This document shows positions 1 through 48,139 of a stretch of DNA of 48,139 bases, piece by piece. Source of the stretch: Candidatus Woesearchaeota archaeon (GTDB taxonomy: Archaea > Nanobdellota > Nanobdellia > Pacearchaeales > GW2011-AR1). The notes below the pieces were generated by a model. That model did no database searches and had not been told where the DNA came from. It was given only the letters and a program-made list of their open reading frames with translations. The stretch spans positions 1,467-49,605 of the forward strand of contig CAYXZJ010000002.1 in the NCBI GenBank assembly GCA_964470085.1, read 5' to 3'. Position numbers and translations under genes: made by a program. Each line of letters starts with the position of its first letter. Within the stretch, counting starts at the first letter, position 1.

Positions 1-112
1 TCTGACATCTGACATCCGACATCTGACTTCCGATATCCGACTTCTGACATCTGACGTCTGACTTCCGACTTCTGACTTCCGATATCTGATCTCCGACATC
101 CGACGTCTGATT
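1..112. repeat. Tandem heptanucleotide repeat, 16 units of TCYGAYN, starting at the window edge
   Basis: Read directly: tctgaca tctgaca tccgaca tctgact tccgata tccgact tctgaca tctgacg tctgact tccgact tctgact tccgata tctgatc tccgaca tccgacg tctgatt. The period is exactly 7 nt over 1-112, and the stretch is visibly more G+C-rich than its flanks. Confidence 0.95.
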
Positions 113-1177
113 CTCAATAACCTGTTTAATTTCTATTCCATATTTCTTTGCAAATTCATAATCTCTTTTATCGTGAGCAGGAACAGCCATAACCATTCCA
201 GCACCATAATCACTAACGACAAAGTTCCCTGCATATACTGGAACTTTTGTTCCATTAGCAGGATTTATAGCATAAGAACCCGTAAAAACTCCTAACTTGT
301 CCATATCAGCCATTTCTTTTTCAGAAACACTTTTTAAATTTTCCAAGAATTTTTCAACTTCTTTTTTTTGTTTTGAAGTCACAAGTTTCATTAAATCCTT
401 ATGCTGAGCAGAAACGACCATAAATGTAACACCAAAAATAGTGTCAGGCCTTGTTGTAAAAATCTTCCAATCCTCATCGTTAATTTTAAAAATAATTTCA
501 TTTCCAAAACTTTTTCCTATCCAATTTTTTTGCATTGAAATAGTTTTATCTGGCCAATTAAGCGAATCGTGACCACTCAATAATCTATCAGCATAATCGG
601 TAATTTTCAAGAACCATTGTTTCATTTGTTTAATTTCTATTTTTGTATTACATCTATCACAATACCCACCTTGAGCTTGTTCGTTTGAAATAACAGTATT
701 ACAATTAGAACACCAATTAACAGCAGATTCTTTTTGATAAGCTAAACCTTTTTCAAACATTTTTAAAAAAATCCACTGATCCCAACGATAATATTCAGGA
801 TCTGACGTACTAATACATCTATTCCAATCATATGTAAGCCCCAACATTTTTTGTTGTTTCATAAAGTTAGCAATTGATCTTTTTGTATAATCTTCTGGAT
901 GTATACCTTCTTTTATTGCAGCATTTTCGGCCGGTAAACCCAAAGAATCATAACCAACAGGGTGTAAAACATTATATCCTTGCATTAATTTAAATCTAGC
1001 AACAACGTCCCCAATTGTATAATTAAAAGCATGGCCTATGTGCAACCCCGCAGCAGAAGGATACGAGAACATCTCTAATGTATAATATTTTTTTTTAGAA
1101 ACATCTTCTGTAGGAGAAAATATTTTATTTTTTTCCCATCTATCTTGCCATTTTTTTTCTATTTCACTAAAATTCAT
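1..1177 (-). CDS. leuS: Leucyl-tRNA synthetase, bacterial type, N-terminal ~392 codons; the ORF runs off the left edge
   Basis: Absent from the ORF track because it is open at the edge. ATG at 1177. Hand translation: MNFSEIEKKWQDRWEKNKIF..YYTLEMFSYPSAAGLHIGHAFNYTIGDVVARFKLMQGYNVLHPVGYDSLGLPAENAA (HIGH motif), TTRPDTIFGVTF, AVPAHDKRDYEFAKKYGIEIKQVI. No stop over 392 codons in an AT-rich genome. Confidence 0.9.
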   Translation of the reverse strand, partial: MNFSEIEKKWQDRWEKNKIFSPTEDVSKKKYYTLEMFSYPSAAGLHIGHAFNYTIGDVVARFKLMQGYNVLHPVGYDSLGLPAENAAIKEGIHPEDYTKRSIANFMKQQKMLGLTYDWNRCISTSDPEYYRWDQWIFLKMFEKGLAYQKESAVNWCSNCNTVISNEQAQGGYCDRCNTKIEIKQMKQWFLKITDYADRLLSGHDSLNWPDKTISMQKNWIGKSFGNEIIFKINDEDWKIFTTRPDTIFGVTFMVVSAQHKDLMKLVTSKQKKEVEKFLENLKSVSEKEMADMDKLGVFTGSYAINPANGTKVPVYAGNFVVSDYGAGMVMAVPAHDKRDYEFAKKYGIEIKQVIENQTSDVGDQISEVRSRKSDVRCQKSDIGSQMSDVRCQ

Positions 1178-1271
1178 TTCTACCATCTCTTATCAAGCAG
1201 AATTTATTATAAAAATCTAACGTTCACAAAATTACAACAATTAATAAAAACAAAACCAACAATATAGATAC

Positions 1272-1718
1272 ATGACAGAAATGTGGGACGAACAATTAAT
1301 GTGGTCAAAATATCACATTGCAGTTTCAAAAAGATTAGTTGAGAATTTCTCAAACTATGAAGAAAAACGATTTTTAATCGCAATAATCAATGAACTTGCA
1401 ACAACAGCAACTCACGTAATAAACGCATTTCTAATTTATACAAAAATAAAATATAATGTATATCTTTCAAATAAAGCAAATGAAAGATTAGAAACCCTCA
1501 AAAAACAAATAAAAAAAAATACATTAACAGAACAAGATTATAATACATTAATTCAAATAATTGAACTAAAAAGGACACAAAAGAAATCGCCTATTCAATA
1601 TCAGAAAAATGAAAAAATCCTTTTATTAAAAAATGAAAAATATATCTTCGTTTCTATAGAAACACTAAAAAATTTAACAGAAAAATTAGAAAAAATAATA
1701 AAAAATTTCCCGAATTAA
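1272..1718 (+). CDS. Hypothetical all-helical 148-aa protein; its 3' end overlaps the convergent nucleotidyltransferase gene by 4 nt
   Basis: Track ORF with no motif I recognise. No Rx4-6H HEPN motif. The C-terminal stretch SPIQYQKNEKILLLKNEKYIFV loosely resembles SRFRINNQKFNEDIFFLKDTFVV near the C-terminus of the neighbouring 618-aa protein. Confidence 0.5.
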   Translation: MTEMWDEQLMWSKYHIAVSKRLVENFSNYEEKRFLIAIINELATTATHVINAFLIYTKIKYNVYLSNKANERLETLKKQIKKNTLTEQDYNTLIQIIELKRTQKKSPIQYQKNEKILLLKNEKYIFVSIETLKNLTEKLEKIIKNFPN

Positions 1719-3571
1719 TATTCTAACTCAAAATCTCCAAATTCTTTCTTCAATATCTCTAAATCTTTATAATTAATTTTATTTTCTTTATCTTTTTGTT
1801 CCAATGTTTGTTTTTCTAATTCTTGACTAGTTGAATCAACAATCTTTCCCGAAACAATCTTTTTCACCCCTTTTTTATCTACAACAAAAGTATCTTTCAA
1901 AAAGAAAATATCTTCATTAAATTTTTGATTATTTATTCTAAATCTACTTCTGTCCATTGACAAGAAATCACATCTTTGACCATATTCAACTAAAGCATTA
2001 ATAACCTCACCACCTAGACTTCTCGCCTTTTCGATTTCTTTCGTAAATTTTAATCCCTTTTCTTTGTCGATTTTATCAGAAACTAATTTATTATATTCAA
2101 TAAAATCTTCATATATTTTAGCAACAGTTTTTATTGAATCCAAATATTTCTTGGGAAATTTTCCAGTTTTAATATACAATTTATCAAATTCCTTTATTAC
2201 AATATCTTCTTCTTGTTTATTAAATAATGCAAACAACATTCCAAACAAATCATTATATACTTGAGAAATACCTTTTTCCTGGTTTTTCTTTTCAATTTGT
2301 AATCTTAATTCTTTTAGTCGTTCAATATAAGCCAAAGCATCTTTTGTTAATTTATCGACTAACTTTCCATCAACCTCATTAGCTTTTACTTTACCATGTT
2401 CAAATCCCTTATAATATTTTATAGCAATTTCTTCTAACGTATCTGCATATTTTTCTTCTAATAATTTTTCCTTTTCAACAAATATTTCTTTTAATGATTT
2501 AACAGTATCTCTTGGACCTTGAGGAGCAGCACCATAAAGCATAAGTAATCCTTGCGTTGGAGTTAATGTGGTCCAATATAAATCGTGAATAATAATATCT
2601 AACAATTTTCTATCTATTGTCTCTTTCAATTTTTCTTTATCTCCAGCAGACATAAAAGTATCAATAGCTTCTGGCGAAGGTTTAATTCTTCCAGATTTTA
2701 ACAAACTTTTCCAAGGAAGAAATGCTCCACGATCATATAATGGTATACCATCTCGAATAAATGTAAACATAATCGGATGCGCGTCTTTAACGCTTTCCCA
2801 GAAATCAGTCAATAAATAGACTTGAACATTCAAATCAATTTTTGCTCCACCAACCGCGATGGCTTCTCCAATATACGACAAAATAATTCCTCTTAACTTT
2901 TCCAACAATTCGATTCTACCCATTCGTTTAACATCAGTATCATCAATAATTACAAAAACATCTACATCACTTGATTTCACAGCTTCACCACGAACAAAAC
3001 TTCCACCAATAGCATAGGTTGTAACATATTTTTCAAATTTTCTTAAAACCAAACTTTTATGTATTTGAGCAACCCTTACAGAAGCCAAAAATCCATTTTT
3101 ATCATAAACTGGATAACTCATAGCTAAAGCTTCAAACAATTCGAACTTAGAATCCAAACCAAAATTCCAAAAGTCAATTGGCGTTAAAATATTAATCCAA
3201 AGTTTCTCATTTATTTTTGAAGCAATAGAAATAACTTCATTTTTAAATTTGCCCAAATCTTTGAATTTATTTTCTGGAATTACAACTACCAAATGAATTA
3301 AACCCTTTTTTGTAAATTCTTCCTTTATTTCGAATTCCTCTTCTATAATTTTAGAAGCTTGAGCAGGAGCAATAGAAATCGCATTTACATATTTGTATTT
3401 TTTCTTTATTTCTTCAGCAAATTTCTCTATATCCTTTTTTGCTTTATCGGTTTCTTCCTTAATTATTTTTTTTCCAGAATCTTTAATCTTTGAAGACACG
3501 TCATCCGGAACATAGTCTTTATCTAAATTATTCTCGACAGAATCATTCTTCTTTACAGCCATAATAATCAA
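1715..3571 (-). CDS. Large nucleotidyltransferase-domain protein (Pol-beta/MNT superfamily) with long helical C-terminal region
   Basis: GGSFVRGEAVKSSDVDVFVIIDD matches the GS..x..DxD minimal NTase signature. An upstream segment (LIHLVVVIPENKF..) looks like a degenerate second NTase-like fold. A TATA-like box at ~3583-3592 favours a start at M4 (3562). Confidence 0.75.
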   Translation of the reverse strand: MIIMAVKKNDSVENNLDKDYVPDDVSSKIKDSGKKIIKEETDKAKKDIEKFAEEIKKKYKYVNAISIAPAQASKIIEEEFEIKEEFTKKGLIHLVVVIPENKFKDLGKFKNEVISIASKINEKLWINILTPIDFWNFGLDSKFELFEALAMSYPVYDKNGFLASVRVAQIHKSLVLRKFEKYVTTYAIGGSFVRGEAVKSSDVDVFVIIDDTDVKRMGRIELLEKLRGIILSYIGEAIAVGGAKIDLNVQVYLLTDFWESVKDAHPIMFTFIRDGIPLYDRGAFLPWKSLLKSGRIKPSPEAIDTFMSAGDKEKLKETIDRKLLDIIIHDLYWTTLTPTQGLLMLYGAAPQGPRDTVKSLKEIFVEKEKLLEEKYADTLEEIAIKYYKGFEHGKVKANEVDGKLVDKLTKDALAYIERLKELRLQIEKKNQEKGISQVYNDLFGMLFALFNKQEEDIVIKEFDKLYIKTGKFPKKYLDSIKTVAKIYEDFIEYNKLVSDKIDKEKGLKFTKEIEKARSLGGEVINALVEYGQRCDFLSMDRSRFRINNQKFNEDIFFLKDTFVVDKKGVKKIVSGKIVDSTSQELEKQTLEQKDKENKINYKDLEILKKEFGDFELEY

Positions 3572-3598
3572 AAAATAAAGAACTATAAAAAGGTAACG

Positions 3599-4237
3599 TT
3601 AATATTTGTCTTTATATCTTCCTCTGGTTTCAACTTTTCTCAATTGATCAAGAACCTTATCTCTCATACCACTTTTATCATCATTAGAATTATATCCTTC
3701 TAAAAACGCATTAAAAAGTTCATCAAAATTCATATAATGTTTTGCTTCTAAGGCCTGCTTTATCAAATGTAAATCAACTGCTCTATCTTCTATTTTGGTA
3801 GAAAAAAAACCAAGACCAAAATCAATAATAAAAATTTCTGAATCTTTTAAAATTGTATTTGATGTTGTCAAATCTCCATGAATAATATCATTTAAATGTA
3901 AAATAAATACTTGTTTACCCAATTTTTTCATAACTTCATGTTGTTTTTCTTTAGAATATTCATTTAATTTTTCAGAGAGTTTATCTCCAGAAATATATTC
4001 CATTTTTAATAAAAAATCATCTTTTGGAATATTGTGTTTATCTAAGTTTAAAACTGCTGGAACATTTACTCCAAACAATTTAGCTTTATACAATATTTTT
4101 CCTTCTTGTCTAGTTCTTCTAATTCTTATTTGTTTATCAATTATAGGATGTCTATATCCCTTAGAAATTCTTTCTTTAACAACAATTCCATCTTCCAAAT
4201 ATATTTTTGCTTCCGCTCCCTGTGAAATCATTTCCAT
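3599..4237 (-). CDS. bud32: Bud32/Kae1-associated atypical protein kinase (KEOPS subunit)
   Basis: ISQGAEAKIY..., catalytic loop IIHGDLTTSN, IIDFGLG. About 210 aa, the typical Bud32 size. The start overlaps the SRP54 stop as TAATG. Confidence 0.85.
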   Translation of the reverse strand: MEMISQGAEAKIYLEDGIVVKERISKGYRHPIIDKQIRIRRTRQEGKILYKAKLFGVNVPAVLNLDKHNIPKDDFLLKMEYISGDKLSEKLNEYSKEKQHEVMKKLGKQVFILHLNDIIHGDLTTSNTILKDSEIFIIDFGLGFFSTKIEDRAVDLHLIKQALEAKHYMNFDELFNAFLEGYNSNDDKSGMRDKVLDQLRKVETRGRYKDKY

Positions 4238-5610
4238 TAGAATTTAACCTTCCCCTTCATTTGTTTTGCAATTTTTTGCATCATTTTTTTATCAATTTGT
4301 CCACTTGCTAATTTGTCTGCACTCGAACTATATAACATATCTTTCAAAAGTTTATATTGTTTTAAAAGCATTCTTATTTCAGTTGTTGTCGTTCCACTAC
4401 CCTTAGCAACTCTAGCGATTCTAGAACTTTGCTTCTCTAAAATCTCAGGATTTTCAATTTCTTCCTCAGTCATAGAATTTATTGCTGATTTCCAACGAAC
4501 CATTTTCTTTTCCTGTTTCTCTAATTCAGATTTAGGAATCTTGTTAATTGCATTTCCTACGCCCGGAATCATAGATAATATTTTATCCATCGACCCCATA
4601 GAATTCATCTGTTCTAATTGAGAATAAACATCTAATAAAGTAAATTTACCTTCTTCTAATCTTTCAGCAGTTCTTTTAGTTTGACTCTCATCACTCATTG
4701 ATTTTACTTTTTCAATTAAACTAGACAAATCTCCCATACCCAAAAGACGATTAATAAAACCCTCAGGATCAAACAATTCAATGTCATGAACAAATTCTCC
4801 TGTACCAATAAAATAAACTGGCGCTCCTGTTTGAGAACATGCTGTTAATGCTCCACCTGCTTTTGATGTTCCATCCATTTTTGTAATTACAACACCATCT
4901 ATATTCAAAGCTTCCTTGAATTTTTCAACTTGCGATTGAGCCACCTGACCAACATCAGCACTCATTACGAGAAGTCTATAATCAGCTTTGACCGTTTTAT
5001 CAATTTTTTCAATTTGTTTAATTAAATCTTTATTCAATCCGTCACGCCCTGCTGTATCAACTAAAACTAAATCATAATTTTCCAATTCTTTTGAAAAATT
5101 TTTATAAATTTTAATCGGATCTTTTTCAACTTTATCAATAAAAACTTTTAACTTTACTTTTTCTCCCATTTGTTCTAATTGATCCATTGCAGCGGGTCTA
5201 TCTGTATCCAAACCAATCAAGGCAACTTTTTTTCCACGTTTAGCATAATAAAATCCTATTTTTGCAATACTAGTAGTTTTACCAGATCCATATAAACCAA
5301 TAAACATAATTTTTGATTTTTTATCTAACTTCAAATCCCTTGATTCTCCACCCAAAATTCTTAATATTTCATCATGAATCAAACTAATTAATTGCTCTTT
5401 TTTATCAATACCTTTAATATTTTCATCATAAGCTATTTTTTTTATTTTTTGCGTCAAAGTAAAAACCATATCAATATTAACATCAGACTCAATTAGGGCT
5501 CTTTGAATATCTTTTATTATACCATCAATCACTTTTTTATCTAAAGTTATAGCATTTCCAATACGTGTAAGTCCTTTCTTTAATGACTCTCCAATTTTTT
5601 CTAAAACCAT
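4237..5610 (-). CDS. srp54: Signal recognition particle protein SRP54
   Basis: GLYGSGKTTSIAK (G1), DTAGR (G3), TKMDGTSKAGGAL (G4/G5), and a Met-rich M domain (MNSMGSMDKILSMIPG). Confidence 0.95.
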   Translation of the reverse strand: MVLEKIGESLKKGLTRIGNAITLDKKVIDGIIKDIQRALIESDVNIDMVFTLTQKIKKIAYDENIKGIDKKEQLISLIHDEILRILGGESRDLKLDKKSKIMFIGLYGSGKTTSIAKIGFYYAKRGKKVALIGLDTDRPAAMDQLEQMGEKVKLKVFIDKVEKDPIKIYKNFSKELENYDLVLVDTAGRDGLNKDLIKQIEKIDKTVKADYRLLVMSADVGQVAQSQVEKFKEALNIDGVVITKMDGTSKAGGALTACSQTGAPVYFIGTGEFVHDIELFDPEGFINRLLGMGDLSSLIEKVKSMSDESQTKRTAERLEEGKFTLLDVYSQLEQMNSMGSMDKILSMIPGVGNAINKIPKSELEKQEKKMVRWKSAINSMTEEEIENPEILEKQSSRIARVAKGSGTTTTEIRMLLKQYKLLKDMLYSSSADKLASGQIDKKMMQKIAKQMKGKVKF

Positions 5611-5654
5611 AGAATTATACTCTTTTGCGCGTTTTTATACTTTTTCGCATGAAC

Positions 5655-7007
5655 TTATATCTTAACTATTTCGACTTCTAAGTTTTTTCTTAAAATTTCA
5701 ATAAATGATTCTTCTTTATTTTTTTCTATCGTACAACCAGCAGCCAATTGATGTCCACCAACTTCCGCAGAGGAATCTGGATTATCTATTTTAAATTCTA
5801 CGACCGTTTTCTCCATTAATTCTTTTAAATTTCGTCCATTACGTCCTGCAATTCTAGCAGAAACTTTAATTTTATCTTCGTTATAAGCCATACCTATCAA
5901 AATTGTACCTTCTGTATATGTAGGAGATGAAGAAAGCATAGAACAAATAGTTCCAATGATTGCATCATTTATTTTGTCATGAGCATTTAAAATTACAAAT
6001 TTATCTCCTTTTATTTTCTCCATATTTTCTGCAAGTCTTAATCCAGAAACTAACTCTTGCTTATACTCTGTATAAATATCCATCGCACGCTCTTTCGCTT
6101 TTTGGTTTTCTAAACAATATGACAATGCAATATCATGATATCCTAAACGAGAACAAGCATTAACTAATGTTGAAATTTCTCTAACATCTTCTTTAGTGTT
6201 AAAAAATTTTAAAACAAAAATACTTCCAAAAAGAGATTCATAATTTTCACCAGATGCCGCACATTTTACTGAAATTGCAGTAACTAAATTAGACATTTCA
6301 TTCTGATTCAAATCCAATAAAGATTTATCCTGTGAGATTCCACTATCTTTTAATAATTCATAAATACCAGCAGAATTAGCCGTAACTCCCGGAATATAAG
6401 GAGAAGTACAATAATAAAGTGCCTTCATTAGAGGTCTAGTAGCAGGATACAGTGTCAAACCCATCCGTAATTCCAAATCTGAACAATCTTTAATTATTTG
6501 TTTATTGATTACAGAATCGTTATTTTCATGTCTATCACCAATTAATCCTATTATTGCAATTTTCGCCAAATCAATATTATTAGGATTTATTTCTTTGGAA
6601 AATAAATAACAAATTCCCGCTCCAGTACAATCATTCGCTTCCGGATTATCTGTTAAATGTGGATTAATAATTCTAATATTTGAATTCAACTTGGTCGAAT
6701 CTATTTCGTGATGATCTAGAATAAATATTGGATTTGTCAATTTTTGAAAATAATCAAGAGATCCAGAAGCCAAATCACTAAATATTATTATATCATCCTT
6801 ATGATTAGTTAATTCTTCTTTTATTAATTCTTCATCAAGTCCTTTTATAATTCTTAAAGAAAAAGATTTATCCATACGACTAAGAGTCTTAACTAAAATA
6901 GCAGCAGAAGTTATACCATCTGCATCAAAATGTGAAATAACTCTTATTTTTTTATTTTCAGAATCCTTTCTAAAAGCCTCAACTACAGATTTCACCTCAT
7001 TTAACAT
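5655..7007 (-). CDS. DHH/DHHA1 phosphoesterase, RecJ-like (GAN/Cdc45-like) nuclease
   Basis: Motifs HFDADGITS, FSDLASG, LDHHE, GLIGDR and the DHHA1 motif GGHQLAAG. Confidence 0.8.
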   Translation of the reverse strand: MLNEVKSVVEAFRKDSENKKIRVISHFDADGITSAAILVKTLSRMDKSFSLRIIKGLDEELIKEELTNHKDDIIIFSDLASGSLDYFQKLTNPIFILDHHEIDSTKLNSNIRIINPHLTDNPEANDCTGAGICYLFSKEINPNNIDLAKIAIIGLIGDRHENNDSVINKQIIKDCSDLELRMGLTLYPATRPLMKALYYCTSPYIPGVTANSAGIYELLKDSGISQDKSLLDLNQNEMSNLVTAISVKCAASGENYESLFGSIFVLKFFNTKEDVREISTLVNACSRLGYHDIALSYCLENQKAKERAMDIYTEYKQELVSGLRLAENMEKIKGDKFVILNAHDKINDAIIGTICSMLSSSPTYTEGTILIGMAYNEDKIKVSARIAGRNGRNLKELMEKTVVEFKIDNPDSSAEVGGHQLAAGCTIEKNKEESFIEILRKNLEVEIVKI

Positions 7008-7077
7008 AGAATGAGAACCCTAACTTTACTTAAAAATATTTGTATAATTCTTTTCAAAAAAAACTAATATTTTATAA

Positions 7078-7431
7078 TTATTTTTTATCTTTACCGGAAA
7101 CACCATAATATTTCTTTGTCTTGTTCAAATGTGCTTGCGCTTTTTGTAATTTATGCTTTGCCTTTTTATCAGAAATATTATTTTTGTTATGTTCTTTTAA
7201 AGAATCAACCTTTTTAGAAGCATTAACTAGATCTTCTCTGTATTCTATTCCCAAATCTTTCAAATAATCACAAAGTTTTTTTCCAAATACACGAGTTGTA
7301 GGAATTCCATATTGATCCCGTAAAATCATACCAATTTGACTTGCTGGATATTTTGTAGCTAAATCACCTATAACTGCTTTCAACTCCGTTTCAGTCATTT
7401 TAACCCATGTCGGTTTTTCTAATTTTTCCAT
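7078..7431 (-). CDS. rps15: 30S ribosomal protein S15 (uS15/S13e type)
   Basis: PTWV...ELKAVIGDLATKYPASQIGMILRDQYGIP... and a C-terminal KHKLQKAQAHLNKTKKYY helix typical of archaeal S15. Confidence 0.85.
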   Translation of the reverse strand: MEKLEKPTWVKMTETELKAVIGDLATKYPASQIGMILRDQYGIPTTRVFGKKLCDYLKDLGIEYREDLVNASKKVDSLKEHNKNNISDKKAKHKLQKAQAHLNKTKKYYGVSGKDKK

Positions 7432-7510
7432 ATTTATTATGCGATTTTGTGGTTTTTAAAGGTAACTATAATTCAATTATAATTTATTTTAGATTAAATT
7501 ACATAAATAC

Positions 7511-7518
7511 TTATAAAT
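7511..7518 (+). promoter_or_regulatory. TATA-like box for rfcS (leaderless geometry)
   Basis: ttataaat is centred about 25 nt upstream of the ATG at 7539. Confidence 0.4.
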
Positions 7519-7538
7519 GATTTTCGTTTAAGTTGATA

Positions 7539-8564
7539 ATGGGTGAATATTATAATTCTGAGGTTTGGACTGAAAAATATAGACCAAAAAAGTTTGATGA
7601 AGTAGCCGGCCAAACAGAAATTGTAAAACGAGTAAAATCTTTAGTAAATTCAAATAACATACCGCACTTATTATTTGCAGGCCCAGCTGGAATTGGAAAA
7701 TCTACTCTTGCTTTAATTGTTGTAAAAGAACTTTTCGGAGAATCTTGGAGAGAAAATTATTTAGAGTTAAATGCTAGTGATGAAAGAGGAATTGATGTTG
7801 TAAGGCAAAAAGTAAAAGATTTTGCACGAACCAAAGCATTAGGCGATGTTCCATTTAAGGTCATATTTTTAGACGAAGCAGACGCTTTGACACGAGAAGC
7901 CCAACAAGCATTAAGAAGAACAATGGAAAATTTTACATCAACATGTAGATTTATTCTTTCTTGTAATTATTCATCAAAAATATTAGATCCAATACAGTCT
8001 CGTTGTGTTATCTTCAGATTTCAATTATTAGAGAAAAAAGACATCAAAAAAATCGTAGAACATATTTGCGAAAGAGAAGGATTAACAATTTCGGCTGATG
8101 GATTTGATGCACTTTATGAAGCAAGTGAAGGAGATTGTCGTAGAGTTACAAATCTATTACAAGCAACAGCTTCTATTAGTTCAAATATAACACCAGAACT
8201 TATTAACACAATAGTTGCAAAAGCAAAACCTTCCGATGTAAGAATAGTTATTGATTACGCACTTGCCGGAGACTTTTTCGCAAGTCGTGAAAAATTATTA
8301 AACATTATGTTAAGAGATAGTGTAAGTGGTTCAGATATAATTAAAGCAATTCAAAAAGAAATATGGAATCTCAATATAGATAATTATTTGAAAGTAAAAT
8401 TAATAGAAAAAACTGGAGAAGTTGAATTTCGTTTAGTAGAAGGCAGTGATGAATTTATTCAATTAGAGGCACTTTTAGCTAATTTTGTTCTTGCTGGAGA
8501 AGGAAAAATTTTAGAAAACGGGGATGTAAAAAGTGTTCGTGAAGAAAAATCTGGGGGAATTTAA
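7539..8564 (+). CDS. rfcS: Replication factor C small subunit
   Basis: WTEKYRPKKFDEV, Walker A GPAGIGKST, DEADALT, SRC motif. The track ORF begins at a TTG at 7533; the ATG at 7539 fits the TATA spacing better. Confidence 0.95.
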   Translation: MGEYYNSEVWTEKYRPKKFDEVAGQTEIVKRVKSLVNSNNIPHLLFAGPAGIGKSTLALIVVKELFGESWRENYLELNASDERGIDVVRQKVKDFARTKALGDVPFKVIFLDEADALTREAQQALRRTMENFTSTCRFILSCNYSSKILDPIQSRCVIFRFQLLEKKDIKKIVEHICEREGLTISADGFDALYEASEGDCRRVTNLLQATASISSNITPELINTIVAKAKPSDVRIVIDYALAGDFFASREKLLNIMLRDSVSGSDIIKAIQKEIWNLNIDNYLKVKLIEKTGEVEFRLVEGSDEFIQLEALLANFVLAGEGKILENGDVKSVREEKSGGI

Positions 8565-8566
8565 TT

Positions 8567-9760
8567 ATGCTCATTGATAACATGCCCTGGGCAGAAAAAT
8601 ACAGAGCAAAAAGTTATTCTGAGATTAAAGGACAAGATTTAGCAATTTCTAAAGTAAAAAATTTCTTATCTAATTTCCCATATAAAAAATCATTAATATT
8701 ATTTGGAACCCCTGGAATTGGAAAAACCAGTTTAGCTTATGTAATCGCATTAGAAACCGATTCAGAAATCTTAGAATTAAATGCTAGTGATTTTAGAGAT
8801 AAGAAAAAAATTGCAGAAATAATTGGTCCAGCAATCTCTCAAAAAAGTTTATTTAATAAAAATAAAATAATTTTAGTTGATGAAGTAGATGGAATTAGTG
8901 CTCGAAAAGATTTCGGCGGACTAACTGAATTATTAAGTTTAATAGATAAAAGCGCATTTCCTATTGTAATTACCGCAAACGATATCTGGGACAAAAAATT
9001 CAACACTTTAAGAACAAAATCAGAATTAGTACAATTAAAGGATATTGACTACAAAATTATTCTAGATGTATTAAGAAACGTTGCAGATAAAGAAAATATG
9101 AAAATCTCTGTTGATATATTAACATCTATTGCTGTAAAATCAAATGGAGATTTAAGAGCCGCTTTAAACGATTTACAAACATTCTCTGTGTTAGAAACAA
9201 TTGATGCTACAAATGAAATATCTGAAAGAAATAGAGAAAGAACAATATTTCAAGCATTACAATTTGTTTTTAAAAATCATAATATCAGTGAAGAAATGAC
9301 CAAAATATACGATGATGTAAACTTAAGTATTGATGACGTTTTCTTGTGGGTTGACGAAAATATTCCATTAGAATACAAAGATGATGATTTAGCAAAAGCT
9401 TACAATGCATTAGCATTAGCCGACGTATTTAGAGGAAGAATATACAGAAAACAATATTGGAGATTTATGGTATATGAATATTTGCTGATGGGAGCAGGAA
9501 TTGCTGCATCCAAAAAAAATAACAGAACTGGTTTTACAAACTACAAAAAGCCAAGTAGAATATTAAAAATATGGATGAGTAATCAAAGATTAGCTAAGAA
9601 AAAAACAATATGTGAAAAATATTCAAAAATGTGTCATATTTCTATAAAACAAGCAATGAAAGATTTTTTATTACTTAGAATTCTTTTACAAAACGAAAAA
9701 ATACAAAAACAACTTAAATTAGATCAAGAAGAAATTGAGTTTTTGAAACAAACGTATTAA
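8567..9760 (+). CDS. rfcL: Replication factor C large subunit
   Basis: WAEKYRAKSYSEIKGQ, Walker A GTPGIGKTS, VDEVDG. It lies directly downstream of rfcS. Confidence 0.9.
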   Translation: MLIDNMPWAEKYRAKSYSEIKGQDLAISKVKNFLSNFPYKKSLILFGTPGIGKTSLAYVIALETDSEILELNASDFRDKKKIAEIIGPAISQKSLFNKNKIILVDEVDGISARKDFGGLTELLSLIDKSAFPIVITANDIWDKKFNTLRTKSELVQLKDIDYKIILDVLRNVADKENMKISVDILTSIAVKSNGDLRAALNDLQTFSVLETIDATNEISERNRERTIFQALQFVFKNHNISEEMTKIYDDVNLSIDDVFLWVDENIPLEYKDDDLAKAYNALALADVFRGRIYRKQYWRFMVYEYLLMGAGIAASKKNNRTGFTNYKKPSRILKIWMSNQRLAKKKTICEKYSKMCHISIKQAMKDFLLLRILLQNEKIQKQLKLDQEEIEFLKQTY

Positions 9761-9763
9761 TTC

Positions 9764-9807
9764 TCTCATCCGCGCATCTTTTATTTTAAAGAATTATAGC
9801 CCCGCGC
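9764..9807. repeat. 44-bp perfect direct repeat, copy 1; contains an orphan copy of the last 11 nt of tRNA-Gln plus its 33-nt trailer
   Basis: tctcatccgcgcatcttttattttaaagaattatagccccgcgc is identical to 9883-9926 (offset 119 nt). Confidence 0.95.
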
Positions 9808-9882
9808 TACTCACAAAATGCATCTCACAAATCAAATAAAATACATACTTTTGTTCAAAGCATTTTGTTCGGATTCGAAAGT

Positions 9883-9926
9883 TCTCATCCGCGCATCTTT
9901 TATTTTAAAGAATTATAGCCCCGCGC
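9883..9926. repeat. 44-bp perfect direct repeat, copy 2; overlaps the 3' end of the intact tRNA-Gln
   Basis: Identical to 9764-9807. Its last 11 nt (9916-9926) are tRNA-Gln positions 63-73. Confidence 0.95.
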
Positions 9927-9988
9927 GGATTCGAACCGCGGTCGCTGGGACCAAAACCCAGTATCCTTGACCACTAGACTACGGGACT
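9916..9988 (-). tRNA. tRNA-Gln (anticodon UUG), 73 nt, no intron
   Basis: Reverse complement AGTCCCG TA GTCTAGTGGTCAAGGAT A CTGGG TTTTGGT CCCAG CGAC CGCGG TTCGAAT CCGCG CGGGGCT A. The acceptor has 7 bp (one G-U). The D-loop GG and T-loop TTCGAAT are canonical. Confidence 0.9.
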
Positions 9989-10072
9989 ATTTCTATTCTT
10001 AATTATCTAATCAATTTTAAAAAGCTTATTGTTGAACAAAGAATTTTTAAACTAATAAAAATATAATACAAT

Positions 10073-10225
10073 ATGGCAAATTTACAAATACCATCAAGTG
10101 GCTCTGGCTTAACAAGATACAACGAAGAATATTCTTCCGTATTTAAAATTAAACCTGCAACAGTAATTGGAATGACTGTAGTAACGATAATTTTAGAAAT
10201 AATTTTACATTTTATAATAAAATGA
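10073..10225 (+). CDS. Preprotein translocase Sec61 beta subunit (archaeal SecG/Sec-beta), 50 aa
   Basis: Absent from the track (under 60 aa). MANLQIPSSGSGLTRYNEEYSSVFKIKPATVIGMTVVTIILEIILHFIIK matches the archaeal Sec-beta pattern SAGLxRYxDE...KxxPxxVIGxxV plus a C-terminal TM. The stop overlaps the nac start as ATGA. Confidence 0.85.
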   Translation: MANLQIPSSGSGLTRYNEEYSSVFKIKPATVIGMTVVTIILEIILHFIIK

Positions 10226-10566
10226 TTCCAAATATTAATCCACGACAGATGCAAGCAATGATGAAACAAATGGGAATTTCTCAAACTCCTATTAGAGCCA
10301 GAAAAGTAATTTTTGAGACTGAAGACGGAAACTTAGTAATAAATAATCCTGATGTGTTGAAGGTTATGATGCAAGGACAAGAGACGTACCAAATAACTGG
10401 ACATGCAATATTAGAAATTCCTGAAGAAGAATCTTCTTTCTCTGATGATGACATAGAAATGGTAATTTCTCAAACACACAAAGACAGAGAATCCGTAGCT
10501 AAAGCATTAGAATCTACAGATGGAGATATTGCAGAAGCTATAATAAAATTAAAAGAAATTAACTAA
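10222..10566 (+). CDS. nac: Nascent polypeptide-associated complex protein (NAC domain + C-terminal UBA)
   Basis: MIPNINPRQMQAMMKQMGI...VIFETEDGNLVINNPDVLKVMMQGQETYQI (NAC fold) and DIEMVISQTHKDRESVAKALESTDGDIAEAI (UBA-like). Confidence 0.9.
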   Translation: MIPNINPRQMQAMMKQMGISQTPIRARKVIFETEDGNLVINNPDVLKVMMQGQETYQITGHAILEIPEEESSFSDDDIEMVISQTHKDRESVAKALESTDGDIAEAIIKLKEIN

Positions 10567-10616
10567 ATATTTTTCTAAATGAAAAGATTTAAAAAGTAAT
10601 ATATTTTTTACATTAT

Positions 10617-11033
10617 ATGACAATCAGTAAAAAGATTATAACAACAAAAAAAAGTATTGCAAAATTCATTTTTGCTGGAATTTTAATAATAAGTGGAATA
10701 TTATTAAATTATTTTAATTTAGGAAAGGTTGAATTTTTTTCCTATAATTCAGTTGGTTCTTATTTAATTTTTTGTGGATTTATTGTATTAATTACATCTA
10801 TAATGATAATATTTACCAAAAAAAATAAAATATACGACGAACGAAATGAAAAAATAAGTATAAGAGCAATGTCTTGGGTGTGGTTTTTTTTATTTTTCGG
10901 TGGATTTATTATAATGATTATCGACGGTATATCACCAATAAATATTAGAATTAGTGAATTTATTTCATATTCAATATGTGCATTATTATTAATCTACAGC
11001 GTGTTTTACTATATTTACAGTAAACGAATGTGA
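10617..11033 (+). CDS. 4-TM membrane protein, partner of the downstream small HTH regulator
   Basis: Hydrophobic segments are visible in the translation. The arrangement (small membrane protein followed 4 nt later by a 64-aa XRE HTH) resembles known DUF2178-type pairs; that resemblance is an inference. Confidence 0.6.
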
Positions 11034-11037
11034 TAAA

Positions 11038-11232
11038 ATGAAAACAAACATAACCCAACTACGTAAAAAATTAAATCTAACACAAGAACAATTAGCAAAT
11101 AAAGTTAACGTAACTCGCCAAACTATTATATCTTTAGAACAAGGAAAATATAACCCTTCGCTAGAACTTGCATATAAAATAACAAAAATTTTAAACGCTG
11201 AAAAAATAGAAGATGTTTTTTTAATCAAATAA
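11038..11232 (+). CDS. XRE-family helix-turn-helix transcriptional regulator (64 aa)
   Basis: [41 protein letters not shown] is a textbook Cro/C1 HTH. Confidence 0.85.
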
Positions 11233-12291
11233 TAAATTTATCAATTTTGATGAATCAAATTTCTCTATATCGTCATAATTTTGACCTGTACCCAAATAAT
11301 AAATTGGTTTTCCTGTAACTTTTGAAACTGAAATTGCAGTTCCACCTTTTTCATCGACATCTGCCTTAGATAGAATAATTCCATCTATTCCAATAGCGTC
11401 ATTAAAATCTTTAGCCTGTTGAGTCGCATCATTTCCAGTAATTGATTCTCCAAGAAAAATTTTCAAATCTGGATTATTTACTCTCGCAATTTTTTCTATT
11501 TCTTTCATTAATGAATCCTTATTGTTCATTCTTCCCGCGGTATCAATTAGAACAACATCTATTTTGTTTTTTTGAGCATATTTAATAGCATCAAACCCCA
11601 CAGAGGCTGGATCTGCTCCATAATCTTTTTTTATTAACGGAACATTAAGTTTATCTGCATGAAATTGCAATTGTTCAATTGATGCAGCCCTAAATGTATC
11701 TGCAGCAGCAAAACAAACAGAAAACTTATTTTTCAAAATCAAGTTCGCCACCTTAGCAATCGTAGTAGTTTTGCCTGCTCCATTAATTCCAGCGAATAGA
11801 ATAACAAATGGTTTATCTTTTTTATTCTTTATTTGTTCAATCAAATCTTCTGGTTCAAAAAGAATATTTTCTATTGATTTTTTTAATTCAGACAATATAT
11901 CAACATTTTTATCTCCATTAACTAAGTTTTCCTTTAATGATTTTTTTATATCATCAATAACTTCATACGCAACATTATTTTGTAATAAAATCAATTCTAA
12001 TTCTTCAAATAACTCATCAAACCTTTCTTCTGATAAAGATTTGGAGAATATGCTTACTTTTTTAGGAATTTCTTTCAATTCTTTTTTTTCTTTTTTATTC
12101 TCTTCCTTATCTTTAACTTTTTTGACGCTTTTTTCTATTTTATCTACTTTTGCTTCTTTTTTTTTCAATTTATTGTTATTTTTTTGTTTCTTTTTTTCTT
12201 CAATTTTCACATTTACGGCACTCTTATCATCTTTTTGAGCTTTTGATACCCAGCTTTGCAATTTTGCTTTTAAAGATTTAAACATAACCAT
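11221..12291 (-). CDS. ftsY: Signal recognition particle receptor FtsY
   Basis: Lys/Glu-rich A region, then [29 protein letters not shown]. The track ORF extends to 12333; M15 (12291) or M17 (12285) fits the divergent promoter better. Confidence 0.9.
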
Positions 12292-12306
12292 TTTATGATA
12301 AGAGAC

Positions 12307-12316
12307 TTTAAAAAAT
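12307..12316. promoter_or_regulatory. TATA-like element in the 44-nt divergent ftsY/GINS spacer
   Basis: tttaaaaaat is centred ~25 nt from the GINS ATG (12336) and ~20 nt from the ftsY ATG (12291). Confidence 0.3.
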
Positions 12317-12335
12317 CTTTTAATTATGAACAATT

Positions 12336-12890
12336 ATGATAACATTTAATGAAATCTATGAAGCACTAAAAAAAGAAAAATTTAGTGACAGTGTTCAACT
12401 ATTACCTAGAAATTTTTTGAAGGAATCGCAAATTTATTTTGATGAAAGAAAAAAATATATTGATAATGAAAATGATTCTTTTAGCGAAATAGCAATAAAA
12501 AATAAGAAAAAATTAGAAAATTCTATAACTAGTTTTCAGGACTTACTAAGACTTAGAAAGAAAAAAATATTAAATCTTGCATTTATAGCAAGTGAGACAG
12601 GAATAAGTAAAAGAGACTCTGAAAATTTGTTAAATTTTGAAAAAGAATTATTTGATTCTATTGTAAAATCTTTAGAAAAATCAAATAAAAATAAAGACAA
12701 TGAAATGAAACAAGATGCAGACAGTGAAAAAAAACATAAATTAGTTAGATTTGTTGAAGAAGTTCCAGCATTCTTAGATATTGAAGGAAATGAAATAGGA
12801 CCATTTAGTAAAGGAGAAATTGCAAATCTAGATAACGAAATTGTAAATATTCTTTCACAAGATAACAGAGTCGAATTAATGGATGAATAA
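12336..12890 (+). CDS. GINS complex subunit (Gins51/Gins15-like)
   Basis: An N-terminal helical A-domain (LLRLRKKKILNLAF) and a C-terminal B-domain pattern (VRFVEEVPAFLDIEGNEIGPFSKGEIANLDNEIVNIL), as in archaeal Gins51. Motif-level recall only. Confidence 0.6.
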   Translation: MITFNEIYEALKKEKFSDSVQLLPRNFLKESQIYFDERKKYIDNENDSFSEIAIKNKKKLENSITSFQDLLRLRKKKILNLAFIASETGISKRDSENLLNFEKELFDSIVKSLEKSNKNKDNEMKQDADSEKKHKLVRFVEEVPAFLDIEGNEIGPFSKGEIANLDNEIVNILSQDNRVELMDE

Positions 12891-12894
12891 AAAA

Positions 12895-12965
12895 TGGGCG
12901 CAGGAGGAATCGAACCCCCCTCCGCCGGTCTGGAGCCGGCGATTCTACCAATAGACTATGCACCC
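12895..12965 (-). tRNA. tRNA-Trp (anticodon CCA), 71 nt
   Basis: Reverse complement GGGTGCA TA GTCTATTGGTAGAAT C GCCGG CTCCAGA CCGGC GGAG GGGGG TTCGATT CCTCC TGCGCCC A. Canonical GG and TTCG elements. Confidence 0.9.
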
Positions 12966-13010
12966 AATATAAAATATGTTATTGAATAATACTTTTAAAG
13001 ATTTTGTTAT

Positions 13011-14381
13011 TTACATTACTCCACCAAAGAAGTTTTTCATCGCAGGATTCATATCTAATGCGTATTTCTGAGCAACATTTTGGTACATCTGATATAAAAT
13101 CATAATTGCTAAAAGAATAGCTGTTCCAGCAACTAATGAGCCAAATAGATCAGCAACACTAGCTAAAAGACCGATAGCAAAACCACCCATAATAGTCAAT
13201 GGTTTAACATATCTAGACAAAATACTTTCTAAAACTCTTTCATCTTTTCTAAATCCAGGAATACTCATTCCGCTTCCCATTATCTTTTTAGCTTGACTAT
13301 TAGCATCTAATCCACTTGTTGTAACCCAGAAGAATGAAAACAAAACTGAGAAACCACAATAAAACAATAAATGACATAAAGATTGAACCAAATATTGCCA
13401 CCTAAATGTACCTGTAATTAATGCAGAAACTATATCCGTTGAGCCTATCCAGAATGCGAATCCACTTGTTGCAACTCCATTAACAAAATTTCCTAAAAAT
13501 GTAGGATGACCAAGCCAAGTCTGTAATAAACCACCAAATAATTGTAATGTAGCAGTTAAAGAAGAAACTAATATTACTGGAATAACACCTGTATAAAAGA
13601 AACTCAATGGCCATTTAACATTATATCCACGAACTCTATCATAAGATAATGGAATTTCAACCTTCAAACTCTGAGCAAAAACAACTACAAAGAATAATAA
13701 TACAGTAATTACAATTGGAACCAAAGCAACCATAGCTCCAGTTGGATCATTATTCGCAAATGAATAAATTACAGATAAAACCTTACCACTTGCAGCAAAT
13801 TGACCAGATGTACCAATAAACTGGAATAACTGTGCAAATAATCTCCAAGCAATACCACCAACAATAAATAATGAAATACCACTACCTAAACCCCATTTTT
13901 GAACAATCTCGTCCATAAATAATAATAAAACACCACCTATACACAATTGAATTATTACGATAAATTCTTTCCCAGGAACAGCCGCAACTCCTCCCATTAA
14001 AACATAAATCATTGCTTCAAATATTATAAAAACAAATGACAATAACTTAGATAATCCTTGATAAAATTTTTTACCATCTTCAGTATTCGTATCTATTTTT
14101 AGAATTTGAGCACCAACTAATAATTGTAAAATAATAGAAGCCATAACAATAGGACCAATACCTAATGTAATAATAGAACCAAAACTAGTTCCAAGTAAAA
14201 TAGCCAAATATTCAAAATTACTTAATGCATTTTCTGTAATTCCGTATAAAGGAATATTACACAATACAAAATAAAGTAGCAAAACTATTAATGTCCATTT
14301 AATAGCTACCTTAAAATTTACCTTTTTTTCCGTAGGAGAAATTACTTCAGGCAAATTCTGTAAAAAATCCTTGAAAGCCAT
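13011..14381 (-). CDS. secY: Preprotein translocase subunit SecY
   Basis: 10-TM profile. N-terminal ...PEVISPTEKKVNFKVAIKWTLIVLLLYFVL and GIGPIVMASIILQLL are typical of SecY/Sec61alpha. Confidence 0.95.
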   Translation of the reverse strand: MAFKDFLQNLPEVISPTEKKVNFKVAIKWTLIVLLLYFVLCNIPLYGITENALSNFEYLAILLGTSFGSIITLGIGPIVMASIILQLLVGAQILKIDTNTEDGKKFYQGLSKLLSFVFIIFEAMIYVLMGGVAAVPGKEFIVIIQLCIGGVLLLFMDEIVQKWGLGSGISLFIVGGIAWRLFAQLFQFIGTSGQFAASGKVLSVIYSFANNDPTGAMVALVPIVITVLLFFVVVFAQSLKVEIPLSYDRVRGYNVKWPLSFFYTGVIPVILVSSLTATLQLFGGLLQTWLGHPTFLGNFVNGVATSGFAFWIGSTDIVSALITGTFRWQYLVQSLCHLLFYCGFSVLFSFFWVTTSGLDANSQAKKIMGSGMSIPGFRKDERVLESILSRYVKPLTIMGGFAIGLLASVADLFGSLVAGTAILLAIMILYQMYQNVAQKYALDMNPAMKNFFGGVM

Positions 14382-14422
14382 GATATACTTATCAAATATT
14401 AATTTATAAAGTTATTGACAAA

Positions 14423-14926
14423 TTAGTTTATAACTGAAACCTTTACACGACGCTCTTTTGGTAAAAAATTATATAAAATATTTTCATTCCCTACCTTTCC
14501 AACTCCGATAAAGTCTCCATCTTCTTTTGATTTAATTACAACAAATCCCTTCAAATTATTTTTTTGTTGTTCATCAATTGTAACATCATTACCCAAAAAC
14601 CATTTTTTTTCCTGTTCTTCATTCAATGTTAAAATATTAAATTTTATCTTATCTTTCCATAAATGAACAGAATCCAAACTTAATCTATACTCATGATTTC
14701 CATTTTTTTTATCTATACTATCTTTACCAACATACAATCCAATTCCTTCAACTGGGACAATATCAACCAAAGCTGCAATATCTTCTTTTGTTAAATCACC
14801 CGTATAAGCTCTAACTCTTTCACTTCCCCATTTTACTAAACTTTCAGGTACCTTATCAATCCCAAAATTTTCAAATCCAGAAATAAATTTCTTTTTTTTA
14901 GAATTATCCATAAATTGAAAAATCAT
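14423..14926 (-). CDS. Nip7-like pre-PUA/PUA RNA-binding protein
   Basis: Size and pattern (RVRAYTGD..., C-terminal GFVVIKSKEDGDFIGVGKV...NFLPKERR) fit Nip7/PUA. The start ATG at 14926 overlaps the Nop2/Sun stop as ATGA; the track start at 14947 is less likely. Confidence 0.6.
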   Translation of the reverse strand: MIFQFMDNSKKKKFISGFENFGIDKVPESLVKWGSERVRAYTGDLTKEDIAALVDIVPVEGIGLYVGKDSIDKKNGNHEYRLSLDSVHLWKDKIKFNILTLNEEQEKKWFLGNDVTIDEQQKNNLKGFVVIKSKEDGDFIGVGKVGNENILYNFLPKERRVKVSVIN

Positions 14927-15972
14927 TTTTTTTCCTCCAATAAACATTTATCACTTATCTTTTTCATTTTACAAACAAAAAATCCATCTGTATTGTTATC
15001 TTGAGGATAAAGCCTTAAACATTTTGAAACATTTTTGTCCAATTTTTTACCATTCCATTCAGTAATTCCATTTCTAAACTTTAATGGTAAATTTATTTGT
15101 TCTATTTCTACATCAAAATTTTTAATTAAATAATCCACAACGAATTCGTCTTCTTCAGGTCCCAAAGTACATGTTGAGTAAATCATTTCTCCTGCTACAT
15201 CCAGAAGTTTCAATGCAGCAGAAGCCAATTTACGTTGAAGAGATGCAGTTTTATCAATCATTTTTTTATTCCACATAACAAAAGTTTTTGGACTTTTTCG
15301 TAAAGTTCCTTCTCCTGTACATGGAGCATCAACTAAAATTTTGTTAAATTTTATATTTGTTTTTTTTATAATATTATTACATAAAGCAATTCCATCTTTT
15401 CTTGTAATAACGACGTTCGTTACACCACACCTCTCTAAATTACTTGAAAGAATTCCAACACGTCCCATATTTACTTCGTTAGCAACAATAGTTCCTTCAT
15501 TATTCATTAAAGCAGCAGCTTGAGTTGTTTTACTTCCAGGACTAGCACATAAATCAAGTAAAGCATCTCCAGCTTTTGGCTGTAAAATAAGCATTGGAAG
15601 CATAGAGCTAATTTCCTGAACATAAAAATAACCCAACAAATGTTCTTTACTTTTTCCCAAAGCACCAGCCGAATTTCCACTAACAATCATAACTTCCGGA
15701 AATCCATTTAAAGGTTGAGTTATTTTCCAACCATACTTTTCTAAACGACACTTTAATTTTTCTGGACTTATTTTTATAGTATTACATCGAATAGAATCTG
15801 GAGTTTCCGTATAACAAATTTCTAAAAAATCTTTTACTTCATCTCCTAAAAGAAGACGCATTCTTTCAATAAACTCTTCTTTAGCAGGAAATCTTCTCTT
15901 TAAATTTTCAGAATATTTTTCCTGTATCTCTTCACGAGTTTTATTATTTACCATAAACATATACTTAATCAA
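14923..15972 (-). CDS. NOL1/NOP2/Sun-family RNA cytosine-C5 methyltransferase
   Basis: DLCASPGSKTTQ (SAM motif I), DAPCTGEGTLRK (motif IV Cys), YSTCTL (motif VI Cys). Confidence 0.9.
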   Translation of the reverse strand: MIKYMFMVNNKTREEIQEKYSENLKRRFPAKEEFIERMRLLLGDEVKDFLEICYTETPDSIRCNTIKISPEKLKCRLEKYGWKITQPLNGFPEVMIVSGNSAGALGKSKEHLLGYFYVQEISSMLPMLILQPKAGDALLDLCASPGSKTTQAAALMNNEGTIVANEVNMGRVGILSSNLERCGVTNVVITRKDGIALCNNIIKKTNIKFNKILVDAPCTGEGTLRKSPKTFVMWNKKMIDKTASLQRKLASAALKLLDVAGEMIYSTCTLGPEEDEFVVDYLIKNFDVEIEQINLPLKFRNGITEWNGKKLDKNVSKCLRLYPQDNNTDGFFVCKMKKISDKCLLEEKK

Positions 15973-15994
15973 ACGTTTTTAATAGTTTCTAGAA

Positions 15995-16204
15995 TTATTT
16001 CTTCTTATTAGCTTTTAACTTAGCTTTTGCTTCTTTTACAACGTCACTTTTTCTAACCCAATCAACTTTTTTATTATTTCTTCCCATTTCAGAATTTTTT
16101 CTACATTTAGAAGAACAAAAATGTCTAACTGAACCATCTTTTTGAACTACTGAAATTCCTCTTGGAAATTCATAATTAGACTTACAAAACCAACAAACTG
16201 GCAT
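15995..16204 (-). CDS. rpl24e: 50S ribosomal protein L24e
   Basis: MPVCWFCKSNYEFPRGISVVQKDGSVRHFCSSKCRKN zinc-ribbon signature. It is the last gene of the L7Ae-S28e-L24e operon. Confidence 0.9.
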   Translation of the reverse strand: MPVCWFCKSNYEFPRGISVVQKDGSVRHFCSSKCRKNSEMGRNNKKVDWVRKSDVVKEAKAKLKANKKK

Positions 16205-16205
16205 T

Positions 16206-16514
16206 TTAACTCTGGCCTCCCTTGTTTATTCGTTTCATAATTTTTCTAGCTTCTATTTCTGTTTCTCTTAATATTAATATATCTTTTTTATCAACTGGAC
16301 CACGAACATTTCTTCTCATCGTTTTCCCTCTATTTTTACCTTGCAAAATTCTAACTTTAACTTGAGTTATTTCGCCTCGTGTTCCACTTCTTCCCAAACA
16401 TGCTTCAACAACAGCAGGAACTGGTCCTTCCTCAACAAGTTTATCACTACCCTTAGAAGCACCTGTGGACTTCTTTTGAGCTTTCGAATCTTGAATTTTT
16501 TGTACCTTTGCCAT
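16206..16514 (-). CDS. rps28e: 30S ribosomal protein S28e with a Lys-rich N-terminal extension
   Basis: [58 protein letters not shown]. Confidence 0.9.
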
Positions 16515-16551
16515 TCTTAATAATTCTCTTATTGAAAAAACTAGGTTTTAA

Positions 16552-16839
16552 TTAATCTAACTTTGCTTCGCCAGCTTCAATTATAGCAACGGCAGCAGTA
16601 GATCTATTAATTCCAGCAGCAATACCTAACTTTTCTTTTGAATCAACTTCAACAAATTTTATACCTTTTTCTTTACAGATAATAGGTAAATGTTGAATCA
16701 ATTCTTTAGGGTCAACGTCTTTTGCAGCAAAAACTGCTTTTGCGATTCCTCGTTCAACAGCCTTTGTAACTTCGTTAACACCCTTGTCAACTTTCCCAGT
16801 CTTGCTTGCTTTTTCAACAATGTTATATGTGTTTTCCAT
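16552..16839 (-). CDS. rpl7ae: 50S ribosomal protein L7Ae (kink-turn binding), compact 95-aa form
   Basis: KGVNEVTKAVERGIAKAVFAAKDVDPKELIQHLPIICKEKGIKFVEVDSKEKLG. Confidence 0.9.
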   Translation of the reverse strand: MENTYNIVEKASKTGKVDKGVNEVTKAVERGIAKAVFAAKDVDPKELIQHLPIICKEKGIKFVEVDSKEKLGIAAGINRSTAAVAIIEAGEAKLD

Positions 16840-16967
16840 TTTGTTTTTTTAATTTAATTAATTAAGAGAACCTAAATCCTCCTAACCCTAAGGTCAATCA
16901 TAGGTAATAGTTAAACAAAAATTCTATTTATAAAGTTAATGGTATTTTTTTGATTTAATTAGCTAGG

Positions 16968-16977
16968 TTTTTATAAT
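16968..16977 (+). promoter_or_regulatory. TATA-like box for map
   Basis: tttttataat is centred ~24 nt upstream of the ATG at 16997. Confidence 0.35.
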
Positions 16978-16996
16978 AAAGATTATTTTAATAAAT

Positions 16997-17905
16997 ATGG
17001 AAGAAAATGAAATAAATTCTTACAAAAAAGCTGGAAAAATAGCTGACGAAATAAAAAAAGAACTAATTAACTTTGTAAAACCAAATATAAAATTATTAGA
17101 TATTGCTAATTTTATAGAAAATAAAATCTATAAACAAAACGCAGTTCCAGCTTTTCCAACAAATTTAAGTATAAATGAAATAGCTGCACATTATACTCCC
17201 ATTCCAAACGACACAAAAGAGGCAACAGAATTAATAAAAATAGATTTTGGAGTTTGTGTAAATGGATTTATCGCAGACACCTCTATATCATTTGATCTTT
17301 CAGAATCAAAAAAATACGAAGAAATGATTGAATTAAATAAAAAAATTCTTAAAAATATTACAAATATACTTAGTCTAAATTCACAAATAAAAGATATTGG
17401 GGAAATGGCAACAAATACACTTGAAGAGTATAATAAAAAAAATAAAACCAATTACAAATTAATTCATAGTCTATGCGGACATGGTTTAGGTGAAAATTTA
17501 ATTCATACTGGACCAACAATACCAAATTACAAAAATAGTTCTACAAAAAAATTACCAAATTCAGGTTTTGCAATTGAACCATTTGTAACAACTGGAGTTG
17601 GCGATATATACGAAGGAATTGGGGGAAATATATTTTGTATCAATTCGGAAAACATTGTACGAGATAGAGACGCAAGAAAACTATTAGATTATATAAAAAT
17701 TAATTATAAGACAAGACCTTTTTGTGAAAGATGGTTAGTAAATGCGGGGTTTACCAGAACTAGATATTTATTAAAATTATTAGAACAAAACGGAACAATA
17801 TATCAATATCCTTTATTAATAGAAAAAGGAAAAGAACCAGTAAGTCAAGTTGAAAATACATTTATCTGTACAGAAAACGAAGTATTTTGTACAACTGAAT
17901 TATAA
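16997..17905 (+). CDS. map: Methionine aminopeptidase, type 2 (archaeal)
   Basis: INEIAAHYTP, DFGVCVNGFIADT, LCGHGLG, AIEPF, and the overall ~300-aa pita-bread fold pattern. Confidence 0.9.
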   Translation: MEENEINSYKKAGKIADEIKKELINFVKPNIKLLDIANFIENKIYKQNAVPAFPTNLSINEIAAHYTPIPNDTKEATELIKIDFGVCVNGFIADTSISFDLSESKKYEEMIELNKKILKNITNILSLNSQIKDIGEMATNTLEEYNKKNKTNYKLIHSLCGHGLGENLIHTGPTIPNYKNSSTKKLPNSGFAIEPFVTTGVGDIYEGIGGNIFCINSENIVRDRDARKLLDYIKINYKTRPFCERWLVNAGFTRTRYLLKLLEQNGTIYQYPLLIEKGKEPVSQVENTFICTENEVFCTTEL

Positions 17906-17930
17906 TCGCTTATCCTATAATTACAATAAT

Positions 17931-17939
17931 TTTTATAAA
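17931..17939 (+). promoter_or_regulatory. TATA-like box for the RPA gene
   Basis: ttttataaa is centred ~26 nt upstream of the ATG at 17961. Confidence 0.35.
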
Positions 17940-17960
17940 CACACTTACATAAAGACAAAT

Positions 17961-18896
17961 ATGCAAAATTATGATTTATTAATTGAAAGAATAAGTAAAG
18001 CCTCTAATTTATCAAAAGAAGAAATTGAAAAAAGAGTTGAGTCAAAAAAAACAAAATTATCTGGTTTAATATCAAAAGAAGGTGCAGCACAAATAATTGC
18101 AGCGGAATTAGGAATTAGTTTTGAGAATCAGGAATTAAAAATAACTGAATTAATGCCAGGAATGAGAAAAGTTAATGTAACTGGGAAAATAATAAACATT
18201 TTTCCAATTCGAGAATATGAAAAAAACGGGAAATCAGGAAAGGTGGCAAACTTTATATTAGCTGACGAAACCGGTAATTGTAGAACTGTTCTCTGGGATG
18301 TTAATCATATTGCATTAATAGAAACTGAACAAATAAAAATTGGCTCTGTTGTTGAAATAAAAAATGCATCCACAAGAGATAACGAAATACATTTGTCTAG
18401 TTTTAGTGATATTAAACCAATTCAAAAAGAAATGAATGAAATTAAAACACAAAGAGAAACAAAAGAAAAAAGTTTATCTGAAATATCTAATGGAGATTCT
18501 ATTAAAATAAGAGGTATAATTGTACAAGTTTTTCCAATAAGATTTTATAGTGTTTGTCCACAATGTAATAAAAAAGTTTCGGAAATAGATGGATACATTT
18601 GTCAAGAACATGGGAAAATAGAACCACAGAAAAGAGGAATATTAAATTTAGTACTTGATGATGGAACAGATTCAATAAGAACTGTTTTGTTTAGTGAAAA
18701 TATAAACAAATTACAAAATGAAAAAGAATTAGAAAATACAGAAATATTTGAAACGTTTAAACAAAAATTTTTAGGAACGGAAGTATACATTGAGGGTAAT
18801 GTGAGAAGAAACAGTTTATTTAATAACTTAGAATTAATTGGAACAAACGTTCAAATTGTTAATATTGATGAGTTAATTAAAAAATTGGAAAATTAA
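17961..18896 (+). CDS. rpa: Replication protein A (single-stranded DNA-binding, OB folds + zinc finger)
   Basis: MQNYDLLIERISK...ISKEGAAQIIAAELGI N-terminal domain, OB-fold (VNVTGKIINIFPIREYEKNGKSGKVANFILADETGNCRTVLWD), CPQCNKKV...YICQEHG zinc motif. The track start at 17850 overlaps map and precedes the TATA box. Confidence 0.85.
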   Translation: MQNYDLLIERISKASNLSKEEIEKRVESKKTKLSGLISKEGAAQIIAAELGISFENQELKITELMPGMRKVNVTGKIINIFPIREYEKNGKSGKVANFILADETGNCRTVLWDVNHIALIETEQIKIGSVVEIKNASTRDNEIHLSSFSDIKPIQKEMNEIKTQRETKEKSLSEISNGDSIKIRGIIVQVFPIRFYSVCPQCNKKVSEIDGYICQEHGKIEPQKRGILNLVLDDGTDSIRTVLFSENINKLQNEKELENTEIFETFKQKFLGTEVYIEGNVRRNSLFNNLELIGTNVQIVNIDELIKKLEN

Positions 18897-18997
18897 TAAT
18901 ACCGTCAATATTCGTGTATTTTTATATAAAAATTTTGTCATTTTTAAAATATTTTTTTAATTTATCGTCGATTACATCATATAAAATCATATAAATG

Positions 18998-19006
18998 TTT
19001 ATAAAG
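18998..19006 (+). promoter_or_regulatory. TATA-like box for radA
   Basis: tttataaag is centred ~26 nt upstream of the ATG at 19028. Confidence 0.35.
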
Positions 19007-19027
19007 AATTATTGGTATATGATGATT

Positions 19028-20059
19028 ATGGTAAAGGAAGAAGATAGTTCTGAAGAGATTAAAGAAGTAAAGGAAACTGTAAAAAAAACTACAAAAAAGA
19101 AAGAAGAAAAAGAACCACAACTAATCGATTTACCTGGAGTTGGTCCAGGAGCGGTTGCAAAATTAGAAGCAGCTGGAATATTTGATTTAATGGGATTAGC
19201 AGTATTAACTCCTTCTAGTTTATCAGAACTTGCAGGAATGACAGAAACAGTTGCAAGAAAAGCAATACAAGCTGCACGAGAAATGATGAATTTAGGATTT
19301 AAAGATGGATTACAATATGTAGAGGATAGAAAATCCATTGGTTATATTACAACAGGAAGTAAAAATGTCGATAATCTTCTGGGTGGAAGGGGAATAGAAA
19401 CGAAATCGCTTACTGAGGCTTTCGGTGCTTTTGGTTCTGGAAAGACTCAGCTGGCGCACTCGTTAGCTGTATCCGTACAACTACCGATAGAGAAAGGTGG
19501 TTGTAATGGAAAAGCTGTTTATATCGATACTGAAGGAACTTTTAGACCTGAGAGAATAAAACAATTTGCAGAAGGAATTGGAGCAAATCCTGAAAAAGTT
19601 TTAAAAAATATTTTAGTTGCAAGAGCATTTAACTCAGATCATCAAATGTTATTATTGGATAAAGTTGCTGAATTAATAAAAGATGGAGAACCAATAAAAT
19701 TAGTTATTGTAGATTCTCTAACAGCACATTTCAGAGCCGAATTTACAGGAAGAGGACAATTAGCAGATAGGCAACAAAGATTAAACAGATATTTACACCA
19801 ATTACAACGATTAGCTGAACAATATAATTTAGCAGTTTATGTGACAAATCAAGTTATGTCAGACCCTGCCCAACTATTCGGAGATCCAACAAAAGCTATT
19901 GGTGGAAATATTGTAGGACACGCATGTACATTTAGAATGTATATTAGAAGAGGTAAAAAAGATACTAGAGTTATAAAATTAATAGATAGTCCTAATTTAC
20001 CAGAAAATGAAACTATATTCGCAATAGAAGAAAGTGGATTAAAAGACGTAGCTGCTTAA
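19028..20059 (+). CDS. radA: DNA repair and recombination protein RadA
   Basis: HhH (IDLPGVGPGAVAKLEAAGI), Walker A GAFGSGKTQLAH, Walker B LVIVDSLTAHFR, and the typical C-terminus. The track start at 18995 lies inside or upstream of the TATA box. Confidence 0.95.
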   Translation: MVKEEDSSEEIKEVKETVKKTTKKKEEKEPQLIDLPGVGPGAVAKLEAAGIFDLMGLAVLTPSSLSELAGMTETVARKAIQAAREMMNLGFKDGLQYVEDRKSIGYITTGSKNVDNLLGGRGIETKSLTEAFGAFGSGKTQLAHSLAVSVQLPIEKGGCNGKAVYIDTEGTFRPERIKQFAEGIGANPEKVLKNILVARAFNSDHQMLLLDKVAELIKDGEPIKLVIVDSLTAHFRAEFTGRGQLADRQQRLNRYLHQLQRLAEQYNLAVYVTNQVMSDPAQLFGDPTKAIGGNIVGHACTFRMYIRRGKKDTRVIKLIDSPNLPENETIFAIEESGLKDVAA

Positions 20060-20070
20060 TTTTTTATTAA

Positions 20071-20754
20071 TTATTTTAATCTAGATAAATTAAAATTCAT
20101 CTTTGAATTCTCTTTAAATTCTTCGAACGATAAAACTATTTTTTGAATTCTTTTCTTATTATTTTTTATTTTCTTTTTTATCATCTTTTTATTCTTTTCA
20201 GTTATTTTCTGTATTTTTCTTTTATTTATTTTGGTTAATTTCTGAATTTTATAAGAGATATTCAACGATATACAAACATCAATTAAGAAAAAGCCAAAAA
20301 CGACACCAGAAATAAAAAATAAATCTGGAGTATATAAGATAAAATTAGATACTTCTTCAATAACTGGATATACAAAATAATAAAACATCAAAGATAATAA
20401 TGTCCAAATAAAAGAAAATAGAGGACAAATTATTCCTTTATAGTTTAATTTATTTTTTGAATAATCCCATAATTTTATTTGAAAATATTTTTCAAAAAAT
20501 AAACCAGTAATTAATTCTAGAATTGTTATAGAAAAAGCAAATAATAAAATTTTTAGTAAAATATTAATTTCTAAACTAGACAAAATATACAACACAAGTA
20601 CACCAAAACCATATAATGGTAAATACGGACCTTTCAAAAAACCAGGATCAATTACATTCTTTGATTTGTGAACAATATTTCTAAAACAAAACTCTAAAAT
20701 ATAACCAGCAAAAGCACCCAATAAAAAAATAACTATTAAATTAACTATTCTCAT
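20071..20754 (-). CDS. Multi-pass membrane protein with Lys-rich C-terminal tail
   Basis: Probable start is MRIVNLIVIFLLGAF (20754). FLKGPYLPLYGFG resembles the PF06541 'ABC-transporter type IV' family motif (recall only). The 5' end overlaps the Nop10 3' end by 14 nt. Confidence 0.6.
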   Translation of the reverse strand: MRIVNLIVIFLLGAFAGYILEFCFRNIVHKSKNVIDPGFLKGPYLPLYGFGVLVLYILSSLEINILLKILLFAFSITILELITGLFFEKYFQIKLWDYSKNKLNYKGIICPLFSFIWTLLSLMFYYFVYPVIEEVSNFILYTPDLFFISGVVFGFFLIDVCISLNISYKIQKLTKINKRKIQKITEKNKKMIKKKIKNNKKRIQKIVLSFEEFKENSKMNFNLSRLK

Positions 20755-20908
20755 GTTTCCGTTTTTCAGTAAAATATTTAGATGAATCCTTTGGAGCATC
20801 TCGTATTTGTTTAAATTTATACCCTGAATCTAAACACTCTGATCCACATTTTCTACATATATTCGTCAAATTGTATTCTTTACAAACAGTACATTGTTTT
20901 AGACCCAT
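20741..20908 (-). CDS. nop10: Nop10-like zinc-ribbon protein (H/ACA RNP component), 55 aa
   Basis: Absent from the track. MGLKQCTVCKEYNLTNICRKCGSECLDSGYKFKQIRDAPKDSSKYF has CxxC..YxL..CxxCG. It lies immediately downstream of aIF2alpha (TAATG overlap), the conserved archaeal aIF2alpha-nop10 gene order. Confidence 0.55.
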   Translation of the reverse strand: MGLKQCTVCKEYNLTNICRKCGSECLDSGYKFKQIRDAPKDSSKYFTEKRKHENS

Positions 20909-21615
20909 TACTTCTTTTCCTCTTTAAATTCAAAAATACAATTGTTTTGTTTTGCCTTCTCTTTCATATTATCTATTATATTTAATATTTCTTGTTTACC
21001 TTGTTTAAAATCAATAGCACTATATTTCAATATAAAATTACCCGCAGAAATATAAATAATTTTTAATTTGTCATTGTTATTTTCAAGTACTTTCTTTATT
21101 CTCAAAATACCATCCGATTCAAGGCAACTAATTGAAACTGAATATTTTATCTCAACTAAATTATGCCTTTTTTCATTTATCTTTTTTATATGCTCTATAC
21201 ATTCACTGGGAATATATTTAGCTATTAATTCGTCGTTCATTTGATTAATAAAATTTAACAAACTACCAAAATCATTGATAATTTTTTCTTTAACTTCTTT
21301 ACAATCTTCTTTTAATATTTGTTCAAATGCTGAATCTATCGCAACCTTTTGTTTATATTCTTTCATCACCTCTTGTTTTTCTTTTAAACTAACTCTTCGT
21401 AAAGACAAATCTAAAGAATCTAAACCAACTAATAAAACTTTACAAACTATTTTTTTGTTTGGAACAACATACATTCTCATATATTTTATTCTTCCAGATG
21501 CAATTTCTGAAGAAATAATGGTTCCCTTAGTTCCATCGTCTAAAACCACACTAGTTACCGTATTCCCAACATCTTTAACGGTACATAAAACCAAATCTCC
21601 TTCCTTATATCTCAT
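20908..21615 (-). CDS. eif2a: Translation initiation factor 2 alpha subunit (aIF2alpha)
   Basis: An S1 domain (GDLVLCTVKDVGNTVTSVVL...SSEIASGRIKYMRMYVVPNKKIVCKVLLVG...LDLSLRRVSLKEKQE) followed by a helical and an alpha-beta domain. Confidence 0.85.
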   Translation of the reverse strand: MRYKEGDLVLCTVKDVGNTVTSVVLDDGTKGTIISSEIASGRIKYMRMYVVPNKKIVCKVLLVGLDSLDLSLRRVSLKEKQEVMKEYKQKVAIDSAFEQILKEDCKEVKEKIINDFGSLLNFINQMNDELIAKYIPSECIEHIKKINEKRHNLVEIKYSVSISCLESDGILRIKKVLENNNDKLKIIYISAGNFILKYSAIDFKQGKQEILNIIDNMKEKAKQNNCIFEFKEEKK

Positions 21616-21650
21616 ATACACATATACCAAAGGAGTTTTTTAAAACTATC

Positions 21651-22652
21651 TTATTTCTTTTTAACACTTTTTTTCTTAAATTTAAATACATAAACTGTAT
21701 ACACAACAATTAGAACCACAGCGATTACAAATCCAAACCCATCAAAGAATGGAAGTGAAACAACATTTCCACAATCAATTTTTCTTGTAGCATCACGACA
21801 AAAAACGGGTCTAGCATCATCCTCTTTACAAGAATTAGGTTCCAGATTTCCCTCTTTATCATATGCACAATATTCTGCTTTTATTTTGTCTAATCTATAT
21901 TCATCACCAGCAGTACAATTTCCCTCAGATATAGTAGTAGATGTTGTACATTTATAATAACTATCTTCTTTTAATGTACCATCCTCCTTAGTTCCAACAA
22001 CTCTATAACTTGCACCACATGTATTTGTAGTAGAATTCCAAACACATGAACAATCAGATGCATATTCAAATTCATTCCCAGATCTAGTTATTACTCCATC
22101 ACAAAAATTTTCTATATTTACAATTTTTTCATTAGTCACTTCCGCTACATGACTTGTATCGTTTTCGCAATCTTCTTTTATTGTATAATCACTACACATA
22201 ATTATATCACTTTTTTCTAAACTACAAACACCTTTATCAATTTCACATTTATATCCTGGACTACAACATGTTGTCCTTGAACCATATGTATCTGTTCTAT
22301 AACAATCTTCTTTACTAGAAACAATGGGATTATCTTCATCATCAACAATCCAGAAAGGACCACCAGATTCTTTATCATTATAACAATAAGATTGTCCTGG
22401 ATAAACGACATAAAACTGAATTGTATTATCATTACTTATACCATTCAATATACTTGGAGAATTAATTTCCAAAACAATATTTTGTACACCAGGAAGTGGA
22501 AATGGATATGAAAACTCATTTGTTTCTCCCAGAACTACATTTGTTCCATAAGAGTACCATCTATATGTAATATCATCAGATTCACAATTTACTATATTTA
22601 ATACAAAACAAAACAAAACAAAAAATAATATCACCTTTTTTGAAATCATCAT
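21651..22652 (-). CDS. Secreted Cys-rich surface protein with signal peptide and C-terminal TM anchor
   Basis: N-terminal MMISKKVILFFVLFCFVLNIVNC, about 30 Cys, and the C-terminus LPFFDGFGFVIAVVLIVVYTVYVFKFKKKSVKKK. Confidence 0.8.
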   Translation of the reverse strand: MMISKKVILFFVLFCFVLNIVNCESDDITYRWYSYGTNVVLGETNEFSYPFPLPGVQNIVLEINSPSILNGISNDNTIQFYVVYPGQSYCYNDKESGGPFWIVDDEDNPIVSSKEDCYRTDTYGSRTTCCSPGYKCEIDKGVCSLEKSDIIMCSDYTIKEDCENDTSHVAEVTNEKIVNIENFCDGVITRSGNEFEYASDCSCVWNSTTNTCGASYRVVGTKEDGTLKEDSYYKCTTSTTISEGNCTAGDEYRLDKIKAEYCAYDKEGNLEPNSCKEDDARPVFCRDATRKIDCGNVVSLPFFDGFGFVIAVVLIVVYTVYVFKFKKKSVKKK

Positions 22653-22693
22653 ATATTTTTTTTTACCGCCTAAACTTTATAAATTTACTTAAT

Positions 22694-25600
22694 TCAAAAT
22701 CTCGTTACATTAAATACAACACTAGCAATTCCATTTATAATTTTATATAACTCACCTATCTTCGGGGAAGTTACACATGGACAATATTCACCTTCCTTAC
22801 AAAATTTATTACATATACAGGTATATTTATCACCATTTAAAGTGTAAATTGTATCTTTATTAGATTCATTACATGATAAATAATATTTTAACGTAATTTG
22901 TTTCGTCTCATAATTATTTTGATTATTAAATCCAAATGTTAATTCTACATTCTTTGAAAGATATATTCGGCCATCATCCATTAAAGTAGGAACCATATCT
23001 AAAATCGTATCATCCTTAGGATTGAACATAACAGTTATGTTCTGCGATTGACCTTTCTCTAATATTATAGAATCTTCTATTGTTCTAGATTCATTATTAA
23101 TAAAATTACTAGGTTCAATTATTAACTGAAATTCGTCTGTATTTACATTTAAGGTTAAATCTGTAACATCCACTTTTCCTATATTTGTTATGTTATATTT
23201 CCACATATTCTCCTCTATAGATGAAATTTCATTAATCAATACATTCACATCACAATTACCAACCATTATTGATTGCTTACCTGAGCTTATACAAGAACCA
23301 GCTAGAGAACATACATCTAATTTATACTCGTATTTTTCACTATCTGCTAATCTTGTCTCAAATTCCCAATAATCGTTTGTATTAATATTTCCAGGTCTAA
23401 CATTTGATTCATATAAAAATTCAATTTCCGAAGAATCTAATGATTCATTAAAAATCTTAAATTCATCAATAAATCCATTAAAATATCCATAAGAACCACC
23501 ACCTATTATTGTAGGTGAATATAATGTTTTTGAAATTTTTGAACTATTTTTAACATTGTGCCCATTAAGATATAACATTATTTTATTTGAATCACAAACA
23601 ACCATTATATGATTCCAATCATTACCAATATCTGCATTATACGTCAACAAAGCAGGCATATAATTCGTTCCATGTCCATAAACAGAAATTCCATTAGTTC
23701 CAACTGACAAACCTAATCCCGCTCCTGTGTCTCCATGATGATCAGGCCAAACAGCATATTTTTGTCCTGCAACTCCAAGAGTTCCATCTAATGAATTTCC
23801 ATCTATTTCATGTTCTTCATTTGTTTTAATCCAACCACCAAACGAGAAAGAATTATCTACAAAATTTTTAACTTTAGTATTAAAATTTGATTTATTATTT
23901 GCAACAAATTTCAAGGCCCCACCATAAATACCATTTTCGTTCCATATTCCATTATTATTATCTCCATATTCCCCAAAAACTCCACTTCTCATATCATTAC
24001 TACTATCGAAACTTACAGAATATATCAAATTAGACATATCTAAATTCTTATTTAGTGTTCCTTTTGTAAACGAAATATTTTTTAGTAATTTAGAGTCATA
24101 TATTCCATACTTTAAAATTGGATTTAATTCCGAAACACAATTTATTCTTGGTTGTATTATATTTGTTTTAATATCTATAATATTTGAACTAGTACATCTA
24201 TTATTTTCACACGTGTATAAATTCGAAGAACAAGTACCACAATTAATACCATATTCTTCAATACGTCCACATTGATATTTTCCTTCACATATTTTTTTTC
24301 TTAAACTATAAATTGTAGAATTTTTATTATTTTCAGACCAAGTTAACTTTGGATAATCCGAGTCAACTAATTTCCACACTCCACCCAAATCCCATTCTTT
24401 AAATAAACCAGAACGAGATATACCTGTTCCAGTGACCTTTGTACTACCTATATCTGTTATACCATTTACATTTGAATTTAAATTTGTAAAAGCATTAATT
24501 GATAGAGATGAATCCCAACATTTTGGTTTTTGACGTGCACACCAAAAAGAACCACATTTACAACTTTTACCCCACGCTCTACAAGAATTATAGTCACATT
24601 CCTCTTTGTATTCAGTTCCACATATTGACTGAGAATATACTAAGTCAAGATTATTATTTTTATTCCATGATGTAAAACAACCCTCTACTGAAGAATCATA
24701 GTTTAAACCAGCAATATTTAATACGTTTTCTTTAGTAAAACTATTTTTTATAACCGCAGAATTCACTCCGATAAATCCACCAACATATGTTCTTCCATTT
24801 ATTGTGTTTAAAGCAGAGTAACAATTAGTTATTTCTCCATTTTCAACATATCCAGCAAATCCACCAACATATGTCGTCCCTTTACCGTTTTTTTTAGAAC
24901 CTGAAATTCCAACATTTGAATTTCTAACATAAGAATTAGTTATTGTTGATGATACAACATATCCAACCAAACCTCCAAAATATTCTGAATTAGTTAAAAT
25001 AGGTTGAATATATGTATCACTAACAAAACAAGAATCAATTATCCCATGACTTTTACCAACCAAACCTCCAATATTATTTCCAGAAACATCAGGAACATCC
25101 AGCTGACTTGCAGAAACAAATGGAATTAACGGAAGCAAAACAGGGGCTATGACCTCAATTGTACCACCTTGTTCATAATGCTTTAAACACTCTTCATCAC
25201 CCATACAAGCCTCGTATCCTGATGCATAATTTTTTGATACTATTGTTGTTACACCGTTATTATCTGTTGAACTACTTACTTCTTCATAATCATCGTCATA
25301 AGAAGAGTCATCAATAACAACAGGTTCACCACAATTACCATCTGAATGATGCCAACCTTCACTATCTACACACCCACCGAATTCTTCAATATAATCTTCA
25401 ATAGTATATTCATTCTCATAAAAAGCAATATAATCATCTGACCCTTTTTCAAAACATTGTCCACTCGAAAAATATACCCCATCACATGTACTTTCAGAAA
25501 AATAATAACATGCATCCTCTTTCCAATCAAAATTTTTATTAGAACATCCCTTTTCATTTAATTGCCAACTATTACTCGTCGTATTATAATACAATTCTGA

Positions 25601-27007
25601 AAAATCCTCACCAATAAGATAGCATTCACCATCCACCTGCCATTGATGACCATTAGCTATACAATCTTCCGAATTATTATATCTACAAATTCCAGAACTA
25701 TCACGTTCACCAGGACATTGAAAACATTTATCTGAAAATACGTCATACCTATATATATTATAATTGTTATAATTTTTTATTAAACATGCATCCTCTGTAG
25801 ACAATAATGACGCATTATATTTTACACAAAATGCCTGATTTTGATCTTGAGGGGTATTGCAAAATTGACTTTCTCCACAATCAGAAGATGTTGTACAGGT
25901 TTTTCCTAAAACAGTTCCACAAATTCCATTAATACATGTTTCTTTAGAAGAACAATCTAAATTATCATTACATGTACCTGATTTAGAAAAAGAAGGTAAT
26001 CCATCCATATAAGAAAATTCGACTTCAGCTACTGATCCTATTTGTGACCAGCATTTACCATCTTGCTGCCATATTGTTGTATAATATTTATTACTTTCAC
26101 GACAAGTTCTTTCAGTCATGATACCATAATAATTTGCACCATCATAGCATTCATTATCTATCCATACAAAACCATCCCCCACACATAAATCTGCATTATC
26201 ATATGACCAAACACCATTTTCATATTTTACACCATCAAAATTCGAACTACGATCATAACACACATCATCTATCTGCCATGTTCCACCATTAGCTATACAA
26301 GCTTCCGAATTATTAATTCTACAAATTCCATCTTTATCAAATATACCATCATCACATTTAAGACAACTTTTTGAAGATCCATCATATTTGTATACTTTGT
26401 AGTCCTTAGAATTTTGATTTTCACATAATTGTTTATTAGACAAATAAGTAACTGAAATTTCTACTGAGGGAATTTCGTCAATAGTATCATTTTTTGAAAC
26501 ATTTACTTCGACACCATGTATTATTCCAGAAACATTTCCAGATTCAAATGAACAATTAATTAATCTTCCACCGCTTGCTAAAAATCCAGCAATACCACCC
26601 ACATTATTTCCACCAATTACAGTAGAATCAGTTACATGCAAATTTTTTACAACACCACTTGAACCAATATAACCAAACAACCCTACGTTTTCTTCATATG
26701 GTTTACTAATATTTAATCCAACTATAGCATAACCATTACCATCAAAATTCCCATTGAATGGATTTGAAGAACCTCCTATTGGGGAAATAGAGGTATTAAA
26801 ACAATCAATATCACTAGCTAATTCATAATAGGCATTCATTAAATCAGAATTTTCTAATGAAAGTAGATTATCTAAATTTGAACAAGAATCAATTGTATAC
26901 GGAGAACTTTGTGTTCCAATACCCTCTCCTTTCCACGTACCTGCAAGAGACATACTAATAAATAATACAAATCCTAGACATAACAGTATCACCTTTTTTG
27001 AATCCAT
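22694..27007 (-). CDS. Giant (1437 aa) secreted surface protein: GLUG-type repeats split by a Cys-rich module, LamG/ConA-like lectin domain, C-terminal Ig/CARDB-like region
   Basis: Signal peptide MDSKKVILLCLGFVLFISMSLAG. GLUG-like motifs NVGLFGY, NVGGIAGF, NIGGLVGK, YFGGLVGY, YVGGFAGY, YVGGFIGV, ending with WDLGGVWKLVDSDYPKLTW. LamG-like FGGWIKT...WNHIMVV...LYLNG...FNGFIDEFKIFN. NITNIGKVDVTDLTLNV is CARDB-like. Confidence 0.85.
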   Translation of the reverse strand: MDSKKVILLCLGFVLFISMSLAGTWKGEGIGTQSSPYTIDSCSNLDNLLSLENSDLMNAYYELASDIDCFNTSISPIGGSSNPFNGNFDGNGYAIVGLNISKPYEENVGLFGYIGSSGVVKNLHVTDSTVIGGNNVGGIAGFLASGGRLINCSFESGNVSGIIHGVEVNVSKNDTIDEIPSVEISVTYLSNKQLCENQNSKDYKVYKYDGSSKSCLKCDDGIFDKDGICRINNSEACIANGGTWQIDDVCYDRSSNFDGVKYENGVWSYDNADLCVGDGFVWIDNECYDGANYYGIMTERTCRESNKYYTTIWQQDGKCWSQIGSVAEVEFSYMDGLPSFSKSGTCNDNLDCSSKETCINGICGTVLGKTCTTSSDCGESQFCNTPQDQNQAFCVKYNASLLSTEDACLIKNYNNYNIYRYDVFSDKCFQCPGERDSSGICRYNNSEDCIANGHQWQVDGECYLIGEDFSELYYNTTSNSWQLNEKGCSNKNFDWKEDACYYFSESTCDGVYFSSGQCFEKGSDDYIAFYENEYTIEDYIEEFGGCVDSEGWHHSDGNCGEPVVIDDSSYDDDYEEVSSSTDNNGVTTIVSKNYASGYEACMGDEECLKHYEQGGTIEVIAPVLLPLIPFVSASQLDVPDVSGNNIGGLVGKSHGIIDSCFVSDTYIQPILTNSEYFGGLVGYVVSSTITNSYVRNSNVGISGSKKNGKGTTYVGGFAGYVENGEITNCYSALNTINGRTYVGGFIGVNSAVIKNSFTKENVLNIAGLNYDSSVEGCFTSWNKNNNLDLVYSQSICGTEYKEECDYNSCRAWGKSCKCGSFWCARQKPKCWDSSLSINAFTNLNSNVNGITDIGSTKVTGTGISRSGLFKEWDLGGVWKLVDSDYPKLTWSENNKNSTIYSLRKKICEGKYQCGRIEEYGINCGTCSSNLYTCENNRCTSSNIIDIKTNIIQPRINCVSELNPILKYGIYDSKLLKNISFTKGTLNKNLDMSNLIYSVSFDSSNDMRSGVFGEYGDNNNGIWNENGIYGGALKFVANNKSNFNTKVKNFVDNSFSFGGWIKTNEEHEIDGNSLDGTLGVAGQKYAVWPDHHGDTGAGLGLSVGTNGISVYGHGTNYMPALLTYNADIGNDWNHIMVVCDSNKIMLYLNGHNVKNSSKISKTLYSPTIIGGGSYGYFNGFIDEFKIFNESLDSSEIEFLYESNVRPGNINTNDYWEFETRLADSEKYEYKLDVCSLAGSCISSGKQSIMVGNCDVNVLINEISSIEENMWKYNITNIGKVDVTDLTLNVNTDEFQLIIEPSNFINNESRTIEDSIILEKGQSQNITVMFNPKDDTILDMVPTLMDDGRIYLSKNVELTFGFNNQNNYETKQITLKYYLSCNESNKDTIYTLNGDKYTCICNKFCKEGEYCPCVTSPKIGELYKIINGIASVVFNVTRF

Positions 27008-27053
27008 AATATAAAAAACTTAGTTCGAACTACTTTATAAATATTTCTCGGAA

Positions 27054-27353
27054 TTAATTAAAAAATCTAAATAAATTAATATCCTTAATTATACAAAGTA
27101 AATATATTCCACCAAGAAGAAGAGTTAATATTATTAAAAAGATTAAGAAACCTTTTTTCTTTTTCGGTACACTAGCTTCTCCAAGACTTTTATATTTTAC
27201 ATCTTTTTTTAATATTTTTTTTCCATTTAACTCATTCAATGCTTCGTTAAATTCAGATTCAGAATATCCTTTTGATAAAATTTCCTGTTTTAAATCATCA
27301 ATGTTATACTTTTCCTTATTCTCTTTCAAATAATTTAAAACAACTTCATTCAT
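27054..27353 (-). CDS. Small tail-anchored membrane protein with N-terminal helical domain
   Basis: Likely start is MNEVVLNYLKEN (27353), because the longer track ORF would run to within 6 nt of the tRNA-Thr 5' end. ...LSKGYSESEFNEALNEL..., then KKKKGFLIFLIILTLLLGGIYLLCII TM. Confidence 0.6.
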   Translation of the reverse strand: MNEVVLNYLKENKEKYNIDDLKQEILSKGYSESEFNEALNELNGKKILKKDVKYKSLGEASVPKKKKGFLIFLIILTLLLGGIYLLCIIKDINLFRFFN

Positions 27354-27445
27354 GAAAACACCTCTAACATCAACATATAATTTAATATATAAATATTCCC
27401 AAACAATAATAAAACTTAAAAACATATGAAAATAGTTCATAACAT

Positions 27446-27517
27446 GCCTGTATAGCTCAGTGTTAGAGCATCTGCCTTGTAAGCAGAGGGTCGGGGGTCA
27501 GAATCCCTCTACAGGCT
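27446..27517 (+). tRNA. tRNA-Thr (anticodon UGU), 72 nt, non-canonical D-loop/T-loop
   Basis: GCCTGTA TA GCTC AGTGTTA GAGC A TCTGC CTTGTAA GCAGA GGGTC GGGGG TCAGAAT CCCTC TACAGGC T. All four stems pair and the discriminator is U. The D-loop lacks GG and the T-loop is TCAGAAT. Confidence 0.8.
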
Positions 27518-27560
27518 TATTTTATCTATTCTTATAATACACTATTTTAATAAAATATAT

Positions 27561-28034
27561 TTATTTTTCAGAAGCAATTATCCAAATAATTAGTCCAACA
27601 ACTACTAAAACAACCAAACCTGTACCAAAAACACCTTTTGTTGCTAAAGAACCAAACCATCCAGAAATTTGTGTATTTAATCCAGTTGAAAATAAAACTA
27701 CTCCTATAACAAATAATCCAACTAAAATACCTAATGCAATTTTTAATGGTTTGGGGGTATTTTTTTCAATATCTCCAACAACAAAACCATATAACACAAA
27801 AAATATAAACAAAATAGCCAAACCGACACCAAGCCAAGGCATGATGTTAACAATAAAATCTCTTGGTTTCGGAAAAGAAATTAATAATGCTGCTATAACT
27901 AAAGAAAGAATAGAATTAATTTGATGTTTTTTATCTCCTAAAATTTTCGTCTTTTCTAATATTGCAAAAGTTAATACAAAAACCAAAATGAATGGTAATG
28001 CCATCTCCAACAAAAAATCTTGTACAAACTCCAT
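27561..28034 (-). CDS. 4-TM membrane protein, LPF-x-LVF...AILEKTK family (paralog 1 of 3)
   Basis: ALPFILVFVLTFAILEKTKILGDKK aligns with the same motif in the 39544 and 40057 ORFs, and the TM layout is the same. Confidence 0.75.
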   Translation of the reverse strand: MEFVQDFLLEMALPFILVFVLTFAILEKTKILGDKKHQINSILSLVIAALLISFPKPRDFIVNIMPWLGVGLAILFIFFVLYGFVVGDIEKNTPKPLKIALGILVGLFVIGVVLFSTGLNTQISGWFGSLATKGVFGTGLVVLVVVGLIIWIIASEK

Positions 28035-28076
28035 AAAAGATAAATAAGAACTCTGTTTAAATACTTTTTTACATTT

Positions 28077-28715
28077 TTAAAGTATAATTGAATAAAATTC
28101 TTCAATATCTTTTAATGATAAAATAGGTAAAAAATCTTCTTTTGACAAATTAATAATATTTTTTATATTTCCGAATTGTTTCAATAATTCCTTTGCCTTC
28201 TTATTTCCAATTCCATAAATTCCCTCAAGAAAAAATATTTTCTTCTCTTCTATGGATTTGGCCTTTTTAGAATATCTTACTTGTCCAACAGTCACATTTT
28301 TACAACTCATAAATTTCAAAAATTCAGCAGTTTCTTTTTCATTATTAACAAAAAGAATTGGGACACCTAATGTCATACAATAAGAAGAAAAGAATCCCCA
28401 AAAGACATTTTTGTTAAATTTTTTATATTCCATTAGTCCTTCAATTAAAATAATTTTTTGTTTTATTTCAATCATATTTTTTACTTGTTCCTTAATTCTA
28501 CCTGAATATATACTAGAAAAAAAATCACTTGCCGTTTTTCTTTCAACAACAATATCATTTACTATATAATCTCCCACATCTAATTTTTCAAAAACCACAT
28601 TCATTTTTAATTTAAACAAATAAGCAGGAACCATAGAATTTTTTTCTCTTGTATCAACAATAATAGTTCGTTTCTTATCAACTGGCATTTTTTTAAACAA
28701 GAAAATATCTTCCAT
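28077..28715 (-). CDS. XPF/Hef-type ERCC4 nuclease with C-terminal (HhH)2
   Basis: IIVDTREKNS, VGDYIV...VERKTASDF (ERKxxxD), GIYGIGNKKAKELLKQFGNIKNI. Confidence 0.85.
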   Translation of the reverse strand: MEDIFLFKKMPVDKKRTIIVDTREKNSMVPAYLFKLKMNVVFEKLDVGDYIVNDIVVERKTASDFFSSIYSGRIKEQVKNMIEIKQKIILIEGLMEYKKFNKNVFWGFFSSYCMTLGVPILFVNNEKETAEFLKFMSCKNVTVGQVRYSKKAKSIEEKKIFFLEGIYGIGNKKAKELLKQFGNIKNIINLSKEDFLPILSLKDIEEFYSIIL

Positions 28716-28766
28716 TAAGGTATAAAAATAATTATTATTATAAAACTTAAAACAAAAATTGGATAA

Positions 28767-30311
28767 TTAAAGAGTTAATTGTTTCTGAGAATCAATATTT
28801 AATCCATTTTTTTGTATATCATCAATTACTTTATGCATTTTCTTTTCTTTATTATATGAAGAATAATAATAAACCTCGTCCCTTGTTGCCTTGGTTATTA
28901 AAACTTTTAATTGTCCAGGAGCTAACCTTGCAGTTCTTCCAGTTCTTTGAATTTTTCTAATTGCTGAAGGAACTGGTTCATAAAAAATAACTAATGAAAC
29001 TTCCGGAATATCCAAACCTTCTTCCGCAATAGATGTAGCAATCAAAATATTAATATCTCCCGACTTAAATTTCTCGACCATTTCTTTTTGTTCTTTTTGT
29101 TTCAATCCTGTTTTAACTCCACGAGTATTTTCTTTCATCGCTTGTCCAACAAAAATTCCCGGTTTCGCCCCAGAAACATCACTCAAAAATTCTTTAATTT
29201 TATTAATGGTTTCTCTAAATTGAGCAAATATTATTATTTTTGAGTTTGTATTTTCTTTAAATGAATTTTTTATTATTTCTTTTAATTCATACAATTTCGG
29301 ATGTTCCTTTCCTAGATTTAACGCTAAAGAATAAGCTTTAGAAAAACGAGGATCCGAAGTTATTTTTTTTACCGCACGAGATTGATTTTCAGAAGATTGT
29401 TTGTATAATTCTCTCATATATTCAACAAATGAAGAAATCGTTTGAGTCTCTAACAATTCTACTGCATGAGAAATTTTCAATGCCTGAGCGCAAAGAGAAA
29501 CACCAATCATACTATTACCGTCCTTATTACTCTTTCTTAATTCAATCATTAAACGATTCTGTATTTTCAATAACATTACCTTATTTGCATACCCAAAAAG
29601 AATTTTTCTCTCCTTTAGTTCGTTTAATTTATCGTTATATATTTCATCTAATAATATTTTTATCTCCATAAACTCATTAGGAAAATCAACAAATATTTTT
29701 TCAAAATCTAATTCTTGTAAATACGGTTTAACATCTGGAGATTCTCTCGTTCTAACTTCTACTCTTTTTATATTCATATTTAGACAAACATCTTCAATTG
29801 TTTTTTTATCACCACCAGGAGAAGCAGTAAGTGCTAATATCTGACCATCATCATTTTGAATCTTATATCTAGTAGCAATTTTGTTATAAGAATAATTTTT
29901 GAGACATCTATGGGCCTCATCTATGATAAGTAAAGAAACGTCTTTTAGATTATACAATTCCTTCTGAATATCATTACTAATACATTGCGGAGTAGAAAAA
30001 ACAAATTCTGCAGTTCTCCATACTTTTTTTCTATTATCTGCATTTGTTTTCCCAGTAAACAATTGCATATCTGCCCATCCTTCCGGAAACGATTTTTTAA
30101 AAGAATTCAAATGTTGTTCGATTAAAGGTCTTGTTGGAGCCAAAATAACAACTTTCTTCAACGGATTTTTAATAAATTTATATTCTGAAAGCATCATCGC
30201 AATTAATGTCTTACCTGTTCCAGTTGGTAAAACAACTAAAGAATTAACATCTTTAATAGACTCAAAAATCGTCTTCTGATATTCTCTCGGATTAATAAAC
30301 AAACCTCTCAT
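28767..30311 (-). CDS. hef: Hef/FANCM-type SF2 helicase (helicase part only)
   Basis: REYQ, VLPTGTGKT, IIDEAHRC, ALTASPG, QRTGRTAR. A helical insertion lies between the RecA lobes, as in Hef. Confidence 0.85.
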   Translation of the reverse strand: MRGLFINPREYQKTIFESIKDVNSLVVLPTGTGKTLIAMMLSEYKFIKNPLKKVVILAPTRPLIEQHLNSFKKSFPEGWADMQLFTGKTNADNRKKVWRTAEFVFSTPQCISNDIQKELYNLKDVSLLIIDEAHRCLKNYSYNKIATRYKIQNDDGQILALTASPGGDKKTIEDVCLNMNIKRVEVRTRESPDVKPYLQELDFEKIFVDFPNEFMEIKILLDEIYNDKLNELKERKILFGYANKVMLLKIQNRLMIELRKSNKDGNSMIGVSLCAQALKISHAVELLETQTISSFVEYMRELYKQSSENQSRAVKKITSDPRFSKAYSLALNLGKEHPKLYELKEIIKNSFKENTNSKIIIFAQFRETINKIKEFLSDVSGAKPGIFVGQAMKENTRGVKTGLKQKEQKEMVEKFKSGDINILIATSIAEEGLDIPEVSLVIFYEPVPSAIRKIQRTGRTARLAPGQLKVLITKATRDEVYYYSSYNKEKKMHKVIDDIQKNGLNIDSQKQLTL

Positions 30312-30343
30312 AAACTTAATAATTAGAAACTATTTATAAAAAC

Positions 30344-30634
30344 TTACATTTCATCTTCATTACTAGCTACAATACTCTCTTCTTCCTTAACTGCAGGAAC
30401 TGCATTTCTACTTATAATAACAATATCACCTATAGCTTTAATAAATTGATGAGGAACAATAATACCTCTAGAACCGCCTAACAAATTCAACATAGTCAAA
30501 TCTTTAGCAACAATTCTCCAACCATCTATTCTATTATTTACGATGTTTATCTCCTCTACTTTACCGAAGAATTCACCATTATCAGTATAAACTTGTTTCT
30601 CAAGCATATCAGCTATCTTTTTTATTCTTAACAT
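30344..30634 (-). CDS. PRC-barrel domain protein
   Basis: KQVYTDNGEFFGKVEEINIVNNRIDGWRIV...IVPHQFIKAIGDIVII is a typical small archaeal PRC-barrel pattern. Confidence 0.65.
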   Translation of the reverse strand: MLRIKKIADMLEKQVYTDNGEFFGKVEEINIVNNRIDGWRIVAKDLTMLNLLGGSRGIIVPHQFIKAIGDIVIISRNAVPAVKEEESIVASNEDEM

Positions 30635-30686
30635 GTTTAAGTATTATTTATTTCATTTAAATACATTTCTATAATAAAATGTACAA

Positions 30687-32069
30687 TTATGCCATTTCAC
30701 AATCCCATTGACTACATAAAGCCTCTTGGAACTTTTCATCAGATCCATCTCCCTTTGGCCAATCAACCATAGAAGATAATTTACTCATAGTCTCATCATC
30801 CCATTGATAAAATATCAATTGTGTGAAAGCATCCTCTGATTCTGATGGTCTATATGTCATAGAACTTGTTGTAATAAAAAATTTACCCCCATTTGGATTA
30901 ATACTTTCCGGTAATAATATACTATATTTAATTTTATTATACTTATTTTTTTTAGGCATGATAGAACAATCAGATGAATATATTTCTATTTCTTTACCAT
31001 CTTTATTAGAAGCAGTTTTTGTTTCACATTCTATATAATATTCTTTAGTGAAATATGTTTCACCATTCTGATAATAAGACCTTCTTATGTAATCACAAAC
31101 TCCTTCTGTACAACTACCTTTTTTATAAATAAAATAAGAATCTTGACTATTTATATTATAAATTCTTTCTACAACAGAATAATCCGAATTAACATCTACA
31201 TCCATTTGTCCGTAAATATACTTATTACCATATAACCAATTTGGTTCACTTAATAAAGGTACATTCTCATCGTTAATATAAACTTCATTTTCTCCTACTG
31301 ATATAATTATTCTAGCAATCTCAAGTGGTTTACCATCAAATATAGCAAAAGTTATATTAACTGTTCCTATTATAATTGTATCATTCAATAAATCATATTC
31401 TTCTGTACAAAAATCAAGATCTTTATTGTTTTGATCTTGATACGAATACATATTATTACATTTACTTGTTGTTTTTGTCATTGAAATTTTATACGCAGCT
31501 TCATTTTCTTTAAAGTTTACATCAAATTCGTTCCAATATAAATTATTTAATATCAATGGGTTTTGCCCCTTATTCGTCAAATATTGTTTATACGTTATCT
31601 CAGATTCTAATTCATTATCCATTGAATCCTTTATATTTATTGGATTTTCAGAATAATACTGTTTGGTGTCTTCCCTAAATTCAAAATATGCGCAAACACA
31701 ACATGTAGAATATGCATCAAAATTTTTCTTTGAAAAAATATCATATTCACCCTTTCCCCATAAATTCCAACATTCAGCCATCTTAGTTAAAATTTCATTA
31801 GTAGCCCTTTCAGTATCATTATAATCTATTTGAATTCTTTGAGATTTACATTTTAATGGATATTTTTCTTTTAAATCCATCAATGTTAATCCAGAAACTT
31901 CAACATCTGGGATAGTATTACGCAAAATAATACTTTCTTTACAAATTTCTTCATTCACATCATCATCATTAAAATATTCTTGAAAAATCCAATACAAACC
32001 TATTGACATAACAATCAAAGCTAATATAATTGATATAATCCAATACGAATATCCTCTTTTATTTTTCAT
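30687..32069 (-). CDS. Membrane-anchored extracellular protein of unknown function (460 aa)
   Basis: N-terminal signal anchor YWIISIILALIVMSIGLYWIF. Asn/Tyr/Cys-rich ectodomain with no motif I recognise. Confidence 0.7.
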   Translation of the reverse strand: MKNKRGYSYWIISIILALIVMSIGLYWIFQEYFNDDDVNEEICKESIILRNTIPDVEVSGLTLMDLKEKYPLKCKSQRIQIDYNDTERATNEILTKMAECWNLWGKGEYDIFSKKNFDAYSTCCVCAYFEFREDTKQYYSENPINIKDSMDNELESEITYKQYLTNKGQNPLILNNLYWNEFDVNFKENEAAYKISMTKTTSKCNNMYSYQDQNNKDLDFCTEEYDLLNDTIIIGTVNITFAIFDGKPLEIARIIISVGENEVYINDENVPLLSEPNWLYGNKYIYGQMDVDVNSDYSVVERIYNINSQDSYFIYKKGSCTEGVCDYIRRSYYQNGETYFTKEYYIECETKTASNKDGKEIEIYSSDCSIMPKKNKYNKIKYSILLPESINPNGGKFFITTSSMTYRPSESEDAFTQLIFYQWDDETMSKLSSMVDWPKGDGSDEKFQEALCSQWDCEMA

Positions 32070-32146
32070 ATTTTTAGATTATTTTTAAACTTAATAAAGA
32101 TAATGTTAACAAACTTTTAAAAAACTACACACCCTAAGTTACTCGT

Positions 32147-32217
32147 GATCCTGTAGTCTAATGGTAGAACGTATCGTTGACTTCGATGAGGCCCAAGTCC
32201 GATTCTTGGCAGGATCA
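32147..32217 (+). tRNA. tRNA-Val (anticodon GAC), 71 nt, unusual U37 and C55
   Basis: GATCCTG TA GTCT AATGGTA GAAC G TATCG TTGACTT CGATG AGGC CCAAG TCCGATT CTTGG CAGGATC A. The D-stem is imperfect. The 3' end overlaps the M16 peptidase stop codon by 3 nt. Confidence 0.65.
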
Positions 32218-33414
32218 TCTTTTGTTTTTCAGAACAAATGTAGAAAATTCAATATTATCTACTAATGATTTTATATCATCTAATGTTATTTCAGAAACTT
32301 CTTTTTCATAATTATAATAATCCTCAGCCGATGAATACATTTCGCTAAAAATCAAATTCAATGCAGTATCATTACTACTTTCTGAATGAACTTTTCTATT
32401 ACCAATTACTTTTATCTTTGCCTTTTCCAATTCATCTAAACTTATATTTTTCATATCATAAAATACTTTTTTTGAAATTTCAATAACTTTCGAAACATTG
32501 GACTCATCAGTTCCTGCAAATATTAGCAAATAACCATAATTTCTACCAATATCTAAATCACTTTTAATTACATAAACCAATCCCAATTTTTCTCTAACTT
32601 CCTCGAATAGCTTACTACTCATTCCATCTCCAAAAATTGCATTAAAAACTTCAATAGCAATTCTGCCTTTTCCTTTGTACGGGACATGAACTCCCAATGC
32701 TAAATTTGATTGTATTATTCCTTCTCTTTTCTCAATAGAAGAGTTTATTTTTTTCTTCACATCTAATTTATCAATTTTTAATCCATCTTTTTGAAAACCG
32801 ACGTATTTTTGAGCAAAACTAACAACATCTTCAAATGAATTATTTCCAACAACACACAAAAACGAATTTTTTGGAACATAGTAATCATTATGTTTCTTTA
32901 CAACTTGTTCACGGGTTAATCTTTCTACATCTTCTACATTTCCACCGATAAACATACCAAATGGTTCTTCATATAAATTTGTCTTAAGCATTTCCATTGT
33001 ATGACTCGATGGATTATCGTTATACATATTAATTTCTTCCATTACTACATTTTTTTCTTTTTCGAATTCATCTTCTGGAAAATTCGCATTAAAAAAAACA
33101 TCACCCAAAACATCGACTGCTAATTCCAAATAATTACTAGGTAATCTAACATAATATGCAGTAGTCTCTTCATGGGTAAATGCATTTAATTCACCACCAA
33201 CCGACTCCAAAGAATCAGAAATTTGTTTTGTAGTTCTAGTAGGTGTCCCTTTAAAACAAAGATGTTCAATCAAATGAGAAATTCCCTTTTCGTTTATTGA
33301 TTCATACATTGCTCCATATGGAACAGCAAACATAACAGTCGTAACATCAACATCACGTTTTTCATGTAATATAGTTAAACCATTAGACAAAGTAATTTTA
33401 TTAAATTCAACCAT
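32215..33414 (-). CDS. M16 (pitrilysin) family zinc peptidase
   Basis: Inverted zincin motif HLIEH (ISHLIEHLCFKGT) and a downstream E in NAFTHEETT. Confidence 0.85.
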   Translation of the reverse strand: MVEFNKITLSNGLTILHEKRDVDVTTVMFAVPYGAMYESINEKGISHLIEHLCFKGTPTRTTKQISDSLESVGGELNAFTHEETTAYYVRLPSNYLELAVDVLGDVFFNANFPEDEFEKEKNVVMEEINMYNDNPSSHTMEMLKTNLYEEPFGMFIGGNVEDVERLTREQVVKKHNDYYVPKNSFLCVVGNNSFEDVVSFAQKYVGFQKDGLKIDKLDVKKKINSSIEKREGIIQSNLALGVHVPYKGKGRIAIEVFNAIFGDGMSSKLFEEVREKLGLVYVIKSDLDIGRNYGYLLIFAGTDESNVSKVIEISKKVFYDMKNISLDELEKAKIKVIGNRKVHSESSNDTALNLIFSEMYSSAEDYYNYEKEVSEITLDDIKSLVDNIEFSTFVLKNKR

Positions 33415-33415
33415 T

Positions 33416-33631
33416 TTACTTCTTTTTTATTTTATGAGCGTTCACATTTTTTTGAAAAACCAATAAATACAACAAAGGCAATATTCCAATTGTATTAAAC
33501 ATCAATAAAACAACAAACCACCATTGTTGATTATTTCTAGCAGCTCTCCACATACCCATTCCTTTCAGTACAAAATCAATTAAAGCCAATATTCCAAAAA
33601 TGACATAAACAAAAATACTCAATTCTTCCAT
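33416..33631 (-). CDS. Small 2-TM membrane protein (DUF5652-like)
   Basis: GMWRAARNNQQWWFVVLLMFNTIGILPLLYLLVF. The family name is from recall only. Confidence 0.55.
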   Translation of the reverse strand: MEELSIFVYVIFGILALIDFVLKGMGMWRAARNNQQWWFVVLLMFNTIGILPLLYLLVFQKNVNAHKIKKK

Positions 33632-33653
33632 AAATATTATCGTCCAATATTCT

Positions 33654-34430
33654 TTATAAAGTTTTCTTTAATACTAAGAAATTTTCGCCAAATTTTTTTA
33701 TATTAAATTCAATATTGAATTCTTTTTCTAAAGAAATAAAAAAGTTTTTTCTATTATCATTAAATGTTTCTCTTCCACTAATACTTTCTGTGGGAAAAGA
33801 AAGAACTATTTTATCTTCTTTATTCATACATTCTTTCAAAAATAGTAAAAAAGTAAGACCAGAACCTTCTTTTAATTTATCTAGAGCATCAGTTACCTGA
33901 AAACAAAAAAATAATTTATTTTCATTATAAGAATTTATTATTTTTTTCAAAAAATCTAATTCCATAATATCACACCAAATACATTTTGCATCAACCTTTT
34001 TATTCTCAAAAAATAAATTCATATTATTCACTATCTGGTTACTAGCTTCAAAGCCTAAATATTTTTTACAACCAAAATATTTTTTCATCAAATCAAAACT
34101 AAAACCGTTCACTCCACAACCAAAATCAAAAACAATTGATCCTTTCTTTATATATTTAGATAAAATTCCATATAATTCTTCATAATTTCTTTTTTTACTT
34201 GAAATATGACTTAACAGAACAGCATTATAATCCATGATATCTTTAGGTTTGATAACCTTGTTTGTCAAAAAAACACCATAATACTTTCTTAGTTTTTTTC
34301 TAACCTCTTTTACAAGTTCATCATCTGACATCTTTGCAGAATTAAATCCATTCAAAAACTTTTTAATAATAGAATCCGGTAAACCAGAAAATTCTCTTTT
34401 ACTTTTAATTTTTTCAATTAAATTATTCAT
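33654..34430 (-). CDS. SAM-dependent methyltransferase resembling the ArmA/Rmt (FmrO) 16S rRNA m7G1405 methyltransferase family
   Basis: 258 aa. Ordered motif matches to Arm/Rmt enzymes: KSKREF (SKKY), KLRKYYGVF (KLHxIxGAY), HISSKKR (HxSTxER), FDFGCGVNGFSF (LDxxCGxNPLAL), SFPTESISGRE (SFPTRSLGGRG). Confidence 0.6.
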   Translation of the reverse strand: MNNLIEKIKSKREFSGLPDSIIKKFLNGFNSAKMSDDELVKEVRKKLRKYYGVFLTNKVIKPKDIMDYNAVLLSHISSKKRNYEELYGILSKYIKKGSIVFDFGCGVNGFSFDLMKKYFGCKKYLGFEASNQIVNNMNLFFENKKVDAKCIWCDIMELDFLKKIINSYNENKLFFCFQVTDALDKLKEGSGLTFLLFLKECMNKEDKIVLSFPTESISGRETFNDNRKNFFISLEKEFNIEFNIKKFGENFLVLKKTL

Positions 34431-35106
34431 TTTTTATCTTCAATTTTAATTCTCTATAAAAACTATTTTCTCCGTCACAAAAATCTTCGAATCCAACAAT
34501 TGAAATATGTTTTTTATATAATGGACATGACAAAACGAGACTCTCAAATTCCCCACCTTCACCAATTAGACTAATTTTATATTTTTCGTTTAATTCCTTT
34601 AATTCTTGAATTAATTTAGAATCTATTTTCCTACCAAGATACGTTTTATTAAGAGGATATGCGAAAACACCAATAATTAAAACATGAAAATTATTTTTTA
34701 TTAATTCATCCAACAATTTTAACTGTTCTTTTTGCCAAAGAGGATTTATTAATTTCAAATTTAATTTATCACAAGTCTTTTTTATTCTTGAGGACTGATA
34801 AACAGACATTATAGCTCCAGAAACAATTCCTTCAATTTTATATTTATTTTTTGCATCTAAAATAATATTTTCTAAATCTTCTAATTCTTTTTCTTTAATA
34901 CCTTCTGTTTTTTTTATCAATATTGGTATTTCCATGGCCTCAGCTAAAATACTAACATTTGCAATAGATGGAGTATGAAACATGTAACTATATTTATTTT
35001 TACTATCCAAACTAATTAAACAACGAATATCATCTCCATTTAGTTTAGATAGATAAGCAGAATAAACTGAATCTTTTCCACCACTAAAAAGAACACCAAC
35101 TTTCAT
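34423..35106 (-). CDS. dph6: Dph6/MJ0570-family ATP pyrophosphatase (diphthine-ammonia ligase-like)
   Basis: MKVGVLFSGGKDS (PP-loop) and GEGGEFESLVL. The start at M13 (35106) is preferred. Confidence 0.8.
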   Translation of the reverse strand: MKVGVLFSGGKDSVYSAYLSKLNGDDIRCLISLDSKNKYSYMFHTPSIANVSILAEAMEIPILIKKTEGIKEKELEDLENIILDAKNKYKIEGIVSGAIMSVYQSSRIKKTCDKLNLKLINPLWQKEQLKLLDELIKNNFHVLIIGVFAYPLNKTYLGRKIDSKLIQELKELNEKYKISLIGEGGEFESLVLSCPLYKKHISIVGFEDFCDGENSFYRELKLKIKNE

Positions 35107-35107
35107 A

Positions 35108-35386
35108 TTAAAATCTCCTAGGAGGACGAGTTGGGGGAACACTTGAATATTTACTCTGAGAAACTGATTTCTTTAAATTATTTGGTTTTTTTGTAAAACC
35201 TTTTGATGTATCATTAAAGATTTTTTGAGTATTTGTATTATTTGTTGATTGAGTAGGTTCTTCCGGAGCATCAAAATAATTCTTTTTAGGTTTTCTAGTA
35301 AACAGGAATACCAATAGTATAACTATTAAAACAGCAAATACAATAAGACCAACCGCCATAACAAAGTTCTGAGTATATTCAACCAT
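35108..35386 (-). CDS. Small single-pass membrane protein with disordered basic tail
   Basis: FVMAVGLIVFAVLIVILLVFLF TM, then a polar T/N/K/P-rich tail. Its stop lies 1 nt from the dph6 start. Confidence 0.5.
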   Translation of the reverse strand: MVEYTQNFVMAVGLIVFAVLIVILLVFLFTRKPKKNYFDAPEEPTQSTNNTNTQKIFNDTSKGFTKKPNNLKKSVSQSKYSSVPPTRPPRRF

Positions 35387-35412
35387 AATTTAACTTATAA
35401 TAAAATAGTTTA

Positions 35413-36159
35413 TTAATTTTTCTTAGACTTAATAATTTTTGCCTTTTTTACTGTTTTTTTGTTAACAACATCAACCTTTACTTTTTTTGTCTGTTCAACC
35501 TTTATTTTTTTAGGCTCTTCATATTTACAGAATTCCTTATACATTGAATATATAAAACATGCACTCAGTATATAAAATATCATAGCAAATAATGTCGTTA
35601 AAACACCAACGACAACAACGCTTGGTATAAGATATATTAAAACAAATATAAACATTCCAAATAAAATAATTATTAAATAGAATAGAATCTGCATTCCAAA
35701 TATTCTCCACCACTTTCCCTTAACACAATTATGACTTTGTCCTAAAGATTTCTTTATTTCTCCATTCTCATTTAAAATAAAAATAATAGATGCAAAAATC
35801 CAAAATATACTAAAAATGATTCCAGGAACAATTAACAATAAACTCAAACCCATTAAAAATATCGTAATAACTAACTCAAACAAAACAAATCTAGGTAATA
35901 TTTTCCAAGATTCTTTCTTTACGTCTTTTGTTTTTCCATCCAAAGTTTTAATAATAAAAATCAAAAAAAACGATGTTGTAACAAAAAGTAAGACAGTAAC
36001 AAAAAAATCTATTCCCATATTCCATTTATATTCTGTTGATAAAAACGATAAAAATTGTGGAATAAAATATGTCAAAAATCCAATGCTAACAAATACACTA
36101 AAATTCTCTTTAAACATATCAACTGCTGCCGAAAAAATATCACCGAACTTCTTACTCAT
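35413..36159 (-). CDS. Multi-pass membrane protein with Lys-rich C-terminal tail
   Basis: Five to six hydrophobic segments and a C-terminal KKIKVEQTKKVKVDVVNKKTVKKAKIIKSKKN. Confidence 0.65.
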   Translation of the reverse strand: MSKKFGDIFSAAVDMFKENFSVFVSIGFLTYFIPQFLSFLSTEYKWNMGIDFFVTVLLFVTTSFFLIFIIKTLDGKTKDVKKESWKILPRFVLFELVITIFLMGLSLLLIVPGIIFSIFWIFASIIFILNENGEIKKSLGQSHNCVKGKWWRIFGMQILFYLIIILFGMFIFVLIYLIPSVVVVGVLTTLFAMIFYILSACFIYSMYKEFCKYEEPKKIKVEQTKKVKVDVVNKKTVKKAKIIKSKKN

Positions 36160-36195
36160 AAATAAAAATAAAAACTTACATTATTTAAATCTTAT

Positions 36196-37122
36196 GTGGC
36201 GTCAACAAATCAATCACCATTTTACAAAAGAGCAGAAGAAGAATTTCTATTAGCGCAAACCGATGAAGAGCGAATGGCGTGTTTAGAAATAATGATAAAA
36301 GAATGTCCAAAACACAAATCTTCTGAAAATATGTTAAGAAATTTAACAACTAGATACAAGAAACTAAAAGATTCTGTAGATCGGAAGAAAAAAGGTTCAA
36401 AAGTAGGTCCTTCTCAACAAGGAATAAAAAAAGCTGACATGCAATGTGTTTTATTTGGTCCAGCAAATGTAGGAAAATCAACAATATTTAATATATTAAC
36501 CAAAGGAAATCCAGAATCTAAAATTTCTCAATATCCACATACAACAAACGAACCAATAATTGGGACTTTCGACTTTGAAGATGTAAAAATTCAAATTATA
36601 GATGACGCACCAATTCCAGATCACAATAAATCCTTAGTAAATTCAACTGGAACGTTACTAATCATATTTGACAATTTAAATCAACTAGACATAATTGAAA
36701 AACAAACATGGAAATCATATTCAAATAAAATTTACATTTATAACAAAATAGATAATTTATCCACTTCTGAACTTCGGAAACTAAAAGAAACAGTGAAATC
36801 TAAATATAGGAAACTTAATGTACAATATTTTTCAAAAGATTTTACAGAACACGAAGTAGAACACATAAAAAAAATAATATTTGAAACTTTTCCAATAATT
36901 AGAATATATACAAAAGAACCAGGAAAAGAAAGAAGTCATGTTCCAATGATATTAAAAAAAGACTCAAAAGTAGAAGATGTTGCAGAGAAAATTCTAAAAG
37001 GATTATCGAAAGATATATTCCAAACAAAAATTTGGGGACCATCATCAAAATTCGCTGGACAATTAGTTGGAACAAAACATATATTAAAAGATAGAGACGT
37101 TGTTGAATTTAAATCTAAATAA
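36196..37122 (+). CDS. DRG/Obg-type GTP-binding protein with C-terminal TGS domain
   Basis: ECPKHKSSENMLRNLTTRYKKLK (DRG N-terminal), G1 GPANVGKS, G2 YPHTT, G4 NKID, TGS-like ...RDVVEFKSK. The track start is a GTG, so the start is uncertain. Confidence 0.75.
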   Translation: MASTNQSPFYKRAEEEFLLAQTDEERMACLEIMIKECPKHKSSENMLRNLTTRYKKLKDSVDRKKKGSKVGPSQQGIKKADMQCVLFGPANVGKSTIFNILTKGNPESKISQYPHTTNEPIIGTFDFEDVKIQIIDDAPIPDHNKSLVNSTGTLLIIFDNLNQLDIIEKQTWKSYSNKIYIYNKIDNLSTSELRKLKETVKSKYRKLNVQYFSKDFTEHEVEHIKKIIFETFPIIRIYTKEPGKERSHVPMILKKDSKVEDVAEKILKGLSKDIFQTKIWGPSSKFAGQLVGTKHILKDRDVVEFKSK

Positions 37123-37175
37123 TTAACTTTAAAGTTACAACAAATATATTTAAATTATTCTTCTTTTCATCGAAT

Positions 37176-37658
37176 ATGAAAAAAAGAGGAGATAAGGTTC
37201 CGGCAATTCCATTAAAACAAGAATTACCTACACCACACTTAGTTGACCCAAATGGATTAGATAAACAGAATTTTTTACAAAAGTCTGAAACACAATATAC
37301 CCCACTACCTCAAACAAATTTTCAAAATACATTTCAAAGTGGATTTGTGCCTGTATCACCAATTCAATCACAACAAGGTTTATCAACATTTTCTCCAACC
37401 ACGAGAGAATTAAACTTACAACCAAGTCAAACACAACAAGAAGATCAACCATTTTTTGTAAGAATCGACAAATTTAATTTATCGAAGGGATATTTGAATA
37501 GTATAATAAAAAAAGTTGATGATGTAAAGGATATAATTGACAATTTAGAAAAAATAAAAGAAAAAGAAAATCAAGAAGTTTCTGAATGGAAGCAACAAAA
37601 CAATTCTATTAAAGAACTACTTACACAAATAGATAGAGAAATGTTCGGGAAGTTATAA
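37176..37658 (+). CDS. Q/P/T-rich N-terminal low-complexity region + C-terminal coiled-coil protein
   Basis: QKSETQYTPLPQTNFQNTFQSGFVPVSPIQSQQGLSTFSP...QPSQTQQEDQ, then PFFVRIDKF...IIDNLEKIKEKENQEVSEWKQQ. Confidence 0.6.
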   Translation: MKKRGDKVPAIPLKQELPTPHLVDPNGLDKQNFLQKSETQYTPLPQTNFQNTFQSGFVPVSPIQSQQGLSTFSPTTRELNLQPSQTQQEDQPFFVRIDKFNLSKGYLNSIIKKVDDVKDIIDNLEKIKEKENQEVSEWKQQNNSIKELLTQIDREMFGKL

Positions 37659-37659
37659 A

Positions 37660-37995
37660 ATGGATGAGAGTATTTTTGTCCCTATAACTTTTGAAAAATA
37701 TAGAAATAACAAGATTTCTGGTCTGAAAACACAATTATTAATTAAAAAGTCTTTTTTACAACTAAAAAAAATCGAAGAAATTAGAGATTTAAAAGAAGAT
37801 TATATTAAACAATTAAAAAAAGCCACAAACGATATTTATAGAGATTTAAATTTATTGCAACAGCAATTGCCAAAACTTAAAGGAGAAACTAAAAAACAAC
37901 AACAGATTATTGATAAACCCAAGATAAATTATTCTAACAATATTGATGACGAATTAGAAAAAATACAGGCCAAGTTGAGAGCATTATCGTCATGA
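37660..37995 (+). CDS. Small coiled-coil protein
   Basis: Heptad-like K/E/L/Q pattern. Its start lies 2 nt after the previous stop, and its 3' end overlaps the next gene by 4 nt (ATGA). Confidence 0.55.
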   Translation: MDESIFVPITFEKYRNNKISGLKTQLLIKKSFLQLKKIEEIRDLKEDYIKQLKKATNDIYRDLNLLQQQLPKLKGETKKQQQIIDKPKINYSNNIDDELEKIQAKLRALSS

Positions 37996-38276
37996 ACAAA
38001 ATAATATTATTGGATATTATTATTCTTTTTACGATATTCGTCGGAATTCTTAGTATAAATATAAATGACCGAATTGAAGGAAATATTAAATCAGTTGATT
38101 ATGGAAATAATAAAATTACAATTTACTTAAATAATAAGGAAAATCCAATAATCGTTTTTGAAAATTCAATTCTAAATCTCAAGAACGGAGACACAATAAT
38201 AGCATATGGTAAAAACGATCTTTATCGACAAAAACAACAATTAATCGCAGAAAAAATAGTTAAAATAACTAATTAA
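37992..38276 (+). CDS. Membrane-anchored small beta-rich (OB-fold-like) protein
   Basis: N-terminal TM IILLDIIILFTIFVGILSI, then RIEGNIKSVDYGNNKITIYLNNKENPIIVFEN...GDTIIAYGK (alternating beta pattern). Confidence 0.5.
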   Translation: MNKIILLDIIILFTIFVGILSININDRIEGNIKSVDYGNNKITIYLNNKENPIIVFENSILNLKNGDTIIAYGKNDLYRQKQQLIAEKIVKITN

Positions 38277-38326
38277 TTATCCTAATTTTTATATAAAAAA
38301 CAAATAATACATTTTCTTTTTGGTTA

Positions 38327-39496
38327 ATGATTCAGGAAGTTATCGTTTTTATTCTGGGAATAATCTCTGGAATTATTACAGGTCTACTTCCTGGAATTCA
38401 TAATAATTTAATTACAACTCTTTTAGTTACATCCGGCTTAATCTATAAATTTTCAACGAAATTAGGAATTATATACATTGTTTCGTTATCGGTCACAAAC
38501 ACATTCACAGATATAATACCATCAATTTATTTATTTTGTCAATCACCAGACACAGCAATAATTTCAACTCCAGGACAAAAAATGGTTGCCGAAGGTAATG
38601 GGCACATAGCAATAAATAATACCATTAAAGGTTCGATAATTGCAATAATAGCCTTTCTAATAATTTTATTTCCTTTGATATTAATTTTACAATTTTACGA
38701 CAAAATAGAAATTATGTTCCCTTGGTTACTTAGCTGGATAATTATCTTATCTGTTTATCGAACTGAAAACAAAATAGAAACAATAATTATTATACTTCTT
38801 TCTGGTGTTTTGGGATTTTTTGTCCTGAATTCAACGGTAAATCAACCATTATTACCATTATTAACTGGATTTTTTGGAACAGCAGATTTGATAACAACAA
38901 AAACCGATAAAATTCCTCATCAAGAATTAACTGAAGAAAAAATAACACTAAAAGAATCTTTTCAAATTTTAATAAAAACCTTAATTATTTCTCCACTTTG
39001 TTCTTTATTGCCTGGGCTTGGAACAAGTCAAGCATCTATGTTAGGAAATTTCAAAAAACAAGAACCAAAACAATCAATGATTTTAATCGGATCAATAAAT
39101 ACACTCGTTTTATGTACCTCTTTTATAACATTATATTCCATAAACAAAAGTCGAAGCGGAGCCGCCGCCGCAATATCTCAACTAACTTTTTTAACAAAAT
39201 CCGACCTTCTAACAATTATTATTACTATATTAATAACCGCAATTGTCTCTGCAAAAGTAACCAATTTACTTTCTAAAAAAATATCTAAGAAAATAAATAA
39301 AATTAATTTTCAGGTTTTAAAATTTTCAATACTTATTTTCGTTTCAATATTAACAATCGCAGTCTCCGGAGTTCAAGGAACAATTATTTACATAACATCT
39401 ATTCTTATCGGAATTTTGACAATAAAACTCAACGTTACAAAATCTAGCATGATGAGTTGTATATTACTATCAACAATAATTTATTATCTACCTTAA
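38327..39496 (+). CDS. Polytopic membrane protein, TctA/DUF112-like
   Basis: GIITGLLPGIHNN and SLLPGLGTSQASML resemble the repeated G-x-PG-hG motifs of DUF112/TctA (recall only). About 10 TM segments. Confidence 0.6.
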   Translation: MIQEVIVFILGIISGIITGLLPGIHNNLITTLLVTSGLIYKFSTKLGIIYIVSLSVTNTFTDIIPSIYLFCQSPDTAIISTPGQKMVAEGNGHIAINNTIKGSIIAIIAFLIILFPLILILQFYDKIEIMFPWLLSWIIILSVYRTENKIETIIIILLSGVLGFFVLNSTVNQPLLPLLTGFFGTADLITTKTDKIPHQELTEEKITLKESFQILIKTLIISPLCSLLPGLGTSQASMLGNFKKQEPKQSMILIGSINTLVLCTSFITLYSINKSRSGAAAAISQLTFLTKSDLLTIIITILITAIVSAKVTNLLSKKISKKINKINFQVLKFSILIFVSILTIAVSGVQGTIIYITSILIGILTIKLNVTKSSMMSCILLSTIIYYLP

Positions 39497-39543
39497 TCTT
39501 CTATAAAACAAAAGTATATAAATATAAAAAAATCTAATAGTAC

Positions 39544-40056
39544 ATGGTTTCAATAACAGAAATATTTGCAACATGGCAAAGTTCCGGAATATTTACTTAC
39601 GTTTTACCATTCTTTTTGGTATTCGGTATTATTTTTGCAATTTTAGAAAAAACAAAAGTTTTTGGAGAGAGTAAAAAGGAAATCAACGCAATAATTTCAA
39701 TTGCTTCTGCATTATTAATGTTACAAATTGACGCAGTTCCACAATTTTTTTCAAACATATTTCCTAAACTTGGAATTGCTTTAGCTGCGTTATTAGTTGT
39801 CTTGATTTTTGTAGGTTTTTTTGATAGTGATACTAAGGAAAATATGAAAAATAAATGGATTGGCATAGTATTCGCAGGAATAATTATTTTGTGGGCGGTT
39901 GTTTCAAGTATTCCAAATTGGTCACAATATGAAGGATTAATAAACTGGTTACAAGGTGAATGGTTAACTTCATTTATACCAATACTAATATTAATAGTAA
40001 TATTTGTTATAGGAATAACTAAAAGTGGACAAAGCGGAAAAAGCGGGAAACCTTAA
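39544..40056 (+). CDS. 4-TM membrane protein, LPF-x-LVF...AILEKTK family (paralog 2 of 3)
   Basis: YVLPFFLVFGIIFAILEKTKVFGESKKEINAIISI. Confidence 0.75.
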   Translation: MVSITEIFATWQSSGIFTYVLPFFLVFGIIFAILEKTKVFGESKKEINAIISIASALLMLQIDAVPQFFSNIFPKLGIALAALLVVLIFVGFFDSDTKENMKNKWIGIVFAGIIILWAVVSSIPNWSQYEGLINWLQGEWLTSFIPILILIVIFVIGITKSGQSGKSGKP

Positions 40057-40527
40057 ATGACAACTGCATCAATAGTCACATATTTTTTGCCAATATTCTC
40101 TTTCTTATTAGTATTTATTGTATGCTATGCAATTCTACAAAAAACAAAAGTTTTAGGAAATAATTCAGGTACTAGTTTACTTATCTCGCTTATATTAGCA
40201 AGTTTTTTTATTGTTGAAACACAACTCTCAGAATTTATTCAATTTACGTCTTCATGGATTAGTGTTATAGTAATAATTTTATTTTTCTTATTTGTAATAT
40301 TAGCATTCATACCAGGAAAAGAACCACTTAAATTCATATCAGACGGATGGTTCAGTTGGGTAGTATTAGCTTTAGTAATAATCTTTTTTATAACGTCCGC
40401 AACTTATGTTTTCCATTGGACTATAAACTTAACAAATGCACTTTCTTGGATGCAAAAAGATTGGTTCCAGTTTCTTTTATTAATAATTATTTCAATTGTG
40501 GTAGCTGGTGTACTAAAAAAAGAATAA
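40057..40527 (+). CDS. 4-TM membrane protein, same family (paralog 3 of 3)
   Basis: YFLPIFSFLLVFIVCYAILQKTKVLGNN. The start directly abuts the paralog 2 stop. Confidence 0.75.
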   Translation: MTTASIVTYFLPIFSFLLVFIVCYAILQKTKVLGNNSGTSLLISLILASFFIVETQLSEFIQFTSSWISVIVIILFFLFVILAFIPGKEPLKFISDGWFSWVVLALVIIFFITSATYVFHWTINLTNALSWMQKDWFQFLLLIIISIVVAGVLKKE

Positions 40528-40575
40528 TAATTCTATACCCAAAACCTTTTAAATGAAAATCGTTTTTATAAAAGT

Positions 40576-40935
40576 ATGAAAATCGGAAGAAAAATTAGTG
40601 GTGGAAGATATAAACATCCAAAAAAGAAAAAAAGCACAGGTAGACAGAGTCAAGCAAGAATTGTAAAGATCGGAGAAAACAGAGTAAAGACACTTAGAAC
40701 TCGTGGTGGTTCTGAAAAAAACGTTTTATTAGCAGGAAATTCATGTAACATAATTATTGATGGAAAAGCAAAAAAAGCAACAATAAAGAATGTTATTGAA
40801 ACACCAGCAAATGTTTTTCTAGCTCGTCAAAATATTATTGTTAAAGGTGCTGTTTTAGAGACTGATTTAGGAAAAGTAAAAGTGACAAACAGACCATCAC
40901 AAGAAGGTCAAATACAAGCAGTTCTCGTTGAATAA
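40576..40935 (+). CDS. rps8e: 30S ribosomal protein S8e
   Basis: MKIGRKISGGRYKHPKKKKSTGRQ...VKTLRTRGG...NVFLARQNIIVKGAVLETDLGKVKVTNRPSQEG. Confidence 0.9.
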   Translation: MKIGRKISGGRYKHPKKKKSTGRQSQARIVKIGENRVKTLRTRGGSEKNVLLAGNSCNIIIDGKAKKATIKNVIETPANVFLARQNIIVKGAVLETDLGKVKVTNRPSQEGQIQAVLVE

Positions 40936-40984
40936 GTATAGAAATACTTTAATAATCTATAATTCTTATAGGTAAGAGGTTACT

Positions 40985-43249
40985 ATGTTTGGTGAAAATA
41001 CTCCATTATATTCTAGCGAGACTGTTAGAGAAAGCGGTGAAAATGTAATATATATTAATTATATGGGCGCAAATTTCGTCCCAAGTCTATCTGATTCTTT
41101 TGAAGTTATGGCAAGAACAATTGACGTAATAAACGAAGATCCAAACATTAGCCGTATAGTTTACGTACAACAAAGAAATTACAGTCACAATTTTTCACAA
41201 GTTAAATATTTATTAGAAGTTTCTCAGTTATTTGAATTTCTAACAAAACAAGAAAAAGTTGTATCGATTGAATCATTAAATCATTTAGGCTATTTTTATG
41301 AAGAGGCATATTCTTTTTTTAACTATATTATAAACGAATTACTAAAGGGTGATCCAATAAGAGCTTACAGAGAATTAAAGGGCGCATTGTTCGAGCAAAG
41401 AGCACTTTCAGAAAAAGGTTACGAAAACGCAAATTACATAAAAATGCTCGAAAAAGTTATCAGATATTTTGATCAACTTGAATTAATAGAAAAATCAAAA
41501 AAATATTACGACAAATACAAATTTAACAGTCGAGAAATTTATTCAGAATTTTTTAGAGCAGATATAATGCCTAATTTTACATTTACAAGAATGGTTTCTA
41601 AAATACCAGAAGACGCAGAAATAATTGAAGAATATGAAATTTCAAAAGAAGGAGAACATTCTTTTGTAACTATATACAAAAGTCCAAACAAAACTAAATT
41701 AATTTATCATCTAAGCCCACCTGAATATAATTTAAGTGAAGAACAACATATGTTATTAAACTTAGCTAGAAACGTTTTAGTCGAACATAAGCCCGAACAA
41801 GACAAGACAAACGATACAGAAAGGACAAGACAAATTTTCTTAAATGTAAGCAAAGATTTGTTGAGAGATTTAGCAAATAATAAAAATATTAATTTAACCT
41901 ACGAAGAAATAAATAAATTATCAAATATACTTGTACGACATACAATCGGCTATGGAATATTAGAAGTTTTATTAGAAGACGAAAAATTACAAGATATAAT
42001 GGTAAATGCTCCAGTAAGTTTGAGTAATATATTTGTTTTGCATAACGATTTTGGAGAATGTGATACAAATATAATTCCATCTCAAGAAGATGCAAATTCG
42101 TGGGCGACAAAATTTAGAATGAGTAGTGGAAGAGCACTAGATGAAGCTAACCCAATATTAGATACAAACCTAGAACTCCCAAACGCAAGCGCCAGAGTTG
42201 CTATAATTCAAGAACCATTAAGTGAAGGCGGTTTAGCATATACATTAAGAAGACATAGAAATAAACCTTGGACACTTCCACTTTTTATAAAAAACAAAAT
42301 GATTAATGGATTGGGAGCGGGACTTTTATCATTTATTATTGACGGAGCACGAACAATGTTAGTAGCAGGAACACGTTCTAGCGGAAAGACATCTTTGTTA
42401 TCAAGTTTACTCTTGGAAATAATGCCAACACATAGAATTATTACAATAGAAGATACACTCGAATTACCAGTTGCTGATTTACGAAAAATGTCTTATGATA
42501 TTTTAAGTATGAAAGTAAGAAGTTCATTAAGCGGAGAAACAAGTGAAGTTGACGCAACTGAAGGAATTAGAGCCAGTCTTAGACTTGGAGATTCATCCTT
42601 AATAGTTGGAGAAATTCGTAGCGACGAAGCAAAAGCACTTTATGAAGCAATGCGAGTTGGTGCATTAGCAAATGTTGTTGCTGGAACAATTCATGGTGGA
42701 AGTCCTTATGCAGTTTTTGATAGAGTTTGTAATGACCTAGCAGTTCCAATAACATCTTTCAAAGCTACGGATTTAATAATTATAGCAAACCCAATAAAAA
42801 CAGCTGACGGACTAAAATCAGTCAGAAGAGTTTTGTCTATTAGCGAAGTTAGAAAACATTGGGAAAAAGATCCATTAAAAGAGGGTGGATTCGTCGATTT
42901 AATGAAATATGATGTAAATAAAGACATATTAGAGCCAACTGATGATTTAATAAACGGAGACAGTGAAATAATAAAAGAAATTGCAGGAAATGTAAAAGGT
43001 TGGGCTGGAAATTGGGATAACGTTTGGGATAATATAAAATTGAGACAAATGGTAAAAGAAGAAATTGTAAATTACTCTGACAAACTCAAGAATAAAGATT
43101 TATTAGAAGCAGACTTTACAATTAAAAGTAATAACGCATTTCATCAAATAAGTAATCAAGTAACAGATGAAATTGGAATTCCGAAAAGCGATATTGTTTT
43201 TCCTAAATGGAAAGCTTGGTTAGAAAAAGAAGCACAAAAAATTTCTTAG
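40985..43249 (+). CDS. Type II/IV secretion-system ATPase (FlaI/ArlI/VirB11/GspE family) with long N-terminal region
   Basis: Walker A AGTRSSGKTS (nt ~42370-42395, about residue 465), Asp box IITIEDTLEL, Walker B LIVGEIRSDEA, His box AGTIHG. Confidence 0.9.
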   Translation: MFGENTPLYSSETVRESGENVIYINYMGANFVPSLSDSFEVMARTIDVINEDPNISRIVYVQQRNYSHNFSQVKYLLEVSQLFEFLTKQEKVVSIESLNHLGYFYEEAYSFFNYIINELLKGDPIRAYRELKGALFEQRALSEKGYENANYIKMLEKVIRYFDQLELIEKSKKYYDKYKFNSREIYSEFFRADIMPNFTFTRMVSKIPEDAEIIEEYEISKEGEHSFVTIYKSPNKTKLIYHLSPPEYNLSEEQHMLLNLARNVLVEHKPEQDKTNDTERTRQIFLNVSKDLLRDLANNKNINLTYEEINKLSNILVRHTIGYGILEVLLEDEKLQDIMVNAPVSLSNIFVLHNDFGECDTNIIPSQEDANSWATKFRMSSGRALDEANPILDTNLELPNASARVAIIQEPLSEGGLAYTLRRHRNKPWTLPLFIKNKMINGLGAGLLSFIIDGARTMLVAGTRSSGKTSLLSSLLLEIMPTHRIITIEDTLELPVADLRKMSYDILSMKVRSSLSGETSEVDATEGIRASLRLGDSSLIVGEIRSDEAKALYEAMRVGALANVVAGTIHGGSPYAVFDRVCNDLAVPITSFKATDLIIIANPIKTADGLKSVRRVLSISEVRKHWEKDPLKEGGFVDLMKYDVNKDILEPTDDLINGDSEIIKEIAGNVKGWAGNWDNVWDNIKLRQMVKEEIVNYSDKLKNKDLLEADFTIKSNNAFHQISNQVTDEIGIPKSDIVFPKWKAWLEKEAQKIS

Positions 43250-43869
43250 AATCCGAATGAAACCATAAAGAACAAAACAGATAAAATTGTACTTATAAAC
43301 CATAGAATTTTATTTCCGAAAAATAACTTTGAACCATCTAAATCTGACAAAGGAATAATTGAAGCTACAGCATAATAAATATTATATTTTGCAAGTATTT
43401 CAAAACCACAAAGATAGAATACAACTGAAAAAAATAAATGACAGATAACTGACACAAAAACTATAATTGCTAAATCACGTTCACTAACTTCAGAAAAATT
43501 ATACAACCCATGTCGTTTTGAAGCTCTTTCTGGTTTAGGTTCAACATTAAAAACTAGAATTGGGATCCACTGAAAAAAACCATTAGTTACAAAACTAACA
43601 ATTAATGGTAACCAAGTCATAGGAAATGGTGTTTTTAATTTATGACTAGGTCTAAAACCAATATTTTGAATACTCCATAAAGAATATTCAATATTTGTTT
43701 CATAATAATAACCAGCTATTTTTTTAGTTAAAACATTAATTCCAATAGTTATTGATATATACAACAAAATAAACCAAAACGAATTTGTATTTTTATAATA
43801 AAGTGAAACTGACAAAACAACTGCAGCCAACAAAATAGAAAAAAATTCTTTCAAATATTTATTTTCCAT
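43246..43869 (-). CDS. M50/site-2-protease-like polytopic membrane protein lacking the HExxH motif
   Basis: ISITIGINVLTKKIAGYYY aligns with the S2P helix ..T.HE.GH...A...G, but His/Glu/His are replaced by G/I/L. The C-terminal IIPLSDLDGSKLFFG keeps the NxxPxxxLDG-type motif. Confidence 0.5.
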   Translation of the reverse strand: MENKYLKEFFSILLAAVVLSVSLYYKNTNSFWFILLYISITIGINVLTKKIAGYYYETNIEYSLWSIQNIGFRPSHKLKTPFPMTWLPLIVSFVTNGFFQWIPILVFNVEPKPERASKRHGLYNFSEVSERDLAIIVFVSVICHLFFSVVFYLCGFEILAKYNIYYAVASIIPLSDLDGSKLFFGNKILWFISTILSVLFFMVSFGF

Positions 43870-43893
43870 ATTAAAGCATAAACAATTATTTTT

Positions 43894-44535
43894 TTAAGAC
43901 TTCCTATTTATTTTCTGTAATTCTCTATAATTATCGATTAAGGGATTCATCAATTTGGAAGTTGTATCGTGCAAATTTGAGACATCTCTTCTTATTGCGG
44001 ACGTATTTTCTCCAAACTCACCAATCTTTTGAATTATTGATTGTTGTAATTTATCAATTGTTGTTTCAATTCTTTTTAATCTAGTATCAATATCAGATAT
44101 CTTATCCATAACTGAACTTTTAAACAATGCAATATCTCCATTTTTTTTATTAAATTCTTTAAACTTTTCAGAAACAATCTGTTCTACAATATCGCTTATA
44201 GTCTCAGTGTCATAAGATGGTTGCTGATAATATTGTTGTTGATTATCTTGATATGAATTCGGATACTGATCTTGATAACTATATTGCTGTTGATTCATAT
44301 CTGGTTGTTGTTGATATTGAGAATAATTCACAGGAGCTTGAGAATATTGTTGTCCAATTTGAACCTCTGGAGACTGCATCGGTTCTGCCTGATTAACAGC
44401 ATTTTTTATTTGAGCTTGATTAATTGCATCATTTATTTCTCTTGGAGAAACTCCTTGAGACTGTAATGTCATAGAAATTTGTTCATTCGACATTCCACTC
44501 TGTTGTAATTGTAATACTGTATCTAAAATTGTCAT
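43894..44535 (-). CDS. Three-part protein: small helical N-domain, Q/Y-rich low-complexity core, C-terminal coiled coil
   Basis: ILDTVLQLQQSGMSNEQISMTLQSQGVSPREINDAINQA; QQYSQAPVNYSQYQQQPDMNQQQYSYQDQYPNSYQDNQQQYYQQPSYD; ISDIDTRLKRIETTIDKLQQSIIQKI. Confidence 0.65.
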   Translation of the reverse strand: MTILDTVLQLQQSGMSNEQISMTLQSQGVSPREINDAINQAQIKNAVNQAEPMQSPEVQIGQQYSQAPVNYSQYQQQPDMNQQQYSYQDQYPNSYQDNQQQYYQQPSYDTETISDIVEQIVSEKFKEFNKKNGDIALFKSSVMDKISDIDTRLKRIETTIDKLQQSIIQKIGEFGENTSAIRRDVSNLHDTTSKLMNPLIDNYRELQKINRKS

Positions 44536-44540
44536 TATTA

Positions 44541-44930
44541 TTAATTGTTTTTAGAGTTTATATTTTTTTGTTTTATTTGTTTTGATATTTTAAACTCTTC
44601 TAAGTCTTTCATTCTAACAAACTCTAATGGTTGAAAATCTTTCAACATTCGTTCAACAGAAACAAGTTCCTCCTTTTTCACATATTTTGCATTATCTCTA
44701 ATTAAAAAATTTATAGCAGATTTTATCTTTTCAATATCTTCCTGTATTGTAGAAACTTTCTGTCTTAATTCTTTAATATCTTCTGTAGACTCTTGTTTTA
44801 AATCAACAAAATTTTTACCAAGAACATGAGTTTTTTCCTTTATAATTTTTGATCGTTCTTCAATATCTCTCAAACGAGTAGAAAGTTCAGAAAAATAATA
44901 TTGATTATCAACCTCTTGATTTTGATCCAT
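44541..44930 (-). CDS. Small coiled-coil protein
   Basis: LSTRLRDIEERSKIIKEK...IKELRQKVSTIQEDIEKIKSAINFL. Confidence 0.55.
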   Translation of the reverse strand: MDQNQEVDNQYYFSELSTRLRDIEERSKIIKEKTHVLGKNFVDLKQESTEDIKELRQKVSTIQEDIEKIKSAINFLIRDNAKYVKKEELVSVERMLKDFQPLEFVRMKDLEEFKISKQIKQKNINSKNN

Positions 44931-44964
44931 ATTGTCTACAATTCAATTTTATTTATATATGTTA

Positions 44965-47133
44965 TTATCCTATACCTGCAAGAGCAAATCCGGCGATTAA
45001 TGTTAATGCAGTAATAGAAATAAATGCTATTAATACGTATGTCGTTATACTTTTTTTCAGATTTCTTCCAGTTTCAGAGACCTTTGTTAAATCGTCCTTA
45101 CCATTATTAATCGTAACCAAAGTTGATGTTAAAATAAAAACTATTTCAATCAAATATATTCCGACAACAACTTGCATCCAATAAGGAGGAATCATTGTAG
45201 CATAATTTCCGAACATTTCCGTAACATTACTCAATGTTCCACCCATTCCACTTAATGCACCAGAATCTGTTGTGCCTAACATTCCGCCTAAATTACTTAA
45301 AATTAAAGTTATCATTCCACTTAAACCAATAATTATACCAGAAAGCATAGGAGCCATAAAACTCATATTACTTTTCATATCACTTATAATATCAGCCAAC
45401 AAATCTCTTAATCTTTCATTTACTTTATTCACATTTTTTACATATTCAGATATACTCATCAAACTTTTCGCTGCAACCTGTAATCCTTTTTTAACAGACT
45501 CAACTAAAATTTTCATTGACATTACAATTAAATGTGATGGATAGAATATTGTAGCCCCACGATTATTATCAAACAAAGCTCTATCAACATTCATTCCAAA
45601 ACTTCTAATATTATCACTTACTAACATAAAAAAACCTTCACTAGACGTTCCTTTACTAGATTCAGCAACTTTCCCGAATGCAACTTCTGCTGGAATACCA
45701 TCACCAATTCTATTCCCCAATTGAAATAAAGATGATGTAAACTCTTTTTCAACTTCATCATATTTTTGTTTTTCTTTAATCATATCTTCTGTACGTTTTT
45801 TATATGAATATGAAAACATTGTTGCAATTCCTAATGGAACACATAAACTCATAATCATAGCAATAGGCCCAAATGGTCCATATACCTTACCCATACTTTC
45901 TTCAATCCCAAAAATTTTCACATTCTGAAGGAATCCAAATCCTAAATCAGCAAATGTCCAATCTAATGGTAAACCTAATACTGTATGTAATGGAGTATAC
46001 ATCCAAATCAATGGGAAAAATCCTACCAATAAAATTGGCAATGCAACAAGAAAGCCTTTTAACAAACTTCTTTTATCGACGAATTTAGAATACAATGGGT
46101 TTTTTTGTAATAATGTGCTATCTCCATATCCCCCAGGACGTTTATACATAATATCATACGTTAAATAAATAACAAAAAAAGGAATTATTAAATTAAATAC
46201 AATAAATAAATGACTCGTTTTTATTGCACCACCCATTAATGTAGATGCCAATGGTAAAATTGCTAAAGCTAAAGTTGGTAAAACAATTCCTAACATATAT
46301 ACATTTGTTAAAGGAGATTTAACCTCATGAGTATATTTTAACATTTTATCATATACTCCTTCTAAAATCAAAGATAATGATCTTTCCAAGATTTCTACCC
46401 TTCGTCCTTCACTTGGTTCAAATAAACTAGACTCAACCAGATGGAAAGACTCAATAAATTCCAAAGAATAATCTCTCCAAACTTCCAAATAACTATCAAT
46501 AGATTCTTTTATTGTTGCATATCTTTTTGTTTGAACATTCCATAATATTGTTTTAAAATCTGATGCCAATGGATCTTCCAAATTTTCCGCAGCAAACGCA
46601 ATTGCTCTTTCAAGATTACTTGTATGTTTCATATAAATTACTACATACAACAAGGCTGGAACCATCTGGCTACTAGCCTTAAGACGCCATTTCATAGCTA
46701 ATCTGCTAGGATATTTACTAAGAAAATAAAACATAAATATTGAAAAACCAAAAAACAAAAATAACATTAACATTGGGAACTCTGCTTCAGTATTTTGTGA
46801 TTTAGAAATTAAAAAAGTTCCAACACAAAATAAAAAACCACAAACCATAATAACACACATAAGAACTGCTGAAAGTCCCATAACTTCCGACGGACTAACA
46901 TTTAAATGAGCTATATTAATATTTTTTTGAATTTCGTTTGCATCTTTATCTTTTACTTTTATTTTAAAAGTTTTACCTAAACTTTTACACCATTTTTCAT
47001 ATTTGGAAAAATCTGGGAACATTGACTCTTTATAACTTTCATATGTTTGAGTAAAATCAGAATTATTATCAAACTGATTCATTTGTTTTTCTATTTTACT
47101 TCCATACTTTTTCAAAATATCATCAGTATTCAT
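44965..47133 (-). CDS. FlaJ/ArlJ/PilC-like polytopic platform protein (two T2SSF-like helical domains), 722 aa
   Basis: Two cytoplasmic helical bundles, each followed by TM clusters: QMVPALLYVVIYMKHTSNLERAIAFAAENLEDPLASDFKTILWNVQ... and EFTSSLFQLGNRIGDGIPAEVAFGKVAESS...VDRALFD.... The topology fits T2SSF duplication. Confidence 0.7.
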   Translation of the reverse strand: MNTDDILKKYGSKIEKQMNQFDNNSDFTQTYESYKESMFPDFSKYEKWCKSLGKTFKIKVKDKDANEIQKNINIAHLNVSPSEVMGLSAVLMCVIMVCGFLFCVGTFLISKSQNTEAEFPMLMLFLFFGFSIFMFYFLSKYPSRLAMKWRLKASSQMVPALLYVVIYMKHTSNLERAIAFAAENLEDPLASDFKTILWNVQTKRYATIKESIDSYLEVWRDYSLEFIESFHLVESSLFEPSEGRRVEILERSLSLILEGVYDKMLKYTHEVKSPLTNVYMLGIVLPTLALAILPLASTLMGGAIKTSHLFIVFNLIIPFFVIYLTYDIMYKRPGGYGDSTLLQKNPLYSKFVDKRSLLKGFLVALPILLVGFFPLIWMYTPLHTVLGLPLDWTFADLGFGFLQNVKIFGIEESMGKVYGPFGPIAMIMSLCVPLGIATMFSYSYKKRTEDMIKEKQKYDEVEKEFTSSLFQLGNRIGDGIPAEVAFGKVAESSKGTSSEGFFMLVSDNIRSFGMNVDRALFDNNRGATIFYPSHLIVMSMKILVESVKKGLQVAAKSLMSISEYVKNVNKVNERLRDLLADIISDMKSNMSFMAPMLSGIIIGLSGMITLILSNLGGMLGTTDSGALSGMGGTLSNVTEMFGNYATMIPPYWMQVVVGIYLIEIVFILTSTLVTINNGKDDLTKVSETGRNLKKSITTYVLIAFISITALTLIAGFALAGIG

Positions 47134-47253
47134 AAATCACCTACAAGATAAAATGATTTTTATATTTAATAAATCTTTACTACTTCAATAAAATTCAATT
47201 TATTATTTACTATTTATATAAAATAAAAAATATATTTAACAAGCCTAAACAGT

Positions 47254-47269
47254 CGAAAACCTTTTAAAG
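47254..47269 (+). promoter_or_regulatory. BRE-like + TATA-like promoter for tfb (leaderless geometry)
   Basis: cgaaaa (47254-47259) followed by ttttaaag (47262-47269), centred ~27 nt upstream of the ATG at 47293. Confidence 0.4.
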
Positions 47270-47292
47270 GCAGTTCCTTTTTAAATGTTACT

Positions 47293-48139
47293 ATGGCCGC
47301 TCCTAAAAGATGTCCTGAATGTAATAGTACAAACTTAATCTATGATGATGCAAAGGGAGAATTGATTTGTGGAGACTGTGGATTACTTGTTGAAGAAGAA
47401 ATGGTTGATACTAGTCATGAATTACGTTCATTTGATAAATCTGAAAAAAAATCTAGAGGGGGAGCACCTATTTCAATTCAAAAATTTGATAAAGGATTAA
47501 CGACAAACATTGGAGAAATAGCAGACATATATAGATTAAATTCTTCTCAACAAACAAGAAAATATTTAAGATTAAAAAAATGGCAAGAAAGAGTTTCAAC
47601 TTCTATTGAAAGAAATTTGAGATTAGCAATGTCTGAACTTAGAAGAGTTGCGTCTTTCTTAGATTTACCATCTGTTGTAAAAGATGAAGCAGCTAGAGTT
47701 TACAATTTTGTTTTAGAAAGGGGATTAGTTCGTGGACGAAGTATGGAGTCAGTTATTGCTGCCTGTATTTATGCAGCATGTAGATCTTATAATATTCCAA
47801 GAACTTTAGATGAAATTTCAAACGCAAGTGAAGTTGAAAGAAAAGAAATAGGAAGAACATATAGGTTTATAATTAGAAAAATGAAAATAAAATTAATCCC
47901 ATCTTCTCCCAAAGATTACATATCTAGATTTGGTTCAACATTACACTTATCTCCCAAATCTCAAAATGAAGCATTAAAAATATTAAACAAAGAAGAGATT
48001 GCAGAATTAACATCAGGACGTGGCCCTGCTGGAATAGCAGCCGCAGCTCTTTACGTATCCGCACTATTAAACGACGAAAAAAAGACACAAAGAGAAGTAG
48101 CAGACGTTGCAGGAATAACTGAAGTTACAATTAGAAATA
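47293..48139 (+). CDS. tfb: Transcription initiation factor B (TFB/TFIIB), 3' partial at the window edge
   Basis: Absent from the track because it is open at the edge. MAAPKRCPECNSTNLIYDDAKGELICGDCGLLV (zinc ribbon), B-reader/linker, then cyclin repeats (...RGRSMESVIAACIYAACR...GRGPAGIAAAALYVSA...). Confidence 0.95.
   Translation, partial: MAAPKRCPECNSTNLIYDDAKGELICGDCGLLVEEEMVDTSHELRSFDKSEKKSRGGAPISIQKFDKGLTTNIGEIADIYRLNSSQQTRKYLRLKKWQERVSTSIERNLRLAMSELRRVASFLDLPSVVKDEAARVYNFVLERGLVRGRSMESVIAACIYAACRSYNIPRTLDEISNASEVERKEIGRTYRFIIRKMKIKLIPSSPKDYISRFGSTLHLSPKSQNEALKILNKEEIAELTSGRGPAGIAAAALYVSALLNDEKKTQREVADVAGITEVTIRN

Follow-up and report, generated by a model that had tools for sequence, protein, structure and literature searches.

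The window analysed here, a stretch of 48,139 nt from a Candidatus Woesearchaeota archaeon, ends inside a TFIIB gene and carries two convergent gene strings. All twelve open reading frames listed for these strings in the first-pass annotation were found at the coordinates and on the strands assigned to them. The plus string comprises two coiled-coil proteins (A and B), an OB-like protein (C), a TctA permease, the membrane proteins E and F, the ribosomal protein S8e and the ATPase H, separated by 1, −4, 50, 47, 0, 48 and 49 nt; the minus string comprises I, J, K and L, separated by 24, 5 and 34 nt. The TctA (5.6e-38) and S8e (5.2e-24) identities were confirmed by Pfam search. The two strings meet tail to tail with an overlap of 4 nt (43246–43249), where the TAG of the ATPase gene (43247–43249) and the TTA of the 207-aa gene (43246–43248, reverse strand) share the sequence TTAG.

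The ATPase H (40985–43249, plus strand) consists of 754 amino acid residues and belongs to the PilB/FlaI/TadA/VirB11 superfamily (Pfam T2SSE, 2e-15). Its Walker A motif (AGTRSSGKTS), Asp box, Walker B motif and His box were located at residues 461–470, 485–494, 537–545 and 565–572, respectively. Against the PDB, H matched afGspE (4.8e-31), CpaF (5.5e-25) and FlaI (3.9e-18); the best NCBIfam model was FlaI (3e-44), at 151.7 bits far under the 550-bit cutoff, and the TadA model TIGR03819 gave 129.9 bits. An N-terminal excess of about 200 residues had been claimed for this protein; the excess is real and amounts to ~185 residues beyond the relatives, since residue 210 of H aligns with residue 27 of afGspE, and its residue 205 with position 19 in the NCBIfam profile for FlaI. 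The C-terminus is also extended, by about 40–55 residues. The N-terminal domain (approximately residues 1–190) is conserved, family-specific and confidently folded (AF2 pLDDT 84.9), and no match to its AF2 model was found among PDB folds. More than 6000 homologues of ~755 aa were found, with identities of 70–86% among the best 120 listed. Many of the homologues carry the JGI label "archaeal flagellar protein FlaI".

The platform protein L (44965–47133, minus strand; 722 aa) has nine predicted transmembrane segments and two cytoplasmic helical bundles, and is a very divergent member of the T2SSF/TadC/FlaJ type. It had been described as T2SSF-like, and this description holds by fold and by transitive homology but not by a direct search, since no direct sequence match was obtained in Pfam (T2SSF included), NCBIfam or the PDB. 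When the AF2 model (pLDDT 77.7, pTM 0.76) was searched with Foldseek, the top match was the PilC model 3jc8_Ca (probability 0.82), and EpsF (2vma_B; probability 0.99, TM-score 0.71) and OutF (5nbg; probability 0.97, TM-score 0.73) were also recovered; the whole-chain E-values were weak (0.14 or worse), and only the domain-level probabilities and TM-scores were good. Divergent members of the family do match Pfam T2SSF, and one of them (P0380; 4.4e-7, 30.4 bits) scores above the gathering threshold. The T2SSF nature of L is shown only indirectly, through the predicted fold and the transitive family matches, and the concern that the protein might fail to adopt such a fold was not borne out. An internal duplication was not detectable in L. 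Some homologues of the platform carry the JGI name "TadB". Taken together, the data support the assignment of H and L as a type IV filament-type pair, both members of which are unusually large and divergent.

The neighbourhood of this pair was compared across 80 species-level representative loci, and the presence of each family was counted by HMM over 86 sources. In the representative loci the canonical gene order is Hef, I, PRC, E3, E, F, J, K, ATPase and platform, followed by 5–10 class III signal-peptide proteins and then an A24 peptidase. In seven loci with at least 6 kb of sequence downstream of the ATPase, no platform gene was found near it. The accessory set named in the first-pass annotation kept its synteny in part: J, K and the multi-TM paralogs accompany the ATPase in dozens of species-level genomes, whereas A, B, C, TctA and S8e are its neighbours only in the closest relatives, which form the sub-lineage of the window (L086, L084 and L085; ATPase 77–86% identical, same gene set).

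K (44541–44930, minus strand; 129 aa) is a cytoplasmic protein for which only coiled-coil matches were obtained, and J (43894–44535, minus strand; 213 aa) begins with a small helical domain, which is conserved, and ends in a coiled coil, with a Q/P/Y-rich linker between them; no transmembrane segment was predicted in either. The C-terminal part of J is weakly similar to K (hhalign probability 45%, E 2e-4). An HMM match was found in 77 of the 86 sources for K and in 75 for J. Wherever gene positions are listed, K lies directly upstream of the ATPase gene and divergent from it, including at 42–49% ATPase identity, and J adjoins K; in a locus from Nanopusillaceae (L083), both remain beside an ATPase of 42% identity. 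It is by gene linkage alone that J and K are tied to the machine as conserved partners of the ATPase.

The membrane proteins E (39544–40056, plus strand; 170 aa) and F (40057–40527, plus strand; 156 aa, 26% identical to E) had been reported as two tandem 4-TM paralogs. They are indeed paralogs, but each has five hydrophobic segments, and a third copy, E3 (27561–28034, minus strand; 157 aa), was identified by HMM (5e-50); it is the orthologue of the first of three canonical tandem genes. The three HMMs match one another, and E has no consistent Pfam or PDB match. The family was detected in 64 of the 86 sources, adjoining J, K and the ATPase, which the three paralogs precede in the canonical locus; a role in the machine is assigned to it from gene linkage alone. 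I (43246–43869, minus strand; 207 aa) is, as had been proposed, a membrane protein of the M50 (site-2-protease) type that lacks HExxH: Peptidase_M50 was matched by 17 of 19 orthologues (best 3.3e-6), the LDG motif is kept, and K50, W65, P173, D178 and G179 are invariant. It occurs in 50 of the 86 sources, canonically between Hef and a PRC-barrel gene, within a syntenic block that includes unrelated genes as well. The PRC-barrel protein (30344–30634, minus strand; 96 aa; Pfam PRC 24.9 bits, cutoff 21.2) is encoded in 47 of the 86 sources, canonically between I and the three membrane paralogs. The M50-like pseudoprotease and the PRC-barrel protein are conserved neighbours of the machine genes, and their relevance to the machine is uncertain.

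The reach of the machine can be drawn more narrowly, so that it includes only J and K; the genes of the three membrane paralogs, the M50-like protein and the PRC-barrel protein would then be unrelated ones with membrane or cell-division functions, which have stayed nearby because genomes of this clade rearrange slowly. Since the synteny of this clade also spans a clearly unrelated Hef helicase/nuclease, an M16 peptidase and a diphthamide synthase, the fact that I, PRC and the E family are adjacent is weaker evidence than it appears, and in the window itself E3 and PRC lie 10 kb from the remaining genes. However, in the most divergent loci (L058, L061, L070, L073, L075, L076 and L078) the E family is still found beside J, K and the ATPase, although Hef, I and PRC are no longer detected there, and it stays linked through inversions (L008 and L017). 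This narrower delimitation is considered unlikely, albeit with appreciable weight.

The statement that the stretch contains no open reading frame with a class III signal peptide had to be revised: motif scanning and the sequence revealed one, overlooked before, at 30687–32069 (minus strand), which encodes 460 aa and begins with MKNKRG followed by YSYWIISIILALIVMSIGLYWIF. Together with E3 and PRC, this gene has been split away to 27.5–32 kb by rearrangement. Its homologues, present in 21 loci, nearly always lie on the far side of the platform as seen from the ATPase, which is the site of the pilin arrays, and the 460-aa protein is likely a minor pilin or pilus-associated protein displaced from the array. 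No pilin array, A24 peptidase or FlaH, FlaF or FlaG gene is present within the 48 kb window, the peptidase and Fla genes having been reported absent before. In the related loci, 238 class III-like open reading frames were counted in the 276 kb that lie within 8 kb beyond the platform (0.86 per kb), compared with 40 in 341 kb elsewhere (0.117 per kb); in one locus (L002) about ten follow the platform. The last leader residues are KKG, KRG or KKA, and position +1 is occupied by Q, E or D. Some array members are small (100–150 aa), conserved and pilin-like; they have an N-terminal helix in common and in some cases occur in tandem. Many class III proteins of the arrays are large, at 300 to over 600 aa; the pilin candidates matched none of the Pfam pilin or archaellin models. 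An A24 peptidase was identified at 20738–21592 of L040 (Pfam Peptidase_A24, 7.1e-14, 52.6 bits), with homologues in 15 loci, distal to the pilin array where positions were compared (e.g., L040, L016 and L020). Among loci with at least 7 kb of sequence beyond the platform, 11 of 17 carry it. In the sub-lineage of the window, the pilins lie 6–9 kb past the TFIIB gene, beyond the point that matches the window end, in a region that encodes a secreted protein of 1607–1873 aa and a class III protein of ~625 aa as well as pilins, an example of which begins with MKKG followed by EMTITTIIAIVLAVAILVFLIYGFSTGW. Apart from the 460-aa protein, the pilins and the A24 peptidase of this genome are inferred from relatives.

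The presence of pilins and peptidase beside the same genes in relatives points to a divergent pilus system and not to a new, pilin-less machine. We conclude, with a probability of about 0.8, that the locus specifies the core, both cytoplasmic and membrane-bound, of a type IV pilus-like assembly machine. This machine is specific to the Pacearchaeota/Woesearchaeota/Nanoarchaeota branch of the DPANN archaea and almost universal there. A short pseudopilus or bindosome-like device, which would present large class III-anchored binding proteins or adhesins instead of forming a long pilus, is improbable. It would suit the many array proteins of 300 to over 600 aa (the 460-aa protein of the window among them), the giant secreted proteins that adjoin the pilins in the window's sub-lineage and the wide occurrence of class III-tagged binding proteins in archaea reported in the literature; however, the small pilin-like proteins are as expected for a major pilin, and the arrays showed neither an ABC transporter nor a solute-binding domain. 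The first-pass annotation had favoured a motor without pilins or prepilin peptidase that matches no known archaeal pilus, that is, an envelope-spanning machine, for example for protein or DNA transfer, with the coiled-coil, Q-rich, OB-like, TctA and M50-like proteins as its specific parts. The atypical size and sequence of the ATPase and the platform and the lack of a pilin array and an A24 peptidase in the 48 kb window agree with this proposal, but it is largely refuted at the family level and very improbable, given that class III arrays and an A24 peptidase accompany the orthologous motor genes directly after the platform, that the pilins of the nearest relatives lie past the window's end point and that the linkage of A, B, C, TctA and S8e to the ATPase is confined to the closest relatives. 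A pilin and peptidase operon that accounts for the pair exists to this extent, in the loci of relatives. A divergent archaellum, i.e., a rotary motility organelle, is likewise very improbable: despite the best NCBIfam model, the JGI names and the fla genes reported in papers on Woesearchaeota, the FlaI score is far below its cutoff and afGspE and CpaF outrank FlaI in the PDB, neither the window nor the gene tables of five related loci contain a FlaH/KaiC-like, FlaF, FlaG or archaellin gene, the pilin candidates match no archaellin model, and the case has been made in a recent survey that additional domains on the ATPase are characteristic of non-rotary systems.

For the type IV pilus-like machine, the following mode of action is proposed. 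By homology, a hexameric PilB/FlaI-type ATPase (H) would dock on the cytoplasmic helical domains of the 9-TM platform (L), and K and J may act as a scaffold or regulator around the ATPase, by analogy with the subsystem-specific cytoplasmic helical proteins of archaeal pili. E3, E and F, whose linkage was observed, are the most persistent membrane accessories. In the putative substrates, a short basic leader with K-[KR]-[GA] at its end precedes a hydrophobic helix. Among these substrates would be a conserved pilin, marked by an N-terminal ...GF(S/T)xGW helix, and large proteins (300–620 aa), probably minor pilins or tip adhesins. The substrates would be processed by the A24 prepilin peptidase, the substrate and peptidase genes following the platform in the canonical locus; in this genome's sub-lineage, the pilin genes lie beyond TFIIB and the giant secreted protein, outside the window. 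The most likely role would be adhesion to a host cell or surface.

Among known systems, the archaellum (ArlI/ArlJ/ArlH) shares with the present system an ATPase and platform core of the same superfamily, and J and K can be loosely compared with its cytoplasmic accessory proteins of the ArlX/ArlCDE type; unlike the archaellum, the present system has no ArlH, ArlF, ArlG or archaellins, and the low FlaI score sets it apart. The bacterial Tad/Flp pilus is similar in its motor, CpaF being the second-best solved relative of the ATPase and the TadA model also being matched; however, a single large platform gene is found here instead of TadB plus TadC, TadZ and Rcp components are absent, and the leaders are of the archaeal type. 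The archaeal type IV pili (clades 2 and 4 of Makarova et al. 2016, PMC4858521; e.g., Aap, Ups, Epd and the haloarchaeal PilB/PilC) likewise combine a VirB11/PilB-family ATPase with a TadC/FlaJ-type platform, class III signal-peptide arrays and an A24 peptidase (PibD/FlaK/EppA-type). In contrast to them, the present ATPase has an N-terminus ~185 residues longer, with a domain that lacks a PDB fold match, direct Pfam searches do not detect the platform, none of the Pfam models fits the pilins, and J, K and the three multi-TM paralogs cannot be placed in any described family. Subsystem-specific ATPase domains and cytoplasmic helical accessories have been described as common in archaeal type IV pili, and both are shared by the present system. 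Subclade 4F, the halobacterial type IV pili with the cytoplasmic coiled-coil protein arCOG07564 (Makarova et al. 2016, PMC4858521), resembles it in a cytoplasmic coiled-coil accessory linked to the ATPase and posed the same puzzle as the one met in the first-pass annotation, but differs in that the pilins of the present system are identifiable. The system is regarded as a variant of the archaeal type IV pilus that is specific to DPANN, divergent and poorly annotated.

The locus is most suitably classed as a variant of the archaeal type IV pilus that is specific to DPANN. The gene arrangement described in the first-pass annotation was confirmed, as was the presence of a type IV filament motor and of genuine accessory proteins not described before, whereas the proposal that the machine works without pilins was not upheld. 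All 12 ORFs were found at the coordinates assigned to them, in two strings that converge tail-to-tail with overlapping stop codons (TTAG, 43246-43249). The plus string is indeed tightly packed, with intergenic gaps of 1, -4, 50, 47, 0, 48 and 49 nt, and ends with the 754-aa secretion ATPase (40985..43249, +). The minus string, with gaps of 24, 5 and 34 nt, encodes the 722-aa membrane platform protein (44965..47133, -), the 129-aa coiled-coil protein K (44541..44930, -), the 213-aa protein J (43894..44535, -) and the 207-aa M50-like protein I (43246..43869, -). The G+C content of the window is 25-31%, and the rest of it holds archaeal housekeeping genes (SRP54, FtsY, SecY, RFC, RadA, RPA, NAC, S28e, L7Ae and TFIIB) and four tRNAs. 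The close homologues came from MAGs of Pacearchaeota, Woesearchaeota and Nanoarchaeota.

The ATPase is of the type IV pilus-like kind: it belongs to the PilB/FlaI/TadA/VirB11 superfamily and all four motifs are present (Walker A, 461-470; Asp box, 485-494; Walker B, 537-545; His box, 565-572). It matched T2SSE in Pfam (2e-15) and, in the PDB, afGspE (4.8e-31), CpaF (5.5e-25), FlaI (3.9e-18) and VirB11 (about 1e-7). Because the alignments to afGspE and NCBIfam FlaI begin at residues 205-210, the protein has about 185 additional N-terminal residues, which bears out the oversized N-terminus noticed at first reading; the same alignments leave about 40-55 additional residues at the C-terminus. The N-terminal extension is strongly conserved, with many invariant residues, and was modeled (pLDDT 84.9) as a small unit of beta-beta-alpha-beta-beta topology together with a helical bundle, for which no match was found among PDB structures (best E 0.14, TM 0.23 or less). 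The family is large and uniform, with more than 6000 homologues of about 755 aa and 70-86% identity among the best 120 listed. One homologue of 1266 aa (P0215) contains intein/LAGLIDADG domains (PF14528, PF14890) and is an intein-interrupted copy of the motor ATPase.

The platform protein has nine predicted TM segments. When it was searched with phmmer and profile hmmsearch, singly or as a 36-sequence profile, no direct match was obtained in Pfam, NCBIfam or PDB sequences; none of 35 aligned close homologues matched Pfam T2SSF, and a comparison of the N-terminal with the C-terminal half by hhalign gave no internal repeat. Its predicted identity as a T2SSF-type platform is supported by two indirect tests, a fold match of the AF2 model (pLDDT 77.7, pTM 0.76) and Pfam matches of divergent family members. 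As shown by Foldseek, the top match of the model was the PilC chain of a T4aP machine model, and the cytoplasmic domains of EpsF and OutF were matched at the domain level with a probability of 0.97-0.99, a target-normalised TM of 0.71-0.73 and an rmsd of about 3 A. The profile of the platform family recovered 1169 clusters of the same architecture from 1.84 billion representatives, and Pfam T2SSF was matched by six of the ten most divergent members listed, which scored E 1e-73 to 1e-84 against the family profile. These matches were distributed over the two cytoplasmic domains, and one member, P0380, was alone in exceeding the gathering score (4.4e-7, 30.4 bits). The failure to match T2SSF-type folds that had been named as grounds against the original reading thus did not occur: the assignment of the 722-aa protein to this type agrees with the EpsF, OutF and PilC fold matches and with T2SSF in the divergent members.

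The view that the motor lacks pilins rested on the window, and it lost its support once related loci were compared, since these carry arrays of ORFs with class III (prepilin-type) signal peptides after the platform. In one such locus (L002), about ten ORFs running in the same direction come after the platform, with N-termini such as MEKKG/QQMTLGTIILIVLGIAVLVFLIF. With known membrane genes masked, 238 class III ORFs were counted in 276 kb within the 8 kb beyond the platform of all loci (0.86 per kb), against 40 in 341 kb in the rest of the same loci (0.117 per kb), a 7-fold excess. The leaders end in KKG (67), KRG (53) or KKA (31), with Q, E or D as the commonest next residue, as is typical of the classical class III signal of archaea. 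Many loci share a small pilin that has a helix ...GF(S/T)xGW.

In the sub-lineage of the window, the platform is divergent from TFIIB, and the pilins of the nearest relatives lie past TFIIB. There, a secreted protein of 1607-1873 aa, a class III protein of ~625 aa (...KRG/QVTLFIILAIIIVGG...) and the pilins follow in this order; the pilin genes were located at 1453-1896 in L085 (MKKG/EMTITTIIAIVLAVAILVFLIYGFSTGW), at 367-1182 in L086 and as two tandem copies in L084. In L005, the ATPase of which is 85% identical, three class III ORFs were found 4 kb from the cluster, and no homologues of the L005 pilins were detected in the window. Because the window stops inside the TFIIB gene, the pilins of this genome would be expected 6-9 kb beyond the window's right end. 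The giant secreted proteins (L084, 3685-8898; L085, 3986-8809; L086, 3256-8877) are encoded between TFIIB and the pilin genes, each beside the ~625-aa class III protein; no Pfam match is on record for them in the gene tables, and they are candidates for pilus-associated adhesins. The window has two Cys-rich proteins of its own that may be adhesins and bear no relation to these giants: a secreted protein of 1437 aa (22694-27007, -) with Laminin_G_3 (1.4e-13) and GLUG (1.5e-12) domains and, after it, a protein of 333 aa (21651-22652, -) that has a signal peptide and an anchor at the C-terminus.

The statement that the window holds no class III protein also calls for correction, given that a 460-aa ORF with a class III-like N-terminus at 30687-32069 (-) had been missed. 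It was identified by motif scan (N-terminus MKNKRG/YSYWIISIILALIVMSIGLYWIF) and adjoins the genes of a PRC-barrel protein (PRC; 30344..30634, -) and of Hef; it has homologues in 21 loci, nearly all of them past the platform on the pilin-array side.

No A24 peptidase is encoded in the window, and the motor had been described as lacking a prepilin peptidase. In L040, a motif scan revealed that the array closes with a protein of seven TM segments that contains GGGDVK, and this protein is a Peptidase_A24 (Pfam 7.1e-14; 52.6 bits, cutoff 26.5). Homologues were placed by tblastn beyond the platform in 15 related loci and, where positions were compared, distal to the pilin array; of the 17 loci for which at least 7 kb past the platform was available, 11 have the peptidase. 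As the lineage has A24 peptidases of the ordinary kind, protein I need not be proposed as a substitute prepilin peptidase. Peptidase_M50 of Pfam was matched by 17 of 19 orthologues of I (best 3.3e-6) and not by the window's own protein; P173, D178 and G179 are invariant and the second motif P...LDG is kept. HExxH occurs in neither the window protein nor the family consensus, this region reading N..AKK..A with K50 invariant, and the earlier description of I as an M50-like protein without HExxH is accordingly correct. The multi-TM paralogs E (39544..40056, +), F (40057..40527, +) and E3 (27561..28034, -) were rejected as divergent prepilin peptidases, as their best PDB match, FlaK (3s0x), reached only E 0.25 and no Asp is invariant.

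To compare gene order, one genome per GTDB species was taken, which gave 80 loci with ATPases 42-86% identical to that of the window, and the order was derived by tblastn and family HMMs. The dominant order is Hef(-) I(-) PRC(+) E3(+) E(+) F(+) J(-) K(-) ATPase(+), followed, with a few small variable ORFs in between, by the platform and then the class III array. Among 86 sources, many of them incomplete, HMM matches were obtained for K in 77, J in 75, the E family in 64, I in 50 and PRC in 47, and the platform, counted separately, was found in 61. J and K stand directly upstream of the ATPase, in divergent orientation, even in the farthest loci (L075, L076 and, at 42% identity, L083 of Nanopusillaceae), and this triad is steadier than the adjacency of ATPase and platform. 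No platform gene lies nearby in seven loci with at least 6 kb of sequence downstream of the ATPase (L012, L039, L052, L058, L066, L075 and L082); in L052, L058, L066 and L075, J still adjoins the ATPase, as does K where checked. The ATPase-J-K unit can thus be separated from the platform.

The accessory set that had been tied to the motor is mixed. A true link to the ATPase holds for J, K, E and F, and I is a conserved neighbour, but A, B, C, the TctA-like permease and S8e are local passengers, because they and the DRG GTPase occur near the ATPase only in the window's sub-lineage (L001/L004/L086, L005, L084 and L085), the loci of which have the gene content of the window apart from an inversion. 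For I and PRC, adjacency is weak evidence, because plainly unrelated genes, namely those of the Hef helicase, the ERCC4 nuclease, an M16 peptidase and diphthamide synthase, share the conserved block. The presence of the Hef helicase beside pilus genes shows that the clade keeps unrelated genes in order. In the window, Hef (28077-30311, -) is split into two genes, for the helicase (514 aa) and the ERCC4 nuclease (212 aa).

In J, a Q/P/Y-rich linker joins a short conserved helical domain at the N-terminus to a coiled coil at the C-terminus; to this C-terminal part K, a coiled coil of about 120 aa, shows a weak resemblance (hhalign probability 45%, E 2e-4). Neither J nor K has TM segments, and the J, K and I profiles gave coiled-coil or designed-repeat noise, or nothing, against the PDB. 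E and F had been called 4-TM paralogs: the tandem pair stands, but each has five hydrophobic segments, as has the third paralog, E3, which lies about 11 kb away from the pair (39544-40527) and is in tandem with it in most relatives. No consistent family match was obtained for the three. TctA is present beside E and F (5.6e-38), which could make them TctB subunits; TctB was matched by only one of 26 members (E 0.014), the family is mostly linked to the ATPase rather than to TctA, no TctC was seen, and the genes at 38327-40527 do not make up a TctABC set. At 37176-38276 (+), three genes form a unit that is conserved beside the DRG GTPase in this sub-lineage only: A is Q-rich and has a coiled coil, B is a coiled-coil protein, and C has a TM anchor and weak OB-fold matches (E 0.03-0.05). 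BLASTP gave no similarity of A or B to J or K that would make them paralogs.

The window boundary, rearrangement in the sub-lineage and pilins that are missed by every profile library probably account for the seeming lack of pilins and peptidase. In this lineage the type IV pilus locus is complete, with motor, platform, pilins and peptidase, yet strongly divergent; standard annotation misses the platform and the pilins, and two uncharacterised coiled-coil proteins are almost always paired with the ATPase. The impression of missing pilus genes is corrected, and no new kind of machine is revealed. DPANN archaea are thought to be host-attached, and to our knowledge the contact molecules of uncultured Pace- and Woesearchaeota are largely unknown; concrete candidates for host-attachment studies are now at hand. 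We infer a role in host or surface adhesion. At slightly less than even odds (about 0.45), the J-K-ATPase triad, in which the ATPase has an N-domain of its own, would together with the multi-TM paralogs E3, E and F, a platform that Pfam does not see and GF(S/T)xGW pilins that lack annotation constitute a distinct DPANN-specific type IV filament subsystem, absent from current classifications, and the main host-contact organelle of Pacearchaeota, Woesearchaeota and Nanoarchaeota.

No paper was found on this exact subsystem, including the J-K-ATPase triad, the E family and the GF(S/T)xGW pilins. It may have been overlooked so far, because at least one study, of groundwater DPANN and CPR, reported type IV pilus components as 'missing in DPANN genomes' and used pili to identify cells as CPR. 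Against this claim, complete pilus loci were observed here in many Pace- and Woesearchaeota. The archaellum differs from the window locus in the ArlH, ArlF, ArlG and archaellin companions of ArlI/ArlJ: genes for ArlH (KaiC-like), ArlF/ArlG and archaellin were found neither in the window nor in the Pfam-annotated gene tables of L001, L002, L084, L085 and L086. The ATPase, named FlaI in other studies, scored 151.7 bits against NCBIfam FlaI, the cutoff of which is 550. What defines a type IV filament system in archaea is the combination of ATPase, platform, class III substrates and A24 peptidase; N- and C-terminal domains of the ATPase that are specific to a subsystem, and helical accessory proteins in the cytoplasm, have been described as common. 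The subclade 4F type IV pili of Makarova may be the same system as the locus in the window.
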